A stretch of 64,000 nucleotides of DNA from Mayamaea pseudoterrestris. Taxonomy: Eukaryota. The translations under genes and the position numbers were made by a program. The stretch lies in NCBI GenBank assembly GCA_027923505.1, contig BROI01000018.1, positions 558,001 through 622,000 of the forward strand. The letters run 5' to 3'. Positions 1-64,000 of this stretch are shown in pieces; the first letter of the stretch is position 1; each line of letters begins with the position of its first letter. The notes beneath the pieces were generated by a model, which saw only the letters and a program-made list of their open reading frames with translations, did not search any database and had not been told where the DNA came from.

Positions 1-959
1 ATAATTCCCGTGCCGGCCACCCAGTCATGAAGCATGCGGCCGTCTCGTCGAATAATTCCAATCAAGCCTAGCAGCGGCATTACAACTGAAGTCAAGGGCA
101 GGAGCAGTGTCCGTAAAAGTGCGCGTCCGAAAGGAACATTAACATTGTCATCATCTTCCTCGGTGCGAGCAGCAACTCTCGATGACGACCGTCGGTCAAC
201 CACGATTTTAAGACCGACGATGTTCATTCCCAAAGTTTTGCTCACAAGTACAGTGCACAAGAAAAAGTAGAGAAACCAATATAGTCCATACAATCCTCCA
301 GCCCAAACGCCGCCGTTATCAACCGAAGGCTGTCGTTCACCCGTTAAAATCGACCAACACTGATCAGCGAGCACAGCCAAACACGCAAAGCTAAAGGTTA
401 CAAACATGACATCAATCAGCATCGCTATCGCTTTGGATAAAATGCCGCAGTAGCGTTCTTGTACGGCCATTGCCTTGCGCACGCGTCCCGACGGGACTTC
501 CGATTCATTTTCGCCATTGCCATTGCCCAATGCAGCAGCAGTCCGGTCATACACCGGCGGTAAATAGTTCCAACGCCGACGACAAGTACACCATCCGACA
601 CCTTTCATGATCCACAAGTCTAAAACAATCACTTGCGAACGCAGCGCATCCAAGACTTCAGTCGCCATGCCAGTCGTTGAATGCGCAACAATCGAGCCCA
701 TGTCTGTTTGCATCAACATTCTATTCACATCTACCTTTGCCACTATCGTATTTACATCGATTTTATCATTCAAAAGGTGGTTCCAGTCAATGCGCTCGAG
801 CAAGCGATTGATGTCAATGCGATCCACCAAGGCATTCACGTCGATGCGCTCCAAAACGTCCTCGACATTGACGCGACGAACAACGCCATCCACGTCGACG
901 CACTCCACAATGGGACTGACAATGGCATTGCTAATGGCTTGAGTTATAATGCTTGCCAT
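1..959 (-). CDS. RDD-family membrane protein with N-terminal 9-aa (V/I)D(V/I)NxLLxR repeats; 3' end runs off the window
   Basis: Manual translation from ATG 959 is open to position 1, so the ORF track missed it. MASIITQAISNAIVSPIVECVDVDGVVRRVNVEDVLERIDVNALVDRIDINRLLERIDWN... is followed by RDD hallmarks: KAIAMLID, hydrophobic helices, SKTLGMNIVGLKIV, RALLR, RMLHDWVAGTGI. Confidence 0.8.
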   Translation of the reverse strand, partial: MASIITQAISNAIVSPIVECVDVDGVVRRVNVEDVLERIDVNALVDRIDINRLLERIDWNHLLNDKIDVNTIVAKVDVNRMLMQTDMGSIVAHSTTGMATEVLDALRSQVIVLDLWIMKGVGWCTCRRRWNYLPPVYDRTAAALGNGNGENESEVPSGRVRKAMAVQERYCGILSKAIAMLIDVMFVTFSFACLAVLADQCWSILTGERQPSVDNGGVWAGGLYGLYWFLYFFLCTVLVSKTLGMNIVGLKIVVDRRSSSRVAARTEEDDDNVNVPFGRALLRTLLLPLTSVVMPLLGLIGIIRRDGRMLHDWVAGTGI

Positions 960-1628
960 GGCGACATCAGTAAAAGGCGCTGCGCGTTACATAATGCGAT
1001 CGACCTTGCTAAAATAATGCGTTCCATGGAGGTCGGCGCGAACCCGTTCATTACCGGTGCGAGCTTTGTTGCGTTGACCTACCGAAGGTTTTGCGCCACT
1101 GCTGGTTTGGCAAGTCCAAGTCCTAGTAAATGAGTTTCCAGTAGAGAAAAAAGTTACTCTCAGTTCCCTAGTACATCCTGGATCGTTGCAATGCACAACG
1201 TCTATTCTTGGAGCACTAACTGCGTAGCCAAAGGGTGTTACACTAATTCGAGCAAGTCCAAGTTATGGGTCGACTGCGGCTGGAGGCTATATCAATGATC
1301 TCTCGTGCATCTTGTTTATTTCCGGACACCTACCATGTGCCAGCTGTCAGCACACCAGTTGTTAGCCAAAGGGAGGGCCCTATAAACCAGTCAATGCGGA
1401 TGACACAAGTCCAGTTTCAGACTATGGCCAGAGAGTTTATAGAGGACTTTCACCTTATCTGGGATGCCAGAGTTGATGTTCGTGCACTGACTGGTAGCCA
1501 ATGGGTTATCCAATAGACATGGGCAATGGGTTGGCATGAAAGTTGGAGTGCGCTGCTATGCAACGGAAGATTGGTCTCGCTACGACATCGAATGATTCGC
1601 CATCAAACATCCAGCACACTTTTACACC

Positions 1629-3122
1629 ATGGCGGCGTCGGCTCGGCGAAAGCGACCTTCCAAAGCGGCCCAACATGTTTCTTCCACAAAGGCACAATGT
1701 CAAGCTTTATCATTGCTTATCATGGCATTCTTTTACATATTCCTTCAGCTGCAAGCACAGTACTTGTTGGATGGCTACGTCGTCGGAGCAGGTGGACTTG
1801 CACCTCAAGGCAATGGACAAGAAAGCAGCTACATGAATCTTTTTCGAATCCCTCATATGAGCAAGCTAATGAGCAGCATGAAGATCAACCTTCCTGCAAA
1901 GCCATATCGATTCATGGGCGACTTGGCATTGGAAAGTGAGCAAAAGATGCGCGAGCAAGAAGCGGCCAAACTCAACCAATTGGCGAATCCTCGTCGCTTT
2001 ATAATCTTTCAACCCATTCAAGCTGGACAAGGGCTTGGTAACATTGTCAGTGGCTTGCTGGCAGCTCATTTGCTGGGCGAAGAATTCAATAGGATCGTCT
2101 GTGTATCGAACGAGTACTCGGATTTCCTGCAAATGTTTGAACCCATTCACGAATTGGTTGTCAAGCATTGTCGGTACGCATTTGAACAGTATCGCAACAC
2201 ATCGCTGGCTCAACGCCACGAGCAATCCATACGATTGGTTACCTTTGAGCAAGCTCCCAATGAATGCTTTCTGCAGCAGAATCTTCGAGACGGACCCGAT
2301 GTTGTATACATGGTTTTAAATACCTATCCTCGGTGGCCACGCATTCCAACAACGGATGTAAACACAACGTACTTTTCCAAGTACTATCGGCCAACTCGCA
2401 AGCTACTGCAGGCGCTTCCATGGAAGACTGCTTCTACCGCCGATAGTGACGGAGCGCTATCAAATTTACGCGCCAAGATGCAGAAGCAGCAGCTACTTGA
2501 TAATCCTCCAACCACGGTTGTTCACTTGCGACAATCCGACGGCGCCCAAGATCAGCGCAAGGGGCTTGATGAAGCAACCTTCATGGCGCTCGGCAAGCTG
2601 CTTCCATCTGACACCTTTTTGGTGACGAATCGAGTCGACTGGTACGACTACTTTTCCAAGGAATTTGGCTGGAAGCATCCAGAATGGATCACGGTCATTC
2701 ATTCGGCGCTGCACAAGCAGTGGGGATTTCGCGACGAAAACGGGCAGCATCATAATGACAGCAATCAACTTGTTCCGTTCATTCCAAAGACTGTTTCGGA
2801 AAGTGATTCCGAAAAGGAGCTGCAGGTGTTGCAAATGTGGGTGGACTGGTATACGATATCGCAAGCCAAGACTGTCTATCACACGCATTCGGACTTCTCC
2901 ATTAGTGCCATTCACTGGAATGACATACGAAATACAAAAACCATTTTGGGTTTTGATAATGCCAAGCAGGAGCTGATTATAGTGGATGAAAGTTGGCGCG
3001 TCGATGGAGAGACAGCGGCCCTGGCTTCGCGAACCGAGTTTGCCTCCGGAACGACGCGACTACGACTCTGTGGACACAATATTGATCGTAGAGTGGCGGC
3101 ACAAAAGCATCGAGGGATTTGA
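1629..3122 (+). CDS. Type II membrane GT-B fucosyltransferase-like protein (alpha2/alpha6/O-FucT superfamily)
   Basis: 497-aa ORF with an N-terminal TM anchor. Motifs GQGLGNIVSG, VVHLRQSD (motif I), FLVTN (II) and DWYTISQA...SDFS (III). Confidence 0.65.
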   Translation: MAASARRKRPSKAAQHVSSTKAQCQALSLLIMAFFYIFLQLQAQYLLDGYVVGAGGLAPQGNGQESSYMNLFRIPHMSKLMSSMKINLPAKPYRFMGDLALESEQKMREQEAAKLNQLANPRRFIIFQPIQAGQGLGNIVSGLLAAHLLGEEFNRIVCVSNEYSDFLQMFEPIHELVVKHCRYAFEQYRNTSLAQRHEQSIRLVTFEQAPNECFLQQNLRDGPDVVYMVLNTYPRWPRIPTTDVNTTYFSKYYRPTRKLLQALPWKTASTADSDGALSNLRAKMQKQQLLDNPPTTVVHLRQSDGAQDQRKGLDEATFMALGKLLPSDTFLVTNRVDWYDYFSKEFGWKHPEWITVIHSALHKQWGFRDENGQHHNDSNQLVPFIPKTVSESDSEKELQVLQMWVDWYTISQAKTVYHTHSDFSISAIHWNDIRNTKTILGFDNAKQELIIVDESWRVDGETAALASRTEFASGTTRLRLCGHNIDRRVAAQKHRGI

Positions 3123-3540
3123 GAATGAAGCTTCGTTTAGTGAGGCAGAAAATCTAGCGAGACAATTGGGAATCTCGTACTGAGGCATTGGTACCATACT
3201 TGCGCGTGCAGCAACGACGGCGCGCATCAAGGCAAATGTTTATAAGCGTAAAACTCTCCAACATGAGAGACGCGAAATGAAACACTAAATGTAAATAAAA
3301 ATATAAAGTATATTTTGACTGTTATATGCGACGAGTAAACTGCGCCTTTTCTTCGTCACTGGATGGCACCCATCCACCCTAGGTCATCCCTCTTATAGCT
3401 ACAGATAACCTAATCGAAACGCTGCATCATTTCTTCTTGACTACCGACTAAAGGTTTCACCGATGAATCAAAATTTAAGCATAATTAGCTACAGTAAGCA
3501 GTTGCAGCGAATATTCGCCTTCGCCAGCGCCAACATGCAG

Positions 3541-6500
3541 TCATAGCAGCTCGCTCCCAAACCGGCGTTCGACTGACATAACGGATCGTATCTGTCCAAG
3601 CCGATCCATGAGGACCTGGAGTTGATCCAGACAGCTTACTTTTACAAGAAATTCTAGCGTAGCATGATCGTCCCTCGTCAAGCTGCCAGTTTTTACGATC
3701 GTAGATGTTTCGGACACGACCTCAGAGCAATCCGCCAGTAGAAGTTTTCGGTCTTTGGCATGTACTACAACTTCCGCCATGTATAAAGCTCCAGTTTTGT
3801 CATCTTCCGACCACTGCAACGGAGCAGGTAGATCGAGCGAGGTTGTGGAAAATCTAGAAGTTGCTCCTCTGGCGCCAGCAAAATTCCATGTCCGTCGCAG
3901 ATCCCCACTGCCTTGCCTCAGCGAAACACTATCTACTCGAGGTTTTCGACCCTTAAACTCGGTTGTAGCTGCAGAAGAATTGCTTTGAATAATGGCGGCA
4001 GTGATAGCCTTTTGGTTCCTTTCCGCCGCGGCGTGATTAACGGCTAGCTGCGCGTGCGGGCATCCAACTCTATGGACAGTCGTGACGGTTTCTGTGTGAG
4101 GACCATGAGTGCCAATAATAGAATCGCCGTATACAGGCAAGCAGTCGTTACACAAATGCTCTGGATCAGCGAAATCAGCCTTCGAGTCGTTATAATTATA
4201 CTGCATGCCCACTTTTGCCGACGATGCTCCATTCAATGGCTCAGCATTCTCTAAAGGTATTTCCGGAGGAGTTTTTACTTGTCGATCTGAGTCTGCGTTT
4301 GCAGCCGAATTACTTATTCGTCTCCGCTCGCGCACATTGGCCAGTACGGTACTAGGAGTAGGTAGCCGCAAGTTCTCTTCTGCTGCAACAAGGTACCTTT
4401 TGGGTACGTCAAAAAGATCCGACGCAATCTTGTGAAGAATGGACCTATCATGATGCTTTCCTATGCTAGTAAAAAAAGCATCCGTGTCACAATACTGTGA
4501 TCTTTGTTGCAAAATTTCCAGCAAAGAATGTAGCGTTTGTGGGACCTGTAAACTATGGTCGTCGCTCGATCGCTCAATGATTGACCGATGCATCTGATCA
4601 TTGGCGAAGTAAAGGTTAGCAAAAAGATTCGAACCGATTTGTATGACACGGCTTAAGAGACTTACGACTAGATAGTCCATGAAAATAATTTCACCAGCTT
4701 CTCTCAAGTTGTCTTTTTGCCTCGCACGAAAGTAACCTCGTAACTTTGATCGCGTAGACCGACTCTTGGCGTAACGCATCCAGTCAGTCGATGGCTTGCC
4801 TTCACCCGTCAGAATCGAAACGACATCTCCGTTCTGGAGCTCATACGAAAAAGACACAGGCTTTCCATTTATTTCGACACCATGCATATTCAGTCCGACC
4901 TCGGTGTGGATCTGAAAAGCAGCATCTATGGCAGTCGCTCCTCGTGCAAGGTTCAGAATTTTTCCATTTCTCAAGAAGACAAACACTCTTTTACCAAGTA
5001 GCTCTCGTCGAACACTGTCGACAAAGTCACGCGAGCTGATCATGTCATTTTGCCATTCCTTGATCGACGATAGCCAGGGAGTATTGTACAGATCCATCCC
5101 TTCGTCGCTGTCGCGCCGCCTCTTCATATCGGTATACGCCCAATGAGACGCCATTCCATACTCTGCCACCTGGTGCATCATACTCGTACGAATCTGAACT
5201 TCAATTGTCTGGCCGTTAAGAATCAAAGCCGTATGCAGACTCTGGTATCCGTTTGGCTGAGTCCGCAAGGGAGAAAGTGAGCCTGGTCACGAAACGACAA
5301 TATGCCTCACCAAGTCCACGGAAACATACCTTTGGAAACGAAATGTAGTCCTTGACGCGCGTCGGAACTGGCTGAAACCCCGGCAAATGCTGCACAAGTC
5401 CAAGTACATGGTAGCACAACCACACGCCGCGATCAGTCTGCTGGGTTTCCTCGGCTGGATCTGCCGGTGGAGTAATAATTACTCGCAACGCCACCACATC
5501 CACTATATTGTCCAAGTTGTGTTCATTCTTCGTCTCCATCTTGTGCCATAGCGAGTATATCTCCTTGGTCCGTCCAAAGACTTCCACCTTGGCAGCTTGC
5601 TGCTTAAGCGTCAAGTCGGCGTCGAGCTGTTGCTGCAATACTTTCTGTGAACTATCCAAGGTTTCCCGGTACTTTTTCTGATGCTCGCGTAGTCGTCGAT
5701 TGAGTCGCTTGTACTCTTGCGGATACAAATACATGAATGCTGTATCTTCCAGTTCACACTTGAACTGGAAAATGCCCATGCGGTGGGCGAGCGGTGCAAA
5801 GATATCCAAGGTTTCCCGACTAATTTTAATTTGTTTCTCTGGCTTCATATGGCGCAATGTGCGCATGTTGTGGAGCCGATCAGCGAGTTTGACAATAATA
5901 ATGCGGTAATCGTCCGTCATGGCGACAAACATTTGTCTCAAGTTTTCCGCCTGCTCATCGGCGTAGTCTGTAAAGGCAATCTTTGGTAGCTTGGAAACCT
6001 TTGTTTCACCTTCAACAATGCTTCGAACCGTAGGCCCAAACAGTTCCTGTATCTGATCAAAGGTCAAGTCCGTATCTTCCACAGTATCATGCAATAGCCC
6101 CGCCATGACCGTGTCTGGATCCATTTTCAAATTGGCTAGCAGAATCGCCACTTCCACCGGATGAATGATGAACGGCTCGCCCGATTTTCGCATTTGCCCT
6201 CGATGCGCTCTATATGCAATGCAGAGTGCCTGGTAAATTTTAGCAACGGCAGCCGTTCCATGGTAGTTGATGAGCGGAAGCAACCGATCCCAGTATGTTT
6301 CTATAGCCTGCAAATCGTAGTAGGTCAAGACTGACTTCCAGCTTTGATGAGCTTTTCCTGCTGCTGCTTGCTCAATGTTTCGATCACTACTTTCATCATA
6401 AAGTAGTTGATCTTCTATTTCTTGCTGATCTTGTTGCTGCCTCGTCGTGTAGGATAGCATAGTGTCATTCCATCCTTGTGACATTAAATTGGTCCAGTGA

Positions 6501-6859
6501 TTGACTTCCGGCGCTGTCGCCGAGTTGATGGCTGTCTTGATGGTGACGCCTCGCGTAAAATCTGCGGCCACGCCGTTGTGTTGATGTATTCCATTGCTGT
6601 TGCTATTGTTGTTATTCTTCCGAGAAATTGGTGGCATACCTCCATTAGTGAATGCGCCGTTAACGAAAGCAGTGCTGGAGTTTGATCCATTTCGAAACGA
6701 TCCATTCGGATGCGGAAGTTTGTTGTTAAAGAGTCGAGAGCGATGTAAATCAAAGTGGTGCCTGCTGGCGCATTTACTGAAAGCGTTTTGTGATGGAAGG
6801 ACGAAGCAATCGGATGTCGAGCTCAGCAGGAACAGCGTTAGGGCTAGGTCTCTGTACAT
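3541..6859 (-). CDS. RSH: Long RelA/SpoT homologue, (p)ppGpp synthetase/hydrolase, probably plastid-targeted; exons 6859-5330, 5256-4666, 4593-3541 (~1057 aa)
   Basis: HD domain (RKSGEPFIIHP, LLHDTVEDT, KLADRLHNMRT) and synthetase (RVKDY, FPK^PNGYQSLHT, EVQIRT). TGS (GATAIDAAFQIHTEVG), Cys/His RIS zinc motif (CNDCLP..HRVGC) and C-terminal ACT. GT-AG introns 5329-5257 (GTATGT) and 4665-4594 (GTAAGT) join the two ORFs. Signal peptide MYRDLALTLFLLSSTSDC-FV. Confidence 0.93.
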
Positions 6860-7323
6860 GATCTTCCAAATCACTGCAGGCCTCCTCCTCATCCATCGAT
6901 TTGTGTATTGCTGCAATCTATATCTATCGAAATTTGACATTCTAATGCGAGAAGCTGCTTCTTCACGGCAGGCTTTTTCGACGCAGAGGTGCTAAACTCG
7001 ATGCGATGCCAGCTGCTGTCAGTTAAATTGGATCAGAACGCAAGTGCTAATTACTGCGTCGTTACCCTGCAGCTCTAGCTCTTTCATGAACCGAAGAAAG
7101 TATTAAAAGATGTATTATATTCGTTCATGCATGCAATCTCTTTTAATCGCAGCGGCCACTGCAAAAGTTGCAGTTCGTTCCATGGTGGAAGGCGTCGACA
7201 GAAGGCCTGCTTGTACCACTTGAAATGTCGCTCCGGTAATTACTAAGAGTTTCACTGCGACACGTCTTGCTAACCACCGAAAGCGCGAGCGACGCTCATT
7301 CATTTTGTTCTTCATCAACGACC

Positions 7324-9477
7324 ATGGCGACGACCAACGAGAAGAAGAAGACTCTCTTTGAGGATGACGATGACGTGAATGAAGCGCCATCAAAGTTATC
7401 ATCGTCATTTAAGATTGACGAAAAGTTTGCTGCTGCATTCGAGTCTCGCAAGCAGAAGGAGGAGCTGAAACAGATTGCGCAAAATGGAGGAGGAGGAAGC
7501 GACGACGACGATGCATCTTCCAGTTCGGATGAGGACGACGACGCACAACTCCTGACGGAGGAATTAGATGTCAATATATTTAAGACTATAAATGCTTTGC
7601 GAGCCAAGGACGACAAAATTTATGACTCGAGTGTGCGATTTTTCGAAAATGGCGATGACGAAGATTCGGCCGACGACAACGATGACGAAGATTATGCCGA
7701 TTCAAACAAGAAGGGCAAGCCAAAGCGATACAAGGATGTTATTCGAGAACAAGTGTTGGAGCAAATGGATCGCGAAGAAGGCTTGCGCGATGACAGTAAA
7801 GAACAGCACAGTACGCAAAGTCGGTTGGCGTACGACGCCGAGCAGCAGGAAATTCGAAAGGCTTTTCTCACTGGCCTTGGCGGCGACGATGACAATGATG
7901 CAAGCAGCGACAGCGACGACGAGGGGACTTTGTTAAAAGTAAAACGTAGACACAAGCCATCCGACGACTACGCTCTCAACAAGGAACTCGAGCAAGAACT
8001 TGAAAAGCTCAAGGCAACGGCTGATTCCAAGGATTTGGTTGATCCACGCGGCGAAGTCAAAGATGGCGAAGCCTTTTTGCTAGATTATTTCAAAAAGAAG
8101 ACTTGGAAGCGCGGTGGCGATGATAGCGACGGTTCCGACTCGGACGATGATGACGCCAGCAACCAAGAAGTTTCCATGAAGCATTCTGCCTTTCGCGACG
8201 ATGATTCACTCGATGACGTTGATAAGGCCGATGACTTTGAATCCCAATACAACTTTCGCTTCGAGCAAGCCGCCGCCGCGAATTCATCTGGAGCAGATCG
8301 ATCGTTGGTGAGTTATGCGCGCGATATGACTGGCACGTTGCGTCGCAAGGACGAGAGTCGTCGGGAAAAGCGACTGGCCCGACAGGAGCGCAAGGCGGCT
8401 GAGCGGAAGGCAAAGGAGGAGGAACTAAAGCGACTCAAGAATTTGAAGCGACAGGAAATGAATGAAAAGTTGCGTCAAGTCAAGACAGTTCTGGGTGAAG
8501 TGGCAGAAGGCAGAGCGGCCGAAGCTGTGGATGAAGCAGCCATTTTGAAACTGATTGAAGGTGACTTTGATCCTGACAAGTACGAAGAGCTTATGAAGAA
8601 TGCTTATGGTGATGACTTTTACAACTCGAATGATGCCGAGTGGAAATCGGAGCTTGATGTTCGTAACACGTTGAAGAACGAGGAAGATGGGGACTTGCTC
8701 ATTGGACAAGACGACGAGGACGGCGGCCTCTACGATGACAACCAAGGCGGGTATTATGACGAGGAAGGAGAGTACGATCAAGACGACGAAGCCTACTATG
8801 ATGAGGAGAACGAAGCATGGCAAGATGAAGAAGGTTTGGATGATGCAGCCGCAACAGAAACACCACTGGAGCGTCAGGTTCGTGAAAAGTTAACCGACGA
8901 GCTGTACAAGCTTGACTATGAAGACATTGTCGCTGGTCAACCAACGCGCTTCAAATACCGCAAGGTTGAGGCAAACAGCTATGGCCTTTCGACCGAGGAG
9001 ATCCTATTTGCGCGTGACACCACCTTGCGACAATTTGTCTCGTTAAAGCAAATGGCGCCCTATAACGAGCGAGAGTTTCACGCGAACAGCAAGAAGCGAC
9101 GTCGTTTCCGCGATTTATTGAAGCAAGAGTTGGAGGAAGGAACGAAGGAAGAGAATGTGGTGGAGGGAGTGCATGCGCATGAGGCTGTTGACGAAGAAGT
9201 TGACGAAGAAGCCGAGGAGAAACCGAAAAAGAAGTCTCGCCGGTCAAAAAAGAAGAGCAAGGACAAGGTTGATGATGATACGATCAAGGTTGACATTAAG
9301 TCGGATGTAGAAGGTACCGAAACTGAACTGACGGCTAACGAGGCTATGGAATCGGACGAGAAAGCCATGTCCAATTCAACCATGGAAAAGAAGAAGAAAC
9401 GAAAGAAAAAGCACAAGAGCAAGGATCCTGTCGTTGCTGGCTTGTCTGAATCTCGCCTGGCTGCGTATGGCTTGTAG
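7324..9477 (+). CDS. KRI1: KRI1 ribosome (40S) biogenesis protein
   Basis: Acidic protein with FESQYNFRFE, RRKDESRREKR, LYKLDYEDIVAGQPTRFKYRKV, YGLSTEEIL and the C-terminal SRLAAYGL typical of Kri1. ATG at 7324. Confidence 0.92.
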   Translation: MATTNEKKKTLFEDDDDVNEAPSKLSSSFKIDEKFAAAFESRKQKEELKQIAQNGGGGSDDDDASSSSDEDDDAQLLTEELDVNIFKTINALRAKDDKIYDSSVRFFENGDDEDSADDNDDEDYADSNKKGKPKRYKDVIREQVLEQMDREEGLRDDSKEQHSTQSRLAYDAEQQEIRKAFLTGLGGDDDNDASSDSDDEGTLLKVKRRHKPSDDYALNKELEQELEKLKATADSKDLVDPRGEVKDGEAFLLDYFKKKTWKRGGDDSDGSDSDDDDASNQEVSMKHSAFRDDDSLDDVDKADDFESQYNFRFEQAAAANSSGADRSLVSYARDMTGTLRRKDESRREKRLARQERKAAERKAKEEELKRLKNLKRQEMNEKLRQVKTVLGEVAEGRAAEAVDEAAILKLIEGDFDPDKYEELMKNAYGDDFYNSNDAEWKSELDVRNTLKNEEDGDLLIGQDDEDGGLYDDNQGGYYDEEGEYDQDDEAYYDEENEAWQDEEGLDDAAATETPLERQVREKLTDELYKLDYEDIVAGQPTRFKYRKVEANSYGLSTEEILFARDTTLRQFVSLKQMAPYNEREFHANSKKRRRFRDLLKQELEEGTKEENVVEGVHAHEAVDEEVDEEAEEKPKKKSRRSKKKSKDKVDDDTIKVDIKSDVEGTETELTANEAMESDEKAMSNSTMEKKKKRKKKHKSKDPVVAGLSESRLAAYGL

Positions 9478-9775
9478 TAAAAGGTCTTTGTTAGCTACCG
9501 TATAATACCAGTTTGGTGGTTTGCTTCGTGTATGTTCATGGCAAGATTTAGCTATGTGAACGCCAAAACATCCGGCAGCAATCCTTCGAAGAAGCGTTCC
9601 GAGCAGCTTGAACCCGCGCCAGCATGTGATAGGTGTCAGTATCTATTGTTCAGAGCTGAATACAATTCATGTTAGTTACTCGGAAAGGCAAGGCGCGGAA
9701 CGAAAGATGACTGACGTGGCCATGGAAAACGCCGACTCGTTCCGATCCGAAAATTTGACAGCCACATTTTCCACC

Positions 9776-10984
9776 ATGATTTTGACCATGCGTTGCACCT
9801 CCCTACCGCTAGCTGCCTTTTCCCGCGGCAGCAGAGTCTGTGATAAGCGACAACTATCGACTAGCTGGAAGGCTTCTAGTTCCATGTCTTTTCCACCAGC
9901 TTCCGATTCGTCGGAACAACCCGCAAGCAGGGACGACGAAACCACTGCAGCACCTCCATACACTCTCTGCTTTGTTCGACACGGGCAGTCAACCTGGAAC
10001 CGAGAGAATCGCTTCATTGGATGGACGGATACCCCCCTGACGGAGACTGGTGTATTGGAGGCGCGCGTTGCTGGGCGCATGCTTCGTCAATCGGGTTTGC
10101 AGTTTGATGAGTGTCACACGAGTCTGCTGAGACGCAGCATTCGAACCGCCAATTTGATCCTCATGGAGATTGCTCAAGAATACATTCCAATGCACAAGAC
10201 GTTTCGATTGAATGAACGACACTATGGCGATCTAGTCGGACGTCACAAGAAGGAAGCTGTCGTGGCGCATGGCGTTGATCAAGTGAAGCGCTGGCGGAGA
10301 TCCTTTGACGAGCGACCTCCTGCCATGCATGCTAATCATCCGCATCATCCAGCCAATGATCCAAGATATAAGCACATGCTGAGTGACATTCCAAACGCAG
10401 AGTCACTGAAAGATACAGTTGCGCGATCGTCTGTCTATTGGAACGACACATTGGCGCCGCAACTACAGCAAGGCAGGACGCTGTTGGTCGTTGGACACGA
10501 AAACAATTTGCGCTCCCTCATCATGCAACTGGAAAACATTTCACCTCAAGACATTCTCCACTTAAATTTGCCCCGAGCTGTTCCACTTGTCTACAAGCTT
10601 GATCGGGATTTGCAACCAATGGGACAGGCTACCGACGACCAAGCCACGGGTTTGTCACTGCGGGGCGAGTGGCTAGGCGGAGACGATGCTGTCCAGCAAA
10701 TACTTGAGCGCGACCATCGCAATGTGTACGATACAAGCTTTTCCAAGAATTTGGAAACCTGCGAGGAATCGCAGCAGCGAAGCAAGGATCAGTGGCTCGG
10801 ATGGATGGAGAGTGTCGTAGGACAGCCGGCTGCTAGTATTGGTATGATACGAGGTGATTCGCCTACGATTAGCGGCCGAAGCAGTCATTATACTGGCTCG
10901 ACTTCCTCAAATAGTCGAATAGACTTGAATGGATTTGATGCTAGTCGGATGCGAGAAGACAAGGGGATGCGAAAGGCAGCTTGA
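9776..10984 (+). CDS. PGAM: Cofactor-dependent phosphoglycerate mutase (dPGM) with N-terminal organellar extension; start codon uncertain (9776/9788)
   Basis: RHGQSTWN..NRFIGWTD, LNERHYGDL, WRRSFD..PP, AESLKDT and VGHENNLR histidine-phosphatase motifs. Confidence 0.9.
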   Translation: MILTMRCTSLPLAAFSRGSRVCDKRQLSTSWKASSSMSFPPASDSSEQPASRDDETTAAPPYTLCFVRHGQSTWNRENRFIGWTDTPLTETGVLEARVAGRMLRQSGLQFDECHTSLLRRSIRTANLILMEIAQEYIPMHKTFRLNERHYGDLVGRHKKEAVVAHGVDQVKRWRRSFDERPPAMHANHPHHPANDPRYKHMLSDIPNAESLKDTVARSSVYWNDTLAPQLQQGRTLLVVGHENNLRSLIMQLENISPQDILHLNLPRAVPLVYKLDRDLQPMGQATDDQATGLSLRGEWLGGDDAVQQILERDHRNVYDTSFSKNLETCEESQQRSKDQWLGWMESVVGQPAASIGMIRGDSPTISGRSSHYTGSTSSNSRIDLNGFDASRMREDKGMRKAA

Positions 10985-11100
10985 AGCGAGGACGAGAAAC
11001 GACTCCAGAATTAGCGGTGCTGCCCCATGCAATGTAGAATGTTTATAATATTAGTTAGAGCCCGTTTATGACCCATCATATACATACAAGCTACACACGG

Positions 11101-13443
11101 CTAATCTTGAAAGCCAACAAGCTTGGGGACTGTAATTGTAAACTGCTTCGGATCTGTCGGAGTGTTGATCTTGGTAATGGAGAACTTGCCAATCTCAACT
11201 TTGTTGGCGCCTGTGACGGAGTCTTCCATCATCACCGTTCCAGAGCAATGTAACAAATCATCCAGCTCGTTCTCCGACTTTTCGGCTAATCGTTCCAGCG
11301 CTGGAATACCAAACGTCCCTCGCGCTAGCGGCAAGTCGGACGAGAATGAAACCTTTTCCAGTCGACCATCCATGACAAGTATTTGCTCTTTCTTTGGAGG
11401 AATTACTAAGCGTATTCGCAATCGAGCATCGTCAACAGTTGTGCCAAAGAGTTTCCACGTTCCGCCGGATGCCTTTTGCCGCGTTTCTTGGTCCAGGATT
11501 GGTCCACCCGAAATGGTCCCATCGACGCGGAGCACAAGGTTGTCAGACCGACTCTCGTCGCCCTCCTCGGGGTCAAACCCCGTTGGCGAGCGCACCACTC
11601 TCCAAAATCCAATGGCATGCTCTCGGCTTGGAAAAGGCGGGAGCTGTCGAACCGGCTCTCTTACTACTGGCGGCTTTGGAACCAACGTACCGTCCTTGTA
11701 CTTGCTAAAAACGGTGTTGGTTTCAATTGCAGGCTTTTGCTTTGGTTTTGCAAGCTCCTCGTCGGCCATTGGCTTGGCGCGAGATGAGACAATGTTGCGA
11801 ATACGCTCACGAGTCCAATCGTCGATCGCATTCGGGTCTTCTGGCCTCATTGGGCGCCCGTCGGCGTTGTGTATTATGTCGTCCAAAGCACCGCTGTCAT
11901 CCTCGTTTATTGCTTCTGTCGCGGCAATTCGAAGAGTCGCATCAGTGGCATCTTCAACATTCTTTACTTCGATATCAGTCGTCTCGAGCGCTTCTTGCTG
12001 AAACAGCTCCTCCAAACGCAGTCGCGTCTTGGCTAAAAGTATATCATTGTCGCCATCTTTCGGAGAAGGCACATCCAAGCGTTCCCCCTTTCGTTCCGCC
12101 TCCCATTCCTTCTCCATCTGCTCCTCCTCCAAATTATACCGCTCATCTTGATACTCATCCAGTTCCTGCTCTCTTTTCGTCATTGCTGCATCCCCCATGG
12201 GCAGGTCCACGAACCGCTCCGGCAAGTAAAAGGCGTCTTCGGTCAAGTCGTCGTCAATATAACTAGACGACAAATCATCTTCACTGTCCGTAAATTCCTT
12301 GGCAAACAAAGTTTGCTTTTGCAGTCTCGGATAAATGGCAACTTGTCGCATTCTGACATTTTTGGCGAAAACGTCATCCATCCACTTGCCCCATAGAATG
12401 GGACTAATGCCATTGCCACCCAGCTCGGATGGAATAAACATGCAATCATCGTCTTCGTCATTATCAGTAATATTGAGAGCGTATTTGCGATTGTCTTTGA
12501 CAAGCTGCTCCCAGTTTTGAGGGAGTCGCATGAACGGAACGCGCAGGTCGAAGACAGTCTCGCCATTGGTGGTGTTTTCGGCATCACCATCAAACGGCGG
12601 CATACTTTGATAACCAGCCTGCTGCAGCGTTTCTTGCAAGTCTAGAATAAGATTCTGTAATCGTTTGAAACCATTGCTGCTGGACGAGAGGTTGTCGACG
12701 TCGTCGTCACCACCACAGACTTGATCATTCACGACTGGCGGCGACTGCGCGACAGTGCAGAGAACGTTATTACTGCGTCCATGAATCTCAAGCTTGGCAA
12801 ATTCCAATAGCACTGGTTCGGCTGCTGCAGTGAATTGTTGTTGCTGTTGCTGCTCGGCGTCACCATTTGAAGGAAGCTTTAAATAATGTTGATCGATGAC
12901 ATGCTGCACCAACGTTTGCAACCTTTGCGTCGTTTCCGAACTGGAGCTTGTATTACTCATTGACCGCACATACAGCAGCGGCAATCGCAGCTTGGCGGGA
13001 GCAATGCAGGCATGCACTAGAATGGGCGCGTGATACAAAATGGCCCGCTGGACCGACTCGAGCTCCAGCGTCAAATCGTGTGACGCGTCCAGTGGAATGG
13101 CAATGAGGTGTGTTGGTGTTATTGTAGATGAGGAGGACGAGGAGGACGCACTAGTATCATCATTATCAGATGTAGCATTAGAGTCAATATTGTTTTCCCG
13201 CTGTAAAAAGTCTGAGATGAATCGGTTCATCTGACTCTTTGGTTCCATCGGAGCATTGTCCGACGACGACAAAGAGAGACGAGTCGCTGAAACATCAGGG
13301 CGCCGGACGTTATCGCTCGCTCGTCTGCTCGGCAAGTGACTCCGTCTACCTCTGACTATTGATACAAGCGAAAAGCTTTGCGTTTCTAGTATTACACAAA
13401 GCCACCATAGGCCAAGCAAGAGACGTCGAATCGTCATGTTCAT
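11101..13443 (-). CDS. Plastid-targeted protein with AKAP7/2H-phosphoesterase-like N-terminal domain and beta-rich C-terminal domain
   Basis: 780-aa ORF. Signal peptide ending TQS-FSL. PTHLIAIPL...LESVQRAI...AKLRLPLLYV resembles the AKAP7_NLS fold start. Acidic coiled-coil linker. Confidence 0.6.
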   Translation of the reverse strand: MNMTIRRLLLGLWWLCVILETQSFSLVSIVRGRRSHLPSRRASDNVRRPDVSATRLSLSSSDNAPMEPKSQMNRFISDFLQRENNIDSNATSDNDDTSASSSSSSSTITPTHLIAIPLDASHDLTLELESVQRAILYHAPILVHACIAPAKLRLPLLYVRSMSNTSSSSETTQRLQTLVQHVIDQHYLKLPSNGDAEQQQQQQFTAAAEPVLLEFAKLEIHGRSNNVLCTVAQSPPVVNDQVCGGDDDVDNLSSSSNGFKRLQNLILDLQETLQQAGYQSMPPFDGDAENTTNGETVFDLRVPFMRLPQNWEQLVKDNRKYALNITDNDEDDDCMFIPSELGGNGISPILWGKWMDDVFAKNVRMRQVAIYPRLQKQTLFAKEFTDSEDDLSSSYIDDDLTEDAFYLPERFVDLPMGDAAMTKREQELDEYQDERYNLEEEQMEKEWEAERKGERLDVPSPKDGDNDILLAKTRLRLEELFQQEALETTDIEVKNVEDATDATLRIAATEAINEDDSGALDDIIHNADGRPMRPEDPNAIDDWTRERIRNIVSSRAKPMADEELAKPKQKPAIETNTVFSKYKDGTLVPKPPVVREPVRQLPPFPSREHAIGFWRVVRSPTGFDPEEGDESRSDNLVLRVDGTISGGPILDQETRQKASGGTWKLFGTTVDDARLRIRLVIPPKKEQILVMDGRLEKVSFSSDLPLARGTFGIPALERLAEKSENELDDLLHCSGTVMMEDSVTGANKVEIGKFSITKINTPTDPKQFTITVPKLVGFQD

Positions 13444-13602
13444 GCCATGTTTGGAATCGCAAAAATGAGCGGTGAAAGATCATTTTAATAACCGCTGAGA
13501 CGTTTCAACGACACGAATGCGCCGCGCCGACGCGGTTGGCTGGAACATTTCGCACCTTCCATTCTCCATTCGCTTGCTTCCTTCATCTTTCTCGTTGTAA
13601 TC

Positions 13603-15423
13603 ATGGCATCAGAACCAGCAGCAGGAGCAACTAGCAGTGATGCATCAAAGGCTTCCATAAAACATCATGAGTCTGCTATTCCCGATATTCTGACTAATTT
13701 CTACGCGCAAATGCGTCGAATTGACGAGCTTGAACACCGACTCGAACATCGCACGGTCAAGACGCGCCGTCGCTGCGCCAACCTTTTGAACCTTCCTCAC
13801 CAGTCGCATCGAAAGTCACATTTACGTCTCTTTGTGACGCATTCCTTGAGTAGCGGCAGTGATAGTAGTTGCACTGCAGCTGCTGCTGCAGCTGCGCCGC
13901 CGACTGCTCCCGAGTACCAGCTGCTCATTGAAGGCCGCCTGCTGGTTGACCACTTGGATTATGTTTCGGCCGCAGAATTTGACAAACGCATCAAGTATAC
14001 TTCATCAAAGAGCAGTAACGAGAGATCTAACGACAAGAACGATTTAGAAGGAGGAATCAGCAATGAAGAATCTCGCCAAGCTGTCAACTTTACGCACTTG
14101 TTTGACAATGTCACGATTGAGTTTCAAACCTTTTACCAACCAAAGCCTCATCCCATGGCCCGCATCAAGTCTCCACCAACCAAGTCTGGGCGTCGAGGAG
14201 GAACTAGTAAGAATCTCAGCATTGAGGAGCAGTACGTGGATCCTTCTACACTTGTCGCAAGTCATCTTACCACCAAACTTGGATGGACACGCAACATGAC
14301 TCCCGATGCACGCGCCTGGGTATTCAAGTATCAAGCGCCACCACCACCTGGTCATCACTTGCAGCACTATCAAGTTGTATGTCGCATTCATCTACTGCCG
14401 CATCGACCGGAGGAATTGTATCGGGCGTCGTCGAAATTGGCAAGCTTCATGTTTCCATCACATGGACCGTCGTTGTTGAAGCGCAAGGCGGATGACATGA
14501 CGCAAGCCAACATGACAGTGCAGCAGCAGAATCAACAAACACCCCTTTTGATTCCTTCTCCACCACCACCCATGGACAATGAGATTGACATTCCGCATGG
14601 ATTGACCATGACCGAAGTTACCAAGGCATTCTTTGTCTACATTCAGGACCGCAACCTAGTGACGGATCCAAGCGACAAGTCCATTATTCATTGCGACGCC
14701 ACGCTGGGTGCGCTTTTTCAAACGGACCGACTGGTATTTTCGCAGCTCCAGACTCTGCTGCTGCATCATCAGTTGCTAGAGCCAATTACGCGAGCACCAG
14801 TGGAATTGATCTATGTCATGCGGCCTACCAATGCGGAAGCTTCTGTGGCTGAGCTTCAACAACAGGAGCAACAATTGCCATCACCGCTGCATCATTTGCC
14901 TGCGCTATTGCAAGTTGATATGGATGTTGCTGTACCTTCTCTGTTTGGACACTGCATTCGACAGTTGCTTCGTCGCACGCAGCATCGACAAGCCGAATAC
15001 GGTACGGCTCGCAACAATGCCCGAACCATTCTGCTGGCTGGAACAGCGGCATCTGTTGGCGCAGCGACAAATCCAGTCAATGCACCGCGCAAGTCAAATC
15101 AACCGCCTGTTAATGCGGTCATTGTCAAGCAATACGAGGATGCCATTCAGCGACTCATGGATCAAGCATTGATTGGTAATGGCGGAAAGGACAATATTGC
15201 TGCTGCAGCAGCAAACAGTTTGCATGGGCTTGGCCGCAATTTTATTCCATTGTACGCCGCTTTACAAAAGGGAGCGCCAGCAGACTCGGAGGCGAGTCAG
15301 GATGCTCGGATGGATCAAGCATTGTGCCTTTTGGTGGAGGAGCTCAAGGAGGAGTGTCAGTCGGCCGGTGCGGCTTGGAAGATGGTGCGAGCGGCGACGC
15401 ATATTGCTGCAGATATGGAGTAA
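13603..15423 (+). CDS. SWI/SNF BAF60/SMARCD-like subunit (SWIB/MDM2 domain)
   Basis: HLRLFVTH and YQLLIEGRLL match BAF60 motifs. SWIB domain MTEVTKAFFVYIQDRNLVTDPSDKSIIHCDATLGALF. Confidence 0.75.
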   Translation: MASEPAAGATSSDASKASIKHHESAIPDILTNFYAQMRRIDELEHRLEHRTVKTRRRCANLLNLPHQSHRKSHLRLFVTHSLSSGSDSSCTAAAAAAAPPTAPEYQLLIEGRLLVDHLDYVSAAEFDKRIKYTSSKSSNERSNDKNDLEGGISNEESRQAVNFTHLFDNVTIEFQTFYQPKPHPMARIKSPPTKSGRRGGTSKNLSIEEQYVDPSTLVASHLTTKLGWTRNMTPDARAWVFKYQAPPPPGHHLQHYQVVCRIHLLPHRPEELYRASSKLASFMFPSHGPSLLKRKADDMTQANMTVQQQNQQTPLLIPSPPPPMDNEIDIPHGLTMTEVTKAFFVYIQDRNLVTDPSDKSIIHCDATLGALFQTDRLVFSQLQTLLLHHQLLEPITRAPVELIYVMRPTNAEASVAELQQQEQQLPSPLHHLPALLQVDMDVAVPSLFGHCIRQLLRRTQHRQAEYGTARNNARTILLAGTAASVGAATNPVNAPRKSNQPPVNAVIVKQYEDAIQRLMDQALIGNGGKDNIAAAAANSLHGLGRNFIPLYAALQKGAPADSEASQDARMDQALCLLVEELKEECQSAGAAWKMVRAATHIAADME

Positions 15424-15753
15424 TGCACATGGAAGGTGGAGCATGCAAATTAGAAAAGGGGAGTATGCGGGGACCGAGCGGCTGTGCTCAGTTTAGCAAA
15501 ATGCTTTAATCATGCTTTTACTGTAACATACGCTCATTTAAAGTGGCAACGCAAAGTGTCGCTATAATATGTAGTTCACTCGACAATGAGATCCATACCA
15601 TGAACTACTGAGCAGCATGTGTGCTAGCTACGTGCGCAGGATAGTCTACTCACTTTGCAATGTATTTAGCAGCACGCGACTGTTCAGTAAACAAATATTG
15701 TTAGTTATTGATACCCTCTTCTCTCAAATGAAACAACACAAACATGTATTTCG

Positions 15754-18700
15754 TCACTCGACGCAGTCACAGCCCAAACTTGCAAATTTTTTCGCGTGAT
15801 ATTGCTCGCAGCGTACCAACACCCAATCAGCGGGGTTCTCGGCAATGATGGGGCGGCAAAGCTTGCAGGGTATACCCTTCTTAGTTCGAGGCCAACTGTC
15901 AACAATGTGTTGCGGTACAAGAACATTCAATGCGATGGAAATAGGATGCGCAGACGGGCGGTGATTTGGACAAATCGTTGTTGTTGAATTGCGTGGGTCG
16001 ATGTAGCACTTTTCGCAAGGGAGATCCATTCTGTCGCCCTGTGTGTTAAGAACACGGCCGTACTCGTCAAATCGAAGGCCCCGAATCGGTGGGGGTTGCA
16101 TCGCAGGCTCGCGAACAACAGGAGGCGCGACATTGTCGACTTGAGCATGATCCAAATTCTCGGCGCGCCCCGCGTGGGCAGGAACTTCCATCTGGACGCC
16201 AGCGTCATCCTCCTCGTTGAAATGAAGGCCCGGAATCGGTGGAGGTTGCATCGCAGGTTCGCAAACTATGGGAGGCCCGACAGGCCCCAATGCTTGAAAG
16301 AAGCAGCCGATATTGAATCCACTATCAAAAAGCTGGTTAACAAGCTCGCTTTGAACTTGGTTGAAATTTGGAGTCGAAGTGGGCGCGGCTCCGTTATAGA
16401 CGTAGCCGACCTCAAATCCAGTAGCAGCAAGCTGCGCAAGAAGGAGGTGGTGATCCGAGGCAACATTATAGAAACGACCGATATCGAATCCACTCTCCCC
16501 AAGCTGTACAACAAGCTCGCTTTGATATTTGTTGAAATTTGGAGTCGAAGTGGGCGCGGCTCCGTTATAGACGTAGCCGACCTCAAATCCAGTAGCAGCA
16601 AGCTGCGCAAGAAGGAGGTGGTGATCCGAAGCAACGTGGTGATCCGAAGCAACGTTATAGAATCGACCGATATCAAATCCACTCTCCCCAAGCTGTACAA
16701 CAAGCTCGCTTTGAACTTGGTTGAAATTTGGAGTCAAAGTGGGCGCGGCGCCGTTATAGACGTAGCCGACCTCAAATCCAGTATCAGCAAGCTGCGCAAG
16801 GAGGCGTTGGTGATATAAATTAAAGATAGGTTGGGTGGCGTCGATACCTCGCGCAAGCTTCTTGACAGTATTACAATGTGCGGCCAGCAGCTTGCGGTGA
16901 TCTTCGCAGCAGCCTTTGATCGTCCAATCATCATCATTCCGGGCTGGCAGGGCATAGCACTTGGCACACAGATCCTTTTTTCCTAACCTCTTTGCTATTG
17001 GCCAAATCTGTTTGATGCGTTCGGGCACCTGCAAATTACGAACAGGGGCGGAGGCAGTAGCGCTCTTGTGGGGTCGGCACGGTACAAACTTCCAAGTCTT
17101 TGAAGAAATTTTGCAATTGCGGCAAGGCCTTTCGCAATGATTCTCCTTGTCTATTACACGTGGATACCCAAGTTCATACAACATCAGATTCTGCTCCTGC
17201 ACTCCCTGAGTGTGCGGTTGGGCTTGCTGCGTGGCTGGCGCGCTTAAGTTACGGGCAACATGCCGATTGCCTGATCTAGCTGCTGGCCGGGCCGCTTGAA
17301 AAGTCTGCCCAGAGCGATGAGCAGTCGTGTCCGTCGCTCCAGTTGCATTGGGAGCAGGCGCGGGTCCATTCAAGCCATCAACCGTTACTCCAGGCGCGCC
17401 ATTGGTTGATGTACTTGAGACGTTTTGCTGTTTCTCCTCGCCTGTTTCCTTTCCAGGCAAACCATCGTCACTGACAGAATTGTTGTTCTCCGAGCAGTCG
17501 TCCCGGTTGTTGGTGGAATCACCAATGTGGCCGCTCGAATCATTCCAGTTGTTGGTGGAATCACCATCTTGGTCCTCCGAAGTGCTGTCATCGTTGTCAC
17601 TATCATTACTGAAAATGGCGGCAGGTTCGTGAACCAACAACTGACCATCCGGCACGAACAACTGAGCTTTTTTCCCAGCGAGAAAGGCAACATCAGTTTT
17701 AATTCCAAAGTCTGCGAGCTGCTTTACAGCATCGTTCAATAGTCGAAGCTGGTGGTCCAAGTTCTTGTCGCATGCACTAGGTGCCTTGATGACTCCCCCA
17801 ATCTTCAGTCGGCAGCCCAGTATGTCATAAAGTGGGACTATGTCAAGACCTGCGTCGTAGAATGCATTGCCTAACTGTATATACAACTTTTGCGACGCCG
17901 TGTCAGAGAAGACGCTGTCGGTGCGTGAAGTAATGTCCACACTCTTCGTGCAGCTAGGTGCTTCGGTGTGGTCTGTCAAATCAGAACTGTCATAAGCGTA
18001 GCTGTCGTTGCGAGACACCGTATTCTCATCCATGTTGGCTGTAGCTCCAGCCGTAAAGGCAGTTCCAGCTGTAGCAGCAGTAGCTTCGTCATTATCTCGA
18101 GCTGCAGCAGTATGCTCCTCCTCGACGTACTCAGCTTTCTCCACCTCCTCCTCCTCCTCCTCCTCCTCCTCGCTGGAGTGTTTCCACTTGTAGTCGCTGC
18201 AAGCATTGTCATACTCTTCGACGGCTGTAGTGCGACGAGACTGGCGATCGCGGCACGACTGTTTCCGTCGGTCATCATGTACCAAGGCATTCAAGTCGTC
18301 TTCATTAATGTTGAAATCCAAGGCATTCAAGTCGTCTTCATCAAAGTTGAAATCCAAGGCATTCAAGTCGTCTTCATCAATGTTGAAAAACAAGGCATTC
18401 AAGTCGTCTTCATCAATGTTGAAATCCAAGGCATTCAAGTCGTCTTCATCAATGTTGAAATCCTCCTCGTCGTAGCTGTCGGAGTTGTCGCCGCCTTTTA
18501 CTGGTACATGGACCGTAGGTACGGGGAATCTGTTTTTGGACATGTTGGTGGTAGCTCGAGCCGCCAAAGTAGTTCCAGCTGCAGCATGCGGAGCCAAAGG
18601 ACGTCGAGGGGCATCGCCAGCGGCTCCGGTCTTGCGCTCCGGCAATGCTAGTTTGTGGCGCTGATAATACGAACTGTTGTGGTGCTTGGGTTTGAAGGAG

Positions 18701-19203
18701 TGTTTGTCTTTGTCGTTCGTCTTGCCATTGGTAATGTTTTCGGAAGCTTCCAACCGAGTCTTCTTGGAGACAAAGTATTTGCCGTCTTCGTCCAGACGCT
18801 CATTGGAGTGTTTTTTGGTGGAATCCGCTCGAGCTGCAGCAGCAACATTGTCTGCAGCTGCTTTCTCGGCGCGAGGACGACGCACTTTTTCGATCCCACG
18901 TTCCTCCGCCGCGTGGGGCGGAATTTCCGTCTGGCCGCCAGCGTCACCATCCTCCTCCTCCTCTTCTTCGTCTTTTTCCTCCACGGTGGCAGGAAGGAAA
19001 GTAGTAGGAGCATTGCTGTTAGCGCGAGCTCCAGCGGGCACCGTTGTGCTGGCACGAGCTTCTGCAGGCGCTGTCGCGTCGGCACGAGCTGCAGCTGGCA
19101 CTAGAGAACTGTCGGGAGGCATAGGAGACTCGTCAGGGATGGCATCCATAGTAGTAGTAATATTAATCAAGTCTTTGTTACGGTGTCGACTCGTCATCGT
19201 CAT
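15754..19203 (-). CDS. Large orphan low-complexity protein with internal tandem repeats and four CxxC...CxxH motifs (ORF open to 19347; ATG 19203 or 19149 likely)
   Basis: Uninterrupted ORF of more than 1100 codons. All internal repeats have lengths that are multiples of 3 (36, 171, 150 nt), consistent with coding constraint. Confidence 0.7.
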   Translation of the reverse strand: MTMTSRHRNKDLINITTTMDAIPDESPMPPDSSLVPAAARADATAPAEARASTTVPAGARANSNAPTTFLPATVEEKDEEEEEEDGDAGGQTEIPPHAAEERGIEKVRRPRAEKAAADNVAAAARADSTKKHSNERLDEDGKYFVSKKTRLEASENITNGKTNDKDKHSFKPKHHNSSYYQRHKLALPERKTGAAGDAPRRPLAPHAAAGTTLAARATTNMSKNRFPVPTVHVPVKGGDNSDSYDEEDFNIDEDDLNALDFNIDEDDLNALFFNIDEDDLNALDFNFDEDDLNALDFNINEDDLNALVHDDRRKQSCRDRQSRRTTAVEEYDNACSDYKWKHSSEEEEEEEEEVEKAEYVEEEHTAAARDNDEATAATAGTAFTAGATANMDENTVSRNDSYAYDSSDLTDHTEAPSCTKSVDITSRTDSVFSDTASQKLYIQLGNAFYDAGLDIVPLYDILGCRLKIGGVIKAPSACDKNLDHQLRLLNDAVKQLADFGIKTDVAFLAGKKAQLFVPDGQLLVHEPAAIFSNDSDNDDSTSEDQDGDSTNNWNDSSGHIGDSTNNRDDCSENNNSVSDDGLPGKETGEEKQQNVSSTSTNGAPGVTVDGLNGPAPAPNATGATDTTAHRSGQTFQAARPAARSGNRHVARNLSAPATQQAQPHTQGVQEQNLMLYELGYPRVIDKENHCERPCRNCKISSKTWKFVPCRPHKSATASAPVRNLQVPERIKQIWPIAKRLGKKDLCAKCYALPARNDDDWTIKGCCEDHRKLLAAHCNTVKKLARGIDATQPIFNLYHQRLLAQLADTGFEVGYVYNGAAPTLTPNFNQVQSELVVQLGESGFDIGRFYNVASDHHVASDHHLLLAQLAATGFEVGYVYNGAAPTSTPNFNKYQSELVVQLGESGFDIGRFYNVASDHHLLLAQLAATGFEVGYVYNGAAPTSTPNFNQVQSELVNQLFDSGFNIGCFFQALGPVGPPIVCEPAMQPPPIPGLHFNEEDDAGVQMEVPAHAGRAENLDHAQVDNVAPPVVREPAMQPPPIRGLRFDEYGRVLNTQGDRMDLPCEKCYIDPRNSTTTICPNHRPSAHPISIALNVLVPQHIVDSWPRTKKGIPCKLCRPIIAENPADWVLVRCEQYHAKKFASLGCDCVE
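16300..16815 (-). repeat. Coding tandem repeat, 171-nt (57-aa) unit x3, one unit with an extra 18-nt duplication
   Basis: ACAAGCTCGCTTTGA at ~16340, 16511 and 16700. Peptide LLAQLAATGFEVGYVYNGAAPTSTPNFNQVQSELVVQLGESGFDIGRFYNVASDHH. Confidence 0.9.
18283..18465 (-). repeat. Coding minisatellite, 36-nt unit x5 (FNIDEDDLNALD)
   Basis: CAAGGCATTCAAGTCGTCTTCAT recurs at 18283, 18319, 18355, 18391 and 18427. Confidence 0.95.
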
Positions 19204-19677
19204 GGTAGAAAAATGGCGAGGACGCGAGGACTCGAGGCAAAGTATCGTGGAAGTCACGGTCGGACGGACTCGCCGATAAACTGGGCGTTGCAGATATACG
19301 CATATACTTATGAATAAAGGATACCTTTTAGAGTCGCCCGGCGTCAACGTGACTCGAAAGATTAATTCGTGACTGGTGACACATTTCGTGACTCAATGGC
19401 ACGGTCACAGTGCGACATTTAAGTCGACCTATTTTCGTCCGCGACGATGACAATTCAACACGTCGCTTAGCCGTTGCCTTTACCATAAGTGACCATCCAC
19501 GACAAGGATGTATAGAAAATGGATGAAAGAGGCTTCAAGTCGAAGCACGATTGAGTTTGACAGTCGCGCTTGATCCGCCTACTGACCGCCCTACTGGAAC
19601 CAGCGACACATTGTTTCTTTCGTGCCATCTGCCGACCAAAAACTGGCTTGGTTTCTTTGTGTATCGATACTCCGTAC

Positions 19678-21380
19678 ATGTTTTCTTCACAAAGCACTGC
19701 GAGTCAACAAAAACGGCAACGACTGCCGCTGGAGAATGCAGTCGTTTGCCTCAGTGGAATTTCGTCTCATGCCAAGGATGATTACCATGCGCTCATTAAA
19801 CGCCTTGGTGGGAGGTGCGTTCATTACATCTACCGTAGTACGATGTGCGATATCTGCGTGTCGATAATCTCCCCTCCATTCACTCATATTCTTTTTGTAT
19901 GCATCATATTGGTAACTGACTGTCGCACAGATTCACCCGAGACTTGACGGGCGAAAATACTCATTTGGTCGCGTTCCAGGCGACTGGAGCCAAGTATGAG
20001 GCAGCCACCATGCAAAAAGGCATCCAAATTGTCCATCCCTCGTGGCTTGACGAGTGTGACGCGACCAATGCACGAGTCAACGAGACGGCTCACTTGCTGG
20101 ATTTTCCACACGCGAATTCAATTCATTTCTCGGCCAACTTTACAACAACTCGACCAAGTGCGTCTAATACTACCAATTTCATGTATGCACAAATTGAAAA
20201 GCAGCTAGAGAAGAACGCGCAGCGCCATAACTTATCTCTCTTTTCCAAATGCCGCTTTTACTTGCTTGGGTTCGACAATGGCAGCAAGCACCATCAGCTG
20301 CTTGGACGATTGATTCGGCGAGGCATGGGATTGATACATTGGGAGCTCGATGCACAAGTCACGCATATTTTAGTGCAGCTGGATGCCGATGTACGTGTAC
20401 GGGACATTGCCCGTTGGATGGCCCGTAGCGGGGCGAACAGTAAGCAAGACATCTTTCTCAATGTCGTGTCGGCGGACTGGGTGGTGGACTCGTGGGCCGC
20501 CAGTCATCTACTGGATGGAAACGAGTATCCGCCTCGCTACCAATCGATTATTGACAGTGGAATACACAGCCTGGACGGCGAGGATTTAGGACAACAATCT
20601 CTCCTACCCAACAGCACAACATCTCATGTATTCAAGGGATGCGTCTTTTGTATCATTCGAACCAGTGGTGCATATTCCAGCGACACTGTGAATTTTGATG
20701 CAGCTGCACTTGAACAAACAGTTCACTCGCATGGCGGCCGCCTCTTGTCACAGCAGCTACTAGAAGCAATTAAGACAGACGCTTATCGAGACACGCTACA
20801 TGACGAGCACCAGCGTCAACGCAAGCTATATATCGTTATTTGGGGAGCATACACCTCCGACTGCATCGCTCTGGATCCACTGCTGTCGCAAGCCATGGGC
20901 GTCTGTCAACATTTTCTTGTGACACCCTTTTGGCTGCAACTCTGCGTGGCGGAATCCAAGCTTGTGTCGCCGCGACGACTGGATCCCAAGATTTCTGAAG
21001 CGATTATTAGCCCAAGCAACTGTTATCCCTGGCACAAGCTTGGCGATGTTCATATTTCAATCAGCGGCTTTTCCGGTCTGGACCGAACGACACTGATGCA
21101 TTTCATTCAAGCTGTTGCCGCGTACGACGATGCCATGGTTCGGCATTGCACTACACACTTGATTGTCAAGCAAGCGACAGGTGACAAGTATGACAAGGCA
21201 GTTGAATGGGGATTGCATGTTGTGTCACTGGAGTGGCTGTGGCATGTTACCAAGTTTGGCTTGAGTGGAGAGGTAGCTACTACAAATCAATCATATGGCA
21301 GCGACCATGATACTTTGGCGAAGAAGGGGTTCATTCTCGGATGCGAGAAACAGTTTCCTGCACCGGAATCCTTTCACTAG
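19678..21380 (+). CDS. Multi-BRCT protein, TopBP1/Dpb11-like; exons 19678-19814 and 19931-21380 (~528 aa)
   Basis: Intron GTGCGT..CACAG (19815-19930) gives VCLSGI..LIKRLGGR^FTRDLTGENTHLV..VHPSWL. Further BRCT signatures: FYLLGF..THILV..VSADWV and ISISGF..TTHLIV..GDKYDKAVEWGLHVVSLEWL. Confidence 0.8.
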
Positions 21381-21779
21381 TTAAAAAATAACGAACTTCA
21401 CTGCCTATATGCTGCTGTGTAATGTTGGGTTATCTTGTCTTGCATGCATAGTGGAGACGGGCGATCGACTTACACCTTGGCTGTCCATAGCTGACGTCGT
21501 AGCGGTTAACACGCATGCTTCAATCGACCACTCGTTGTGTGGTTCCAAACGATAGTCATCCAAAATCCATGATGTACTGTATCATACAACAATCCATATG
21601 ATCGAAGCATCACCTTTATCACGAAACAGGAGCTTGCATGCCAAAAAGATCAGAACGAGTGATATTCCCAGTACAGAGTGATGGGAGACTAGCGACGCTT
21701 GCTTGATGTTCCTCTTGAAATCGAAATCATCATTGGCAGATTCTTTCGGCACGAACAATTCATTACTCGATCCAGCAAC

Positions 21780-24182
21780 ATGACGAATTCACTAGTTCCG
21801 AAAGGACTCTCGAGGAGACAAATACGCTCATGTTTACTGTTCATGTTTGTTTTCTTGCCATTGCGAGTCACTAGCTTTACTCCGTCGACAGCTTCCTTCA
21901 TGCGCATTCATTCAAAGTCGCGTCTTTTCGCGCAGCAGCGACCGGACAAGAAGAAGCCAAAGCTTTCAAGATTTACACAGTCAGCTCATCAGGAGGCGAG
22001 TAAAGAGTCCAAGGATGCTACTTCCTTTGATAAACAGCGACGAACACGAGAAGCTCCGCTCGACAGTACCAAGGAACAGCAAGCGGCAGGCCATGTCCGA
22101 GGGAAGAATAATAATAATCAAGTCACATCACGTATGTCACAATCTCCTCAAGCAGTATCGCAGCCCCTGTCAAATTCTCCACCTACGTATATTCAAAGGG
22201 ATAAAATGTGGAGGCGCAATCAGTCGGTCGAAGATTTGGAGGAGGCCTTGCTCAAGCGATGGGGTGACGACGACGACGATTCGCCGTCTGGCAGGGATAC
22301 AATTCCAATGAAGAATGCATTCGCTAAACCAGTCCTGGACCCCTGGGCAAAGAAACGGGAAACGCTACAAAAGACTAATAGCAGTGCTCGCAAAGACAAT
22401 GAAAATCACGGGAGCTACGAACCAATTTTTGGACGAAGCAGCAACAAGCCGCCTCCTGCACAACAACGAAGTCCACTGTCGGTTGATCACTTGATTGCCC
22501 GCACACCAGCCGGAGGTAAAGGAACTTTTCAAATTAATGACAAGGAGGACGGCGACGATGCGTTTTTCTTTCAGGCTCCAAAGGCGAAGCAACAACACGC
22601 GGAAGACACGATTGGAAATGCAAAGCCAAAGACACCCACGCACAGTGCCAATGAAAAGCCACGAGCATCGTTGTTACGAAATAGTCTCGACGCCAAAAGA
22701 TCAACATCTATAATTAAGCAACCATCCAAGTCTTCAATCAAGTCGCTTGTGGACGAGAATGGGAATATAATGTACTTGACGACGCAGCAAGCCATGCGCA
22801 ACTTTGAAGCCAACCAGGCGCAAGGCAGCCAACAATTTACAGACAATGGCATTGCTATGACGGAACAAGACAGCACTTGGCAACAAATTGGCATAAAAAG
22901 TCCACAGTTACTGCAAAATCTGTATGGCATGAGCTGCATCAAGCCGTTGTCTGTCCAGTGCAAGTCGATACCGGCGATATTGGACGTAAACACGGACGTT
23001 GTTGTTGGCATGTACACTGGTTCCGGAAAGACACTGGCCTTTTTGACGCCTATCATAGGACGACTTTTGACAGGCACTACGAATGAAAATGAGGATGATA
23101 GCAGCAACGATGTCAAAAGCAATGAACTCAAAGCTATCATAGTTGCACCTGGCCGCGAACTTGCCAGTCAGATTGTCGCCGTTGCGCGTGACTTGGTTCA
23201 AGGAACAACCTTGTCAGTGCTCATGGCCATTGGCGGCACCACGTCGGCACGCACCGTTGAACAGTTGCGCAAGCGCAAACCTAGTATGTTGGTGGGTACA
23301 CCCGGCCGACTGGCAGAACTTATAGTCGGACGACCAGGAGAAAAGGGCGGTCGCTTAAAATTGGCTGGTGTACAAACGGTCGTGCTGGATGAATTTGACG
23401 CCTTGCTCGAGTATGATGCGCACGCCGAACCAACAAACGCACTGATGCAGGCGCTCAAGCGACGTCATGGAGGCAGTCTCCAGACAATTTTGTGCTCAGC
23501 GACGGCTTGCGACATGGTTGAGTCGCCCAAACTACAGCAGTTCCTACGGCCAAATTACTACACGGCCAACGCTGATCAAAACGATGCGCTAGTGACAGCA
23601 GATGGTGCTGGCAAGACTCGTGTTAGCAAAACTGTCATTCACGGAGTTGTTCATGTTCAGCATCGACGATTAGCACTCGATGCGCTGCGACGAATTCTGC
23701 ATACAGATCCAGTTCCGCAACAAATACTAGTGTTTGTTGAGAATAGCAGAAAAGTTGAAGTCATGGTGGAGAAACTCAAGTTAATGAATATTATTGCTGC
23801 GCCGCTGCATGGTGGAAGGGGAAGTGAAAAGATGGACAGAGCCGAAGTCAGCAAGGCGCTTCGTGAAGGCTACGTTGGCCTCGTCGTAGCAACGGAGCTC
23901 GCCGCACGAGGATTAGATGCGCCGCTGCTGACACATGTCCTTAACTATGATTTACCGACAGACGCATCACATTACGCACACCGTGCTGGAAGATGTGGTC
24001 GAGGTGGACGCCCGGGCGTTGTCATTAACATGACGACTGGGCTAAAGGAACGAAATGTGCCGAGGAGGCTTGCCGACGAGCTTGGAGTTGAGATGCACCA
24101 CGTCGAGATTGCTAGTTCGAAACTGTACATTGTCAATCCCAGCACTCCTTTTCCAGACGCGCGAATAGACTCGAATAGCTAA
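21780..24182 (+). CDS. DEAD-box RNA helicase (DEFD variant), probably plastid-targeted
   Basis: Motifs Q, TGSGKT, PGRELASQ, GTPGRL, DEFD, SAT, ARGLD and HRAGRCGR. Hydrophobic leader ending VTS-FTP. Confidence 0.9.
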   Translation: MTNSLVPKGLSRRQIRSCLLFMFVFLPLRVTSFTPSTASFMRIHSKSRLFAQQRPDKKKPKLSRFTQSAHQEASKESKDATSFDKQRRTREAPLDSTKEQQAAGHVRGKNNNNQVTSRMSQSPQAVSQPLSNSPPTYIQRDKMWRRNQSVEDLEEALLKRWGDDDDDSPSGRDTIPMKNAFAKPVLDPWAKKRETLQKTNSSARKDNENHGSYEPIFGRSSNKPPPAQQRSPLSVDHLIARTPAGGKGTFQINDKEDGDDAFFFQAPKAKQQHAEDTIGNAKPKTPTHSANEKPRASLLRNSLDAKRSTSIIKQPSKSSIKSLVDENGNIMYLTTQQAMRNFEANQAQGSQQFTDNGIAMTEQDSTWQQIGIKSPQLLQNLYGMSCIKPLSVQCKSIPAILDVNTDVVVGMYTGSGKTLAFLTPIIGRLLTGTTNENEDDSSNDVKSNELKAIIVAPGRELASQIVAVARDLVQGTTLSVLMAIGGTTSARTVEQLRKRKPSMLVGTPGRLAELIVGRPGEKGGRLKLAGVQTVVLDEFDALLEYDAHAEPTNALMQALKRRHGGSLQTILCSATACDMVESPKLQQFLRPNYYTANADQNDALVTADGAGKTRVSKTVIHGVVHVQHRRLALDALRRILHTDPVPQQILVFVENSRKVEVMVEKLKLMNIIAAPLHGGRGSEKMDRAEVSKALREGYVGLVVATELAARGLDAPLLTHVLNYDLPTDASHYAHRAGRCGRGGRPGVVINMTTGLKERNVPRRLADELGVEMHHVEIASSKLYIVNPSTPFPDARIDSNS

Positions 24183-24267
24183 TGAGTAATTTAAGAATCA
24201 TCGTGTTAATAAATAAATGGAATCACGCGAGCAACTTTCATACTCCACGATAACGATGCAAAAGTGC

Positions 24268-26703
24268 TCATCGAAGCTCTCGAGCAGTGCTGCCGATCAA
24301 CAGCTCCTCGTCATCCAAAGCATCTTCCTCGTCTGGTTCCGGTTCGCGGTTTCTTAGAACAACAATGTCGTTCCGATCTTCTCTCATTGAATTGCTGCTA
24401 AGCCATCCAAGATTAACACCTTGCGGCTCGCGTTCAGCTTCAGCCCTTGTTCGAACCCGGACTATATCTCCTTCAACCACAGATCCTTCAAGAACAAGCT
24501 TCGAAAGCGGGTTAAGTAATTCCGTTGCCAGTGTACGCTTCAAGGGTCTCGCACCGTATCGAACATCGAATCCGCGCTGAGCTAAAACATCCTTGGCATT
24601 AATGCTGACGTCCAGGAACATGTTCTGTCCATCCTCGAGTCGTTGCGCTATTTCTTTCAGCTGTATGTCTGCAATTGCATGCATCGATTCTGGCTGCAAG
24701 CGATTAAAGACGATGCAGTCGTCGATTCGATTAAGCAGTTCCGGACTCAGCGCGTGGCGCACCACATCCATAATGGACTCCACCGCCTCCGCTTCAGAAC
24801 CCAGCATATGTGGAGGAAGACCGGCAATAATCTGACTACCAAGGTTACTTGTCATGACAACGATAACATTTTGAAATGACACCGTCCTTCCATGACTATC
24901 AGTCAAACGTCCCTCGTCAAACAGTTGCAAAAGAATGTTCCATACCTCGGGATGCGCCTTCTCAAATTCATCAAGTAGCAAAACCTGGTATGGCCGACGG
25001 CGGACTGCTTCCGTCAATGTTCCTCCTTCCTCATAACCAATGTAGCCCGGCGGAGCACCGATCAACCGCGAAACATTATGCTTTTCGCCGTACTCGCTCA
25101 TATCAATGCGCGTCATATTCTTCTCATTGTCAAAAATATATTCAGCAAGAGACTTTGCTAATTCGGTCTTTCCAACTCCACTTGGTCCGAGGAATAGGAA
25201 ATTGCCAAGCGTCCGATTACTACTCTGGAGACGTGTGCGGGCGAGGCGAACGCAATTGGAGACAGCAATCAACGCATGCTCCTGCCCCACCACTCTCAAG
25301 CGTAGCTTGTCCTCAATGTGCAGCAACTTCTTGCCTTCGTCACCAGCAATCCGAGACACTGGAATGCCAGTTTGGCGGGCAACAATCGTTGCCACAGCAT
25401 CTGCAGTAACAGCTTCAGCTAACATTTTTGGTTTGTGTCCTTTGCCTCGCTTATCACTGCTAGCCGCGTCGACCTTCTGCTCCACCTCCTCCATCTCATG
25501 CTCTAATCGTGGAATAGTAGAATGCAACAATTCTCCAGCCCGATTAAAATTTCCTTGTCGACGCGCCATCTCCAGCTCCTGACGCGCACGCTCCAATTCC
25601 CCCTTCAACTCCTTTGCCCGATTTAGTTCCTTCTTTTCTTCCTCCCAAGTATCCATGAGATCCTTTATTTTTGACTGCAGTTCTTTTATTTCTTGTTGTA
25701 CCAGTCGTTTACGAGCTGCAATCTTGTCGTCAGCTTTATCCTCGTTTTCTAACGCACTCGCCTCGATCTGCCGCGTTAGCAAGTCTCGCTCCAGCTTCCA
25801 GATAATTTCGGGTTGACTTTCCTGCTCCAGTCGCAAGCGACTACATGCTTCGTCCACAAGGTCAATACTTTTATCAGGCTGCTTGCGATCCGTCAAATAT
25901 CGATCCGAAAGTGTGGCGGCCGCCACGAGCGCTTCATCCTTGATGCGGATTCCATGGTGCAGTTCGTAACGAGTCTTGATGCCCCGAAGAATCGACAACG
26001 TATCTTCAACGGTGGGCTCGGCAACGTAGACGCTTTGAAAGCGTCGCGATAATGCAGCATCCTTTTCAATGATACGATACTCGTCCAACGTAGTTGCACC
26101 AAGTAACTGAAGTTCGCCCCTGGCCATGTATGGTTTGAGAATGTTGCTCATGTCACTAGAACCTTCCGTCTTGCCGGCACCGACAATCATATGAAGTTCG
26201 TCAACAAATAGAATAATTGACCCTTGTGCTGCTTGAACATCCGCCAACAGATAGCGAAGTCGCTCTTCAAACTGTCCTCGCATCATGGCGCCGGACAATA
26301 ACGCCGTCACATTAAGACTTAGCACCTTTTTTGATTTCATGCTTTCCGGTACTTGGCCCTGATGGATCCTTTGAGCCAAGCCTTCCGCAATAGCCGTCTT
26401 TCCGACTCCAGCCGCTCCAATCAGTACTGGACAGTTCTTGGTTCGTCGACTGAGTATTTGGATGCACTGTCGAATCTCCTCGTGGCGGCCGATGATTGGA
26501 TCCATCTTGTCGGAAGCCGCCAGTTCGGTAAGATCAAGCGTGTATTCTCTCAACGTTTCACCAGCAACTGGAGCCGACTGTCCAAAAATGTTCATGCCGC
26601 CGCCGCCTCGAGGAGGTTGGGCGGAAAATAGGCGATTTTGGATACACATCATGGGAGGCGCATGGGCCAAATTCCTTGATTGCTCCAATAACGAGCGAAT
26701 CAT
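24268..26703 (-). CDS. clpB: ClpB/Hsp78 disaggregase lacking the N-domain, probably mitochondrial (ORF open to 26913)
   Basis: DPIIGRHEEI, GAAGVGKT (Walker A1), FVDELH, coiled-coil M-domain, GPSGVGKT (Walker A2), RIDMSEY, LLDEFEKAH and YGARPLKR. The short basic presequence goes directly into NBD1. Confidence 0.92.
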   Translation of the reverse strand: MIRSLLEQSRNLAHAPPMMCIQNRLFSAQPPRGGGGMNIFGQSAPVAGETLREYTLDLTELAASDKMDPIIGRHEEIRQCIQILSRRTKNCPVLIGAAGVGKTAIAEGLAQRIHQGQVPESMKSKKVLSLNVTALLSGAMMRGQFEERLRYLLADVQAAQGSIILFVDELHMIVGAGKTEGSSDMSNILKPYMARGELQLLGATTLDEYRIIEKDAALSRRFQSVYVAEPTVEDTLSILRGIKTRYELHHGIRIKDEALVAAATLSDRYLTDRKQPDKSIDLVDEACSRLRLEQESQPEIIWKLERDLLTRQIEASALENEDKADDKIAARKRLVQQEIKELQSKIKDLMDTWEEEKKELNRAKELKGELERARQELEMARRQGNFNRAGELLHSTIPRLEHEMEEVEQKVDAASSDKRGKGHKPKMLAEAVTADAVATIVARQTGIPVSRIAGDEGKKLLHIEDKLRLRVVGQEHALIAVSNCVRLARTRLQSSNRTLGNFLFLGPSGVGKTELAKSLAEYIFDNEKNMTRIDMSEYGEKHNVSRLIGAPPGYIGYEEGGTLTEAVRRRPYQVLLLDEFEKAHPEVWNILLQLFDEGRLTDSHGRTVSFQNVIVVMTSNLGSQIIAGLPPHMLGSEAEAVESIMDVVRHALSPELLNRIDDCIVFNRLQPESMHAIADIQLKEIAQRLEDGQNMFLDVSINAKDVLAQRGFDVRYGARPLKRTLATELLNPLSKLVLEGSVVEGDIVRVRTRAEAEREPQGVNLGWLSSNSMREDRNDIVVLRNREPEPDEEDALDDEELLIGSTARELR

Positions 26704-27447
26704 TTTAATGGACGAGACGCCACAACTGGGATTTGGTATATGGATAACATTATTGCTCGTGTAACCATTATGTAGAAGTGAATAAAACTGCTGTGGTGTC
26801 GTGCGAACCATGTCAGTGCTTGGCTCATGATTCCGCGGAAATGGCAGTTCCAAAGGAAACGGACGTCGCAGATTACCGAACAAGCGGGAACTGAACATGA
26901 ACTGTCGGATCATTAATACCTTAGATTGGAGATGTTAGTATTTAGTTTGCATACAAGCTGCGATGCTCCTGCACCTGAGATGCTGGAGATGGAAAGCCCA
27001 TGGTTTTGTGACCGAAAGCGTCGAAGGAAATTATTTGAGCCCAGTACCGCTAAGATGAAGATTTACACGTGGTGTAATGTGATTGGCGAAAAATGAGTCA
27101 CAAATGACGAAGTTATAGCCTTTCGCAAGACTGAAAACAATCAAATACCGATACGACTTCGACCATTTCTTCATCGTCCTTCGACCACACCGCATGCGTT
27201 TCGCCACCGCAACATCCATCATAGCTGTACAATTACCTCCACGTCGACAGTGTTGTAATTATACTTTTTGCGAAGTAATTTCATTGCCATCTTGATAATC
27301 AGTGGCTTATATCTCGCTGCGTGTGCGCAGTCATTATCAACGGTCGTCGTCGAGCATTCTATCAATCTGCTTGACAGGTAACAATCGGCTGCAATTCCAG
27401 CTTCTTCATCTATAACATTTCGCGTCGGAAACTACAATCTATTTTCA

Positions 27448-29019
27448 ATGAACACTGCACTACTAATGAGAAAGCAAACATTGCTTCTGGCAGCGGTGTT
27501 GCTACTGATACACGTGGAATTTAGCACGGCTCATCGATTCTCTTGGTCAGCTGCCATTAAACCAATCGTTTCGCAGCATCATTACAGCTCACCAACGAGA
27601 CAAGCGAGTTACAGACAAAGATTAGATTTAGCGACAGCAGATGAAGTAGATAATGCAGTGGCTGAATCAGCCGTACTGCGACATAACAATAAAGAAAAGA
27701 AGAGACAGCTACAACAACCATCTTCGGCATATATTTTCAAGCGAAGGGCAAGAGAACCTGCTGCCACCGCACTTGACGAGAGTTACTCAGACCAATACCA
27801 ATCAGAAGCTCTTGCAGCTATACCTTGTTCACATACTAAGACAATTACGCGATCTCAAACAGCATTTTCTTCATCCTCGCCTGCCGTCGGCAGCAAGCTG
27901 CCTCCGCCAACCCCTCGGCATTCGACATCAACTTCCCAGACACGCAGCTCTCCCTCTCTCACTCCAACTTCTACTCGTGCGCTAAACTTTTGGGAAAATA
28001 TGTTTTGCGGAGCTATCTCTCGGAGTCTTGCGCAGACAATCATGCATCCTGCCAATTCTATGAAAACTATGCTTCAGAACGATTCAACGCGAGGGCAATC
28101 CATGTTGAATTTGCTACAGCCGAAGCACTTACATCGGCTGACTCGAGGCGCAGGAGCCAATTTGCTGCTTTCGGTTCCATCGGGAGCAGTCAACTTTGCA
28201 GTACTAGAAATGGTGCGCAAAAGGCTTGGCCAATTGACGGAGAATGCTAAGGACAGTAGCAAGAATTCCGATCGTAAGCTGTTACAAGGACCATCGCTTG
28301 ACTTTCTTTCGAGCTGCATAAGCACGATTGCTTGCTCGGTGGTATCGACCCCGCAAATGGTTATTACTGACAATATTATGGCGGGCAATTATCCACATTT
28401 GGCAGGAGCTATCCAAGGAATTGGCGGCAACATGGGCATTGCTGGATTCTATCGCGGTTGGTGGCCTGGGCTAGTTGGCAAGATTCCATCTTATGCAATA
28501 ACATGGACTCTCTTTCAGCAGCTAAAGCAACTGCGAACGCACATGTCGCAAAGGCCTGCTAAAGATTGGGAGAATGCCTTCATGGGCTGCATTGCGAGTG
28601 GAACGACAGTGAGCATTCTAATTCCCCTTGACACCATTAAGACCAGACTAGTGACGCAAATGGCCAATGCTCCAAATGCTTACAAGGGAATTTTGGATTG
28701 CGCAGTCCGCGTGGCAAAGGAGGAGGGAGTTGGTGCCTTTTACCGAGGATTGCCGCCCCGACTAGTTAGCGTTGTTCCGATGATTGGCATCCAATTTGGC
28801 TTGTACGAATTTATGAGGAGGACTTTGTTGGATCGAACAGTGTCTGATGCGATCAAGGAGCGTCAGCAGAAGCTATTGGACGATGGATTGTACGAGCGCG
28901 ACGCAGTCTTTGAGGAAACCTTGATGGAAGTGGCTGCCAGTGCAGACGATCCTAATCCAGCTCCTCACTTTATGAAGCGATTCACCAACAAGAATAAGAG
29001 TAAAAGATTACTGAGATAG
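27448..29019 (+). CDS. Mitochondrial carrier family (SLC25) protein with signal peptide and long S/T-rich extension
   Basis: Three carrier repeats (HPANSMKT, TPQMVITD, IPLDTIKT), plus GFYRGW, YKGILDC and EEGVGAFYRGL. Confidence 0.88.
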   Translation: MNTALLMRKQTLLLAAVLLLIHVEFSTAHRFSWSAAIKPIVSQHHYSSPTRQASYRQRLDLATADEVDNAVAESAVLRHNNKEKKRQLQQPSSAYIFKRRAREPAATALDESYSDQYQSEALAAIPCSHTKTITRSQTAFSSSSPAVGSKLPPPTPRHSTSTSQTRSSPSLTPTSTRALNFWENMFCGAISRSLAQTIMHPANSMKTMLQNDSTRGQSMLNLLQPKHLHRLTRGAGANLLLSVPSGAVNFAVLEMVRKRLGQLTENAKDSSKNSDRKLLQGPSLDFLSSCISTIACSVVSTPQMVITDNIMAGNYPHLAGAIQGIGGNMGIAGFYRGWWPGLVGKIPSYAITWTLFQQLKQLRTHMSQRPAKDWENAFMGCIASGTTVSILIPLDTIKTRLVTQMANAPNAYKGILDCAVRVAKEEGVGAFYRGLPPRLVSVVPMIGIQFGLYEFMRRTLLDRTVSDAIKERQQKLLDDGLYERDAVFEETLMEVAASADDPNPAPHFMKRFTNKNKSKRLLR

Positions 29020-29293
29020 CGGAATGTTTTGCTGCTGTGATGCTGTTACAATTTTGGTGTCCTCGCGTCGTCCATTGATTGATGAGGTTGTCTACGGTGT
29101 TTAGACTGCATAGTTTCAAGCTATTACAATCGCATTGATGTGGCTTTAATTACATGTCCTTGTAGCTTTCATTTTGTCCTGAACGCACTCGACCGCTATG
29201 TGATATGTAAATGTAGGCGTGTTGCGAAATCAAGCTAGGAATAGTCGCGTAGGGACTTCCTCTCATCTATAACGCTACAGTATTTTCTATTCT

Positions 29294-29680
29294 TTACTTT
29301 CGAAAAGTCTGCAAGTCGTTCCGTCGAAGCGTTTCCCAGCATGCCTTGATTTTATCAAATTCGTCTTGACAGGACCCTTTTCGCAGCATGGATCCGTCGT
29401 CGTCGGCTGTCTTGTCGTCTTGACTCGATGCATGATGCGCATGGTAATTGACGCAGTCAGCATACGCTTTGATTTCGTCGGGACAAGTAACTTTTAGCTG
29501 TTGAAAGTATTTCGTAAAGCGGTTGGGTTGCTGAATCTTGCCGCTGGTGATGGAACGAATGTAGCCAGATGGTGCTCCCCGATGTTGTATTAATCCATCC
29601 TGATTTACGCGCAGACAGGATCGAGCCTGGTACAATGGTGATGCTGCTGCTGTAGCAGCTGTTATTCGAGGATGAATCAT
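29294..29680 (-). CDS. Twin CX9C (CHCH) protein, NDUFAF8-like
   Basis: CPDEIKAYADC and CQDEFDKIKAC, each with C-X9-C spacing. Confidence 0.65.
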   Translation of the reverse strand: MIHPRITAATAAASPLYQARSCLRVNQDGLIQHRGAPSGYIRSITSGKIQQPNRFTKYFQQLKVTCPDEIKAYADCVNYHAHHASSQDDKTADDDGSMLRKGSCQDEFDKIKACWETLRRNDLQTFRK

Positions 29681-30443
29681 ATGATGGTGCTTGGCGAAAG
29701 GTTTTGATTAGCATTGCATCGTCGGCCAATCGGTACCGGTACGTTCATGGTGGCGAGCGGATCTTGTCAAGCTTCATTGTCCCATTTGTCGCACTGGTTT
29801 CAGTTTGGCTTCACATTCGCGCAGCCATTTCGAAAGGTGGACAATCTGTATTGACCGGAAACGCAGCGTACGGCAATGCAAAAGTAAAGCAATGTTTGAG
29901 TGCCAACTTTAGCTACCGACACTCCCACTTTCGGCACTTCCACATCGTCCGAGCTGTCGCCTCGTGGTCATCGATTGACGCTGCATTAGATGAATCATAC
30001 TACCGCTACTCCCGAACAGTAGTGAATGAACTAACAGTAAGCACGGCCTGACCGGTGATGTAAGGTCTCGAACGTACTCCTATTGATTAAAAGATGGAAA
30101 GTTGTATACCATACATATCATACTCCGCGGGGACGAAACAAATAATGGCCTTGAACTTGATGAGGTACGATAGTCGTGGAATATTCTGGAACACCATTGG
30201 CTTCGCTCGAGTAATTACACTCATTGACCTACAGTAAAAGATCGGACAAACTTTGCCAATGACTCATCGGAGCTCGTGGAGAGGTTCTTTGGTGGTCACA
30301 TGGCATTTTCGGACGCCAGATCGGCCAGTGGTTGATGATTGGAACTCCTCTACTTTCTGCGTTCGGCTGCCCTTCTCGTTCATCGTCCATCAGCAGTCAT
30401 CATCGTATCCGCATCTGCCTCATTTTCGACGGCTAATAACAAC

Positions 30444-31127
30444 ATGTCATCATCCAATGCAATCGATCTTAACTCCAAAGCTTGCGCACTCATGTGCGAA
30501 AGCAACTTTATCGTGGCTGCATCCTTGCTCACAAGAGCATTGCGAGAGATCCAAGGAGCGCAGAAGCACGATCACGACTATGACTGCTCGCCTTGCCATG
30601 ACTACTCCTTGTCGCTCAAGATGAACGATCTTAGTATTCGACCAGTCCGGATCTCCCCCAAGCAACACGATGTTTCTGTCTTTCGCATATACAATTGGGC
30701 ATTGCTGATTACCGACATGGATGTTGTTGTCTGCTCGAGCGATGAGATTCAGCTAGCTGCTCGAATCTGCGCCATTCTCATGTACAATCTTGGCCTGTGT
30801 TTCCAAGCCATAGGCATGATTGAAGGCTCTGACAAGCAAGTGTCCTTTCACAAAGCCATTCGCGCATATGATGCGTCCAGCATGTTGCTTCAATCGAGTG
30901 GATGTGATCAACGATTACTCCGGCTCGCCATTCTTAACAACAAGGGTTGCATCATGGCCTACTGCTACAGTGACTATAGCGCTGCCCAGGAATGTCTTGG
31001 CGCTTTGCAACACTTGCTAAGGACAGTGCACTGTGCCGAGGAAGTCGTGGGTCGAGAGGATTTGATGGAGATTCATTTGAATGTTGTGCTCGTCTATGGA
31101 AGACATGCTCACGCATCGGCGGCTTGA
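30444..31127 (+). CDS. TPR-like helical protein of a type expanded in diatoms
   Basis: DLNSKACALM, ILMYNLGLCF, LAILNNKGCI and C-terminal HASAA pattern. Confidence 0.6.
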   Translation: MSSSNAIDLNSKACALMCESNFIVAASLLTRALREIQGAQKHDHDYDCSPCHDYSLSLKMNDLSIRPVRISPKQHDVSVFRIYNWALLITDMDVVVCSSDEIQLAARICAILMYNLGLCFQAIGMIEGSDKQVSFHKAIRAYDASSMLLQSSGCDQRLLRLAILNNKGCIMAYCYSDYSAAQECLGALQHLLRTVHCAEEVVGREDLMEIHLNVVLVYGRHAHASAA

Positions 31128-31488
31128 CTGGCAGGCGCATGCCTTCAACTTGATACACACTCGACGTTTAATATATCAGCTTCATGTTATGTCTACACAT
31201 ATTTATAAAATGTATGCGTTTTGGTTATGTCTCAGGCCATTTAGCTCGCTTAATCTCGTTTTTACCGGTACATATGTACCGTAGCTGAAAGAAACTGCGT
31301 CGTTTCCAAGAAACCACGTCACACCACGACTCCACCACAGCGGCCGGCGCGTCGTCCACGTCATTCTTCGAAGAAGGTGCAGCTGCTCTCACGACCATGA
31401 ACTCTGATTGCGCGGTTGTGATTACTTTCTGTACGAGAACTCGGTTGAACAAAAGCCAATCAACTGTGAAACTGAAGGCTGCCTTAGC

Positions 31489-33012
31489 ATGTTGTCAGCA
31501 ATAGGTGCCCGCCCTCTTTCGAGGACTTGTGTCGCGCTGCGCTTGACAAGAATCGCTGATTCTGCTGCTCATACCTCCACTCTCGCGATGAGATCCATTC
31601 ACAGCACGTCCAAGTTTCTACGGTCGGCCGAGCCAATCGCTCCAGCTTCCTTCAGTCCTGACAAGATGGAAAAGGACAAGCGATACGCTGCTTCTGCTGC
31701 CGTCCCCGAGTCCTTGCTGCACGATGACGATGAGCTAGCATCCGGAAGCAATCCATTTTCAATTCGCGGCCAGTTCAAGACGGGTCGTGCAGCGTACTTG
31801 GATTTACAGGCAACGACTCCACTTGATCCGCGCGTACTGGATTCCATGTTGCCGTTCATGATCGGATCATATGGCAATCCTCATTCAAGGACGCATCAGT
31901 TTGGTTGGGAGGCTGAAGCCGTCGTGGAGCAAGCGCGCGCGCAAGTCGCTTCACTCATCAACGCCAGCGATCCAAAGGAAATTATATTCACGTCGGGAGC
32001 GACGGAGAGCAACAACCTGGCAATCAAGGGAGCCGCTCATTTTTACAAGAGTCGCGGCAAGCATATTATCACGACGCAAACGGAGCACAAGTGCGTCCTT
32101 GATTCATGCCGCTTTCTGGAAACGCAGGAGGAGTACCAAGTCACATACCTCCCCGTCCAGCAAAGTACCGGCTTGGTGGACATGGATGAATTAAAGGCAG
32201 CGATCCGACCAGGCGAAACCATTCTTGTGAGCATCATGGCGGTCAATAACGAGATTGGAACCCTTCAGCCGCTCGACCAGATTGGCGAGCTTTGTCGGCA
32301 GAACAAGATACTGTTCCACTGCGATGCGGCGCAAATGCTCGGCAAGCTGCCCATTGACCTACTGAAAACAAAGATTGACTTGATGAGCATGAGTAGTCAC
32401 AAGGTTTATGGACCGAAGGGTGTTGGAGCCTTGTACGTTCGCCGTCGTCCTCGCGTTCGTCTCGAACCAATCTTTAGTGGAGGTGGACAGGAGCGAGGCC
32501 TTCGTTCCGGAACATTGCCGCACTTTTTATGCGCCGGCTTTGGCAAGGCGTGTCAAGTTGCTGAGGAGGAAATGGAGTTTGATCACAGGTGGATCTCCTA
32601 CTTGAGTAACAAGCTGCAGAAGGGCATTGAAGAGCGCATTCCTGAAGTTACACGCAACGGAGACGCCGTTCAAAACTACATGGGCTGTTTGAACTATTCC
32701 TTTGCCTATGTGGAAGGGGAGTCGCTGCTCATGTCTCTGAAAAACATTGCCGTTTCCTCTGGATCGGCTTGTACCTCGGCATCGCTTGAGCCTTCTTATG
32801 TTTTGCGCGCGCTCGGACTGGATGACGAGCTCGCGCATTCCAGTCTGCGGTTCGGCATTGGTCGATTTACGACCGAGGAGGAGGTAGATTTTGTGTTGGA
32901 GTTGCTGGAAAAGCACGTTGAAAGACTGCGTGAAATGTCGCCGCTTTGGGAAATGGTGCAGGAAGGAGTCGATTTAAAGTCGATACAGTGGACGGAGGAT
33001 GCGCACCATTAA
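31489..33012 (+). CDS. NFS1: Mitochondrial cysteine desulfurase
   Basis: [39 protein letters not shown] (PLP Lys), [17 protein letters not shown] and C-terminal [10 protein letters not shown]. Confidence 0.97.
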
Positions 33013-33324
33013 TTCCATGCAAGGCTGCATGCGTTACGAATAGATGATTTCGATGCGTCTTTTGAATCCATTGAATGCTACGGGTAGACGAATAGCAGTT
33101 TTATTGCAGCTCTATGGCGGATGATTGTGATAGTGGCGAAGAAAGAGCCGGCCGTATTGCCAGCTACGAAGGATGACGCTTGAATTTAACTCAGTACGAC
33201 TACCGGTAGCAGTATAGACATGAACATTTCGTTATAGTTATTACTGTTGTCATACGAAGTCTTAAGGTACGACGATTGTGCAAGGTCTGTGAACTATTCT
33301 ATGATGGTACGAGACGACTACAGT

Positions 33325-33381
33325 ACTACCGGTACCGGTAGTCGTATATAGGTACGACGTACTTGTACGACGTACAAGTAC
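33325..33381. repeat. Two adjacent palindromes in a GTAC-rich patch
   Basis: ACTACCGGTACCGGTAGT (33325-33342, perfect 18-bp palindrome) and GTACTTGTACG-A-CGTACAAGTAC (33359-33381). Confidence 0.85.
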
Positions 33382-33715
33382 CTGCCTGTTAAGTTAGTAC
33401 CGCTGCGTGTCAAATTTGCTGTTTTCAGACATGCTAAGTTTGTCCACCGTTAACTATCGCTGATGCATCACGTTTTGTCATTCGCGAGTGCATCCACCAG
33501 CTGCATTCCGGTAGCTGCATTCATCGTCGTCACGTATACGACATCGAAACTCCTTTACTCAAAGACGCTGCACCCATCCTCTACCGGTAGTTACCATGCC
33601 TCGCTCATTCAAGGAGGAGGCGGCGGCGGCGGCAGCTTCGGCGCCCCTCAAGGTCTCTCAGCGGCGGCATGCTCGGCAGCGGCCGTCTCAGCCTTTAAAA
33701 TTGAAAGTAGTGACT

Positions 33716-36284
33716 ATGGAACGAAACAATCCTACAGAAGCGTCTTTTGAAGGAACGAATATTAAAGGTAACTATTTAATTGGATGACGCTTGCAGATTT
33801 GCATGCAGGAAGATGCAAAACTAGGTTTACTCACGAGTCTCGCACACGCGTTTTATCTTCTTGTTTTCCTTCACAATCCAAACAGTCGCCGTCCGCATGC
33901 GTCCTTCGATCGAGAACGGCGACAATGGACAGTCCGTTTGGCGAGTTGATAAAGAGAAGAATAATGTCGTACAGTTAATCATTGGCGGAAAGCCATTGGG
34001 AAAGTCGATGCCGCATAAACACACCGTCTACTCTTTCGACAACGTCTTTGACGTCGACGCTACCTCCAAGGAAGTTTACGATGCAATTGCCAAGGATATT
34101 GTTCAAACTGCCCTCGCTGGTGTCAATGGAACAATCGTCATGTACGGTCAGTCCGGCTCTGGGAAAACCTTTACCATGCAAGGTCCTGCATTCAGAACTG
34201 TAGACTGGACCACGGAAGATGGATTCGTTCATTTTGCCGCTGCCGAAATCTTCCAGCACATTCGCGCCACACCTGAGCGCAAATTTACTGTCCGTGCGAG
34301 CGTTTTTGAAATCTATGACGAAGACATTTATGACTTGCTACCAGCGGCTACCGAAACAGTTGAAATTCGCGAGGATCCTCTTCGCGGTGTCGTCGACATT
34401 ATTTCTCAAGATGCAAAACTTTTGGATCTCAATAACTTACAAACTCTTTTAGAAGGGGCAGAGATGAAGCGGTGGGGTTTAGCGGCAGTAAACGGCAACC
34501 GTTTGTCTTCGAGTCATACTATTCTGCGCATCGCCATCGAGAGTCGAGCTTTGGCAGCGGGGTTTGCGGATCGTGCAGCCAATGAAGAGAATGGGGCAAT
34601 CATTGGTGCCTTGACATTTGCTACTTTGGATTTTGTTGCCTTGTCAAATTCCGAGGGCGTTCGTTTGACGGAAATGACTGCAAAGTCTCGCAACGAAGCA
34701 AAAATGTTTGATCAAAGGTATGTTGCTGCGAGGTGCTGGAAGTCATAACATTGTGCGCTTGACTTTACACTATTTTTGGATTTGCATAGCAGTCTAGTCG
34801 CATTTACGCAGGTCATTTCTGCCCTTGGCGATCCGAGCAGTCCGCCTGTCAGCTGTCACAACACCAAGTTGACGCGCATCCTAAAGCCATCCCTAATGGG
34901 AAATGCTCGTCTAGCAATTGTTTGCTGCGCTATCCCATCGTATCGAAATTTGAAGGCAACGCAAGCTACACTATCATTTGCAATGCGAGCGAAGCTCATC
35001 AAGACCTGCGCGCGAGTCAACGTCGAGTATGACGACAAGGCAACCATTCGCCAGTTGCGCATGGAACTTGCAGCTGCGAGTGCCGCGCGAGCCAAAGTCG
35101 AGCATGACGCCAAGGCAACCATTCACCAGTTGAGCATGAAACTTGCAGCCGCTAGTGCCGCGCGAGTCAACGTCGAGTATGACGACAAGGCAACCATTCA
35201 CCAGTTGCGCATGAAACTTGCAGCCGCTAGTGCCGCGCGAGTTGACATTGAGTCTGACGCCAAGGCAACTATTCGCCAGTTGCGCATGGAACTTGCAGCC
35301 GCGAGTGCCGCGCAAGCTGACATCCAGTATGACTCATCCTCCGCATCCTCCGCAATGCAATCTATGATTCAAAAGCCTCTTGTCAAGCAACGAGCCCAGC
35401 GCGGCGGCGTGGTGCGAAACTCTGACGCTGTGATAAAAAAAGCCTTTACTGACTTATATGAGATCAATTTTGGTGCGAGCCTAAAGAAGAGCGACGATGG
35501 ACTAACTGTCGTTTGTTCTTGCCGTCACTTGGAATCACGAAAGCTGCACCTTGTTAAGATATTCGACAATTCTGAACTGTCTGGCGAAAAAGACCGCGCA
35601 AAACTGAAGGATGAAATTTATGTGTTACGTGAATTACATGGTGCACCTCGAATCATTCAACTGGTGGAATCCTTTTGCATGGACAATGCCACGTATATGG
35701 TGATGGAGCCACTGACGGGTGATACTGTTTGGGCTCGTATGAAAAGGCAGTCTATCGCTCGATACTCTGAATATGACGCACGCCGGCTTGCTCTTGCAAT
35801 TTTATCCATCCTCGCATACTGTCACGGTAAAAAGATTGCCATTTGCAATGTCACTGCGGAATCGTTTATATGCATTGCCGACGACGACAACACGGATGTC
35901 GTGCTGGCAGACTTGTCGTGTGCGACACCACATTGTTGGATCGAAGCATTGTCGACCGTCTACAAGCCTTCCGACTACCTTTCTCCGGAAATGCTGTTCG
36001 AGCAACCAGCCTATGACTGGCGTTGTGACAACTGGAGTGTGGGAGTTCTACTACACTACACTTTGACCGGGCACTTCCCATTCCGCTCACTGGGGCAGCA
36101 GTTTATAGACGGCACCATGCTAAATGCTATTCGAAGCGGCCACTTCGCGAATGGACATTTGGAATTTGTGTCGGATGAAGGACAGAAGTTGGTTCAAGGC
36201 CTTTTAAACATTGACCCTGGTAAGCGCTGGACGGCGAACGAGGCGTTGGCGTTCGTGGAAAACTCTTGGCTCCCAACAATTTGA
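33716..36284 (+). CDS. Chimeric kinesin-7 (CENP-E-like) motor + repeated neck + CaMK-type pseudokinase; exons 33716-33767, 33886-34717, 34793(or 34790)-36284 (~791 aa; alternative ATG 33596)
   Basis: Intron GTAACT..AACAG rebuilds NIK^VAVRMRP. Motor motifs YSFDNVF, NGTIVMYGQSGSGKTFTMQG and EIYDEDIYDLL. Intron GTATGT..TAGCAG rebuilds DQ^SLVAF..TKLTRILKPSLMGNA..TLSFAMRAK. The kinase fold follows in the same exon. Confidence 0.8.
35011..35335 (+). repeat. Coding tandem repeat, 75-nt (25-aa) unit x4+ (RVNVEYDDKATIRQLRMELAAASAA)
   Basis: Units start at ~35011, 35086, 35161 and 35236, with a partial unit at 35311. Confidence 0.95.
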
Positions 36285-37040
36285 GGTGCGATTCGTTTTG
36301 GCTGTGGTACTTTGATAAATGTTACTTTGATAAATGTTGATTGCTGGCTAATGTGCTTGGGCTATATGCGCCTTATGTGAGCGACATATCCATAATAATA
36401 TATTACTATAGCATGCATATTACTCACCTATCGTTGTTCCGCTATCTATGGATGACGCAATTCTACGCACTCGCCCGTATGTCATAGTCGAGGCTTTCTG
36501 GAGGGACGCTACTGGAGGAGACGCTATGAGCTACCTGCGTCACAAACATGCTCAGCGCCAGGTGACGGTCCATATTGTAGCGGCGAGGGCGGGAGCTGAT
36601 GTAACAGTTTGGGTAGTTGAGCATGTAGACATGTACCTAGGGACAGGTTGCCGTGTTGGCCACTAATTGAACTTTGAACATCGTGAATATCAAATTCTAT
36701 GACTGCCAAAGCAAATTTCTACCTGATAATCGTTTACTTTAGTTCTAGACAATTGAAGCGTCTCCAGTGGCTCGTTATTACTATCTCATAGAAGTGCACT
36801 AATTTAATAGTCCAAACATGCAAGAGCCAACTTATTGACGTGCATGCGCGGGTTGCCGCTAGTTTCAAGTTCGGCGACGGCCAGAGCTGAAAGCATGTCA
36901 TTCACTTCTCGGTAGCGAGCATGCGTAGGACTTTTTTTTTTAAAACAAGCTCTAACGTGCTATGACCCCTGTCTTCAAAGCCAGGCTCATATTGAATGTC
37001 GATCAACATTCTAGAAACAAGGTATCGCTTGGTGACAAGC

Positions 37041-38461
37041 TCATGCGAGCGCCTTCTCAATCGCTTCATAATACAACGCTGGAAGCGGTTCGTATCGTTG
37101 GGGAAGGGTAGCGCGCAACTCGCGTGTGCGAAGGTGCTTAGCTTTACGATTATCGTCCACTTGCGCACATTCTGTGGCGCAAAGTTCCCATTCAATCAAT
37201 CGGCGCTCATTTTCATCCATCGTGGCGTAATGATCCATTTCCATCTTAAGTTGCTTGGTCTTCGCATCTTTGTCAAAATCTTTGCTGTCATCCTTCAACA
37301 TATGAAGCGTTGCCATGCGACGATCGTCATTAAAGCAGCTTGTTCCAAGGTCGCCACTCCGAGCCGACATCCAAGGGAGCTTGAGCGATGCTGCCGCATC
37401 AGGTCGCGTAAATGGGTTTTTTCCAAGAAGATCAGCGACAAACGCTTTGCCTGTAATTCGCTCTGGAGGCCAGAATTCTGACTCAAACTTGAGCTCGCAT
37501 AATAGTGTACGCAGAAAACCATTTCCATCATACGAGTTGCCAAAAGGTAGCTCTCCGCCGAGCAGCAAACATGCGACACTACCCATACTCCAAACATCGC
37601 ATTTCATGTCATATGTACGGCCAACCATCATTTCCGGGCAGATAAAGCCACCCTTGCCGTGCAAAGTTTGCAGAGTGCCGTCCAGTGGCAACACCTTGGA
37701 TGAACCGAATCGTCCAATCTTAAAGTGCAACGTTTCGTCTCCAGAAGTCACTACTCGCTGATTGAGCAGCATGAAATTTTCCAGCCGCAAATCACGAAGT
37801 ACAATTCGCCTGCAACAGCACAAAATATGTGAGCAAACCATGCGCGTGACGCCTATGTACAATAAACGAGCTTCAATATCGATCCATGGACTTACTTTTT
37901 ATGAATATACGTCAAAGCACGCAAGCCACATCGAATGACATCCCGAGCCTACTTCTCCGAAAAGTTACGATAGTCTAGCAGAAAATCCAGTAGATTTTGG
38001 CCGAGGCGCTCAAATTCAAGGAAGCAGATATTGTTGATGACTGGATACACGCCGAAAAGTTTCACAATATGGTCATTGCCTTTCAGCTGTGAAGGCCCAG
38101 CAGAACGATGAGTAAAATGGAGACGCAAGCCCATTTTGCATGTTATTACTTTAGGTAAAAGGATGGTACTTACCGCTTGAAGATTCGCAACTTCACCTGG
38201 AAGCCACTTGGAGCCAGAGTACACTTTTCGCAAGTCAATTCCTTTGACGGCGCGTTCCGTAGCATTATCCTTACGGACTCCAACGCGCACATTGGTGAAT
38301 GCGCCAAGATCTAAGGACACTGAAGAATGTCCGAATATGAAAGGACATTCCTTTGTCCTTCCTCGTTGGTGTTCGTCTTGTACCAATGTCCGAGGCTCGT
38401 ACAACGACCGACCATCTATGTCGCCCTTTTGCAGCACGCTCTTGCCCTTATTTGGGTGCAT
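37041..38461 (-). pseudogene. Degenerate CaMK-type Ser/Thr kinase gene with an in-frame TAG (37951-37949); exons 38461-38174, 38086-37896, 37809-37041
   Basis: ERAVK..EVANLQA^LKGNDHIVKL..FSEK*ARDVIRCGLRALTYIHK^KRIVLRDLRLENF..KIGRFG..FICPE..CDVWSMG. Introns GTAAGT..ACAG (87 nt) and GTAAGT..TTGCAG (86 nt). Confidence 0.78.
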
Positions 38462-39025
38462 TTTAGAAACAGCTTTATAAATCGGATTCTCTGTTGTAAT
38501 TCTTGAAAAAGTCAAAGGTTCACAAGCGCGTTAGAGTCACGAGTGAACGTGACGGTTGCTGTACAAAACGCGCGCAACGACCGAACTGAACGAACCCGTC
38601 CCTCGACCAGCGCAGAGATTCACATCTAGATTCCAACGAGATGAAAAAACGCATCGCGTTCATACTGGAAGACGCGCGCGAGGAGAAGGCCATCGACCGC
38701 CTCAAGTCGCAGCAATAAGTACACCGCCGCCTGCCGTCATTCGACACTCAGCATTCAGCCCAACAAAAAGTCACTCTTTACTCGGTACTCACCAAACGTT
38801 TCTAATTCATATGCGCGACGCAAGAATGCTCGACTGTGCTATCAAAGTAACGGGTATCTCAAAGAATTGGTACGTAGTAGCTTGAGAGTCGAAGCTGTAT
38901 ATTATAGCGACGCCATGGAAACAGAATTTGCGACGATGGCTGTTGGTGACAGCGGAATTCAAAAGTCGCACCGAGACAAAGTGCAATTCTGCTTGAAGAG
39001 TCGTACCGGTACAGATAATGCCGAA

Positions 39026-40740
39026 ATCAGAACTACGTACTTGTGGTGTTGGCCATACTCACAGTGGAGGCCGTACCCATGGTGTCAGCCTCCAGGCAGT
39101 CCTTTTTGCACCATTCGAGACTCTGCACCTGTCAATGGCATACCCTGGACTTGTTTTGCCTGACTCATTGGGTATTTTGGGTGGCCAGGGCATGGGGTGG
39201 AGACTCTGCACCTGTCAATGACAAGCATACCCTGGACATGTTTTGCCTGACTCATTGGGAATTTGGGTGGCCAGGGCATGGGGCGTTTGACAGGGAAGAA
39301 TCTGCAACTTGTGGTGTTGGCCATACCCACAGTGGAGGCCGTACTCATGCTGTCAGCCTCCAGGCAGTCCTTTTTGCACCATTTGAGACTCTGCACCTGT
39401 CAATGGCATACCCTGGACATGTTTTGCGTGACTCAATTGGTATTTGGGTGGCCAGGGCATGGGACGTTTGACAGGTCAGAATCTACAACTTGTGGTGTTG
39501 GCCATACCCACAGTGGAGGCCGTACCCATGGTGTCAGCCTCCAGGCAGTCCTTTTTGCACCATTTGAGACTCTGTACCTGTCAATGGCATACCCTGGACA
39601 TGTTTTCCCTGACTCATTGGGTATTTGGGTTGTCAGGGCATGGGGCGTTTGACAGGTCAGAATCTACAACTTGTGGTGTTGGCCATACCCACTGTGGAGG
39701 CCGAACCCATGGTGTCAGCCTCCAGGCAGTCCCTTTTGCACCATTTGAGACTCTGCACCTGTCAATGGCATACCCTGGACATGTTTTGCCTGACACATTT
39801 GGTATTTAAGTGGCCATGGCATGGGGCATTTGACAGGTCAGAATCTACAACTCGTGGTGTTGGCCATACTCACAGTGGAGGCTGTACCCATGGTGTCAGC
39901 CTCTAGGCAGTCCTTTTTGCACCATTTGAGACTCTGCACCTGTCAATGGCATACCTCGGACAGGTTTTGCCTGACTCATTTGGTATTTGGGTAGCCAGGG
40001 CATGGGGCGTTTGACAAGTAAGAATCTACAACTTGTGGTGTTGGCCATACCCACAGTGGAGGCCGTACCTATGGTGTCCGCCTCCACGCAGTCCTTTTTG
40101 CACCATTTGAGACTCTGCACCTGTCAATGGCATACCCTGGACATGTTTTGCCTGACTCATTGGGGATTTGGGTAGCCAGGGAATGGGGCGTTTGACACGT
40201 CAGAATCTACAACTTGTGGTGTTGGCCATACCCACAGTGGAGGCCGTACCCATGGTGTCAGCCTCTAGGCAGTCCTTTTTGCACCATTTGAGACTCTGCA
40301 CCTGTCACTGGCATACCCTGGACATATTTTGCATGACTCATTGGGTATTTGGGTGGCCAGAAGCCATAGCCACAGTGGAGGCTGTAACCATGATTTCAGC
40401 CTCTAGGTAGTCTTTTTTGCACCATTTGAGACTGTGCACCTGTCAATGGCATTCCCTGGACATGTTTTGCCTGACTCATTGGGTATTTGGGTGGCCAGGG
40501 CATGGGGCGTTTGACAGGTCAGAATCTATAACTTGTGGTGTTGGTCATACTCACAGTGGAGGCCTCACCCATGGTGTCAGCCTCCAGGTAGTCCTTCTCG
40601 CACCATTTTTGAGACTCAGCACCTGTCCGTGGCATACCCTGGACTGGTTTTGCCTGACTCGTTGGGTATTTGGGGGGCCAGGGCATGGGGCGTTTGACAG
40701 GTCAGAATCTATAACTTGAGGCCATACCCATGGTGTCAGC
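39026..40740. repeat. Non-coding satellite, 181-bp monomer, about 9-10 units (some with internal duplication or deletion)
   Basis: CACAGTGGAGG anchor (one unit CACTGTGGAGG) at ~39060, 39328, 39509, 39690, 39871, 40052, 40233, 40371 and 40552. The modal spacing of 181 is not a multiple of 3. Confidence 0.96.
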
Positions 40741-41392
40741 AGGCCCTGTAGGTGCCCAAATTACACCAGAATAGTGCCAACATCTTTGTTCAGGCTGCGC
40801 TACAAGATGGTAAGCTTGGCTGGTGTCTCAGGTGATGGCAATGTATTTGGTGACAACTTGTCACCATTTTCAACCCGCAGATGCTGTGACATTCAAATGC
40901 CTCTACAGCAAGCCCTGTAGGTGCCCAAAATACACCAGAATGGTGCCAACATCATTATTCAGGCTGCGCTACAAGATGGTAGGCTTGGCTGGTGTCTCAG
41001 GGGATGGCAATGTATTTGGTGACAACTTGTCACCAGTCTCAGCCAGCAGATGCCGTGACATTCAAACGCCCCTACAGCAAGCCCTGTAGGTGCCCAAAAT
41101 ACACCAGAATAGTGCCAACATCATTATTCAGGCAGCGCTACAAGATGGTAGGCTTGGCTGGTGTCTCAGAGAATGGCAATATATTTGGTGACAACTTGTC
41201 ACCAGTCCCAGCCCGCAGATGCCATGACATTCATACGCCCCTACAGCAAGCCCTGTAGGTTTCCAAAATACACCAGAATGGTGCCAACATCATGAATCAG
41301 GCTGCGCTACAAGATGGTAGGTTTGGCTGGTGTCTCAGGGGATGGCAATGTATTTGGTGACAACTTGTCACCAGTCTCAGCCCACAGGTGCC
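40741..41392. repeat. Non-coding satellite, 169-bp monomer, about 3.8 units, abutting the 181-bp array
   Basis: GCCCTGTAGGT at 40743, 40912, 41081 and 41250. Each unit carries the dyad TGGTGACAA-C-TTGTCACCA. Confidence 0.96.
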
Positions 41393-42283
41393 CCTTCGCC
41401 GACAAGCAAGACCCACAATTTTTCTTGACGAGAACTGATGACTCCGTTGCACAATGCCCTTGCTTTATTGTGGCAAGTCCTTCTCTTCCAGGCTCTTTCA
41501 GCTACTGTACCGAGCAAGACAACATCTCATGGTGATGTTATATAATCTGGATGCGTGCTTGCATTAGTGTCCTTAAAGGTCTATTACATACTATGCTGAT
41601 ATTGATCGTTAAATACAAATTCATTCCATTGCGCGAGCCAGACTGGTTTTTGAAGCCATAGACGAATACGATGCTCACATTATGCTCGTGACACATGTAA
41701 AGGTACATTACAAGAAAGTATCAAATAATGAAAGATGTGCGCCACCTTTTGGTAACGCATTCACACATTTTAATAGTAACCTGAATAACTCGCGAATGGA
41801 AAGCGAAAATTTTGTGTAAGTACGACGATGGGTCGGCCAGACGGCATCGTATTCATCGCATATGGACAACGACTACTGCGATACTACTAAACAGTATGTT
41901 AAAGAATACACAACCCTATTGAAAAAATGCGGGTAGTGCATACCGTAGTTTGTCCTTTGCCAGCGGTGCATCGTTCTGCGATCCATTGTTGGAGTGGTCG
42001 CACTGGGATCGAAGTGCGCGTCACCACCGGTGTCACGAGTCACGATTCGTGTCACTAGTCATGCCGACGCCGGTCCATCCTTTGGAAGGTATCTGATTAA
42101 AATTATCTTGAGATATGTATATCGAACTTTTCAGCGAGCCCATCCCTTTCGCCGCTGGCCGCTCGCCCTCTCCACAAGAAGTAGTGGAACCACCGACATT
42201 GCACAACTCGACCACTGCTGCTGCACCCAGCCGTATACAACAACAACTACTACCTACTACTATCACTAAATCTACCGGACGCC

Positions 42284-43144
42284 ATGGTGAGTGAAAATTT
42301 TAAGCCGATTGACTCGATGATTGTCATGAAGCGGCACACGCGAAACACGGCTGCGCTTGACGAAGTTCGCGCCGCACGCGCAGCTCGCGCCAATGACCGC
42401 CGCGGCCGCGGCGACAACACCACGGGCACGGCTGCCAAGGCGAAAGAGCGCTTCGGCTTGCAGCAGGAAACCAAAGCGGCGATGAAGCCGCGTCTCGAGG
42501 AAGCCGACGTGAACCGATTTGGAACCTTTACCTCGACCGATGGCAAGGAGCGCGCAGTCAAGGAAGTCGTCAAGGCGCGTAAGCTCATTGGAGTAGCGAA
42601 GGAGCCGTCGCAAGACAAGATCAGCGAAGTCTTTGAGAAAGCATTGAAGGCTTACAAGAAGGCAGGTATTGCTGTCGAACCGCTTTACAAGTTTGGCGAG
42701 CAGCATGGGGTGGAACGTACCGAACGTACCAACCTCAAGTATTCAAAGAAACAGGTGGACATCATTTCCGATGTCCAAGCGGAGTTTGAGAAAATCGGAA
42801 TCGATGCTCGCTCGCTCAAAGGGGAGGATGAGGACGTTCCAGCCGTCGCGACTGCTGGAGGTGGGACCGGTCTGCACGAAGGAGCTTTTGATGCGACTGC
42901 ATTTTTAAAGTTTCACCAGAAATTCGAGCCGGCGGAAGTTCCACTGCCTCCTCGCAACCAGCGTCTCGGTCGTGCTCGTGCCAACCAAAAGAAGGCCCCT
43001 GTTTCCATCAATAAAACTCTTTATCCTGACACGTTTGCTGTGGCTCGTGCTCGTTATCGTGCGGCTCGTGCCCAGACTACGGCCTCTCGGCTCCCAGCGG
43101 CTGTGGAGCATCCTTTAAAGAAGTTGAACAAGGACTCGCATTAG
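42284..43144 (+). CDS. Basic (K/R/A-rich) orphan protein
   Basis: 286-aa ATG-initiated ORF with GC-rich third positions and AT-rich flanks. No recognisable domain. Confidence 0.6.
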   Translation: MVSENFKPIDSMIVMKRHTRNTAALDEVRAARAARANDRRGRGDNTTGTAAKAKERFGLQQETKAAMKPRLEEADVNRFGTFTSTDGKERAVKEVVKARKLIGVAKEPSQDKISEVFEKALKAYKKAGIAVEPLYKFGEQHGVERTERTNLKYSKKQVDIISDVQAEFEKIGIDARSLKGEDEDVPAVATAGGGTGLHEGAFDATAFLKFHQKFEPAEVPLPPRNQRLGRARANQKKAPVSINKTLYPDTFAVARARYRAARAQTTASRLPAAVEHPLKKLNKDSH

Positions 43145-43449
43145 AGGACGACGGCGCCCAGATGGAAGGTAAAAAATTTCGAATGCGGCACGCGGCACAT
43201 GACGATACTTTGGAGGACGACGACGTCCATGATTACATGATACTTAAGTCTTAACATTATAGTTTGAACATTTATACGAAAGATTGCCTGCAGATTGCTC
43301 GTAGTTTCATCATGATACATGTCTCATGCCGTCCTTGGACCCTTCGAATGACCGCAATGAGCAAGGAATGAGCGTCGCACGGCTACTCGTTGGATGCGGC
43401 GCACCAATCATTCAGCTCGTTCCGGTTCCATCGCTTGACATTGCCTACC

Positions 43450-44451
43450 ATGGCATCGCTTCGAATAACTCGATCAGTCTCTAGGACGAGCCTTGTCCGT
43501 CGCCTTACAAGTGAGCGATACACGATGCTACCTTGCATAGCCGCTCGCACGGCAATGACGACTCGCCAATCGTCTTCAACGAAGCAAAACATTCTTCCGT
43601 CAATATCTGCAGCCTCTCATGATACGATACATACGAAACCAAATGCCTCAAATACAGCTGCGTCCGACGTTTTCTTTGACAATCTCGGCAAAATATTCCT
43701 GGCTGCCATTGGCTTGCTCGTGGCGACGCTCGTGAGAAGCTACATGGGAACCAATGGCCGCAATCGAATGCGCGAGCTCCTGATGGAGCAAGCCAGTTTG
43801 GATCCATTGGAAATTGAAGATCTGCGAGTCGCTAACTCGGAATTTGATTTGCCAGTCTTTCACGAAATTATAAAGGAATTGGAGGAAGCCTTTCCGCATC
43901 AGACGTCAATCACCTACTCGGAGTTTGTCAATCAAGTTCGACAGACCATGAAGCGGTTAAAGGGAGATGCGTTTACAATTCAGCTTGGACATTTACTGGA
44001 TCGCGTCGTTTTAGAAATTCAGCAGGATCAAGGACGGAGCAGTCAAGATCCGGAACCGATTGCCTTGTGGATGACGGTCCTTTCACTTGCCTTGTACTCG
44101 CCCGTCCCTGAGCGTATGCAGGCACTTTTTCAAGTCATGCAGGCGACTGCATCATCGAATAATGATGTAAATGGCAGCGACTCGTCATCGACTGGACCTG
44201 CGGTCGTTACCATGCAGGACGTCCGCGCAATGGTCGGATACTTGCAATGCTCGCACCAACTTGTTCCTGACGCGCAAGTTGTAGCTACTGACGAAAAATT
44301 TCCCATTCAAAAGTACGCCAAGGGCAAACCGGAAGACTTGTTCGAATGGGATGGCAACGAGACGGATGAGATTGACGTTGATGCTTTTGCCGATGTGCTT
44401 CGAAGTACCGCAGTGTGCGCTTGGGGTGAGTGCTACCATCGCAGAAAGTGA
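43450..44451 (+). CDS. Hypothetical single-TM protein with mitochondrial-type presequence and EF-hand-like segments
   Basis: R/S/T-rich leader MASLRITRSVSR, TM KIFLAAIGLLVATLV, and ITYSEFV and DGNETDEIDVDAF loops. Confidence 0.65.
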   Translation: MASLRITRSVSRTSLVRRLTSERYTMLPCIAARTAMTTRQSSSTKQNILPSISAASHDTIHTKPNASNTAASDVFFDNLGKIFLAAIGLLVATLVRSYMGTNGRNRMRELLMEQASLDPLEIEDLRVANSEFDLPVFHEIIKELEEAFPHQTSITYSEFVNQVRQTMKRLKGDAFTIQLGHLLDRVVLEIQQDQGRSSQDPEPIALWMTVLSLALYSPVPERMQALFQVMQATASSNNDVNGSDSSSTGPAVVTMQDVRAMVGYLQCSHQLVPDAQVVATDEKFPIQKYAKGKPEDLFEWDGNETDEIDVDAFADVLRSTAVCAWGECYHRRK

Positions 44452-44577
44452 CAGGAATGGTACAGTAATAAACTTGTCGAAAAAGACCATAATGTAAACA
44501 AAAGGTTTTATGACACATGGTAGTTCGTATAGCTTGAAAATTGTTCAAAACCGAGCAAATCCAGCCTTGGTTGAGCA

Positions 44578-46221
44578 TTACTTTATCGTTTCCTTGTCCG
44601 ATGGACCATTCGTCGCCGTCAAGTTGCCGATGATTGCCAAAGTAATGGCAACGACGGTCAAGACTAATAGAACATAGAGTGACATGAGCTCCTTACGCGC
44701 TGTATTGAACCATCCCGAATACACAGCGATTGATCCGTCCTTCTTGTAATCGCGAACAACATGGATTGCCAGCAGAATGGGTAGCAAAAAGGCAACGAGC
44801 GCCGTAAAAACAATTCCACCCCAGCTGAGCAGCTTCGTAACGGCGCCTCCGTCAGTTAAAAACCAAGAAACAAAGTGCGGCAAAAAGACTGCCAGGAGGT
44901 TTGCTTGTTTCGACGAGCAGAGTCCACTTCCGGTGAGGTTAAGTCTAGCCAAGACACTAAACAGCGGACTGCCAAGTCCAATAATCGCAAGCGCAAAGAT
45001 GCTTGACCCAAGCTGCATTGACGTTCCAAACGCACCCGACATCATACTTTCCAGCATGTTCTCCGATACGTTCGGCATGGCGAGGCAACCTAGCAATCCA
45101 ACAGCCACATAGAGAATAGTAGACATGACGCTGCTGACGTGAATAACTTTTGCGACTGGAACATGCGGCTCCCGCTCGTACAACCAGGCTGGAATGGCAA
45201 TTACCAATGCAAAGTTAAACACAACGACGCCAAACAAGTCATCCCAGTTTGTTCCCATCCATGACGTATTACGCAGCGAAAGGTTTGGCGTCAAGGCAAA
45301 CTGAATGACAAACTGCAGACTTGTCGCTAGTAGGACGACAAAGCCAACCACTTGCCACCATGCATTATCCTTCAAATCCATGAGCGCCAATGGTAGAATG
45401 ACGCCGGAAGCGATAAGATTGCCCATGGTAATGAGAATGCCACTTTCGATTGTTTCCTTGAGAAAGGGCAGGCAAAGTCCCTCGTGCATTTGCTCGTCTG
45501 AACATTGCGTATAGTCCCACTGCACCCACTTCAAATCTGCTGCTGTCAATCCATTGATTTGCAAGGCATGCGTCTGCATCCAATGTCCGCAAAAGGTATC
45601 TACGACTTGCGAAACATCGACAATGCTACTAATGTTCAAGCACGTTATACAGCATAGGAACAAGCCTTGTGTTGCGAGAAACCATTTCGGACCCCAAAAA
45701 AATCGAAAGGCTTCGGAATATTCAATCTCCTTAGCGAAAGTGTCATTACCAGGAACTTTGCTGATTGTATTGGCCATGTGAAGGCAGCAAAATGCGGATA
45801 GTAGACAGACAAAAATCAATGTAAAAATGGTTGGTAGAATGCCAGATCGCGAAAAGGTAGCAGGTAAGTTGAGCATAGCTGGACCCGTTAGTGAATTGAC
45901 TGCAATACTAATGCTTCCAAGCGTTCCTATCTTGCCGACATGCCGGTCATAGAGTCGTTGCAAGTGTTGTGACAACTGACGAAACAGTGTTGGGCGAGGA
46001 GATGATGACGCGAATGATATGGTACGAGTAGATTCCAAGGCGCCACCATTCTCATCTCGAAAATGTACGTGATTCGAATAATGGCAATCTCCATTTCCCG
46101 CTTCTTGGTCGTTCAATTTGGATTCTATTGGTAATAGACAACTCGTTTCGGTAGCTGTCGTAGCAATGCCATTGGATAAAGTTGACGAAGGATTGGAATT
46201 GTTAATGAATGACGGAAGCAT
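44578..46221 (-). CDS. Amino-acid/auxin permease (Aa_trans, APC superfamily) transporter
   Basis: About 11 hydrophobic segments. First-helix signature VNSLTGPAMLNLPATFSRSG. Confidence 0.8.
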   Translation of the reverse strand: MLPSFINNSNPSSTLSNGIATTATETSCLLPIESKLNDQEAGNGDCHYSNHVHFRDENGGALESTRTISFASSSPRPTLFRQLSQHLQRLYDRHVGKIGTLGSISIAVNSLTGPAMLNLPATFSRSGILPTIFTLIFVCLLSAFCCLHMANTISKVPGNDTFAKEIEYSEAFRFFWGPKWFLATQGLFLCCITCLNISSIVDVSQVVDTFCGHWMQTHALQINGLTAADLKWVQWDYTQCSDEQMHEGLCLPFLKETIESGILITMGNLIASGVILPLALMDLKDNAWWQVVGFVVLLATSLQFVIQFALTPNLSLRNTSWMGTNWDDLFGVVVFNFALVIAIPAWLYEREPHVPVAKVIHVSSVMSTILYVAVGLLGCLAMPNVSENMLESMMSGAFGTSMQLGSSIFALAIIGLGSPLFSVLARLNLTGSGLCSSKQANLLAVFLPHFVSWFLTDGGAVTKLLSWGGIVFTALVAFLLPILLAIHVVRDYKKDGSIAVYSGWFNTARKELMSLYVLLVLTVVAITLAIIGNLTATNGPSDKETIK

Positions 46222-46827
46222 GATGGAGTAAAAGGGTGCCTGAAGCTACCACGCAGTATCAGTTTTTATATGATCGGCTTGTCTCGTCAACGAGCTTTAA
46301 CCCAGTACAGTATGCATCGCTCACTACTGGCGATGGTTTGGTGTTGGAAATGGAGGGAAATCGACGTGTGCACAAGGAAAAAATGGATGTCGTTGGAACG
46401 AAACGTTGCACATGTCGTAGCGGTACAACACTTAATCGTTTTCAAAAATACTATGGGCATAAACAGTAGTCACAAGAAAATGTCGTTGCAGTTGAAGTCA
46501 GTCGTGCGTCCGTTGTACAGAACCATCGAATCACACTCACACTTCGACCATGGAGGAAGCCAAGCGCTTACCCTGCGTCGCTATAACCATGAATTTACAA
46601 ACAAACGTTTTTCACTCAAATCTGGTAGCACCTCTAACGACGCTGCAGTTGAAACATGTGCAATGGCGATACAGAGGTGCGGAACGCAGACCGGTTAGTC
46701 ACGGAGCTCGCTAGTGGTTTCCGCTCACGACTGCTCCCCGAGAAACGCTCAAACGTTCACACAATTAAAAAAGCGTCCAAGGCACATCGCTCCAGCACTA
46801 CTACTATATCAAATTATTACTGTCACA

Positions 46828-47524
46828 ATGCTATATCAACGACTATTCCATAATGCCGCAACTCCTCTTGCCAAGATCAATCCCTTTGGTGGATCAGCGG
46901 TACGTTCAGTGTTAACAGAATGAAAGGAAGCAAGCGAAAGCAACTACACGATCGTTCACTCACGACATCTTCTCCCATTTACAGACTACAATCCAGCCAT
47001 GGGCTTTGAAGCAGGCCGCGTCGGTCTTTCCGCAACAGACGCAGACGATGCAGCATCAGCCGCATCAGTTGTATGCGCAAGTACCGACACCATGGGCCAA
47101 TTCGCAGCAGTCCATGACACCATGGACGCAGCCGCACACCGTTTGGGCTTTCAAAACGTCCGCGTTGGTGATTCAGCCTACTCCAGTCTCTGAGCAGCAG
47201 CAGCCGCCAAGACAAGTGCCGCAATGGACGCAGGCTCAGCCAGTCTTTCACCGGAACAGCTACTACAGGCAGATCCACTACCGGCCACAGCAGCCAGTCC
47301 GAGTGCCATTTTCTTTCCATGGGGCGCAAATATTGACGTCAACCTTTACGGCGTCATCTGCTACCTTCACATCGCCCTTTGGAGCGCCGCTTTTCGTTCC
47401 ACAGCCGATCCATGTGCAAGCTTCCAACGCATTGGATGTCGTCATGATGGATACCAGCGATGACGACGACGACGTGGAAATGATTGATGCGTGCGATTTA
47501 ATGGATTGGAAAGTCTTGGCGTAG
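46828..47524 (+). CDS. Small Q/P-rich orphan protein; exons 46828-46899 and 46985-47524 (~203 aa)
   Basis: Phase-0 intron GTACGT..CTCAC..TTTACAG (46900-46984) links MLYQRLFHNAATPLAKINPFGGSA to the Q/P-rich ORF. Confidence 0.55.
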
Positions 47525-47871
47525 ACGACTGCTCACTGTATGTGGCGAATACTGCATACAGCGGGGTCAAAGTTGACGAGACGAATGGGAGGAGGCTACA
47601 TAAACTGGACGAAAGATGATACATGCAAAAAAGCTTGCCGCAAACAAAAGCATAACACAAGAGAAAGATTGAGCTCGCTGCTGGTACTTGAGACGACGCT
47701 ACGTTTCGTACCAGGCTGCCGGTCACGCTGCAGGTGAAAACACGTTGTTTCACCAGCGCGAGACGGCGCCCCATAAAACTATCAGATGATGCTCTCTTTA
47801 AAAAATAAAACACAAAGCAAAACAATTAATTTAGCAAGCACAAGTTATATCAATTTGTGGTGTTCACCTAC

Positions 47872-49419
47872 CTAGGTAGGGCGAGTAGATGCATCGACAA
47901 CATCGTTATTCTCGTCGCTCTTGATTTTTCTCACAAAGGCAGCCAGTCGCGTCATGAGCTCATCAACTCCTTGCGACTCTTTGGCACTGATCCACATGAG
48001 ACGTGAGTGTGGCATGACCTGTTGCAATTGCACTTGTAGTTCCTCGCGCGTCAGTCTGACCTTGAGTCCACTTTCCCATTCCTCACCGCCGTCGGATGCA
48101 CCATTTCCATCCTCCAGCGCATCCAACTTGTTAACAACGACCACTTGTGGCATGGTAGCTAGCTGCCCCGTACCATAATTGACGAGTTCGCGATTGAGCA
48201 TCAAATAATCGGCAATTGGGTCGTTGGATGTGACGTCAATCAGATGCAAAATCAAATGACAGCGTTCCACGTGCCGCAAAAAGGCATGGCCGAGTCCAAC
48301 GCCCTGCGACGCACCAGCAATTAAACCAGGAACATCGCACAGAACCAATCCATTGGATCCACTTCCTCCGTTCTCATAGTCATCTTCCATGTACGTTTCT
48401 GCCGGCACCCATACTCCTAAATTAGGAATCACCGTTGTAAAGGGATAGTTGGCAATCTTTGGTTTGGCGCGCGTCACGGCCGCTAATAGTGTGCTCTTGC
48501 CAGCATTGGGAACAGCGACGAGGGCAACGTCAGCGACAATCTTGAGCGTCAGGAGTAACTTGCGGCGCTGGCCACCCGTGGCGGCTTGTCGTGGTCGCTT
48601 GACGCCTCGACCACTCTTCAGCAAAACGGCAGTTCCCTCTCCGCCAAGTCCACCGCGGGCAGCAACAAAGGATGAGTTCTCGTCAGCTGTTAGTGTCGTT
48701 AGTGGCACCAGTCGGCCGTCCTCCAATACTTGCTGCAGGACAGTTCCAGGAGGCACTCTGACAATGACATTCTTTCCGCCGCGTCCACTTTGACATCGCG
48801 ACTGTCCGTCCTGTCCATTCTCGGCCCGAAAGGACTTGATACGGTTATTGCTGCTTTGACCATTGCCTCCTCCTGCCGCCGCTCCAGATCCTCCGAATGA
48901 GTTGGGCCGCCAAGCATTTGACAGGCCAGCAAGAGTGTTCAACGAAGGGTCCACCTGCAGAATGACATTGCCACCATGACCTCCATTGCCACCATCTGGC
49001 GGGCCTTGCTGCTTGGAACTTGAGGATGCTCCAGGACGTTGCTGATAGGCTGTGGAGCCTTGGCCTCCGGCTCCAGCTCGCACCAAAATGGTGGCTTGGT
49101 CAAAGAAGGAGTATTCACTGATTGGGTCCATCGTCAAGGAGGATGCTGCAGGCTCGTCGGAGGTAGATGGATCTACTCGTCTTGCTTCGTACGTCAGATC
49201 TTGCAAAGGAACATTTGGAGAATAGTAAATGGCGTCGTCTGCGTCGTCTTGTTGCTGTATTATAATGTCATCGGCTGAGGGCAAGCTTTCGAGCCGAAAA
49301 GAAGATCGAGGCAGAGAATTCCTTATTCCTTCTTGCGCGCGAAAGGCCGATGACGCGGAACAAAGCAAGATCACTATCCCTATTCGGTGTCGGCATCTTG
49401 CGTGACTAGCGTGCGGCAT
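47872..49419 (-). CDS. obg: Obg/CgtA GTPase, probably plastid-targeted
   Basis: Gly-rich Obg fold (FFDQATILVRAGAGG, GPPDGGNGGHGG), PNAGKST, KIANYPFTT, DVPGL, GLGHAFLRHVERC, NKLD and ISAK. Leader ending SSA-FR. Confidence 0.93.
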   Translation of the reverse strand: MPHASHARCRHRIGIVILLCSASSAFRAQEGIRNSLPRSSFRLESLPSADDIIIQQQDDADDAIYYSPNVPLQDLTYEARRVDPSTSDEPAASSLTMDPISEYSFFDQATILVRAGAGGQGSTAYQQRPGASSSSKQQGPPDGGNGGHGGNVILQVDPSLNTLAGLSNAWRPNSFGGSGAAAGGGNGQSSNNRIKSFRAENGQDGQSRCQSGRGGKNVIVRVPPGTVLQQVLEDGRLVPLTTLTADENSSFVAARGGLGGEGTAVLLKSGRGVKRPRQAATGGQRRKLLLTLKIVADVALVAVPNAGKSTLLAAVTRAKPKIANYPFTTVIPNLGVWVPAETYMEDDYENGGSGSNGLVLCDVPGLIAGASQGVGLGHAFLRHVERCHLILHLIDVTSNDPIADYLMLNRELVNYGTGQLATMPQVVVVNKLDALEDGNGASDGGEEWESGLKVRLTREELQVQLQQVMPHSRLMWISAKESQGVDELMTRLAAFVRKIKSDENNDVVDASTRPT

Positions 49420-49699
49420 TTGATCGATCGTTGGCTTATGGTCGACCGCCGGAACAGAATTTGTTGTCGGTCGTCAAACGAAATGAGATGCGCGAGATTG
49501 TGCTTGGCTTTGAATCAAGTCGTGGTCCGACAGGAGAACCGGTGCGTCAGCAACTACCTTGATCATAGTAACCAATGAATTCTGGTATTGCTTTGGACAA
49601 CAATAGGATTTACACTCGCATCACACGTCGAAACAGTCCAGCACGACAAAGTTACAAATGTAATCGATAACTGTTATATTCACAATTCAGTAAAGTACT

Positions 49700-49880
49700 T
49701 TACCGCTGCCACCAGCTTGAGTGCCGCCGCCTCGAGTCACTCCGCCGCGGGCTAACGTGTCCACCGCCACCAGCTCCAGTCAGTGCAACCGCAGGCTACC
49801 GTGTCTGCCGCCGCCAGCTTGAGTGCCACCGCCTTGAGTCGCGCCACTCCAATCCCTTGCGACGCTCCGCCGCGGGCGTT
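49700..49880. repeat. Degenerate GC-rich ~100-bp tandem duplication
   Basis: CCAGCTTGAGTGCC(G/A)CCGCCT(C/T)GAGTC at ~49712 and ~49814. CTCCGCCGCGGGC also occurs twice. Confidence 0.6.
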
Positions 49881-50415
49881 TGGTGTTTGCCAGTCAACAG
49901 GACGGTCATGTCGACGATCAACAGAAGTTCCATGTCCAAAGTTTGTTTTGTGATAGACTCTTAGTGGGAAAGCCCCGGCACCACGTCAAGGTGGTCTATC
50001 TTCGCCAGGGGAGAAACGTGGGTTCGGCAAGAAGTGTCGAAGGGGACTCGTGATTGATAATTGCAAGCGCTAGTCTCACAGCTTGCGTTGGAGGCGACAG
50101 GTCCGGGAGCCACTTTCGTAGCTATTACGTAACTGCGCGCAAAACCGTCCGGACGCCTCCCAGCTGTGTGACACCTGCCAACATTTACTTGTCACTTGCC
50201 ACACCCAGTTCCGCTCGATCCACGATCAGAGCCGCCAAATTTATAAGTGCTTGCTCGAATAGGTGAATCGTCCAGCCGAGGCCAAAGTAGACTCCATTCA
50301 GACTAATGATCTAAGAAAGCTGGAAAGGATTAATCCTAGCAAGCAGACCCAACCACCAGAATCATTCGAACAAGTGTGCACCAGCAATCGACGCATGGAT
50401 TGCAACGTTGCGACT

Positions 50416-50470
50416 GGACTATCCCCAATGGACTTTTCCCCGATGGACTATACCCAATGGACCCTCCCCT
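50416..50470. repeat. 14-bp imperfect minisatellite x4 (GGACTATCCCCAAT)
   Basis: ggactatccccaat ggacttttccccgat ggactatacccaat ggaccctcccc. Confidence 0.7.
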
Positions 50471-51256
50471 ACTCCAAGCCCAAAGAACTCAGAGGTTGCC
50501 AGAACCGACCGGCTAAGACAAAGGGGTGTGACAGTTACTTGATGTATAAAGGGTTATACCTCCCAATGGGCATGCTGCACTAAAACCAATGGCCTTTCCA
50601 CGCTGCGTTACCGGCAATGTACTCAGCTAAGCAACTGTGAGACGATCAATCGATCCGCATCGGCATCGGCACTCATTTCGAGTTTTAGTACGGCGGTAAG
50701 TTGAGACAACACGTAAAACTCACAACGGTACTCGTGTCACACCGTTACCCTCTGATCATTGATCGGATTTCTCCAATTCTACCTACCGGTATGGCAGGCA
50801 CTGAGACAACGCTCGTCATCACCAATCCAGGAACGAGACGATAGAACTAGCTAACTAGTTGGTTGACACTTCACAAATTGATGGATGCTACCATGATTTT
50901 CCTACCGTTTGAAACAGTCGCAGGTGCACCATTTCAAAAGCGGATCCAATTTGTATATGATTATACTTTAAATTCACGCAAACTACTTGCGAAGGAGCTC
51001 GATGTCGTTAACCCATCTTCACCAGCATTATTCTGCTCATCTCCATCGTCTTTATTTTCCATCATCGTCACCGTTGCCGTCCCCATCTTTCTGCGCAGAC
51101 AGAAGAATCGTTGTTCCGTGGTGCTGCATGACCATATGGTGACCGATACGAAAAAGAAAGTTCAGCCGGACGCATTCATCTGGCGCAACTGCGATGGACA
51201 AGAATGCCACAGTACTACGGGCCGGCAGAAAGCCTAGCGCAGAAAATAATGAAGCA

Positions 51257-53935
51257 TCATGTTGAGGTGACGATATCAGCTTCTCGAAACCCCTCCGGCC
51301 GATGGTCAATCCCACTCAAAATACAAGCGAGCTCTTCCCGGCTATTGGGCCGTTCAATCACGGCATCGAATCCGACCGGAACATGCACCAAGTGAATTTT
51401 GTCACTGGGCTGACGTGTGCGAATCCCCTTGCCCATGAGCAACAGGCTCCGCTGCCGGTGCACACGATACTTCTGCTCCCACTCGCGAAAGTGATCGAAA
51501 CCTTCCTGCGACCCGTTGATTTCTGGCTGCAAACTTGTATCCATCATGACTGAGTCCCAGTTGCGAGCCTTGAGTAGATGCATCACTTCCATCCAGCTAT
51601 GAGCAATTGATACTTGCCACTCTATATTCAAATCAAGATTGTCGTGCATTTCGAATACATTGTCACCATCTGATCCAATGGCAAAGAGACAAGCTTTCTT
51701 GGTAGAATGCATGGAACAGGTTGGCAACTTCAACTCGGGCAACTGTCGCTTCGTGGCCTTTTGGGGCGGCTTGGACAAGGAATCGTCTAGTGATGTTGAG
51801 AAAAGCGTTGCTTTCTTCTCGGTCCTGCTAGCATCTACAGTGGATGCTGTCAAATCCCTGAGTTGCTTCAAGTCGTTCAGACTGAGAGGCTTGGATCGGT
51901 AATGAGTCATACCATGAAGCAGCCCTCGATCGACATCATGGGGACTGGCATGAGCCGACATGCCACATATGACTTGATTGTAGCTAGGGCGATTCTTCTT
52001 TTCCCACTGACGAAAGGCACGGACGCAATCCATGCCATCCATTACTGGCATCAAAAAGTCGAGCAGGACAAGATCATACGTATGCTCCTTCATGCACTGA
52101 AGGCCATCCATGCCATCGGCAGCCTGGTGAACAATATCATAACCAAGCTGTTCGAGTGCCCGACAAAGCATCTTGCGCATAATGACGGAGTCATCAATGA
52201 CCAATGCTCGCTTGCGACATTCGGGTGCAGCAGGTGGCTTGGCATTCACCATCTCTTCGTATTCGCACTTGTTGTCAGGATGAGTGAGCTCACCGGGCAG
52301 CAAAAGTGGTATGGCGAACCAAAATGTGATTTCGGTCGATGCTGTATTGTTGGCAACACCAAATGATCCACCAAGTGACCGAAGTTGGACAGCAAATGTA
52401 TCAAGACTCGGTTCATTAGCGTTGGTAGCTGGAAAACACTCCTGCATATAATGTATTTCATTGAATCCTGGCGACAGAATCCCCAGTGGCGAGGATCGTC
52501 CGTCATTGTGAATCGCTTGCACTATATCCGCTTGTACTTTCGCCGAGTAGCTACTGACAACTTGTTCGTCAAATATGGCTTCTAGATTACCACCAGCGTC
52601 ATCTTGAATTCTTCTCTTAACTTTACACTCAAAAATGAGCGCTTCATGGCCAAGCGACTCACCCGAGCGAATGACAAACTTGATTTGAGCGTGTGACGAC
52701 GATCGCTCCGCCGCATTCACCAGCAGATGCAAGCAAATGTGCAGCAACTGAACCTCGTTACCAACCCAGCAACCAGGAACCGACTCGTCAACTGATATAG
52801 ACAGGGGACCTGCACTATTCCCCATGGCGGATGGTGCTAGCTCGCTAAGCCTCTGAACGAGCTTGCTTGTAACAGTGCAAGCCGGTCCAACGTTTGTCGT
52901 CGGGTCAGCATCAACTGACTCGTCATGTCTAGACGCACTGGCGGCCATTTCTTCTTCGCTGGGCAACCGCTTCATTTTGAGTGACTCGCAAACATGCGCC
53001 ATGGTTTCTGATGAATTGGTAACTGCTTGAAAGTACTCTCGCTGCGTCTCATTCAACTTGACAAGAAACCTAGGGTCTTCGTTGAGCAAGGACATGGAAA
53101 GCTGCACCACTGAAAGCGGCGTGACCAAATCATGAGACGCGCTCGCCAATCGCCTCGCTGCCGCTTCCAATTCCTGTTGTTGCCGATGCATCTCGCGTTG
53201 ATGTACAAGCGCCTCCATGGCGAGTCGGGCAAAGTCCTTTAACGCGAGTTGATCATCATGCGACATTCCTTCCGGACGAGGCTGTACGTCCATGATGCAA
53301 AAGGTTCCTATGCTAACTCCTTCTGGTGATTTCAAAGGGCAAGCTGCATAGAAGCGAATACCATTTTCCATGGTGACATAGGGAAAATGACAGAGCCGAG
53401 GATCCTTGCTTGCGTCCGGCACCAAGTAAATTTCTTGCCGCGAAACAATCACGTGACTGCAAAAGGTGTCCTTGCGACGCATCATGTTAAACTGTTTGCC
53501 CTCCTGCGACAGAATCCAAATGCGACCAATGTCCAACAAGACGACGTTACAGATGGGAACATTAAAATACTTCTTGGCAAGCCTTGTAATGCCGTCAAAG
53601 GCGCATCCTTCCGCAATAAGTTTCTCGTAATCCAAATCTAGGTAGGACTTCAAAACCAAGAGTCTGTTCATTTCTCGTTCCACCGTCTGCTCATAGGATA
53701 CTGCACGATCAACATTGTCGATCCTCCAATCAATGTCATATTCTGGATCTGGCTCGGCATGAAAGGAGCATTCCATCGCAACAGTAGAAGAATCGTTTCG
53801 AATGACTTGAGAAAGAGCCTTGCGCAGATCATCGTTAGTCGCATAGTCAATGACGCTTCTAGGCGCTTCATTTGACGGCTGCAAGCCAAAGTCGTCGGCG
53901 CTAAGGATCGATGCTGATTTCCCTGAGTCGCTCAT
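51257..53935 (-). CDS. Hybrid histidine kinase-like protein GAF-HisKA-(degenerate HATPase)-REC-REC, paralog 1
   Basis: GAF (RLLVLKSY..TFCSHVI..DPR..IRFYAACPL..GTFCIMD), H-box ASASHDLVTPL, REC (IDDS, LLDFLMPVMDG, SA, KP), and a second degenerate REC. Confidence 0.88.
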   Translation of the reverse strand: MSDSGKSASILSADDFGLQPSNEAPRSVIDYATNDDLRKALSQVIRNDSSTVAMECSFHAEPDPEYDIDWRIDNVDRAVSYEQTVEREMNRLLVLKSYLDLDYEKLIAEGCAFDGITRLAKKYFNVPICNVVLLDIGRIWILSQEGKQFNMMRRKDTFCSHVIVSRQEIYLVPDASKDPRLCHFPYVTMENGIRFYAACPLKSPEGVSIGTFCIMDVQPRPEGMSHDDQLALKDFARLAMEALVHQREMHRQQQELEAAARRLASASHDLVTPLSVVQLSMSLLNEDPRFLVKLNETQREYFQAVTNSSETMAHVCESLKMKRLPSEEEMAASASRHDESVDADPTTNVGPACTVTSKLVQRLSELAPSAMGNSAGPLSISVDESVPGCWVGNEVQLLHICLHLLVNAAERSSSHAQIKFVIRSGESLGHEALIFECKVKRRIQDDAGGNLEAIFDEQVVSSYSAKVQADIVQAIHNDGRSSPLGILSPGFNEIHYMQECFPATNANEPSLDTFAVQLRSLGGSFGVANNTASTEITFWFAIPLLLPGELTHPDNKCEYEEMVNAKPPAAPECRKRALVIDDSVIMRKMLCRALEQLGYDIVHQAADGMDGLQCMKEHTYDLVLLDFLMPVMDGMDCVRAFRQWEKKNRPSYNQVICGMSAHASPHDVDRGLLHGMTHYRSKPLSLNDLKQLRDLTASTVDASRTEKKATLFSTSLDDSLSKPPQKATKRQLPELKLPTCSMHSTKKACLFAIGSDGDNVFEMHDNLDLNIEWQVSIAHSWMEVMHLLKARNWDSVMMDTSLQPEINGSQEGFDHFREWEQKYRVHRQRSLLLMGKGIRTRQPSDKIHLVHVPVGFDAVIERPNSREELACILSGIDHRPEGFREADIVTST

Positions 53936-54478
53936 GGTGTTTCTAGGGTAGGATTTGCAAAGTTGAGAACGATGCTGAAACGGATTGTGCTTCGCTTTTG
54001 TACCTCTACTTGACTGTGAGTTCTTGTATTTCAAAATGACTCCACAATTATCACCGCAAGTTACTCGATATCGATGTATAATGGATTGTCTGGTTGCTTA
54101 TAATCCTTGATTGGTTGATTGCTTGATCGTGCTGTCGGTTTCGGAAATAAATACTCTGGACTTGATTTGAGAGGCATCGTTGGTTGCACCCTTGCGCACC
54201 TGCCGCCATGCTGACGAGCACTTGTCCGTGTCTGACGACAGAAGAGCATCAACGGGCGTCGGAGAGTTCTCAGAACCTATTCGCGGCAATTCTTTCCGAA
54301 GCTTATGTTACGTCGAATGACGTTCAAATTAACAGTGCCCCATCAAACTTCAAGTACATGACAATGACTATACTCCGTGTAGATGAATAGTACAGTAGTT
54401 GTTGTTGACGACCATGACCCTTACCCACAATGGACCCCCATATAAATTTAACGACATTCTCAATATTCATTAAAATCT

Positions 54479-55414
54479 CTAGTTCTTGCTGCCTCCGGCA
54501 AGCCAAGCGAACCTTGTCTTTGGTTCTCCAGTCGCGGGATACAAGGGCGACAGCTTGCCCGTTTTCTCATCCGGATTCAATCGCCAAGTCTGTCCCACCA
54601 AGGCAGCAGCAACCGTCAGCCACACCAACGTTCCTCCCAACAGCTTGCCAGCCAGTGGAACAACTTGGTAGTACTGCTTGGCTGCATACGCCTTGGACAG
54701 CCACACAAGCAATACGCCAGTAACGCTCGCACCAAATCGTCGCTCTACATTGTTGACTGTATTCCAAACATCACCAATGGACAAGTGCAGCATGAGCGCC
54801 AGTAAAGGTGCACTCGCGTAGACTCCAAGCTTGTTATAGAGCATGCAGGAGGCTGCTGCTCGAATGGGGCCAATAATGAGCAACCAAACAATGGGAAAAA
54901 TGAAACCTGGTGGTGTAAAGGATGGCATCTTTCGCTCTGGCTGATTCTTTGTCTCCAGCGACTTGGTGCTTGGACGATTATTAGCGAGTGGGTTCAAGAG
55001 TCGCGATTTGAGTGCCAGTAGGTAGAACAGGACAAAGTTGGCCGCAGTCGGCACTTTGATGGCATAGTGTGCAACAGCCTTGTCAAGTCCGTAAAAGATG
55101 AGCGCAAATAGACTCACTTCAATGCCAATCGCCATAGCATACTTGACGACGGCATCAAAATCGAATTTTCCAAATGTATCGGATAGATCAGCCGAGACTG
55201 AACTGTGGGATGATGATGCTGCCAATGGTTGTAGGTGAAAGATGCTTGGAGATCGGCTTGCAGAATGATCCGTCGGTCGAACGAGGCTCGACGGTGAGTG
55301 CTGCAGCAAGCCCGCTCGGAACATTGGACTGCGTTTCAAACCTTGGAAGCCTGACGATACATGCCAGACTGCTGCGAGGCACAGCAACAGACATGAACAG
55401 ATCCTCGTCATCAT
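54479..55414 (-). CDS. TSPO: TspO/MBR tryptophan-rich sensory protein, probably plastid-targeted
   Basis: PSFTPPGFIFPIVW, DVWNTV and WLTVAAAL. Signal peptide ending SSG-FQ. Confidence 0.85.
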   Translation of the reverse strand: MMTRICSCLLLCLAAVWHVSSGFQGLKRSPMFRAGLLQHSPSSLVRPTDHSASRSPSIFHLQPLAASSSHSSVSADLSDTFGKFDFDAVVKYAMAIGIEVSLFALIFYGLDKAVAHYAIKVPTAANFVLFYLLALKSRLLNPLANNRPSTKSLETKNQPERKMPSFTPPGFIFPIVWLLIIGPIRAAASCMLYNKLGVYASAPLLALMLHLSIGDVWNTVNNVERRFGASVTGVLLVWLSKAYAAKQYYQVVPLAGKLLGGTLVWLTVAAALVGQTWRLNPDEKTGKLSPLYPATGEPKTRFAWLAGGSKN

Positions 55415-56914
55415 GATGATTTGAAAATAATGTGGGCGAAACGGATCGCGATGGAAGCCGCGCCGATGCCATTCGTCGCGAAAAGTGCGTCACCAATCGA
55501 AAAAGAGTAGTCGCACCGTGAGCCATCTGTGTACCGCTACGATTTTTCAACCTGGGTGAGCCTTCGACGCTGCCCGTCCGTAACAGATGAGATCCACCAT
55601 GACAATAACATATCCGCAACCAACCGCAAACACGTCGTACAAGTTAGACAAGCCCTACGAAATTTGAACAGGGCAGTAGCGCTCGCACCAGCAAGGCGAA
55701 GACTAAGTGAACAAATACAAATAGAAGGCGCGGTTCTGCCTTGCCTCCCCACTACCACCATCAAGCGGCTCTCCATAGGCAATAGGCAGGGAGAAAGACT
55801 CAAATCAATTGGCAACAATAGCAATGATACTATCGGCGTGAAAAGGTTTTGTGGATCTGACATTTGGTGCTTACCAAGGGAGGAATTGCACGTTCAATGC
55901 TCGCCAAAGCGCTTTGATGGTCGTCCCAAGAATTGACATTGCCGAAAAGATCTATCCTAGCGGGCTCATTGTTGAGCAACTTCTACGACCGCAGACAGGT
56001 TTGCATTGACATGACCTGCATTACTTGTTTTTCTACTCGAATCCTACGCGAGTTGAGTTGAATGGTCGATTTTAATCTAACAAACGGCCGTTCTGCCGCC
56101 ATGGCCTATCTCTCGCAACAATTTGCACACGTTTCGTCGCACGATAGTCGGCTTTGGCATGTTTAAATGCTCAACAATAGGAAGCAAATCAGTGCCTGCG
56201 ATATATTGAGCCTTGGAGCGACCCGCTACATGTCTCGGGCGACGATTTCATTTTGGAAGTTACGCAGGCGCCAAACACTACTCTTTGAACCGGCCAATGT
56301 TCTCATTTGAACCTTCCCACAATCGAAATTTACTACTAGTGACGGCTCGTCAGCCTTTTGGTGGAGAAATTTGTTGGGGCTGTAGGCCTTCCGACATTGC
56401 GGCGGTTGAGCCAATCCGATTGATAGCTTTGTAAAACTGGGAATTCTTGGCTCGGTGTCTGACATTACGGCTTCGAATTGGAACAAGGCCTTGACGTGCG
56501 CTGCGGCAAGCAACAATGAATTGGCTCATCACAGTTTTGCTTATGTTCACGGCACTCTCGTCGTTGCAACGCATCGGTCAATGGCTCATCTACCGCGAGG
56601 TGTGCATTCCGACGAATGAGGCGAGGAACTGCCTTTTCTGAAGCGAACCATGGCGATAACTGGGAGATGATTCGCAAACATCGTTGTCGCCAATTGCCGC
56701 TGTCACCTTTCCGCGACTGGGCTGGAATCACGGCGACGTCACATCCTTCAATACGTATCGAGTAGGTTCCATGGAAGATGAGATTGGTACATCTGTTTAT
56801 AATTGCTGCAAGGCTTGTACAAATATCAAAAATGTTTCTCGTTACTGGAGTGAATAATACGCATTTACTAAATTCTAGTAACAAAGATAAAATCGACCTT
56901 TAAATCCTCCTTAC

Positions 56915-59683
56915 CTACCCTAGCGTAATGATGTCCTCCTCGTCGAAAACGCCGCGACTGACAATGCCGTTTAATATACGAGCGAGCTCATCAGGACACT
57001 TTGGACGTTCAATGGCAGCGTCGACGCCTTCTGGAAGCTGGACAACAAATAGCTGGTCGTTCGCACGCCGCGGCTTGCCACCGACACCCATTAGCAACAT
57101 GTTGTTCTGGCGGTGTACACGATTGTTCTTTTCCCACTGACGAAATGAAGCTATGCACTTGAGTCCATCAAGCTCGGCAAGTTCGGTATCAATAATGACG
57201 GCACCCCAATTTCGCGTTTTAAGCAACCGCAAGGCTTCTTCGCCATCTTGAGTGACACAGGAGTGCCACCCGGTCTCAGCAACCAAACCTTCCAAGTTTT
57301 GGGCTTCACTGCCACTTCGCATTGCTAAGAGACAAATTTTCTCTCCAGACTGCAGCAGACGATTGTTGTCATCATGAACTGATTTATATGGAGAGTCGAG
57401 CAAGTTTGTATCTTGTCTCAACGATGGTTCTTCTTCGTAGTCCAAGCCAGCATTTGCATCGCCTTGGGCACGAAGGAAAGCCCCAGTTTGTTGCTTCCGC
57501 AAGGTGGACTCCTTCAAATTCCGCAAATCCACCAAATTGAGTGGCTTTGGGCGGTAGTCGGTCATTCCCGACGCTATTCCTCGATCTATGTCGTTTGGAC
57601 TCGCATGTGCTGACATGCCATAAATAAGCTGAATATAGCCTGGCCTATGCTCCTTCTCCCATGCGCGGTAACTTCGCACACAGTCGAGTCCATCCATGAC
57701 AGGCATCAAAAAGTCCAGCAGGACAAGGTCATATCGATGCTTGCGCATGAGCTTGAGGCCTTCCAGTCCATCGGCAGCCTGGATTGTCTCGTAGCCCAAC
57801 TGCTCGAGGGCCCGACTCAGCATCTTGCGCATTATCACCGAGTCGTCCACAATGAGCGCCTGCTTCCGACTTTCACTTGTAGGGGAAAAAGTGGATGACT
57901 TGTCGGCGGTAACAGTGACCTGCTGTTCAAGGCCATTATCATGCATCTCTACGCCTTCTGGTAGAATGAGCGGTATCTTAAACCAGAAGGTAGTTTCGTG
58001 TGTCAAAGTTGGATTCTCGGCAACCCCAAACGACCCACCAAGCGACCGCAGTTGCGTTGAAAATGACTCCAAGCTAGGCTCGTTGACCATTGTCGTGGGA
58101 AAGCACTCGTACAGGTCACAAGAGCGGACACATCCGGGCGATAAGATGCCGAGCGGAGAACATCGTCCATCTTGATTTTCGTGGTCACGCGCCTCCTGCG
58201 ATTTGACCGAGTAACTGCTGAGTACTTGCTCCTCGAAAATGGCCGAAAGGTCAGCCTTTGCTTCACACATTGCCGCTCCGGTGTCGGTGCACTCAAAGAT
58301 TAGCTCTGGTTCTCCGCATGATGACTCGCAACGGCGAATTGTAAACGTAACGTGGCCCACGGTTGTATGCTCAACGGAATTGACCAGCACATGTAGACAG
58401 ATCTGCAAAATTTGCACCTCGTTTCCGACCCATACATCGGGAACCGATTCGTCCACGGATATTGACACTGGAACGGACGTGTTTGTCACAACAACGGCAG
58501 CCAGCTCATTGAGTCGCTGGACTAGCTTGTCCGTTCGGGTACACATTGGCTTGACCGTTGACGAGTCAGAGTCCGTCTCTGACACTGTCGTGCTGTCGGC
58601 TGTGGAAGTTGCATCAGTTACCACCGTCGTTGTGGGGTCTTCGTTCGACAGTTTGTGACGAAGCGACTGACAAACATTTGCCATGGTGGCCGATGATGCG
58701 GATACAGCTTTGATATATTCCCTCTGGGTCTCGTCCAGTCGGTCCAAAAATTGACAGTCTTCGTTCAATAATGAGATGGATAATTGAACGACGGATAAGG
58801 GCGTCAGCAAGTCGTGCGATGCAGAAGCTAAGCGTCGAGCCGCAGTGGAAAGCTCTTGCCGCTTGCAGTGCAGCTCGCGCTGATGCACCAAGGCATCCAT
58901 GGCCAGTCTGCTAAAATCCTTGAGTGCCTCCTGATCATCACTGGTGAAGGAGTCGCGTGGCACAATATCAACAATGCAAAAGGTACCAATGTTAAAGCCT
59001 TCTGGTGATTTGAGGGGACACGCCGCGTAGAAGCGTACTCCATTCTCCGCCGTCACGTAGGCTGACCGTTCAAATCGAGGATTCTTGCTCGCGTCTGGGA
59101 CAATGAAGCAATCTTGCTTTGACACAATGACATGACCGCAAAAGGTGTCCTTGCGCGGCACTAGATTAAAGGGTTTACCATCCTGGGAGAGGGCCCAGGA
59201 ACGCCCAATGTCTAGCAAAAATACAAAGCAAGCTGGCGCCTGGAAGGTTCGCTTGGCCAGACCCGTCAGTCGATCAAAGGCGCAGTTTCTCGCCGTCATT
59301 GCCTCGTAGTCCAAGTCCAAGTATGATTTCAGTACAAGCAAGCGATTCATTTCTCGTTCCACTGTTTGCTCATAGGATTTGGCGCGGTCAACATTGTCCA
59401 CTCTCCAATCCAAGTCGTATTCTGGATCTGGCTCTAGCGAAAATGGACAATAGCTATTTGCTGCATTTGCATTTGATTTAAGGAAAAAGCTGCTACCGGT
59501 AGACGCTGTATCGCTTCTTGTGAAAGCGCACGTTTCCGACGAGGATAATTTTGGAGCGAGGAGGCGCGAGAGTGCCCGACGAAGATCCGCATCCGAGGCA
59601 AAGTCCTTGACGCTCCGTGGCAAATTCTGCTGCTGCGGTTGTTGCTCTATATCAACATTTGTCTCCTCGGCATGGTCGCTCAT
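56915..59683 (-). CDS. Hybrid histidine kinase-like protein GAF-HisKA-HATPase-like-REC-REC, paralog 2
   Basis: Collinear with paralog 1 (shared EPDPEYD.DWR.DNVDRA.SYEQTVEREMNRLLVLKSYLDLDYE). ASASHDLLTPL, CTDTG, VDDS..LLDFLMP..KP. Confidence 0.9.
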   Translation of the reverse strand: MSDHAEETNVDIEQQPQQQNLPRSVKDFASDADLRRALSRLLAPKLSSSETCAFTRSDTASTGSSFFLKSNANAANSYCPFSLEPDPEYDLDWRVDNVDRAKSYEQTVEREMNRLLVLKSYLDLDYEAMTARNCAFDRLTGLAKRTFQAPACFVFLLDIGRSWALSQDGKPFNLVPRKDTFCGHVIVSKQDCFIVPDASKNPRFERSAYVTAENGVRFYAACPLKSPEGFNIGTFCIVDIVPRDSFTSDDQEALKDFSRLAMDALVHQRELHCKRQELSTAARRLASASHDLLTPLSVVQLSISLLNEDCQFLDRLDETQREYIKAVSASSATMANVCQSLRHKLSNEDPTTTVVTDATSTADSTTVSETDSDSSTVKPMCTRTDKLVQRLNELAAVVVTNTSVPVSISVDESVPDVWVGNEVQILQICLHVLVNSVEHTTVGHVTFTIRRCESSCGEPELIFECTDTGAAMCEAKADLSAIFEEQVLSSYSVKSQEARDHENQDGRCSPLGILSPGCVRSCDLYECFPTTMVNEPSLESFSTQLRSLGGSFGVAENPTLTHETTFWFKIPLILPEGVEMHDNGLEQQVTVTADKSSTFSPTSESRKQALIVDDSVIMRKMLSRALEQLGYETIQAADGLEGLKLMRKHRYDLVLLDFLMPVMDGLDCVRSYRAWEKEHRPGYIQLIYGMSAHASPNDIDRGIASGMTDYRPKPLNLVDLRNLKESTLRKQQTGAFLRAQGDANAGLDYEEEPSLRQDTNLLDSPYKSVHDDNNRLLQSGEKICLLAMRSGSEAQNLEGLVAETGWHSCVTQDGEEALRLLKTRNWGAVIIDTELAELDGLKCIASFRQWEKNNRVHRQNNMLLMGVGGKPRRANDQLFVVQLPEGVDAAIERPKCPDELARILNGIVSRGVFDEEDIITLG

Positions 59684-60436
59684 GATTCGAAGCGTATGCG
59701 ATTGTTTTCAACGCTAATATGAGTCCGGATGCGAATCGCAAGTTGATAGTCGGCGTTACTCAAGCAGTCTTCGTTCCACGCTGAGGCTTTCAATTGACTG
59801 CTGCTGCTTATCACTTGCAGGGCCAGCGTTTCTTCTGCTACAAAATAGTTCTTTTTAATCGAGTAGTAGTTGCTGCTTGACTTGCTTGCCTCACTTGCTT
59901 TACTGCATGCTATCTCAAGCTCGGGCTGTACGAGTATCAAACACGTGTTTGTGCTATCGCTGTCATCTGTCGATCGTGGATGCGCCAGACTCTCCTCGGG
60001 AAATCTTCGAACTTCAAGATACATAAGTGAAAGTAGCTCCGACATTGAAGTAGAATTGCAACCAAGTGGGTCGGACGAATCAGAACGATTGAATTGCATC
60101 AGCGAACGAAGGCTTGGTTGAAGCTAAAAGTGCACAGGCAATATCATCATGACAGCATTGACGTTTCTCTGCTTCATCGAGTCATCTTCAACCTCCGTTT
60201 CCAACGTATATGACACTGGAACAGAGTGTACGTGCATAATAGATGCTCATAACCTTAACTAAAGGGTGAAGGCCATTTCACACGACTCGGAGCTGGCTTT
60301 CGCGCACCTTCCCTTCCGGCTACAAGACTTGCGAGATGTTCGGCTTACCTCTATTGCTCGAAGGTAGAATACAGGACAATAGAGGAGCGAACGGTCCGAC
60401 AAGGACGAATAGGACAAGTGCTAGAAGGTGCCAAGA

Positions 60437-61891
60437 ATGATGAAGGCACGCAACAATTGCGTCGACGGGACATTCGTCGTAATGATGCTTCTACTCGCCG
60501 TTCTTTCGCCATTGCTCCATACCGCCGTCTCTGCTTTAGATGCTGAAGATGCACCCATTCCCATACCAAATCCATTCACTATGGCACCCATGGCGTCGGC
60601 GCGCAAGGATCGGTTTCCCTCGCGCGAGGAACGCGTCCGCCTCTATATGTCCAATTGGTACAATCCGCCTTGCTCATCGAATGCGAAGGTTCACTACGAG
60701 TATCGACAAGATGGAAATACTAATTGGACCAGTCTCTGGATCAAGGAACCAGAGAACGTTTTGGAGCAATCTGATTATCTCATGGAGAGCAAGATTGAAC
60801 CCGATCAAGCGTTTTTTCTTCATCGCGAAACGGTGATGGATTGCATGACGGATGGAGTCGAGCCGTACGTTAATCGCACCACTTTTCGACGCAACATGCA
60901 AATATACTGCCGAGACGTTATAGGAAACTTGTTGACAACCTGGGATCATGTCCAATGGGAGTCGTCATTTCCAGCAATAGCCAATAAAGGTGCCATGGAG
61001 CATGACGTGCCGCTGTTGCTGCAGTTTGGCGACCTGAAATACAGTCACGTGTTTCGATTCGTCAGTCTACCATTGATCAAAAAGTTTCGGTCGGCAACTA
61101 CAGCGGAGGAGATTCGTCGCGTCACGCAACCAGTAAATTGTAGCAGGAGCGACAACGACAATTCTCAACGACCCGCGGTTGTCACTCCACACTCGACGCA
61201 GCAGTTGCAGCCGATTGTATGGAAGCTTGCCACGCACCGACATTTTGGTAAGCTACTGGATCGTACACATGTTGAAGACACGCCATGGGATGAAAAGATT
61301 AACATGGCAGTCTTTTTGGGGCAGTTGACGGGGTCGCACTTGTTCGACAAGAACAAGACTGACTTGGAAAATTGCCACAACATGATGCGCTGCCGCTTGG
61401 TGTACGAGCATGGCAATAGCACCTACGTTTACGCCAAGCTGACATCCACGCGAAACCGCATGCCTGCTGTATTGAATGGTGTCGAAATGATTCGACCAAA
61501 GGTATCGCTTGATAAGCTGCTGCAATTCAAGGGAATTATCATGCTGGAAGGCAATGACGTTGCTAGTGGATTAAAGTGGGCGCTGCTTTCGCAGTCAGTG
61601 GTCCTCATGCCATATCCGCAGCATACATCATGGGCCATGGAGGAGTTGCTGGAACCATGGGTGCATTACATCCCACTGAATGAATATGCGACGGACGTTG
61701 AGGAAAAGATGAAGTGGGTGGTGGAGCATGACGCGGAAGCTCGACGCATTGCCGAGCGAGGAACTCAGTGGATGGAAGACTTGGTCTATCATCCAGATGC
61801 ACTGGAGGATGATCGATGGATCCAGGAGGAGATTCTGCGGCGCTTTATGGCGCATTTTGAGCGTGTTGAATCGGTGCAACGGACGGAATGA
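60437..61891 (+). CDS. Glycosyltransferase family 90 (CAP10/KDELC-like)
   Basis: N-terminal hydrophobic segment. DTPWDEKINMAVFLGQLTG, LEGNDVASGLKWALLSQSVVLM, LEPWVHYIPL and EARRIAERG. Confidence 0.85.
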   Translation: MMKARNNCVDGTFVVMMLLLAVLSPLLHTAVSALDAEDAPIPIPNPFTMAPMASARKDRFPSREERVRLYMSNWYNPPCSSNAKVHYEYRQDGNTNWTSLWIKEPENVLEQSDYLMESKIEPDQAFFLHRETVMDCMTDGVEPYVNRTTFRRNMQIYCRDVIGNLLTTWDHVQWESSFPAIANKGAMEHDVPLLLQFGDLKYSHVFRFVSLPLIKKFRSATTAEEIRRVTQPVNCSRSDNDNSQRPAVVTPHSTQQLQPIVWKLATHRHFGKLLDRTHVEDTPWDEKINMAVFLGQLTGSHLFDKNKTDLENCHNMMRCRLVYEHGNSTYVYAKLTSTRNRMPAVLNGVEMIRPKVSLDKLLQFKGIIMLEGNDVASGLKWALLSQSVVLMPYPQHTSWAMEELLEPWVHYIPLNEYATDVEEKMKWVVEHDAEARRIAERGTQWMEDLVYHPDALEDDRWIQEEILRRFMAHFERVESVQRTE

Positions 61892-62304
61892 GCGAACATG
61901 TTTTGAGAGTCGATCGAGGCGTACCAGTATATACATCGATGATGTTCCTATCGTATCACTGAGATGTATCGCGCCTTTTTTAATCATGGACGGCTATTCG
62001 TCTTCAGGTACGAATATGAAAATGGTTGTTTGAAAAGAGGATGAAAGGAATATGCATTTACACGGTCGGCAGAGTAGTTACCCTACTCTACTTTACTGTA
62101 CCTATAGGTATGCTATTTGTCTCATAAATTAGCAGTTTAATGTTAAATGCGGTGTTAGTGGAAGGTTGCTTATCGCCGAGCTAGCAGTAACACCAGTCGA
62201 TGACGACTACGAGTTGTCGACGAGTAACGGAACGACAGATTTAAAATTGAAACAGCGCCGCGAATGCGCGCGTCCATCACTTCTGTTTTTCCAATTGAAC
62301 CACG

Positions 62305-63174
62305 ATGAATCTCCGAATAGCTTTACAATTGTGCTCCTTATTGGCCATTCCAATCAATGAAGCATTTATAATTCGACCAAAGCTCTACCAAGCTCGTCTT
62401 TCGCTCGCATTATGCGCTGAGCTGACCTCTCTTCGAGTGTCCGAGCTGAAATCGGAGTTGAAAGATCTTGGCGTTGACTTTTCCGACTGCTTTGACAAGG
62501 AAAGTCTCATGGCGAAACTAAATCATGCACGAGGTAGTGATACAGCTGGAAATGGAAGCAGTGCTGACTCGTCGGCCGATGTTACAAATCTAGAAGAGGA
62601 ACTATCGACAACTGCACCGGCCCCAACACCATCGTCGCCATCACCTTCCATTTCATCGCAAAAATCACAATCATCACCTACAGACTTGCTGCAGGAACTC
62701 GGACAAAAATCCGTCAAGGAACTTCGGCAGGAACTTGCTTCTCGAAACCTTCGCTGGGCGGGTATGTTGGAAAAGAAGGAACTCGTACACGCAGTCTATG
62801 ACGCCATGCAAGCGGATGCATTGTTCAGCGCCACAGGTCTCATGACTCCTGGTCAGGTCTGCAACATGGTTGAGGACGATTTGCGAAGGGAGATTCAGGC
62901 AGCTGATAAGGAGACACCGCTGCTGGTTGATGTTTACGCTACATGGTGCGGCCCATGTCAACTCATGGCGAAGGAGTTGCAGGACGCGGCCCAAGAACTT
63001 GGCAGTTCTGTGCGTATCGCCAAGCTAGATTCGGACCAAAACGAGAAGCTGGCTGGTGAGTTGCGCGTCCAAGGTCTTCCAACGCTGATTCTGTTTGAGA
63101 ATGGAAAGGAGGTCAAGCGGATGGAGGGTGCCATCAAAAAGGATCAATTGATTGAGTGGGTGGTCGAAGAATAA
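62305..63174 (+). CDS. Plastid thioredoxin (WCGPC) with two N-terminal SAP/HeH-like helical repeats
   Basis: Signal peptide ending NEA-FI. Repeats LRVSELKSELKDLGVDFSDCFDKESL and KSVKELRQELASRNLRWAGMLEKKEL. VDVYATWCGPC..GLPTL. Confidence 0.9.
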   Translation: MNLRIALQLCSLLAIPINEAFIIRPKLYQARLSLALCAELTSLRVSELKSELKDLGVDFSDCFDKESLMAKLNHARGSDTAGNGSSADSSADVTNLEEELSTTAPAPTPSSPSPSISSQKSQSSPTDLLQELGQKSVKELRQELASRNLRWAGMLEKKELVHAVYDAMQADALFSATGLMTPGQVCNMVEDDLRREIQAADKETPLLVDVYATWCGPCQLMAKELQDAAQELGSSVRIAKLDSDQNEKLAGELRVQGLPTLILFENGKEVKRMEGAIKKDQLIEWVVEE

Positions 63175-63224
63175 TACAAAATACATGAGACTCGTATGAA
63201 TATGCAGCGCTGCATTGTCTATTG

Positions 63225-64000
63225 CTAATGGCTATCTACATAGTCTTGATCAAGCAATTGCGTATTCAAGTAGTCGTCAACCTTGATAATCGAGGCACCT
63301 CCAAAATAGTCAATCAGCCAAACATCCTTTAGCTCTAACTTGGCAACGATCCAATCATGGTTGCTTGGCCATCCTTCCATATCAGGGTGCCGCTGGAAGA
63401 GTGCGTTTTGGGCCCACTTGAACTCGTCGGATGCTTGCTCCACCTCCACCATGCGCCCCGACAGTGTCAATCGCGCGCAAACCGGGCTCTCAGCATCGCC
63501 ATAGTAGCCCTTGGTTTGCGTGGAGGCATCGCATGCTGCTAGTATTAAACCGCCTCCGCAAACTGTTGCGAGTGAAGCTTCCGAGAGTGTAAACGAGGCA
63601 TATGGATGCTTTTGGATATCGCGAAAACTTTGGTCCATGTAAGTTCCATAAAAGTACGGAACGCCAGTCGAATTGTCGCAGGAGCCATCAACAAAACTAT
63701 ACACATTTCCAAATGGCATGGCAAGTTGAATTTTCTGGGCGTCCTCGGCAAAAAGTCGACTCGAAATGGTGGAAAGTACGCCCCATTCCAGCGAGTGGAC
63801 CATCCATCGAGCTGTCAAAGCCTTGTCCCATATATCAGGCTTGGCGAGTAATCGGCATGGGCAGTATGGTTTCTCATCAACGTTTGTATCTCCGTCACTG
63901 GTTGAATTCATGACTTCTCTCATACGCGCCTCGGTTTCAGCGCGTGAAAGTATGAAGAGCGTCAGGACGAAACGCAGCAATGAAAGCGAAAGAGGTTTTT
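63225..64000 (-). CDS. CREG: CREG-like secreted protein (PNPOx-like split barrel); 5' end beyond the window
   Basis: ARWMVHSLEWGVLSTIS, PFGNVYS, GVPYFY, SPVCARLTLSG, LFQRHPDMEGWPSNHDW and WLIDYFGG. The frame is open to the window edge. Confidence 0.85.
   Translation of the reverse strand, partial: KPLSLSLLRFVLTLFILSRAETEARMREVMNSTSDGDTNVDEKPYCPCRLLAKPDIWDKALTARWMVHSLEWGVLSTISSRLFAEDAQKIQLAMPFGNVYSFVDGSCDNSTGVPYFYGTYMDQSFRDIQKHPYASFTLSEASLATVCGGGLILAACDASTQTKGYYGDAESPVCARLTLSGRMVEVEQASDEFKWAQNALFQRHPDMEGWPSNHDWIVAKLELKDVWLIDYFGGASIIKVDDYLNTQLLDQDYVDSH

Follow-up and report, generated by a model that had tools for sequence, protein, structure and literature searches.

An open, spliced reading frame of the diatom Mayamaea pseudoterrestris joins a degenerate kinesin-7 motor domain to a CaMK-like pseudokinase domain

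Background

A window of 64,000 nucleotides from contig BROI01000018.1 of the diatom Mayamaea pseudoterrestris (positions 558,001 to 622,000 of the forward strand; coordinates below are those of the window) was initially annotated, from its letters and open reading frames, as containing a kinesin motor fused in one frame to a CaMK-like pseudokinase. This annotation raises the questions of whether the fusion is a genuine gene, from which parent genes its two halves were derived, and what a protein made of two degenerate enzymes might do.

Results

The kinesin-pseudokinase gene of M. pseudoterrestris is a real, nuclear gene that is transcribed and spliced. Its sequence is not new, as NCBI already holds the protein (MPSEU_000819100, a hypothetical protein of 832 aa; match of 100%) with both Pfam domains recorded. 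According to the genome paper, the gene models of this species are based on RNA-seq reads (PMC9724779); the main text of the paper contains neither the word "kinesin" nor the prefix "MPSEU", and its two supplementary text files contain neither "kinesin" nor the identifier of this gene. The gene has three exons (Table 1), with the Pfam Kinesin match in exon 2 and the C-terminus of Kinesin together with Pkinase in the single frame of exon 3, which is enclosed by the ORF at 34749-36284. While the ATG initially taken as the start codon (33716) is in frame, the public model starts at an in-frame ATG further upstream. The product (831 or 832 residues, depending on the acceptor of intron 2) begins with a disordered N-terminus, which is followed by a motor fold of the kinesin-7 (CENP-E-like) type and four copies of a neck linker/neck coil unit; a disordered linker of approx. 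35 residues then leads to the kinase fold, which is CaMK-like and forms the C-terminal end of the protein. The AF2 model has a mean pLDDT of 80.5 overall, with both domains mostly at 80-97.

Table 1. Features of the kinesin-pseudokinase gene, in window coordinates
Feature	Positions	Strand	Details
Exon 1	33596..33767	+	Annotated ATG 33596; 33716 ATG in the same frame; public protein starts MPRSFKEE
Exon 1 product			Disordered N-terminus and first motor residues (…NIK/V); AF2 pLDDT <50 for residues 1-47
Intron 1	33768..33885	+	118 nt, GT..AG, phase 1; join restores IKVAVRMRP
Exon 2	33886..34717	+	Kinesin motor, beta1 to loop 11; Pfam Kinesin 145 bits, profile 34-253
Walker A / P-loop GQSGSGKT	34146..34169	+	GxxxxGKT kept; Thr of GQT changed to Ser
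Switch I NRLSSSH	34497..34517	+	Consensus NERSSRSH; first Ser changed to Leu, Arg to Ser
Switch II ALSNSE	34638..34655	+	Family DLAGSE; Asp changed to Ala, Ala to Ser, Gly to Asn
Intron 2	34718..34792	+	75 nt, GT..AG, phase 2; public protein implies acceptor 34789 (72 nt)
Exon 3	34793..36284	+	Motor alpha4-alpha6, neck repeats, linker, pseudokinase; TGA 36282-36284
75-bp (25-aa) tandem array	35009..35313	+	4.1 copies, 89% matches (TRF)
CaMK-like pseudokinase domain	35508..36251	+	Pfam Pkinase 112 bits; clade support 100/98
beta3 Lys (LHLVKIF)	35556..35558	+	Kept; alignment, motif table
ICN for HRD	35841..35849	+	Catalytic Asp changed to Asn; following LKPEN changed to VTAES
DLS for DFG	35910..35918	+	Metal-binding Asp kept; Phe and Gly changed

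The two GT..AG introns initially proposed to join three ORF pieces were borne out by contigs from two public runs, which omit exactly both. One contig of run X4 omits exactly the 118 nt of intron 1 (depth 3, with 25 letters on the shorter side) and one contig of run X2 omits the 75 nt of intron 2 (depth 4, with 28 letters on the shorter side); an unspliced contig over intron 2 is also present in X2. Splice evidence for both introns is thin, consisting of one contig per intron from four public runs of a single study for which the kind of run is unrecorded. The join at intron 2 is additionally supported by the two Kinesin matches, which abut in the Pfam profile. The acceptor at 34792 lies 3 nt downstream of the acceptor of the public protein and drops one Ser; it fits the alignment of alpha4 in 110 relatives, in which the consensus and the most frequent rows have a gap at the extra Ser.

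The initial annotation placed the motor C-terminus, the neck and the kinase in one exon and concluded that the fusion is not an artefact of prediction. Both statements hold, as Pfam Kinesin 259-327 and Pkinase lie in a single frame of exon 3 that is unbroken from motor helix alpha4 through the kinase. The annotated neck is present, but it consists of a 75-bp unit repeated 4.1 times. As this repeat breaks assemblies, no single contig from the four runs extends from motor to kinase, which would be expected if an error of assembly or annotation had joined two genes through the repeat. We consider such an artefact extremely improbable, given not only the continuous frame but also contigs of X2 that enter the repeat on the motor side and exit it on the kinase side, and unitigs of X1 that chain across the array without a branch or loose end at its borders. 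Contigs of X1 have a depth of approx. 18x on both repeat flanks and the repeat unitigs have 1x to 2x this flanking depth, indicating an array with a single entry and a single exit. Moreover, the array sequence has no match among the other 156 proteins analyzed, paralogs included.

Both Pfam profiles scored above their gathering scores in the HMM scan that had been suggested as a check, i.e., Kinesin (PF00225) with 145 bits in exon 2 and 49 bits in exon 3 (cut-off 29.3) and Pkinase (PF00069) with 112 bits over profile positions 14-259 of 263 (cut-off 31.7). The solved structures closest to the motor are CENP-E motor domains (E 8e-26). AF2 predicted the motor fold with a pLDDT of 80-97 across most of residues 51-410, and Foldseek yielded TM values of 0.85-0.90 for most of the matches listed (kinesin-1, KIF3B, OSM-3 and CENP-E). 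When the motor was aligned with 110 relatives (two rows with duplicated motor pieces were left out), 76 columns had an identity of at least 90% across the relatives; 55 of these are retained in the query, as compared to 75 for the median and 59 for the lowest relative.

The P-loop was correctly described as intact, although the Thr present in 110/110 relatives is replaced by a Ser found nowhere else in the alignment of 111 sequences. The same alignment confirmed the degeneration initially seen in both switches: SSR[SA]H is found in 108/110 relatives as compared to LSSSH in the query, and DLAGSE in 109/110 relatives as compared to ALSNSE. Lacking the Arg of switch I and the Asp and Gly of switch II, the motor is presumably unable to convert ATP hydrolysis into movement and can probably do no more than bind nucleotide via the intact Walker A loop. 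Family-invariant residues that contact microtubules are changed as well (N333D in alpha4; R358H, D359N and S360T in L12/alpha5) and microtubule binding thus cannot be assumed. I332F in alpha4 and R325S in loop 11 are further changes of family-invariant residues that speak against taking microtubule binding for granted.

The closest solved kinases to the C-terminal domain, for which AF2 also modelled the fold confidently, are the C-terminal kinase of MSK1, CaMKII and CDPKs. Alignment confirmed that the beta3 Lys, the alphaC Glu (LKDEIYVL) and the structural motifs SPE and DNWSVG (DxWSxG) are kept, as had been noted initially; the Arg of DPxxR is also kept. Among the losses initially reported, that of the Gly-rich loop GxGxxG (the aligned stretch is ASLKKSDDGLTVV) and that of HRD stand, with ICNVTAES aligning to HRDLKPEN of solved CaMK-group kinases. 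DFG, on the other hand, is lost only in part, since its Asp survives (ADLS). As both the catalytic Asp and the Gly-rich loop are absent, the kinase presumably does not phosphorylate substrates; the kept beta3 Lys, alphaC Glu and DFG Asp suggest that it may still bind nucleotide.

CASK, WNK and HER3 were once called "pseudo" kinases and have non-canonical chemistry. One or both domains of the protein described here could still be enzymes of a non-canonical kind, given the intact Walker A motif and the three kinase residues just named. We regard this as highly unlikely, as the motor has neither the switch I Arg nor the switch II Asp and Gly (positions conserved in 108-110 of 110 relatives), while the kinase has lost the catalytic Asp, the Lys and Asn of the catalytic loop and the entire Gly-rich loop.

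Separate phylogenies of the two domains, initially proposed as a means of finding the parent genes, led to the kinesin P0009 (MPSEU_000586500, 2026 aa) for the motor and to a clade of last-domain pseudokinases for the kinase. The motor tree places the query within the stramenopile CENP-E-like kinesin-7 clade and inside the diatom clade (names such as "centromeric protein E" for these relatives are from the source records). The three Mayamaea paralogs group at 91/95, with the query as sister to P0009 at 90/75; the end branch of the query is 3.68 as compared to 0.16 for P0009 and, given this long branch, the placement is moderately supported. Query and P0009 share 47% identity over residues 33-431, and homology stops at residue 431, right after the first neck unit, to be followed by the repeat, the linker and the kinase fold. 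The initial statement that the CENP-E stalk and tail are replaced is thus correct. Overall, these data show the motor to be a fast-evolving duplicate of the CENP-E-like kinesin-7 of its own genome that has lost the long stalk and tail. The neck linker and the beginning of the neck coil of P0009 are conserved in the query, whereas the approx. 1600-residue stalk and tail are absent and the neck is present four times, followed by the pseudokinase. Compared to CENP-E-like relatives, the query has degenerate switches and a branch that is approx. 20 times longer, and its Pfam Kinesin matches (145 and 49 bits) are weaker than those of the two paralogs (336 and 312 bits).

The first repeat copy represents the native neck linker and the beginning of the neck coil, and it aligns with the neck of P0009; the repeat units differ from each other mostly at non-synonymous sites. 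AF2 predicted the array to form two long helices (residues 417-459 and 467-513), and a complex prediction for two copies of residues 400-520 gave a score of 0.04, which speaks neither for nor against a homodimer. The protein might conceivably act as a dominant-negative or regulatory partner of P0009, pairing with it through the shared neck coil to brake or tune the active motor. In line with this idea, the last part that can be aligned with P0009 is repeated four times and is predicted to form long helices, and a non-catalytic motor-like partner is reported to enable the function of Kar3 (PMC4338441). We nevertheless judge it improbable, as the shared helical residues number only approx. 17 per unit and the protein lacks the long stalk through which kinesin-7 dimerises.

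In the kinase tree, the query falls within a clade supported at 100/98 and consisting of seven rows, i.e., the query and six last-domain "xRN" pseudokinases (P0129, P0011, P0034, P0035, P0010 and P0016), which are the terminal domains of tandem CaMK-like kinases. The catalytic loop reads IA[I/N]RN in this clade as compared to IAICN in the query, with Asn at the position of the catalytic Asp throughout; the branch of the query is 1.54 as compared to 0.2-0.45. The kinase half thus traces back to a terminal pseudokinase domain within a tandem CaMK-like kinase family, and it had already become a pseudokinase when the fusion arose. The terminal domains of the tandem kinases resemble the query in having a degenerate Gly-rich loop while keeping Lys and Glu. 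They differ in that they keep DFG (DLS in the query) and follow one to four kinase domains, those fully aligned of which keep HRD; the query has Cys for the Arg of xRN and is preceded by a kinesin head, with no other kinase domain in the chain. A neighbouring kinase-like gene was rejected as a close donor: although a member of the same wider family, it has an identity of 26%, which is limited to the C-lobe. A word-index search with the kinase region found distant bacterial kinases only.

None of the 156 other proteins compared (drawn from the 150 highest-scoring among 1.84 billion representatives and from 7 other NCBI search matches) carries both domains, and PF00069 is found in 0 of 120 kinesin-7 relatives among the matches listed. 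A search of metagenome contigs gave 28 pattern matches, none of which was related. MPSEU_000819100 was thus found in M. pseudoterrestris only, among the proteins and contigs searched. Word searches of the literature found no natural kinesin-kinase fusion; the word "kinesin" is absent from the Stentor and Phytophthora kinome papers, and a kinase domain goes unmentioned in the passages searched of a survey from 2006 that covers the kinesins of photosynthetic eukaryotes (PMC1434745). The initial remark that this architecture was not known as a described family therefore agrees with the protein searches and with the literature searched.

We also compared the open frame with simulations of unconstrained substitution. 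When sequences were run to 48% identity, 0 of 300 runs were stop-free (mean of 21 stops), and even at 90% identity only 5 of 300 were. The frame is much more open than neutral decay would allow, and its remaining open over a protein divergence of approx. 50% suggests that the product has been under selection. On the other hand, a gene found in a single species with both halves on very long branches also fits relaxed constraint in a young chimera. In this case, a duplicated kinesin head would have come to lie beside a pseudokinase exon, or would have captured one, and the resulting gene, without a function of its own, would be weakly transcribed while drifting towards loss. The extreme branches of both motor (3.68 vs 0.16) and kinase (1.54 vs 0.2-0.45), the disappearance of catalytic motifs from both halves, the mainly non-synonymous differences between neck units and the reduced Kinesin scores relative to the paralogs are all consistent with such a gene, as is its occurrence in one species in the searches made. 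These observations have to be weighed against an 831-codon frame that is open, as the simulations do not predict, both introns with working splice sites, the retention of 55 conserved motor columns out of 76 and of the Lys, Glu, SPE, DxWSxG and DPxxR Arg in the kinase, and two domains that fold confidently in AF2. In light of both sets of observations, we consider a functionless chimera possible, although unlikely.

Discussion

Taken as a whole, the observations would best be explained by a genuine fusion gene, both halves of which are catalytically dead and the product of which is a non-enzymatic adaptor; we give this explanation about an even chance. A non-motile scaffold, initially proposed as microtubule-binding and alongside a dominant-negative decoy, would be the likeliest role, although residues that contact microtubules are changed as well. 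The motor arose by duplication of a CENP-E-like kinesin, followed by loss of stalk and tail and then by very fast change. In an adaptor without enzyme activity, the kinesin-like head would attach to microtubules or tubulin, either statically or under nucleotide control. By analogy, the pseudokinase would provide a docking site or act allosterically, and its most plausible partners would be active tandem kinases of the family from which it was derived. A more specific proposal, which we regard as speculative and rather unlikely in its full form, is a working "double pseudoenzyme" in which a nucleotide-gated, non-motile head would park the pseudokinase on spindle or cortical microtubules, where it would recruit or switch the parental active tandem CaMK-like kinases. 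If true, this would represent a one-chain counterpart, recent and confined to one diatom lineage, of CENP-E/BubR1 or Costal2/Fused.

If functional, the gene would provide a clean natural case of a new adaptor built from two enzymes for which both parent families can be traced, with one parent (the CENP-E-like kinesin) still present in the same genome. The fusion may also open a way into the tandem CaMK-like kinases, which have hardly been studied and include at least one from a diatom. If the gene is instead a drifting chimera, it would show how much divergence a young fusion gene can reach while still open and spliced. The findings have no bearing on any long-standing open question.

Motors and kinases that have lost their activity are both known to serve as scaffolds. 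Vik1 and Cik1 are non-catalytic partners of Kar3, and Costal2 scaffolds the kinase Fused. Vik1/Cik1, KIF26A/B, Costal2/KIF7 and trypanosome KIN-B all retain the kinesin fold for binding while dispensing with motor chemistry, as is proposed here; they belong to kinesin families other than kinesin-7, and none of them is known to combine it with a kinase fold in a single chain. The resemblance is thus one of principle, not of descent. Non-catalytic kinesin-like proteins of this kind are described in two publications (PMC4338441, PMC5590807).

By language-model features, the cluster nearest to the query combines Pkinase and Myosin_head (score 0.90), i.e., myosin III / NINAC. As in the query, a cytoskeletal motor head is covalently linked to a kinase fold; however, myosin III / NINAC has an actin motor and an N-terminal kinase, both of which are active, and it is not homologous to the query as a fusion. 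Among kinesin-7 proteins, CENP-E is reported to bind hBUBR1 (PMC2132809) and NACK1 to activate a MAP kinase (PMC1434745). CENP-E/BubR1 and NACK1/NPK1 resemble the query in bringing together a kinesin-7 and a kinase or pseudokinase, but these pairs consist of separate proteins with active motors and with kinases of other groups, whereas the M. pseudoterrestris gene encodes both partners in one chain.

Gene structure and splicing

A profile scan with Pfam confirmed the fusion of kinesin and kinase domains proposed by the initial annotation. The translation of exon 2 of MPSEU_000819100 matched Kinesin (145 bits, profile positions 34-253), and exon 3, which is one open frame, matched Kinesin positions 259-327 (49 bits) and then Pkinase (112 bits, positions 14-259 of 263). 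The motor-kinase junction lies within the exon 3 frame and is splice-independent; as the Kinesin matches of exons 2 and 3 adjoin each other along the profile, homology also supports the intron 2 join. In the public model, translation begins at an in-frame ATG (33596) that lies 40 codons before the initially annotated ATG (33716); its product, [quoted passage not shown] (NCBI, 832 aa), already has PF00225, PF00069 and PF16796 on record. The Mayamaea genome paper (PMC9724779) states that RNA-seq reads were used to build the gene models; neither "kinesin" nor the locus-tag prefix "MPSEU" occurs in its text, and neither the gene id nor "kinesin" in its two supplementary text files.

Features of the fusion gene and its surroundings (window positions)
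Feature	Position	Strand	Remarks
Fusion gene	33596-36284	+	three exons; sequence
Exon 1	ends 33767	+
Intron 1	33768-33885	+	118 nt, GT..AG
Exon 2	33886-34717	+
Intron 2	34718-34792	+	GT..AG; second AG at 34789
Exon 3	up to 36284	+	TGA 36282-36284
Neck repeat	35009-35313		75-bp unit x 4.1 copies, 89% matches (TRF)
Kinase-like gene	37041-38530	-	tail-to-tail with fusion gene, 757 bp downstream
Palindrome CTACCGGTAG	33200-33209, 33581-33590, 59493-59502		three copies
Inverted repeats	33190-33390		ACCGGTA-rich, related to CTACCGGTAG
Intergenic tandem repeats	39117-41392		181 bp x 6.4, 183 bp x 1.9, 169 bp x 3.9; 87-92% matches
Ordinary nuclear genes	21693-33012, 44578-49473

Four public sequencing runs from one study (X1-X4, run type unrecorded) were compared over positions 33400-36500. 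Each of the two canonical introns initially called was matched exactly by one spliced contig, omitting 118 nt with GT..AG ends in X4 (intron 1) and 75 nt with GT..AG ends in X2 (intron 2, acceptor 34792); these joints are thin, with depths of 3 and 4 and shorter sides of 25 and 28 letters, respectively. X2 also contained an unspliced contig across intron 2, and X1 covered the whole region at ~18x without joints, i.e., was DNA-like. Intron 2 ends in tandem acceptors (NAGNAG, 34789-34792), of which the public protein uses AG 34789 and the sole spliced contig AG 34792; with the 75-nt intron, FDQSSLV of the public model becomes FDQSLV, one Ser shorter. Because the alpha4 block of 110 relatives is gapped by one residue exactly at the extra Ser, in the commonest rows and in the consensus, and the Mayamaea kinesin paralog P0009 is likewise gapped there, the downstream acceptor is probably the main one, and one Ser of the public model is probably surplus.

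The neck repeat is in frame (25 aa per unit); its first copy represents the native neck linker and the start of the neck coil, and differences between copies are mostly non-synonymous. In the AF2 model, residues 417-459 and 467-513 each form a long helix, and a linker predicted with low confidence comes next (515-550). Contigs across the whole repeat were not found in X1-X4. As X1 unitigs chain through the repeat at 1x-2x the flanking depth, unbranched at both borders, as X2 contigs lead into it from the motor and out of it towards the kinase, and as no match to it was found in 156 other proteins, a mis-join of two genes through the repeat is unlikely. Overall, these data show that the gene is real, spliced and encodes a single chain.

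Origin and degeneration of the motor

A search of 1.84 billion representatives placed P0009 (48% identity, 2026 aa) nearest to the fusion protein; a named search identified P0009 as MPSEU_000586500, a CENP-E-like kinesin-7 encoded by the same genome. Orthologs 61-70% identical to P0009 occur in Seminavis, Amphora, Nitzschia, Fistulifera ("centromeric protein E") and Epithemia, and a third Mayamaea paralog, P0031, has 1278 aa. In a maximum likelihood tree of 25 motor domains (fragmentary Thalassiosira exigua and Skeletonema rows dropped), the three Mayamaea proteins grouped together (91/95) with P0009 as sister of the fusion (90/75), placing the parent in the genome's own kinesin-7 line. The end branch was 3.68 for the fusion versus 0.16 for P0009; a long branch attached to a short one from the same species is not the pattern that long-branch attraction gives, although support for the placement is only moderate. 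By BLASTP, 47% identity extended over residues 33-431, homology stopping just past KTCARVNVEYDDKATIRQLRMELAAA, aligned to KTRAQVNVVHDDRSLIRQLRKELAEA of P0009. The switch motifs of P0009 are canonical in this alignment, whereas those of the fusion are degenerate.

CENP-E motor domains were the best solved relatives (E 8e-26). We aligned the fusion motor with 110 relatives, drawn from the first 157 proteins as one-stretch, near-full-domain matches (partial and multi-stretch matches excluded). Every motor motif initially described was seen here: the P-loop is intact (GQSGSGKT; relatives GQT.SGKT, pattern in 108/110), switch I reads NGNRLSSSH (relatives NERSSRSH; SSR[SA]H in 108/110) and switch II FVALSNSE (relatives LVDLAGSE; DLAGSE in 109/110). 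Identity among relatives is 90% or more in 76 columns, of which the fusion keeps 55, against a median of 75 and a minimum of 59 for the relatives themselves. Its 21 changes fall mainly in three clusters, i.e., the nucleotide pocket (T147S, N202D, N261G, S264L, R266S, D309A, A311S, G312N), loop 11 and alpha4 (R325S, I332F, N333D) and L12/alpha5 (R358H, D359N, S360T). Mutagenesis of kinesin-1 indicates that microtubule-activated hydrolysis requires the Gly of switch II as well as a salt bridge linking switch I Arg to switch II Glu. The Arg of "RDSK" touches tubulin. From these losses we infer with confidence that the head is not a motor. The predicted motor fold is intact (AF2 model with mean pLDDT 80.5, and mostly 80-97 over motor residues 51-410); against solved kinesin motors, most of the matches that Foldseek listed had TM scores of 0.85-0.90.

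Origin and degeneration of the kinase

The best solved relatives of the kinase half belong to the CaMK group (MSK1 C-terminal kinase, CaMKII, CaMKI, CDPKs). The initial annotation was largely borne out: the Gly-rich loop is absent, HRDLKPEN of solved CaMK-group kinases has become ICNVTAES, and beta3 Lys, alphaC Glu, SPE and DNWSVG are kept, as is the Arg of DPGKR. Its interpretation is supported in part, for the fusion and for degeneracy of both catalytic centres. DFG is not wholly lost, as the Asp survives in DLS. At 35909-35910, one low-depth X3 contig has GA for AG, which would change this Asp codon to Asn; X3 shows three 1-nt deletions elsewhere, X1 (same sample, depth ~19) lacks the change, and the variant is probably a read error.

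The nearest kinase domains in the representative search were all in proteins with 2-5 kinase domains. Four of the five best-scoring, in the tandem CaMK-like kinases P0129, P0011 (third domain), P0034 (second) and P0035 (second), are each last in their protein, read IA[I/N]RN with the catalytic Asp already Asn, and keep DFG. A tree built from 42 kinase domains (none dropped) placed the fusion in a 100/98 clade with exactly the last domains of these four and of P0010 and P0016, identifying these pseudokinases as the parent clade; its end branch was 1.54 versus 0.2-0.45 in other members. Since Asn is already present in this clade, the pseudokinase state is, by sequence comparison, older than the fusion, and the Arg and DFG's Phe-Gly were lost later. 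P0002, a tandem relative at greater distance, comes from the diatom Fragilaria crotonensis.

The kinase-like gene downstream also has degenerate motifs (LRD for HRD, RFG for DFG), and Pfam places Pkinase (64 bits) in the ORF of its C-lobe. P0011, P0129 and P0035 match it best, but its identity to the fusion kinase is just 26%.

Genomic surroundings

The three CTACCGGTAG palindromes compare with 0 expected (100 shuffles). Two lie upstream of the fusion gene, one ending 6 nt before ATG 33596, and the palindrome may be a promoter element. Related inverted repeats occur throughout their tract. Neighbouring genes include a DEAD-box helicase, a ClpB-like AAA protein, a mitochondrial carrier, an amino-acid transporter and an Obg GTPase, with a class-V aminotransferase (NFS1/IscS-like) directly upstream.

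Selection, rarity and possible function

We introduced random substitutions, but no indels, into the coding sequence and ended each run once motor identity to the starting sequence had fallen to a target value; stop-free sequences numbered 0/300 at 48% (mean 21 stops), 0/300 at 70%, 0/300 at 80% and 5/300 at 90%. The open frame, working splice sites and confident fold argue that the product has been under selection. The long branches show that constraint on it differs greatly from that on the parents.

Using phmmer with both halves against 157 proteins (the best 150 representatives, at least 161 bits, and 7 others), both domains were found in none of the 156 other proteins, a distant kinesin-distant kinase fusion totalling less than ~160 bits being below the reach of the representative search. 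None of the 120 listed kinesin-7 relatives carried PF00069, no relatives were found in JGI metagenome contigs, and the literature searched yielded no natural kinesin-kinase fusion, in keeping with the initial view, which knew no described family of this architecture. As far as these data reach, they show a fusion specific to the Mayamaea lineage.

Both catalytic centres are degenerate and both parent families are identified; we infer that neither half is an enzyme and that the protein works by binding. The likeliest reading, to which we give about an even chance, is that the kinesin-like head would provide static or nucleotide-gated attachment and the pseudokinase a docking or allosteric module. 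Its main rivals are a drifting chimera, which seems rather unlikely to us, and a regulatory partner of P0009, which seems less likely still. The nearest language-model-feature cluster was myosin III (score 0.90), which likewise carries a kinase and a myosin head in one chain, a likeness by analogy only. The fusion draws together known kinds, i.e., dead motors, pseudokinases and motor-kinase chains.
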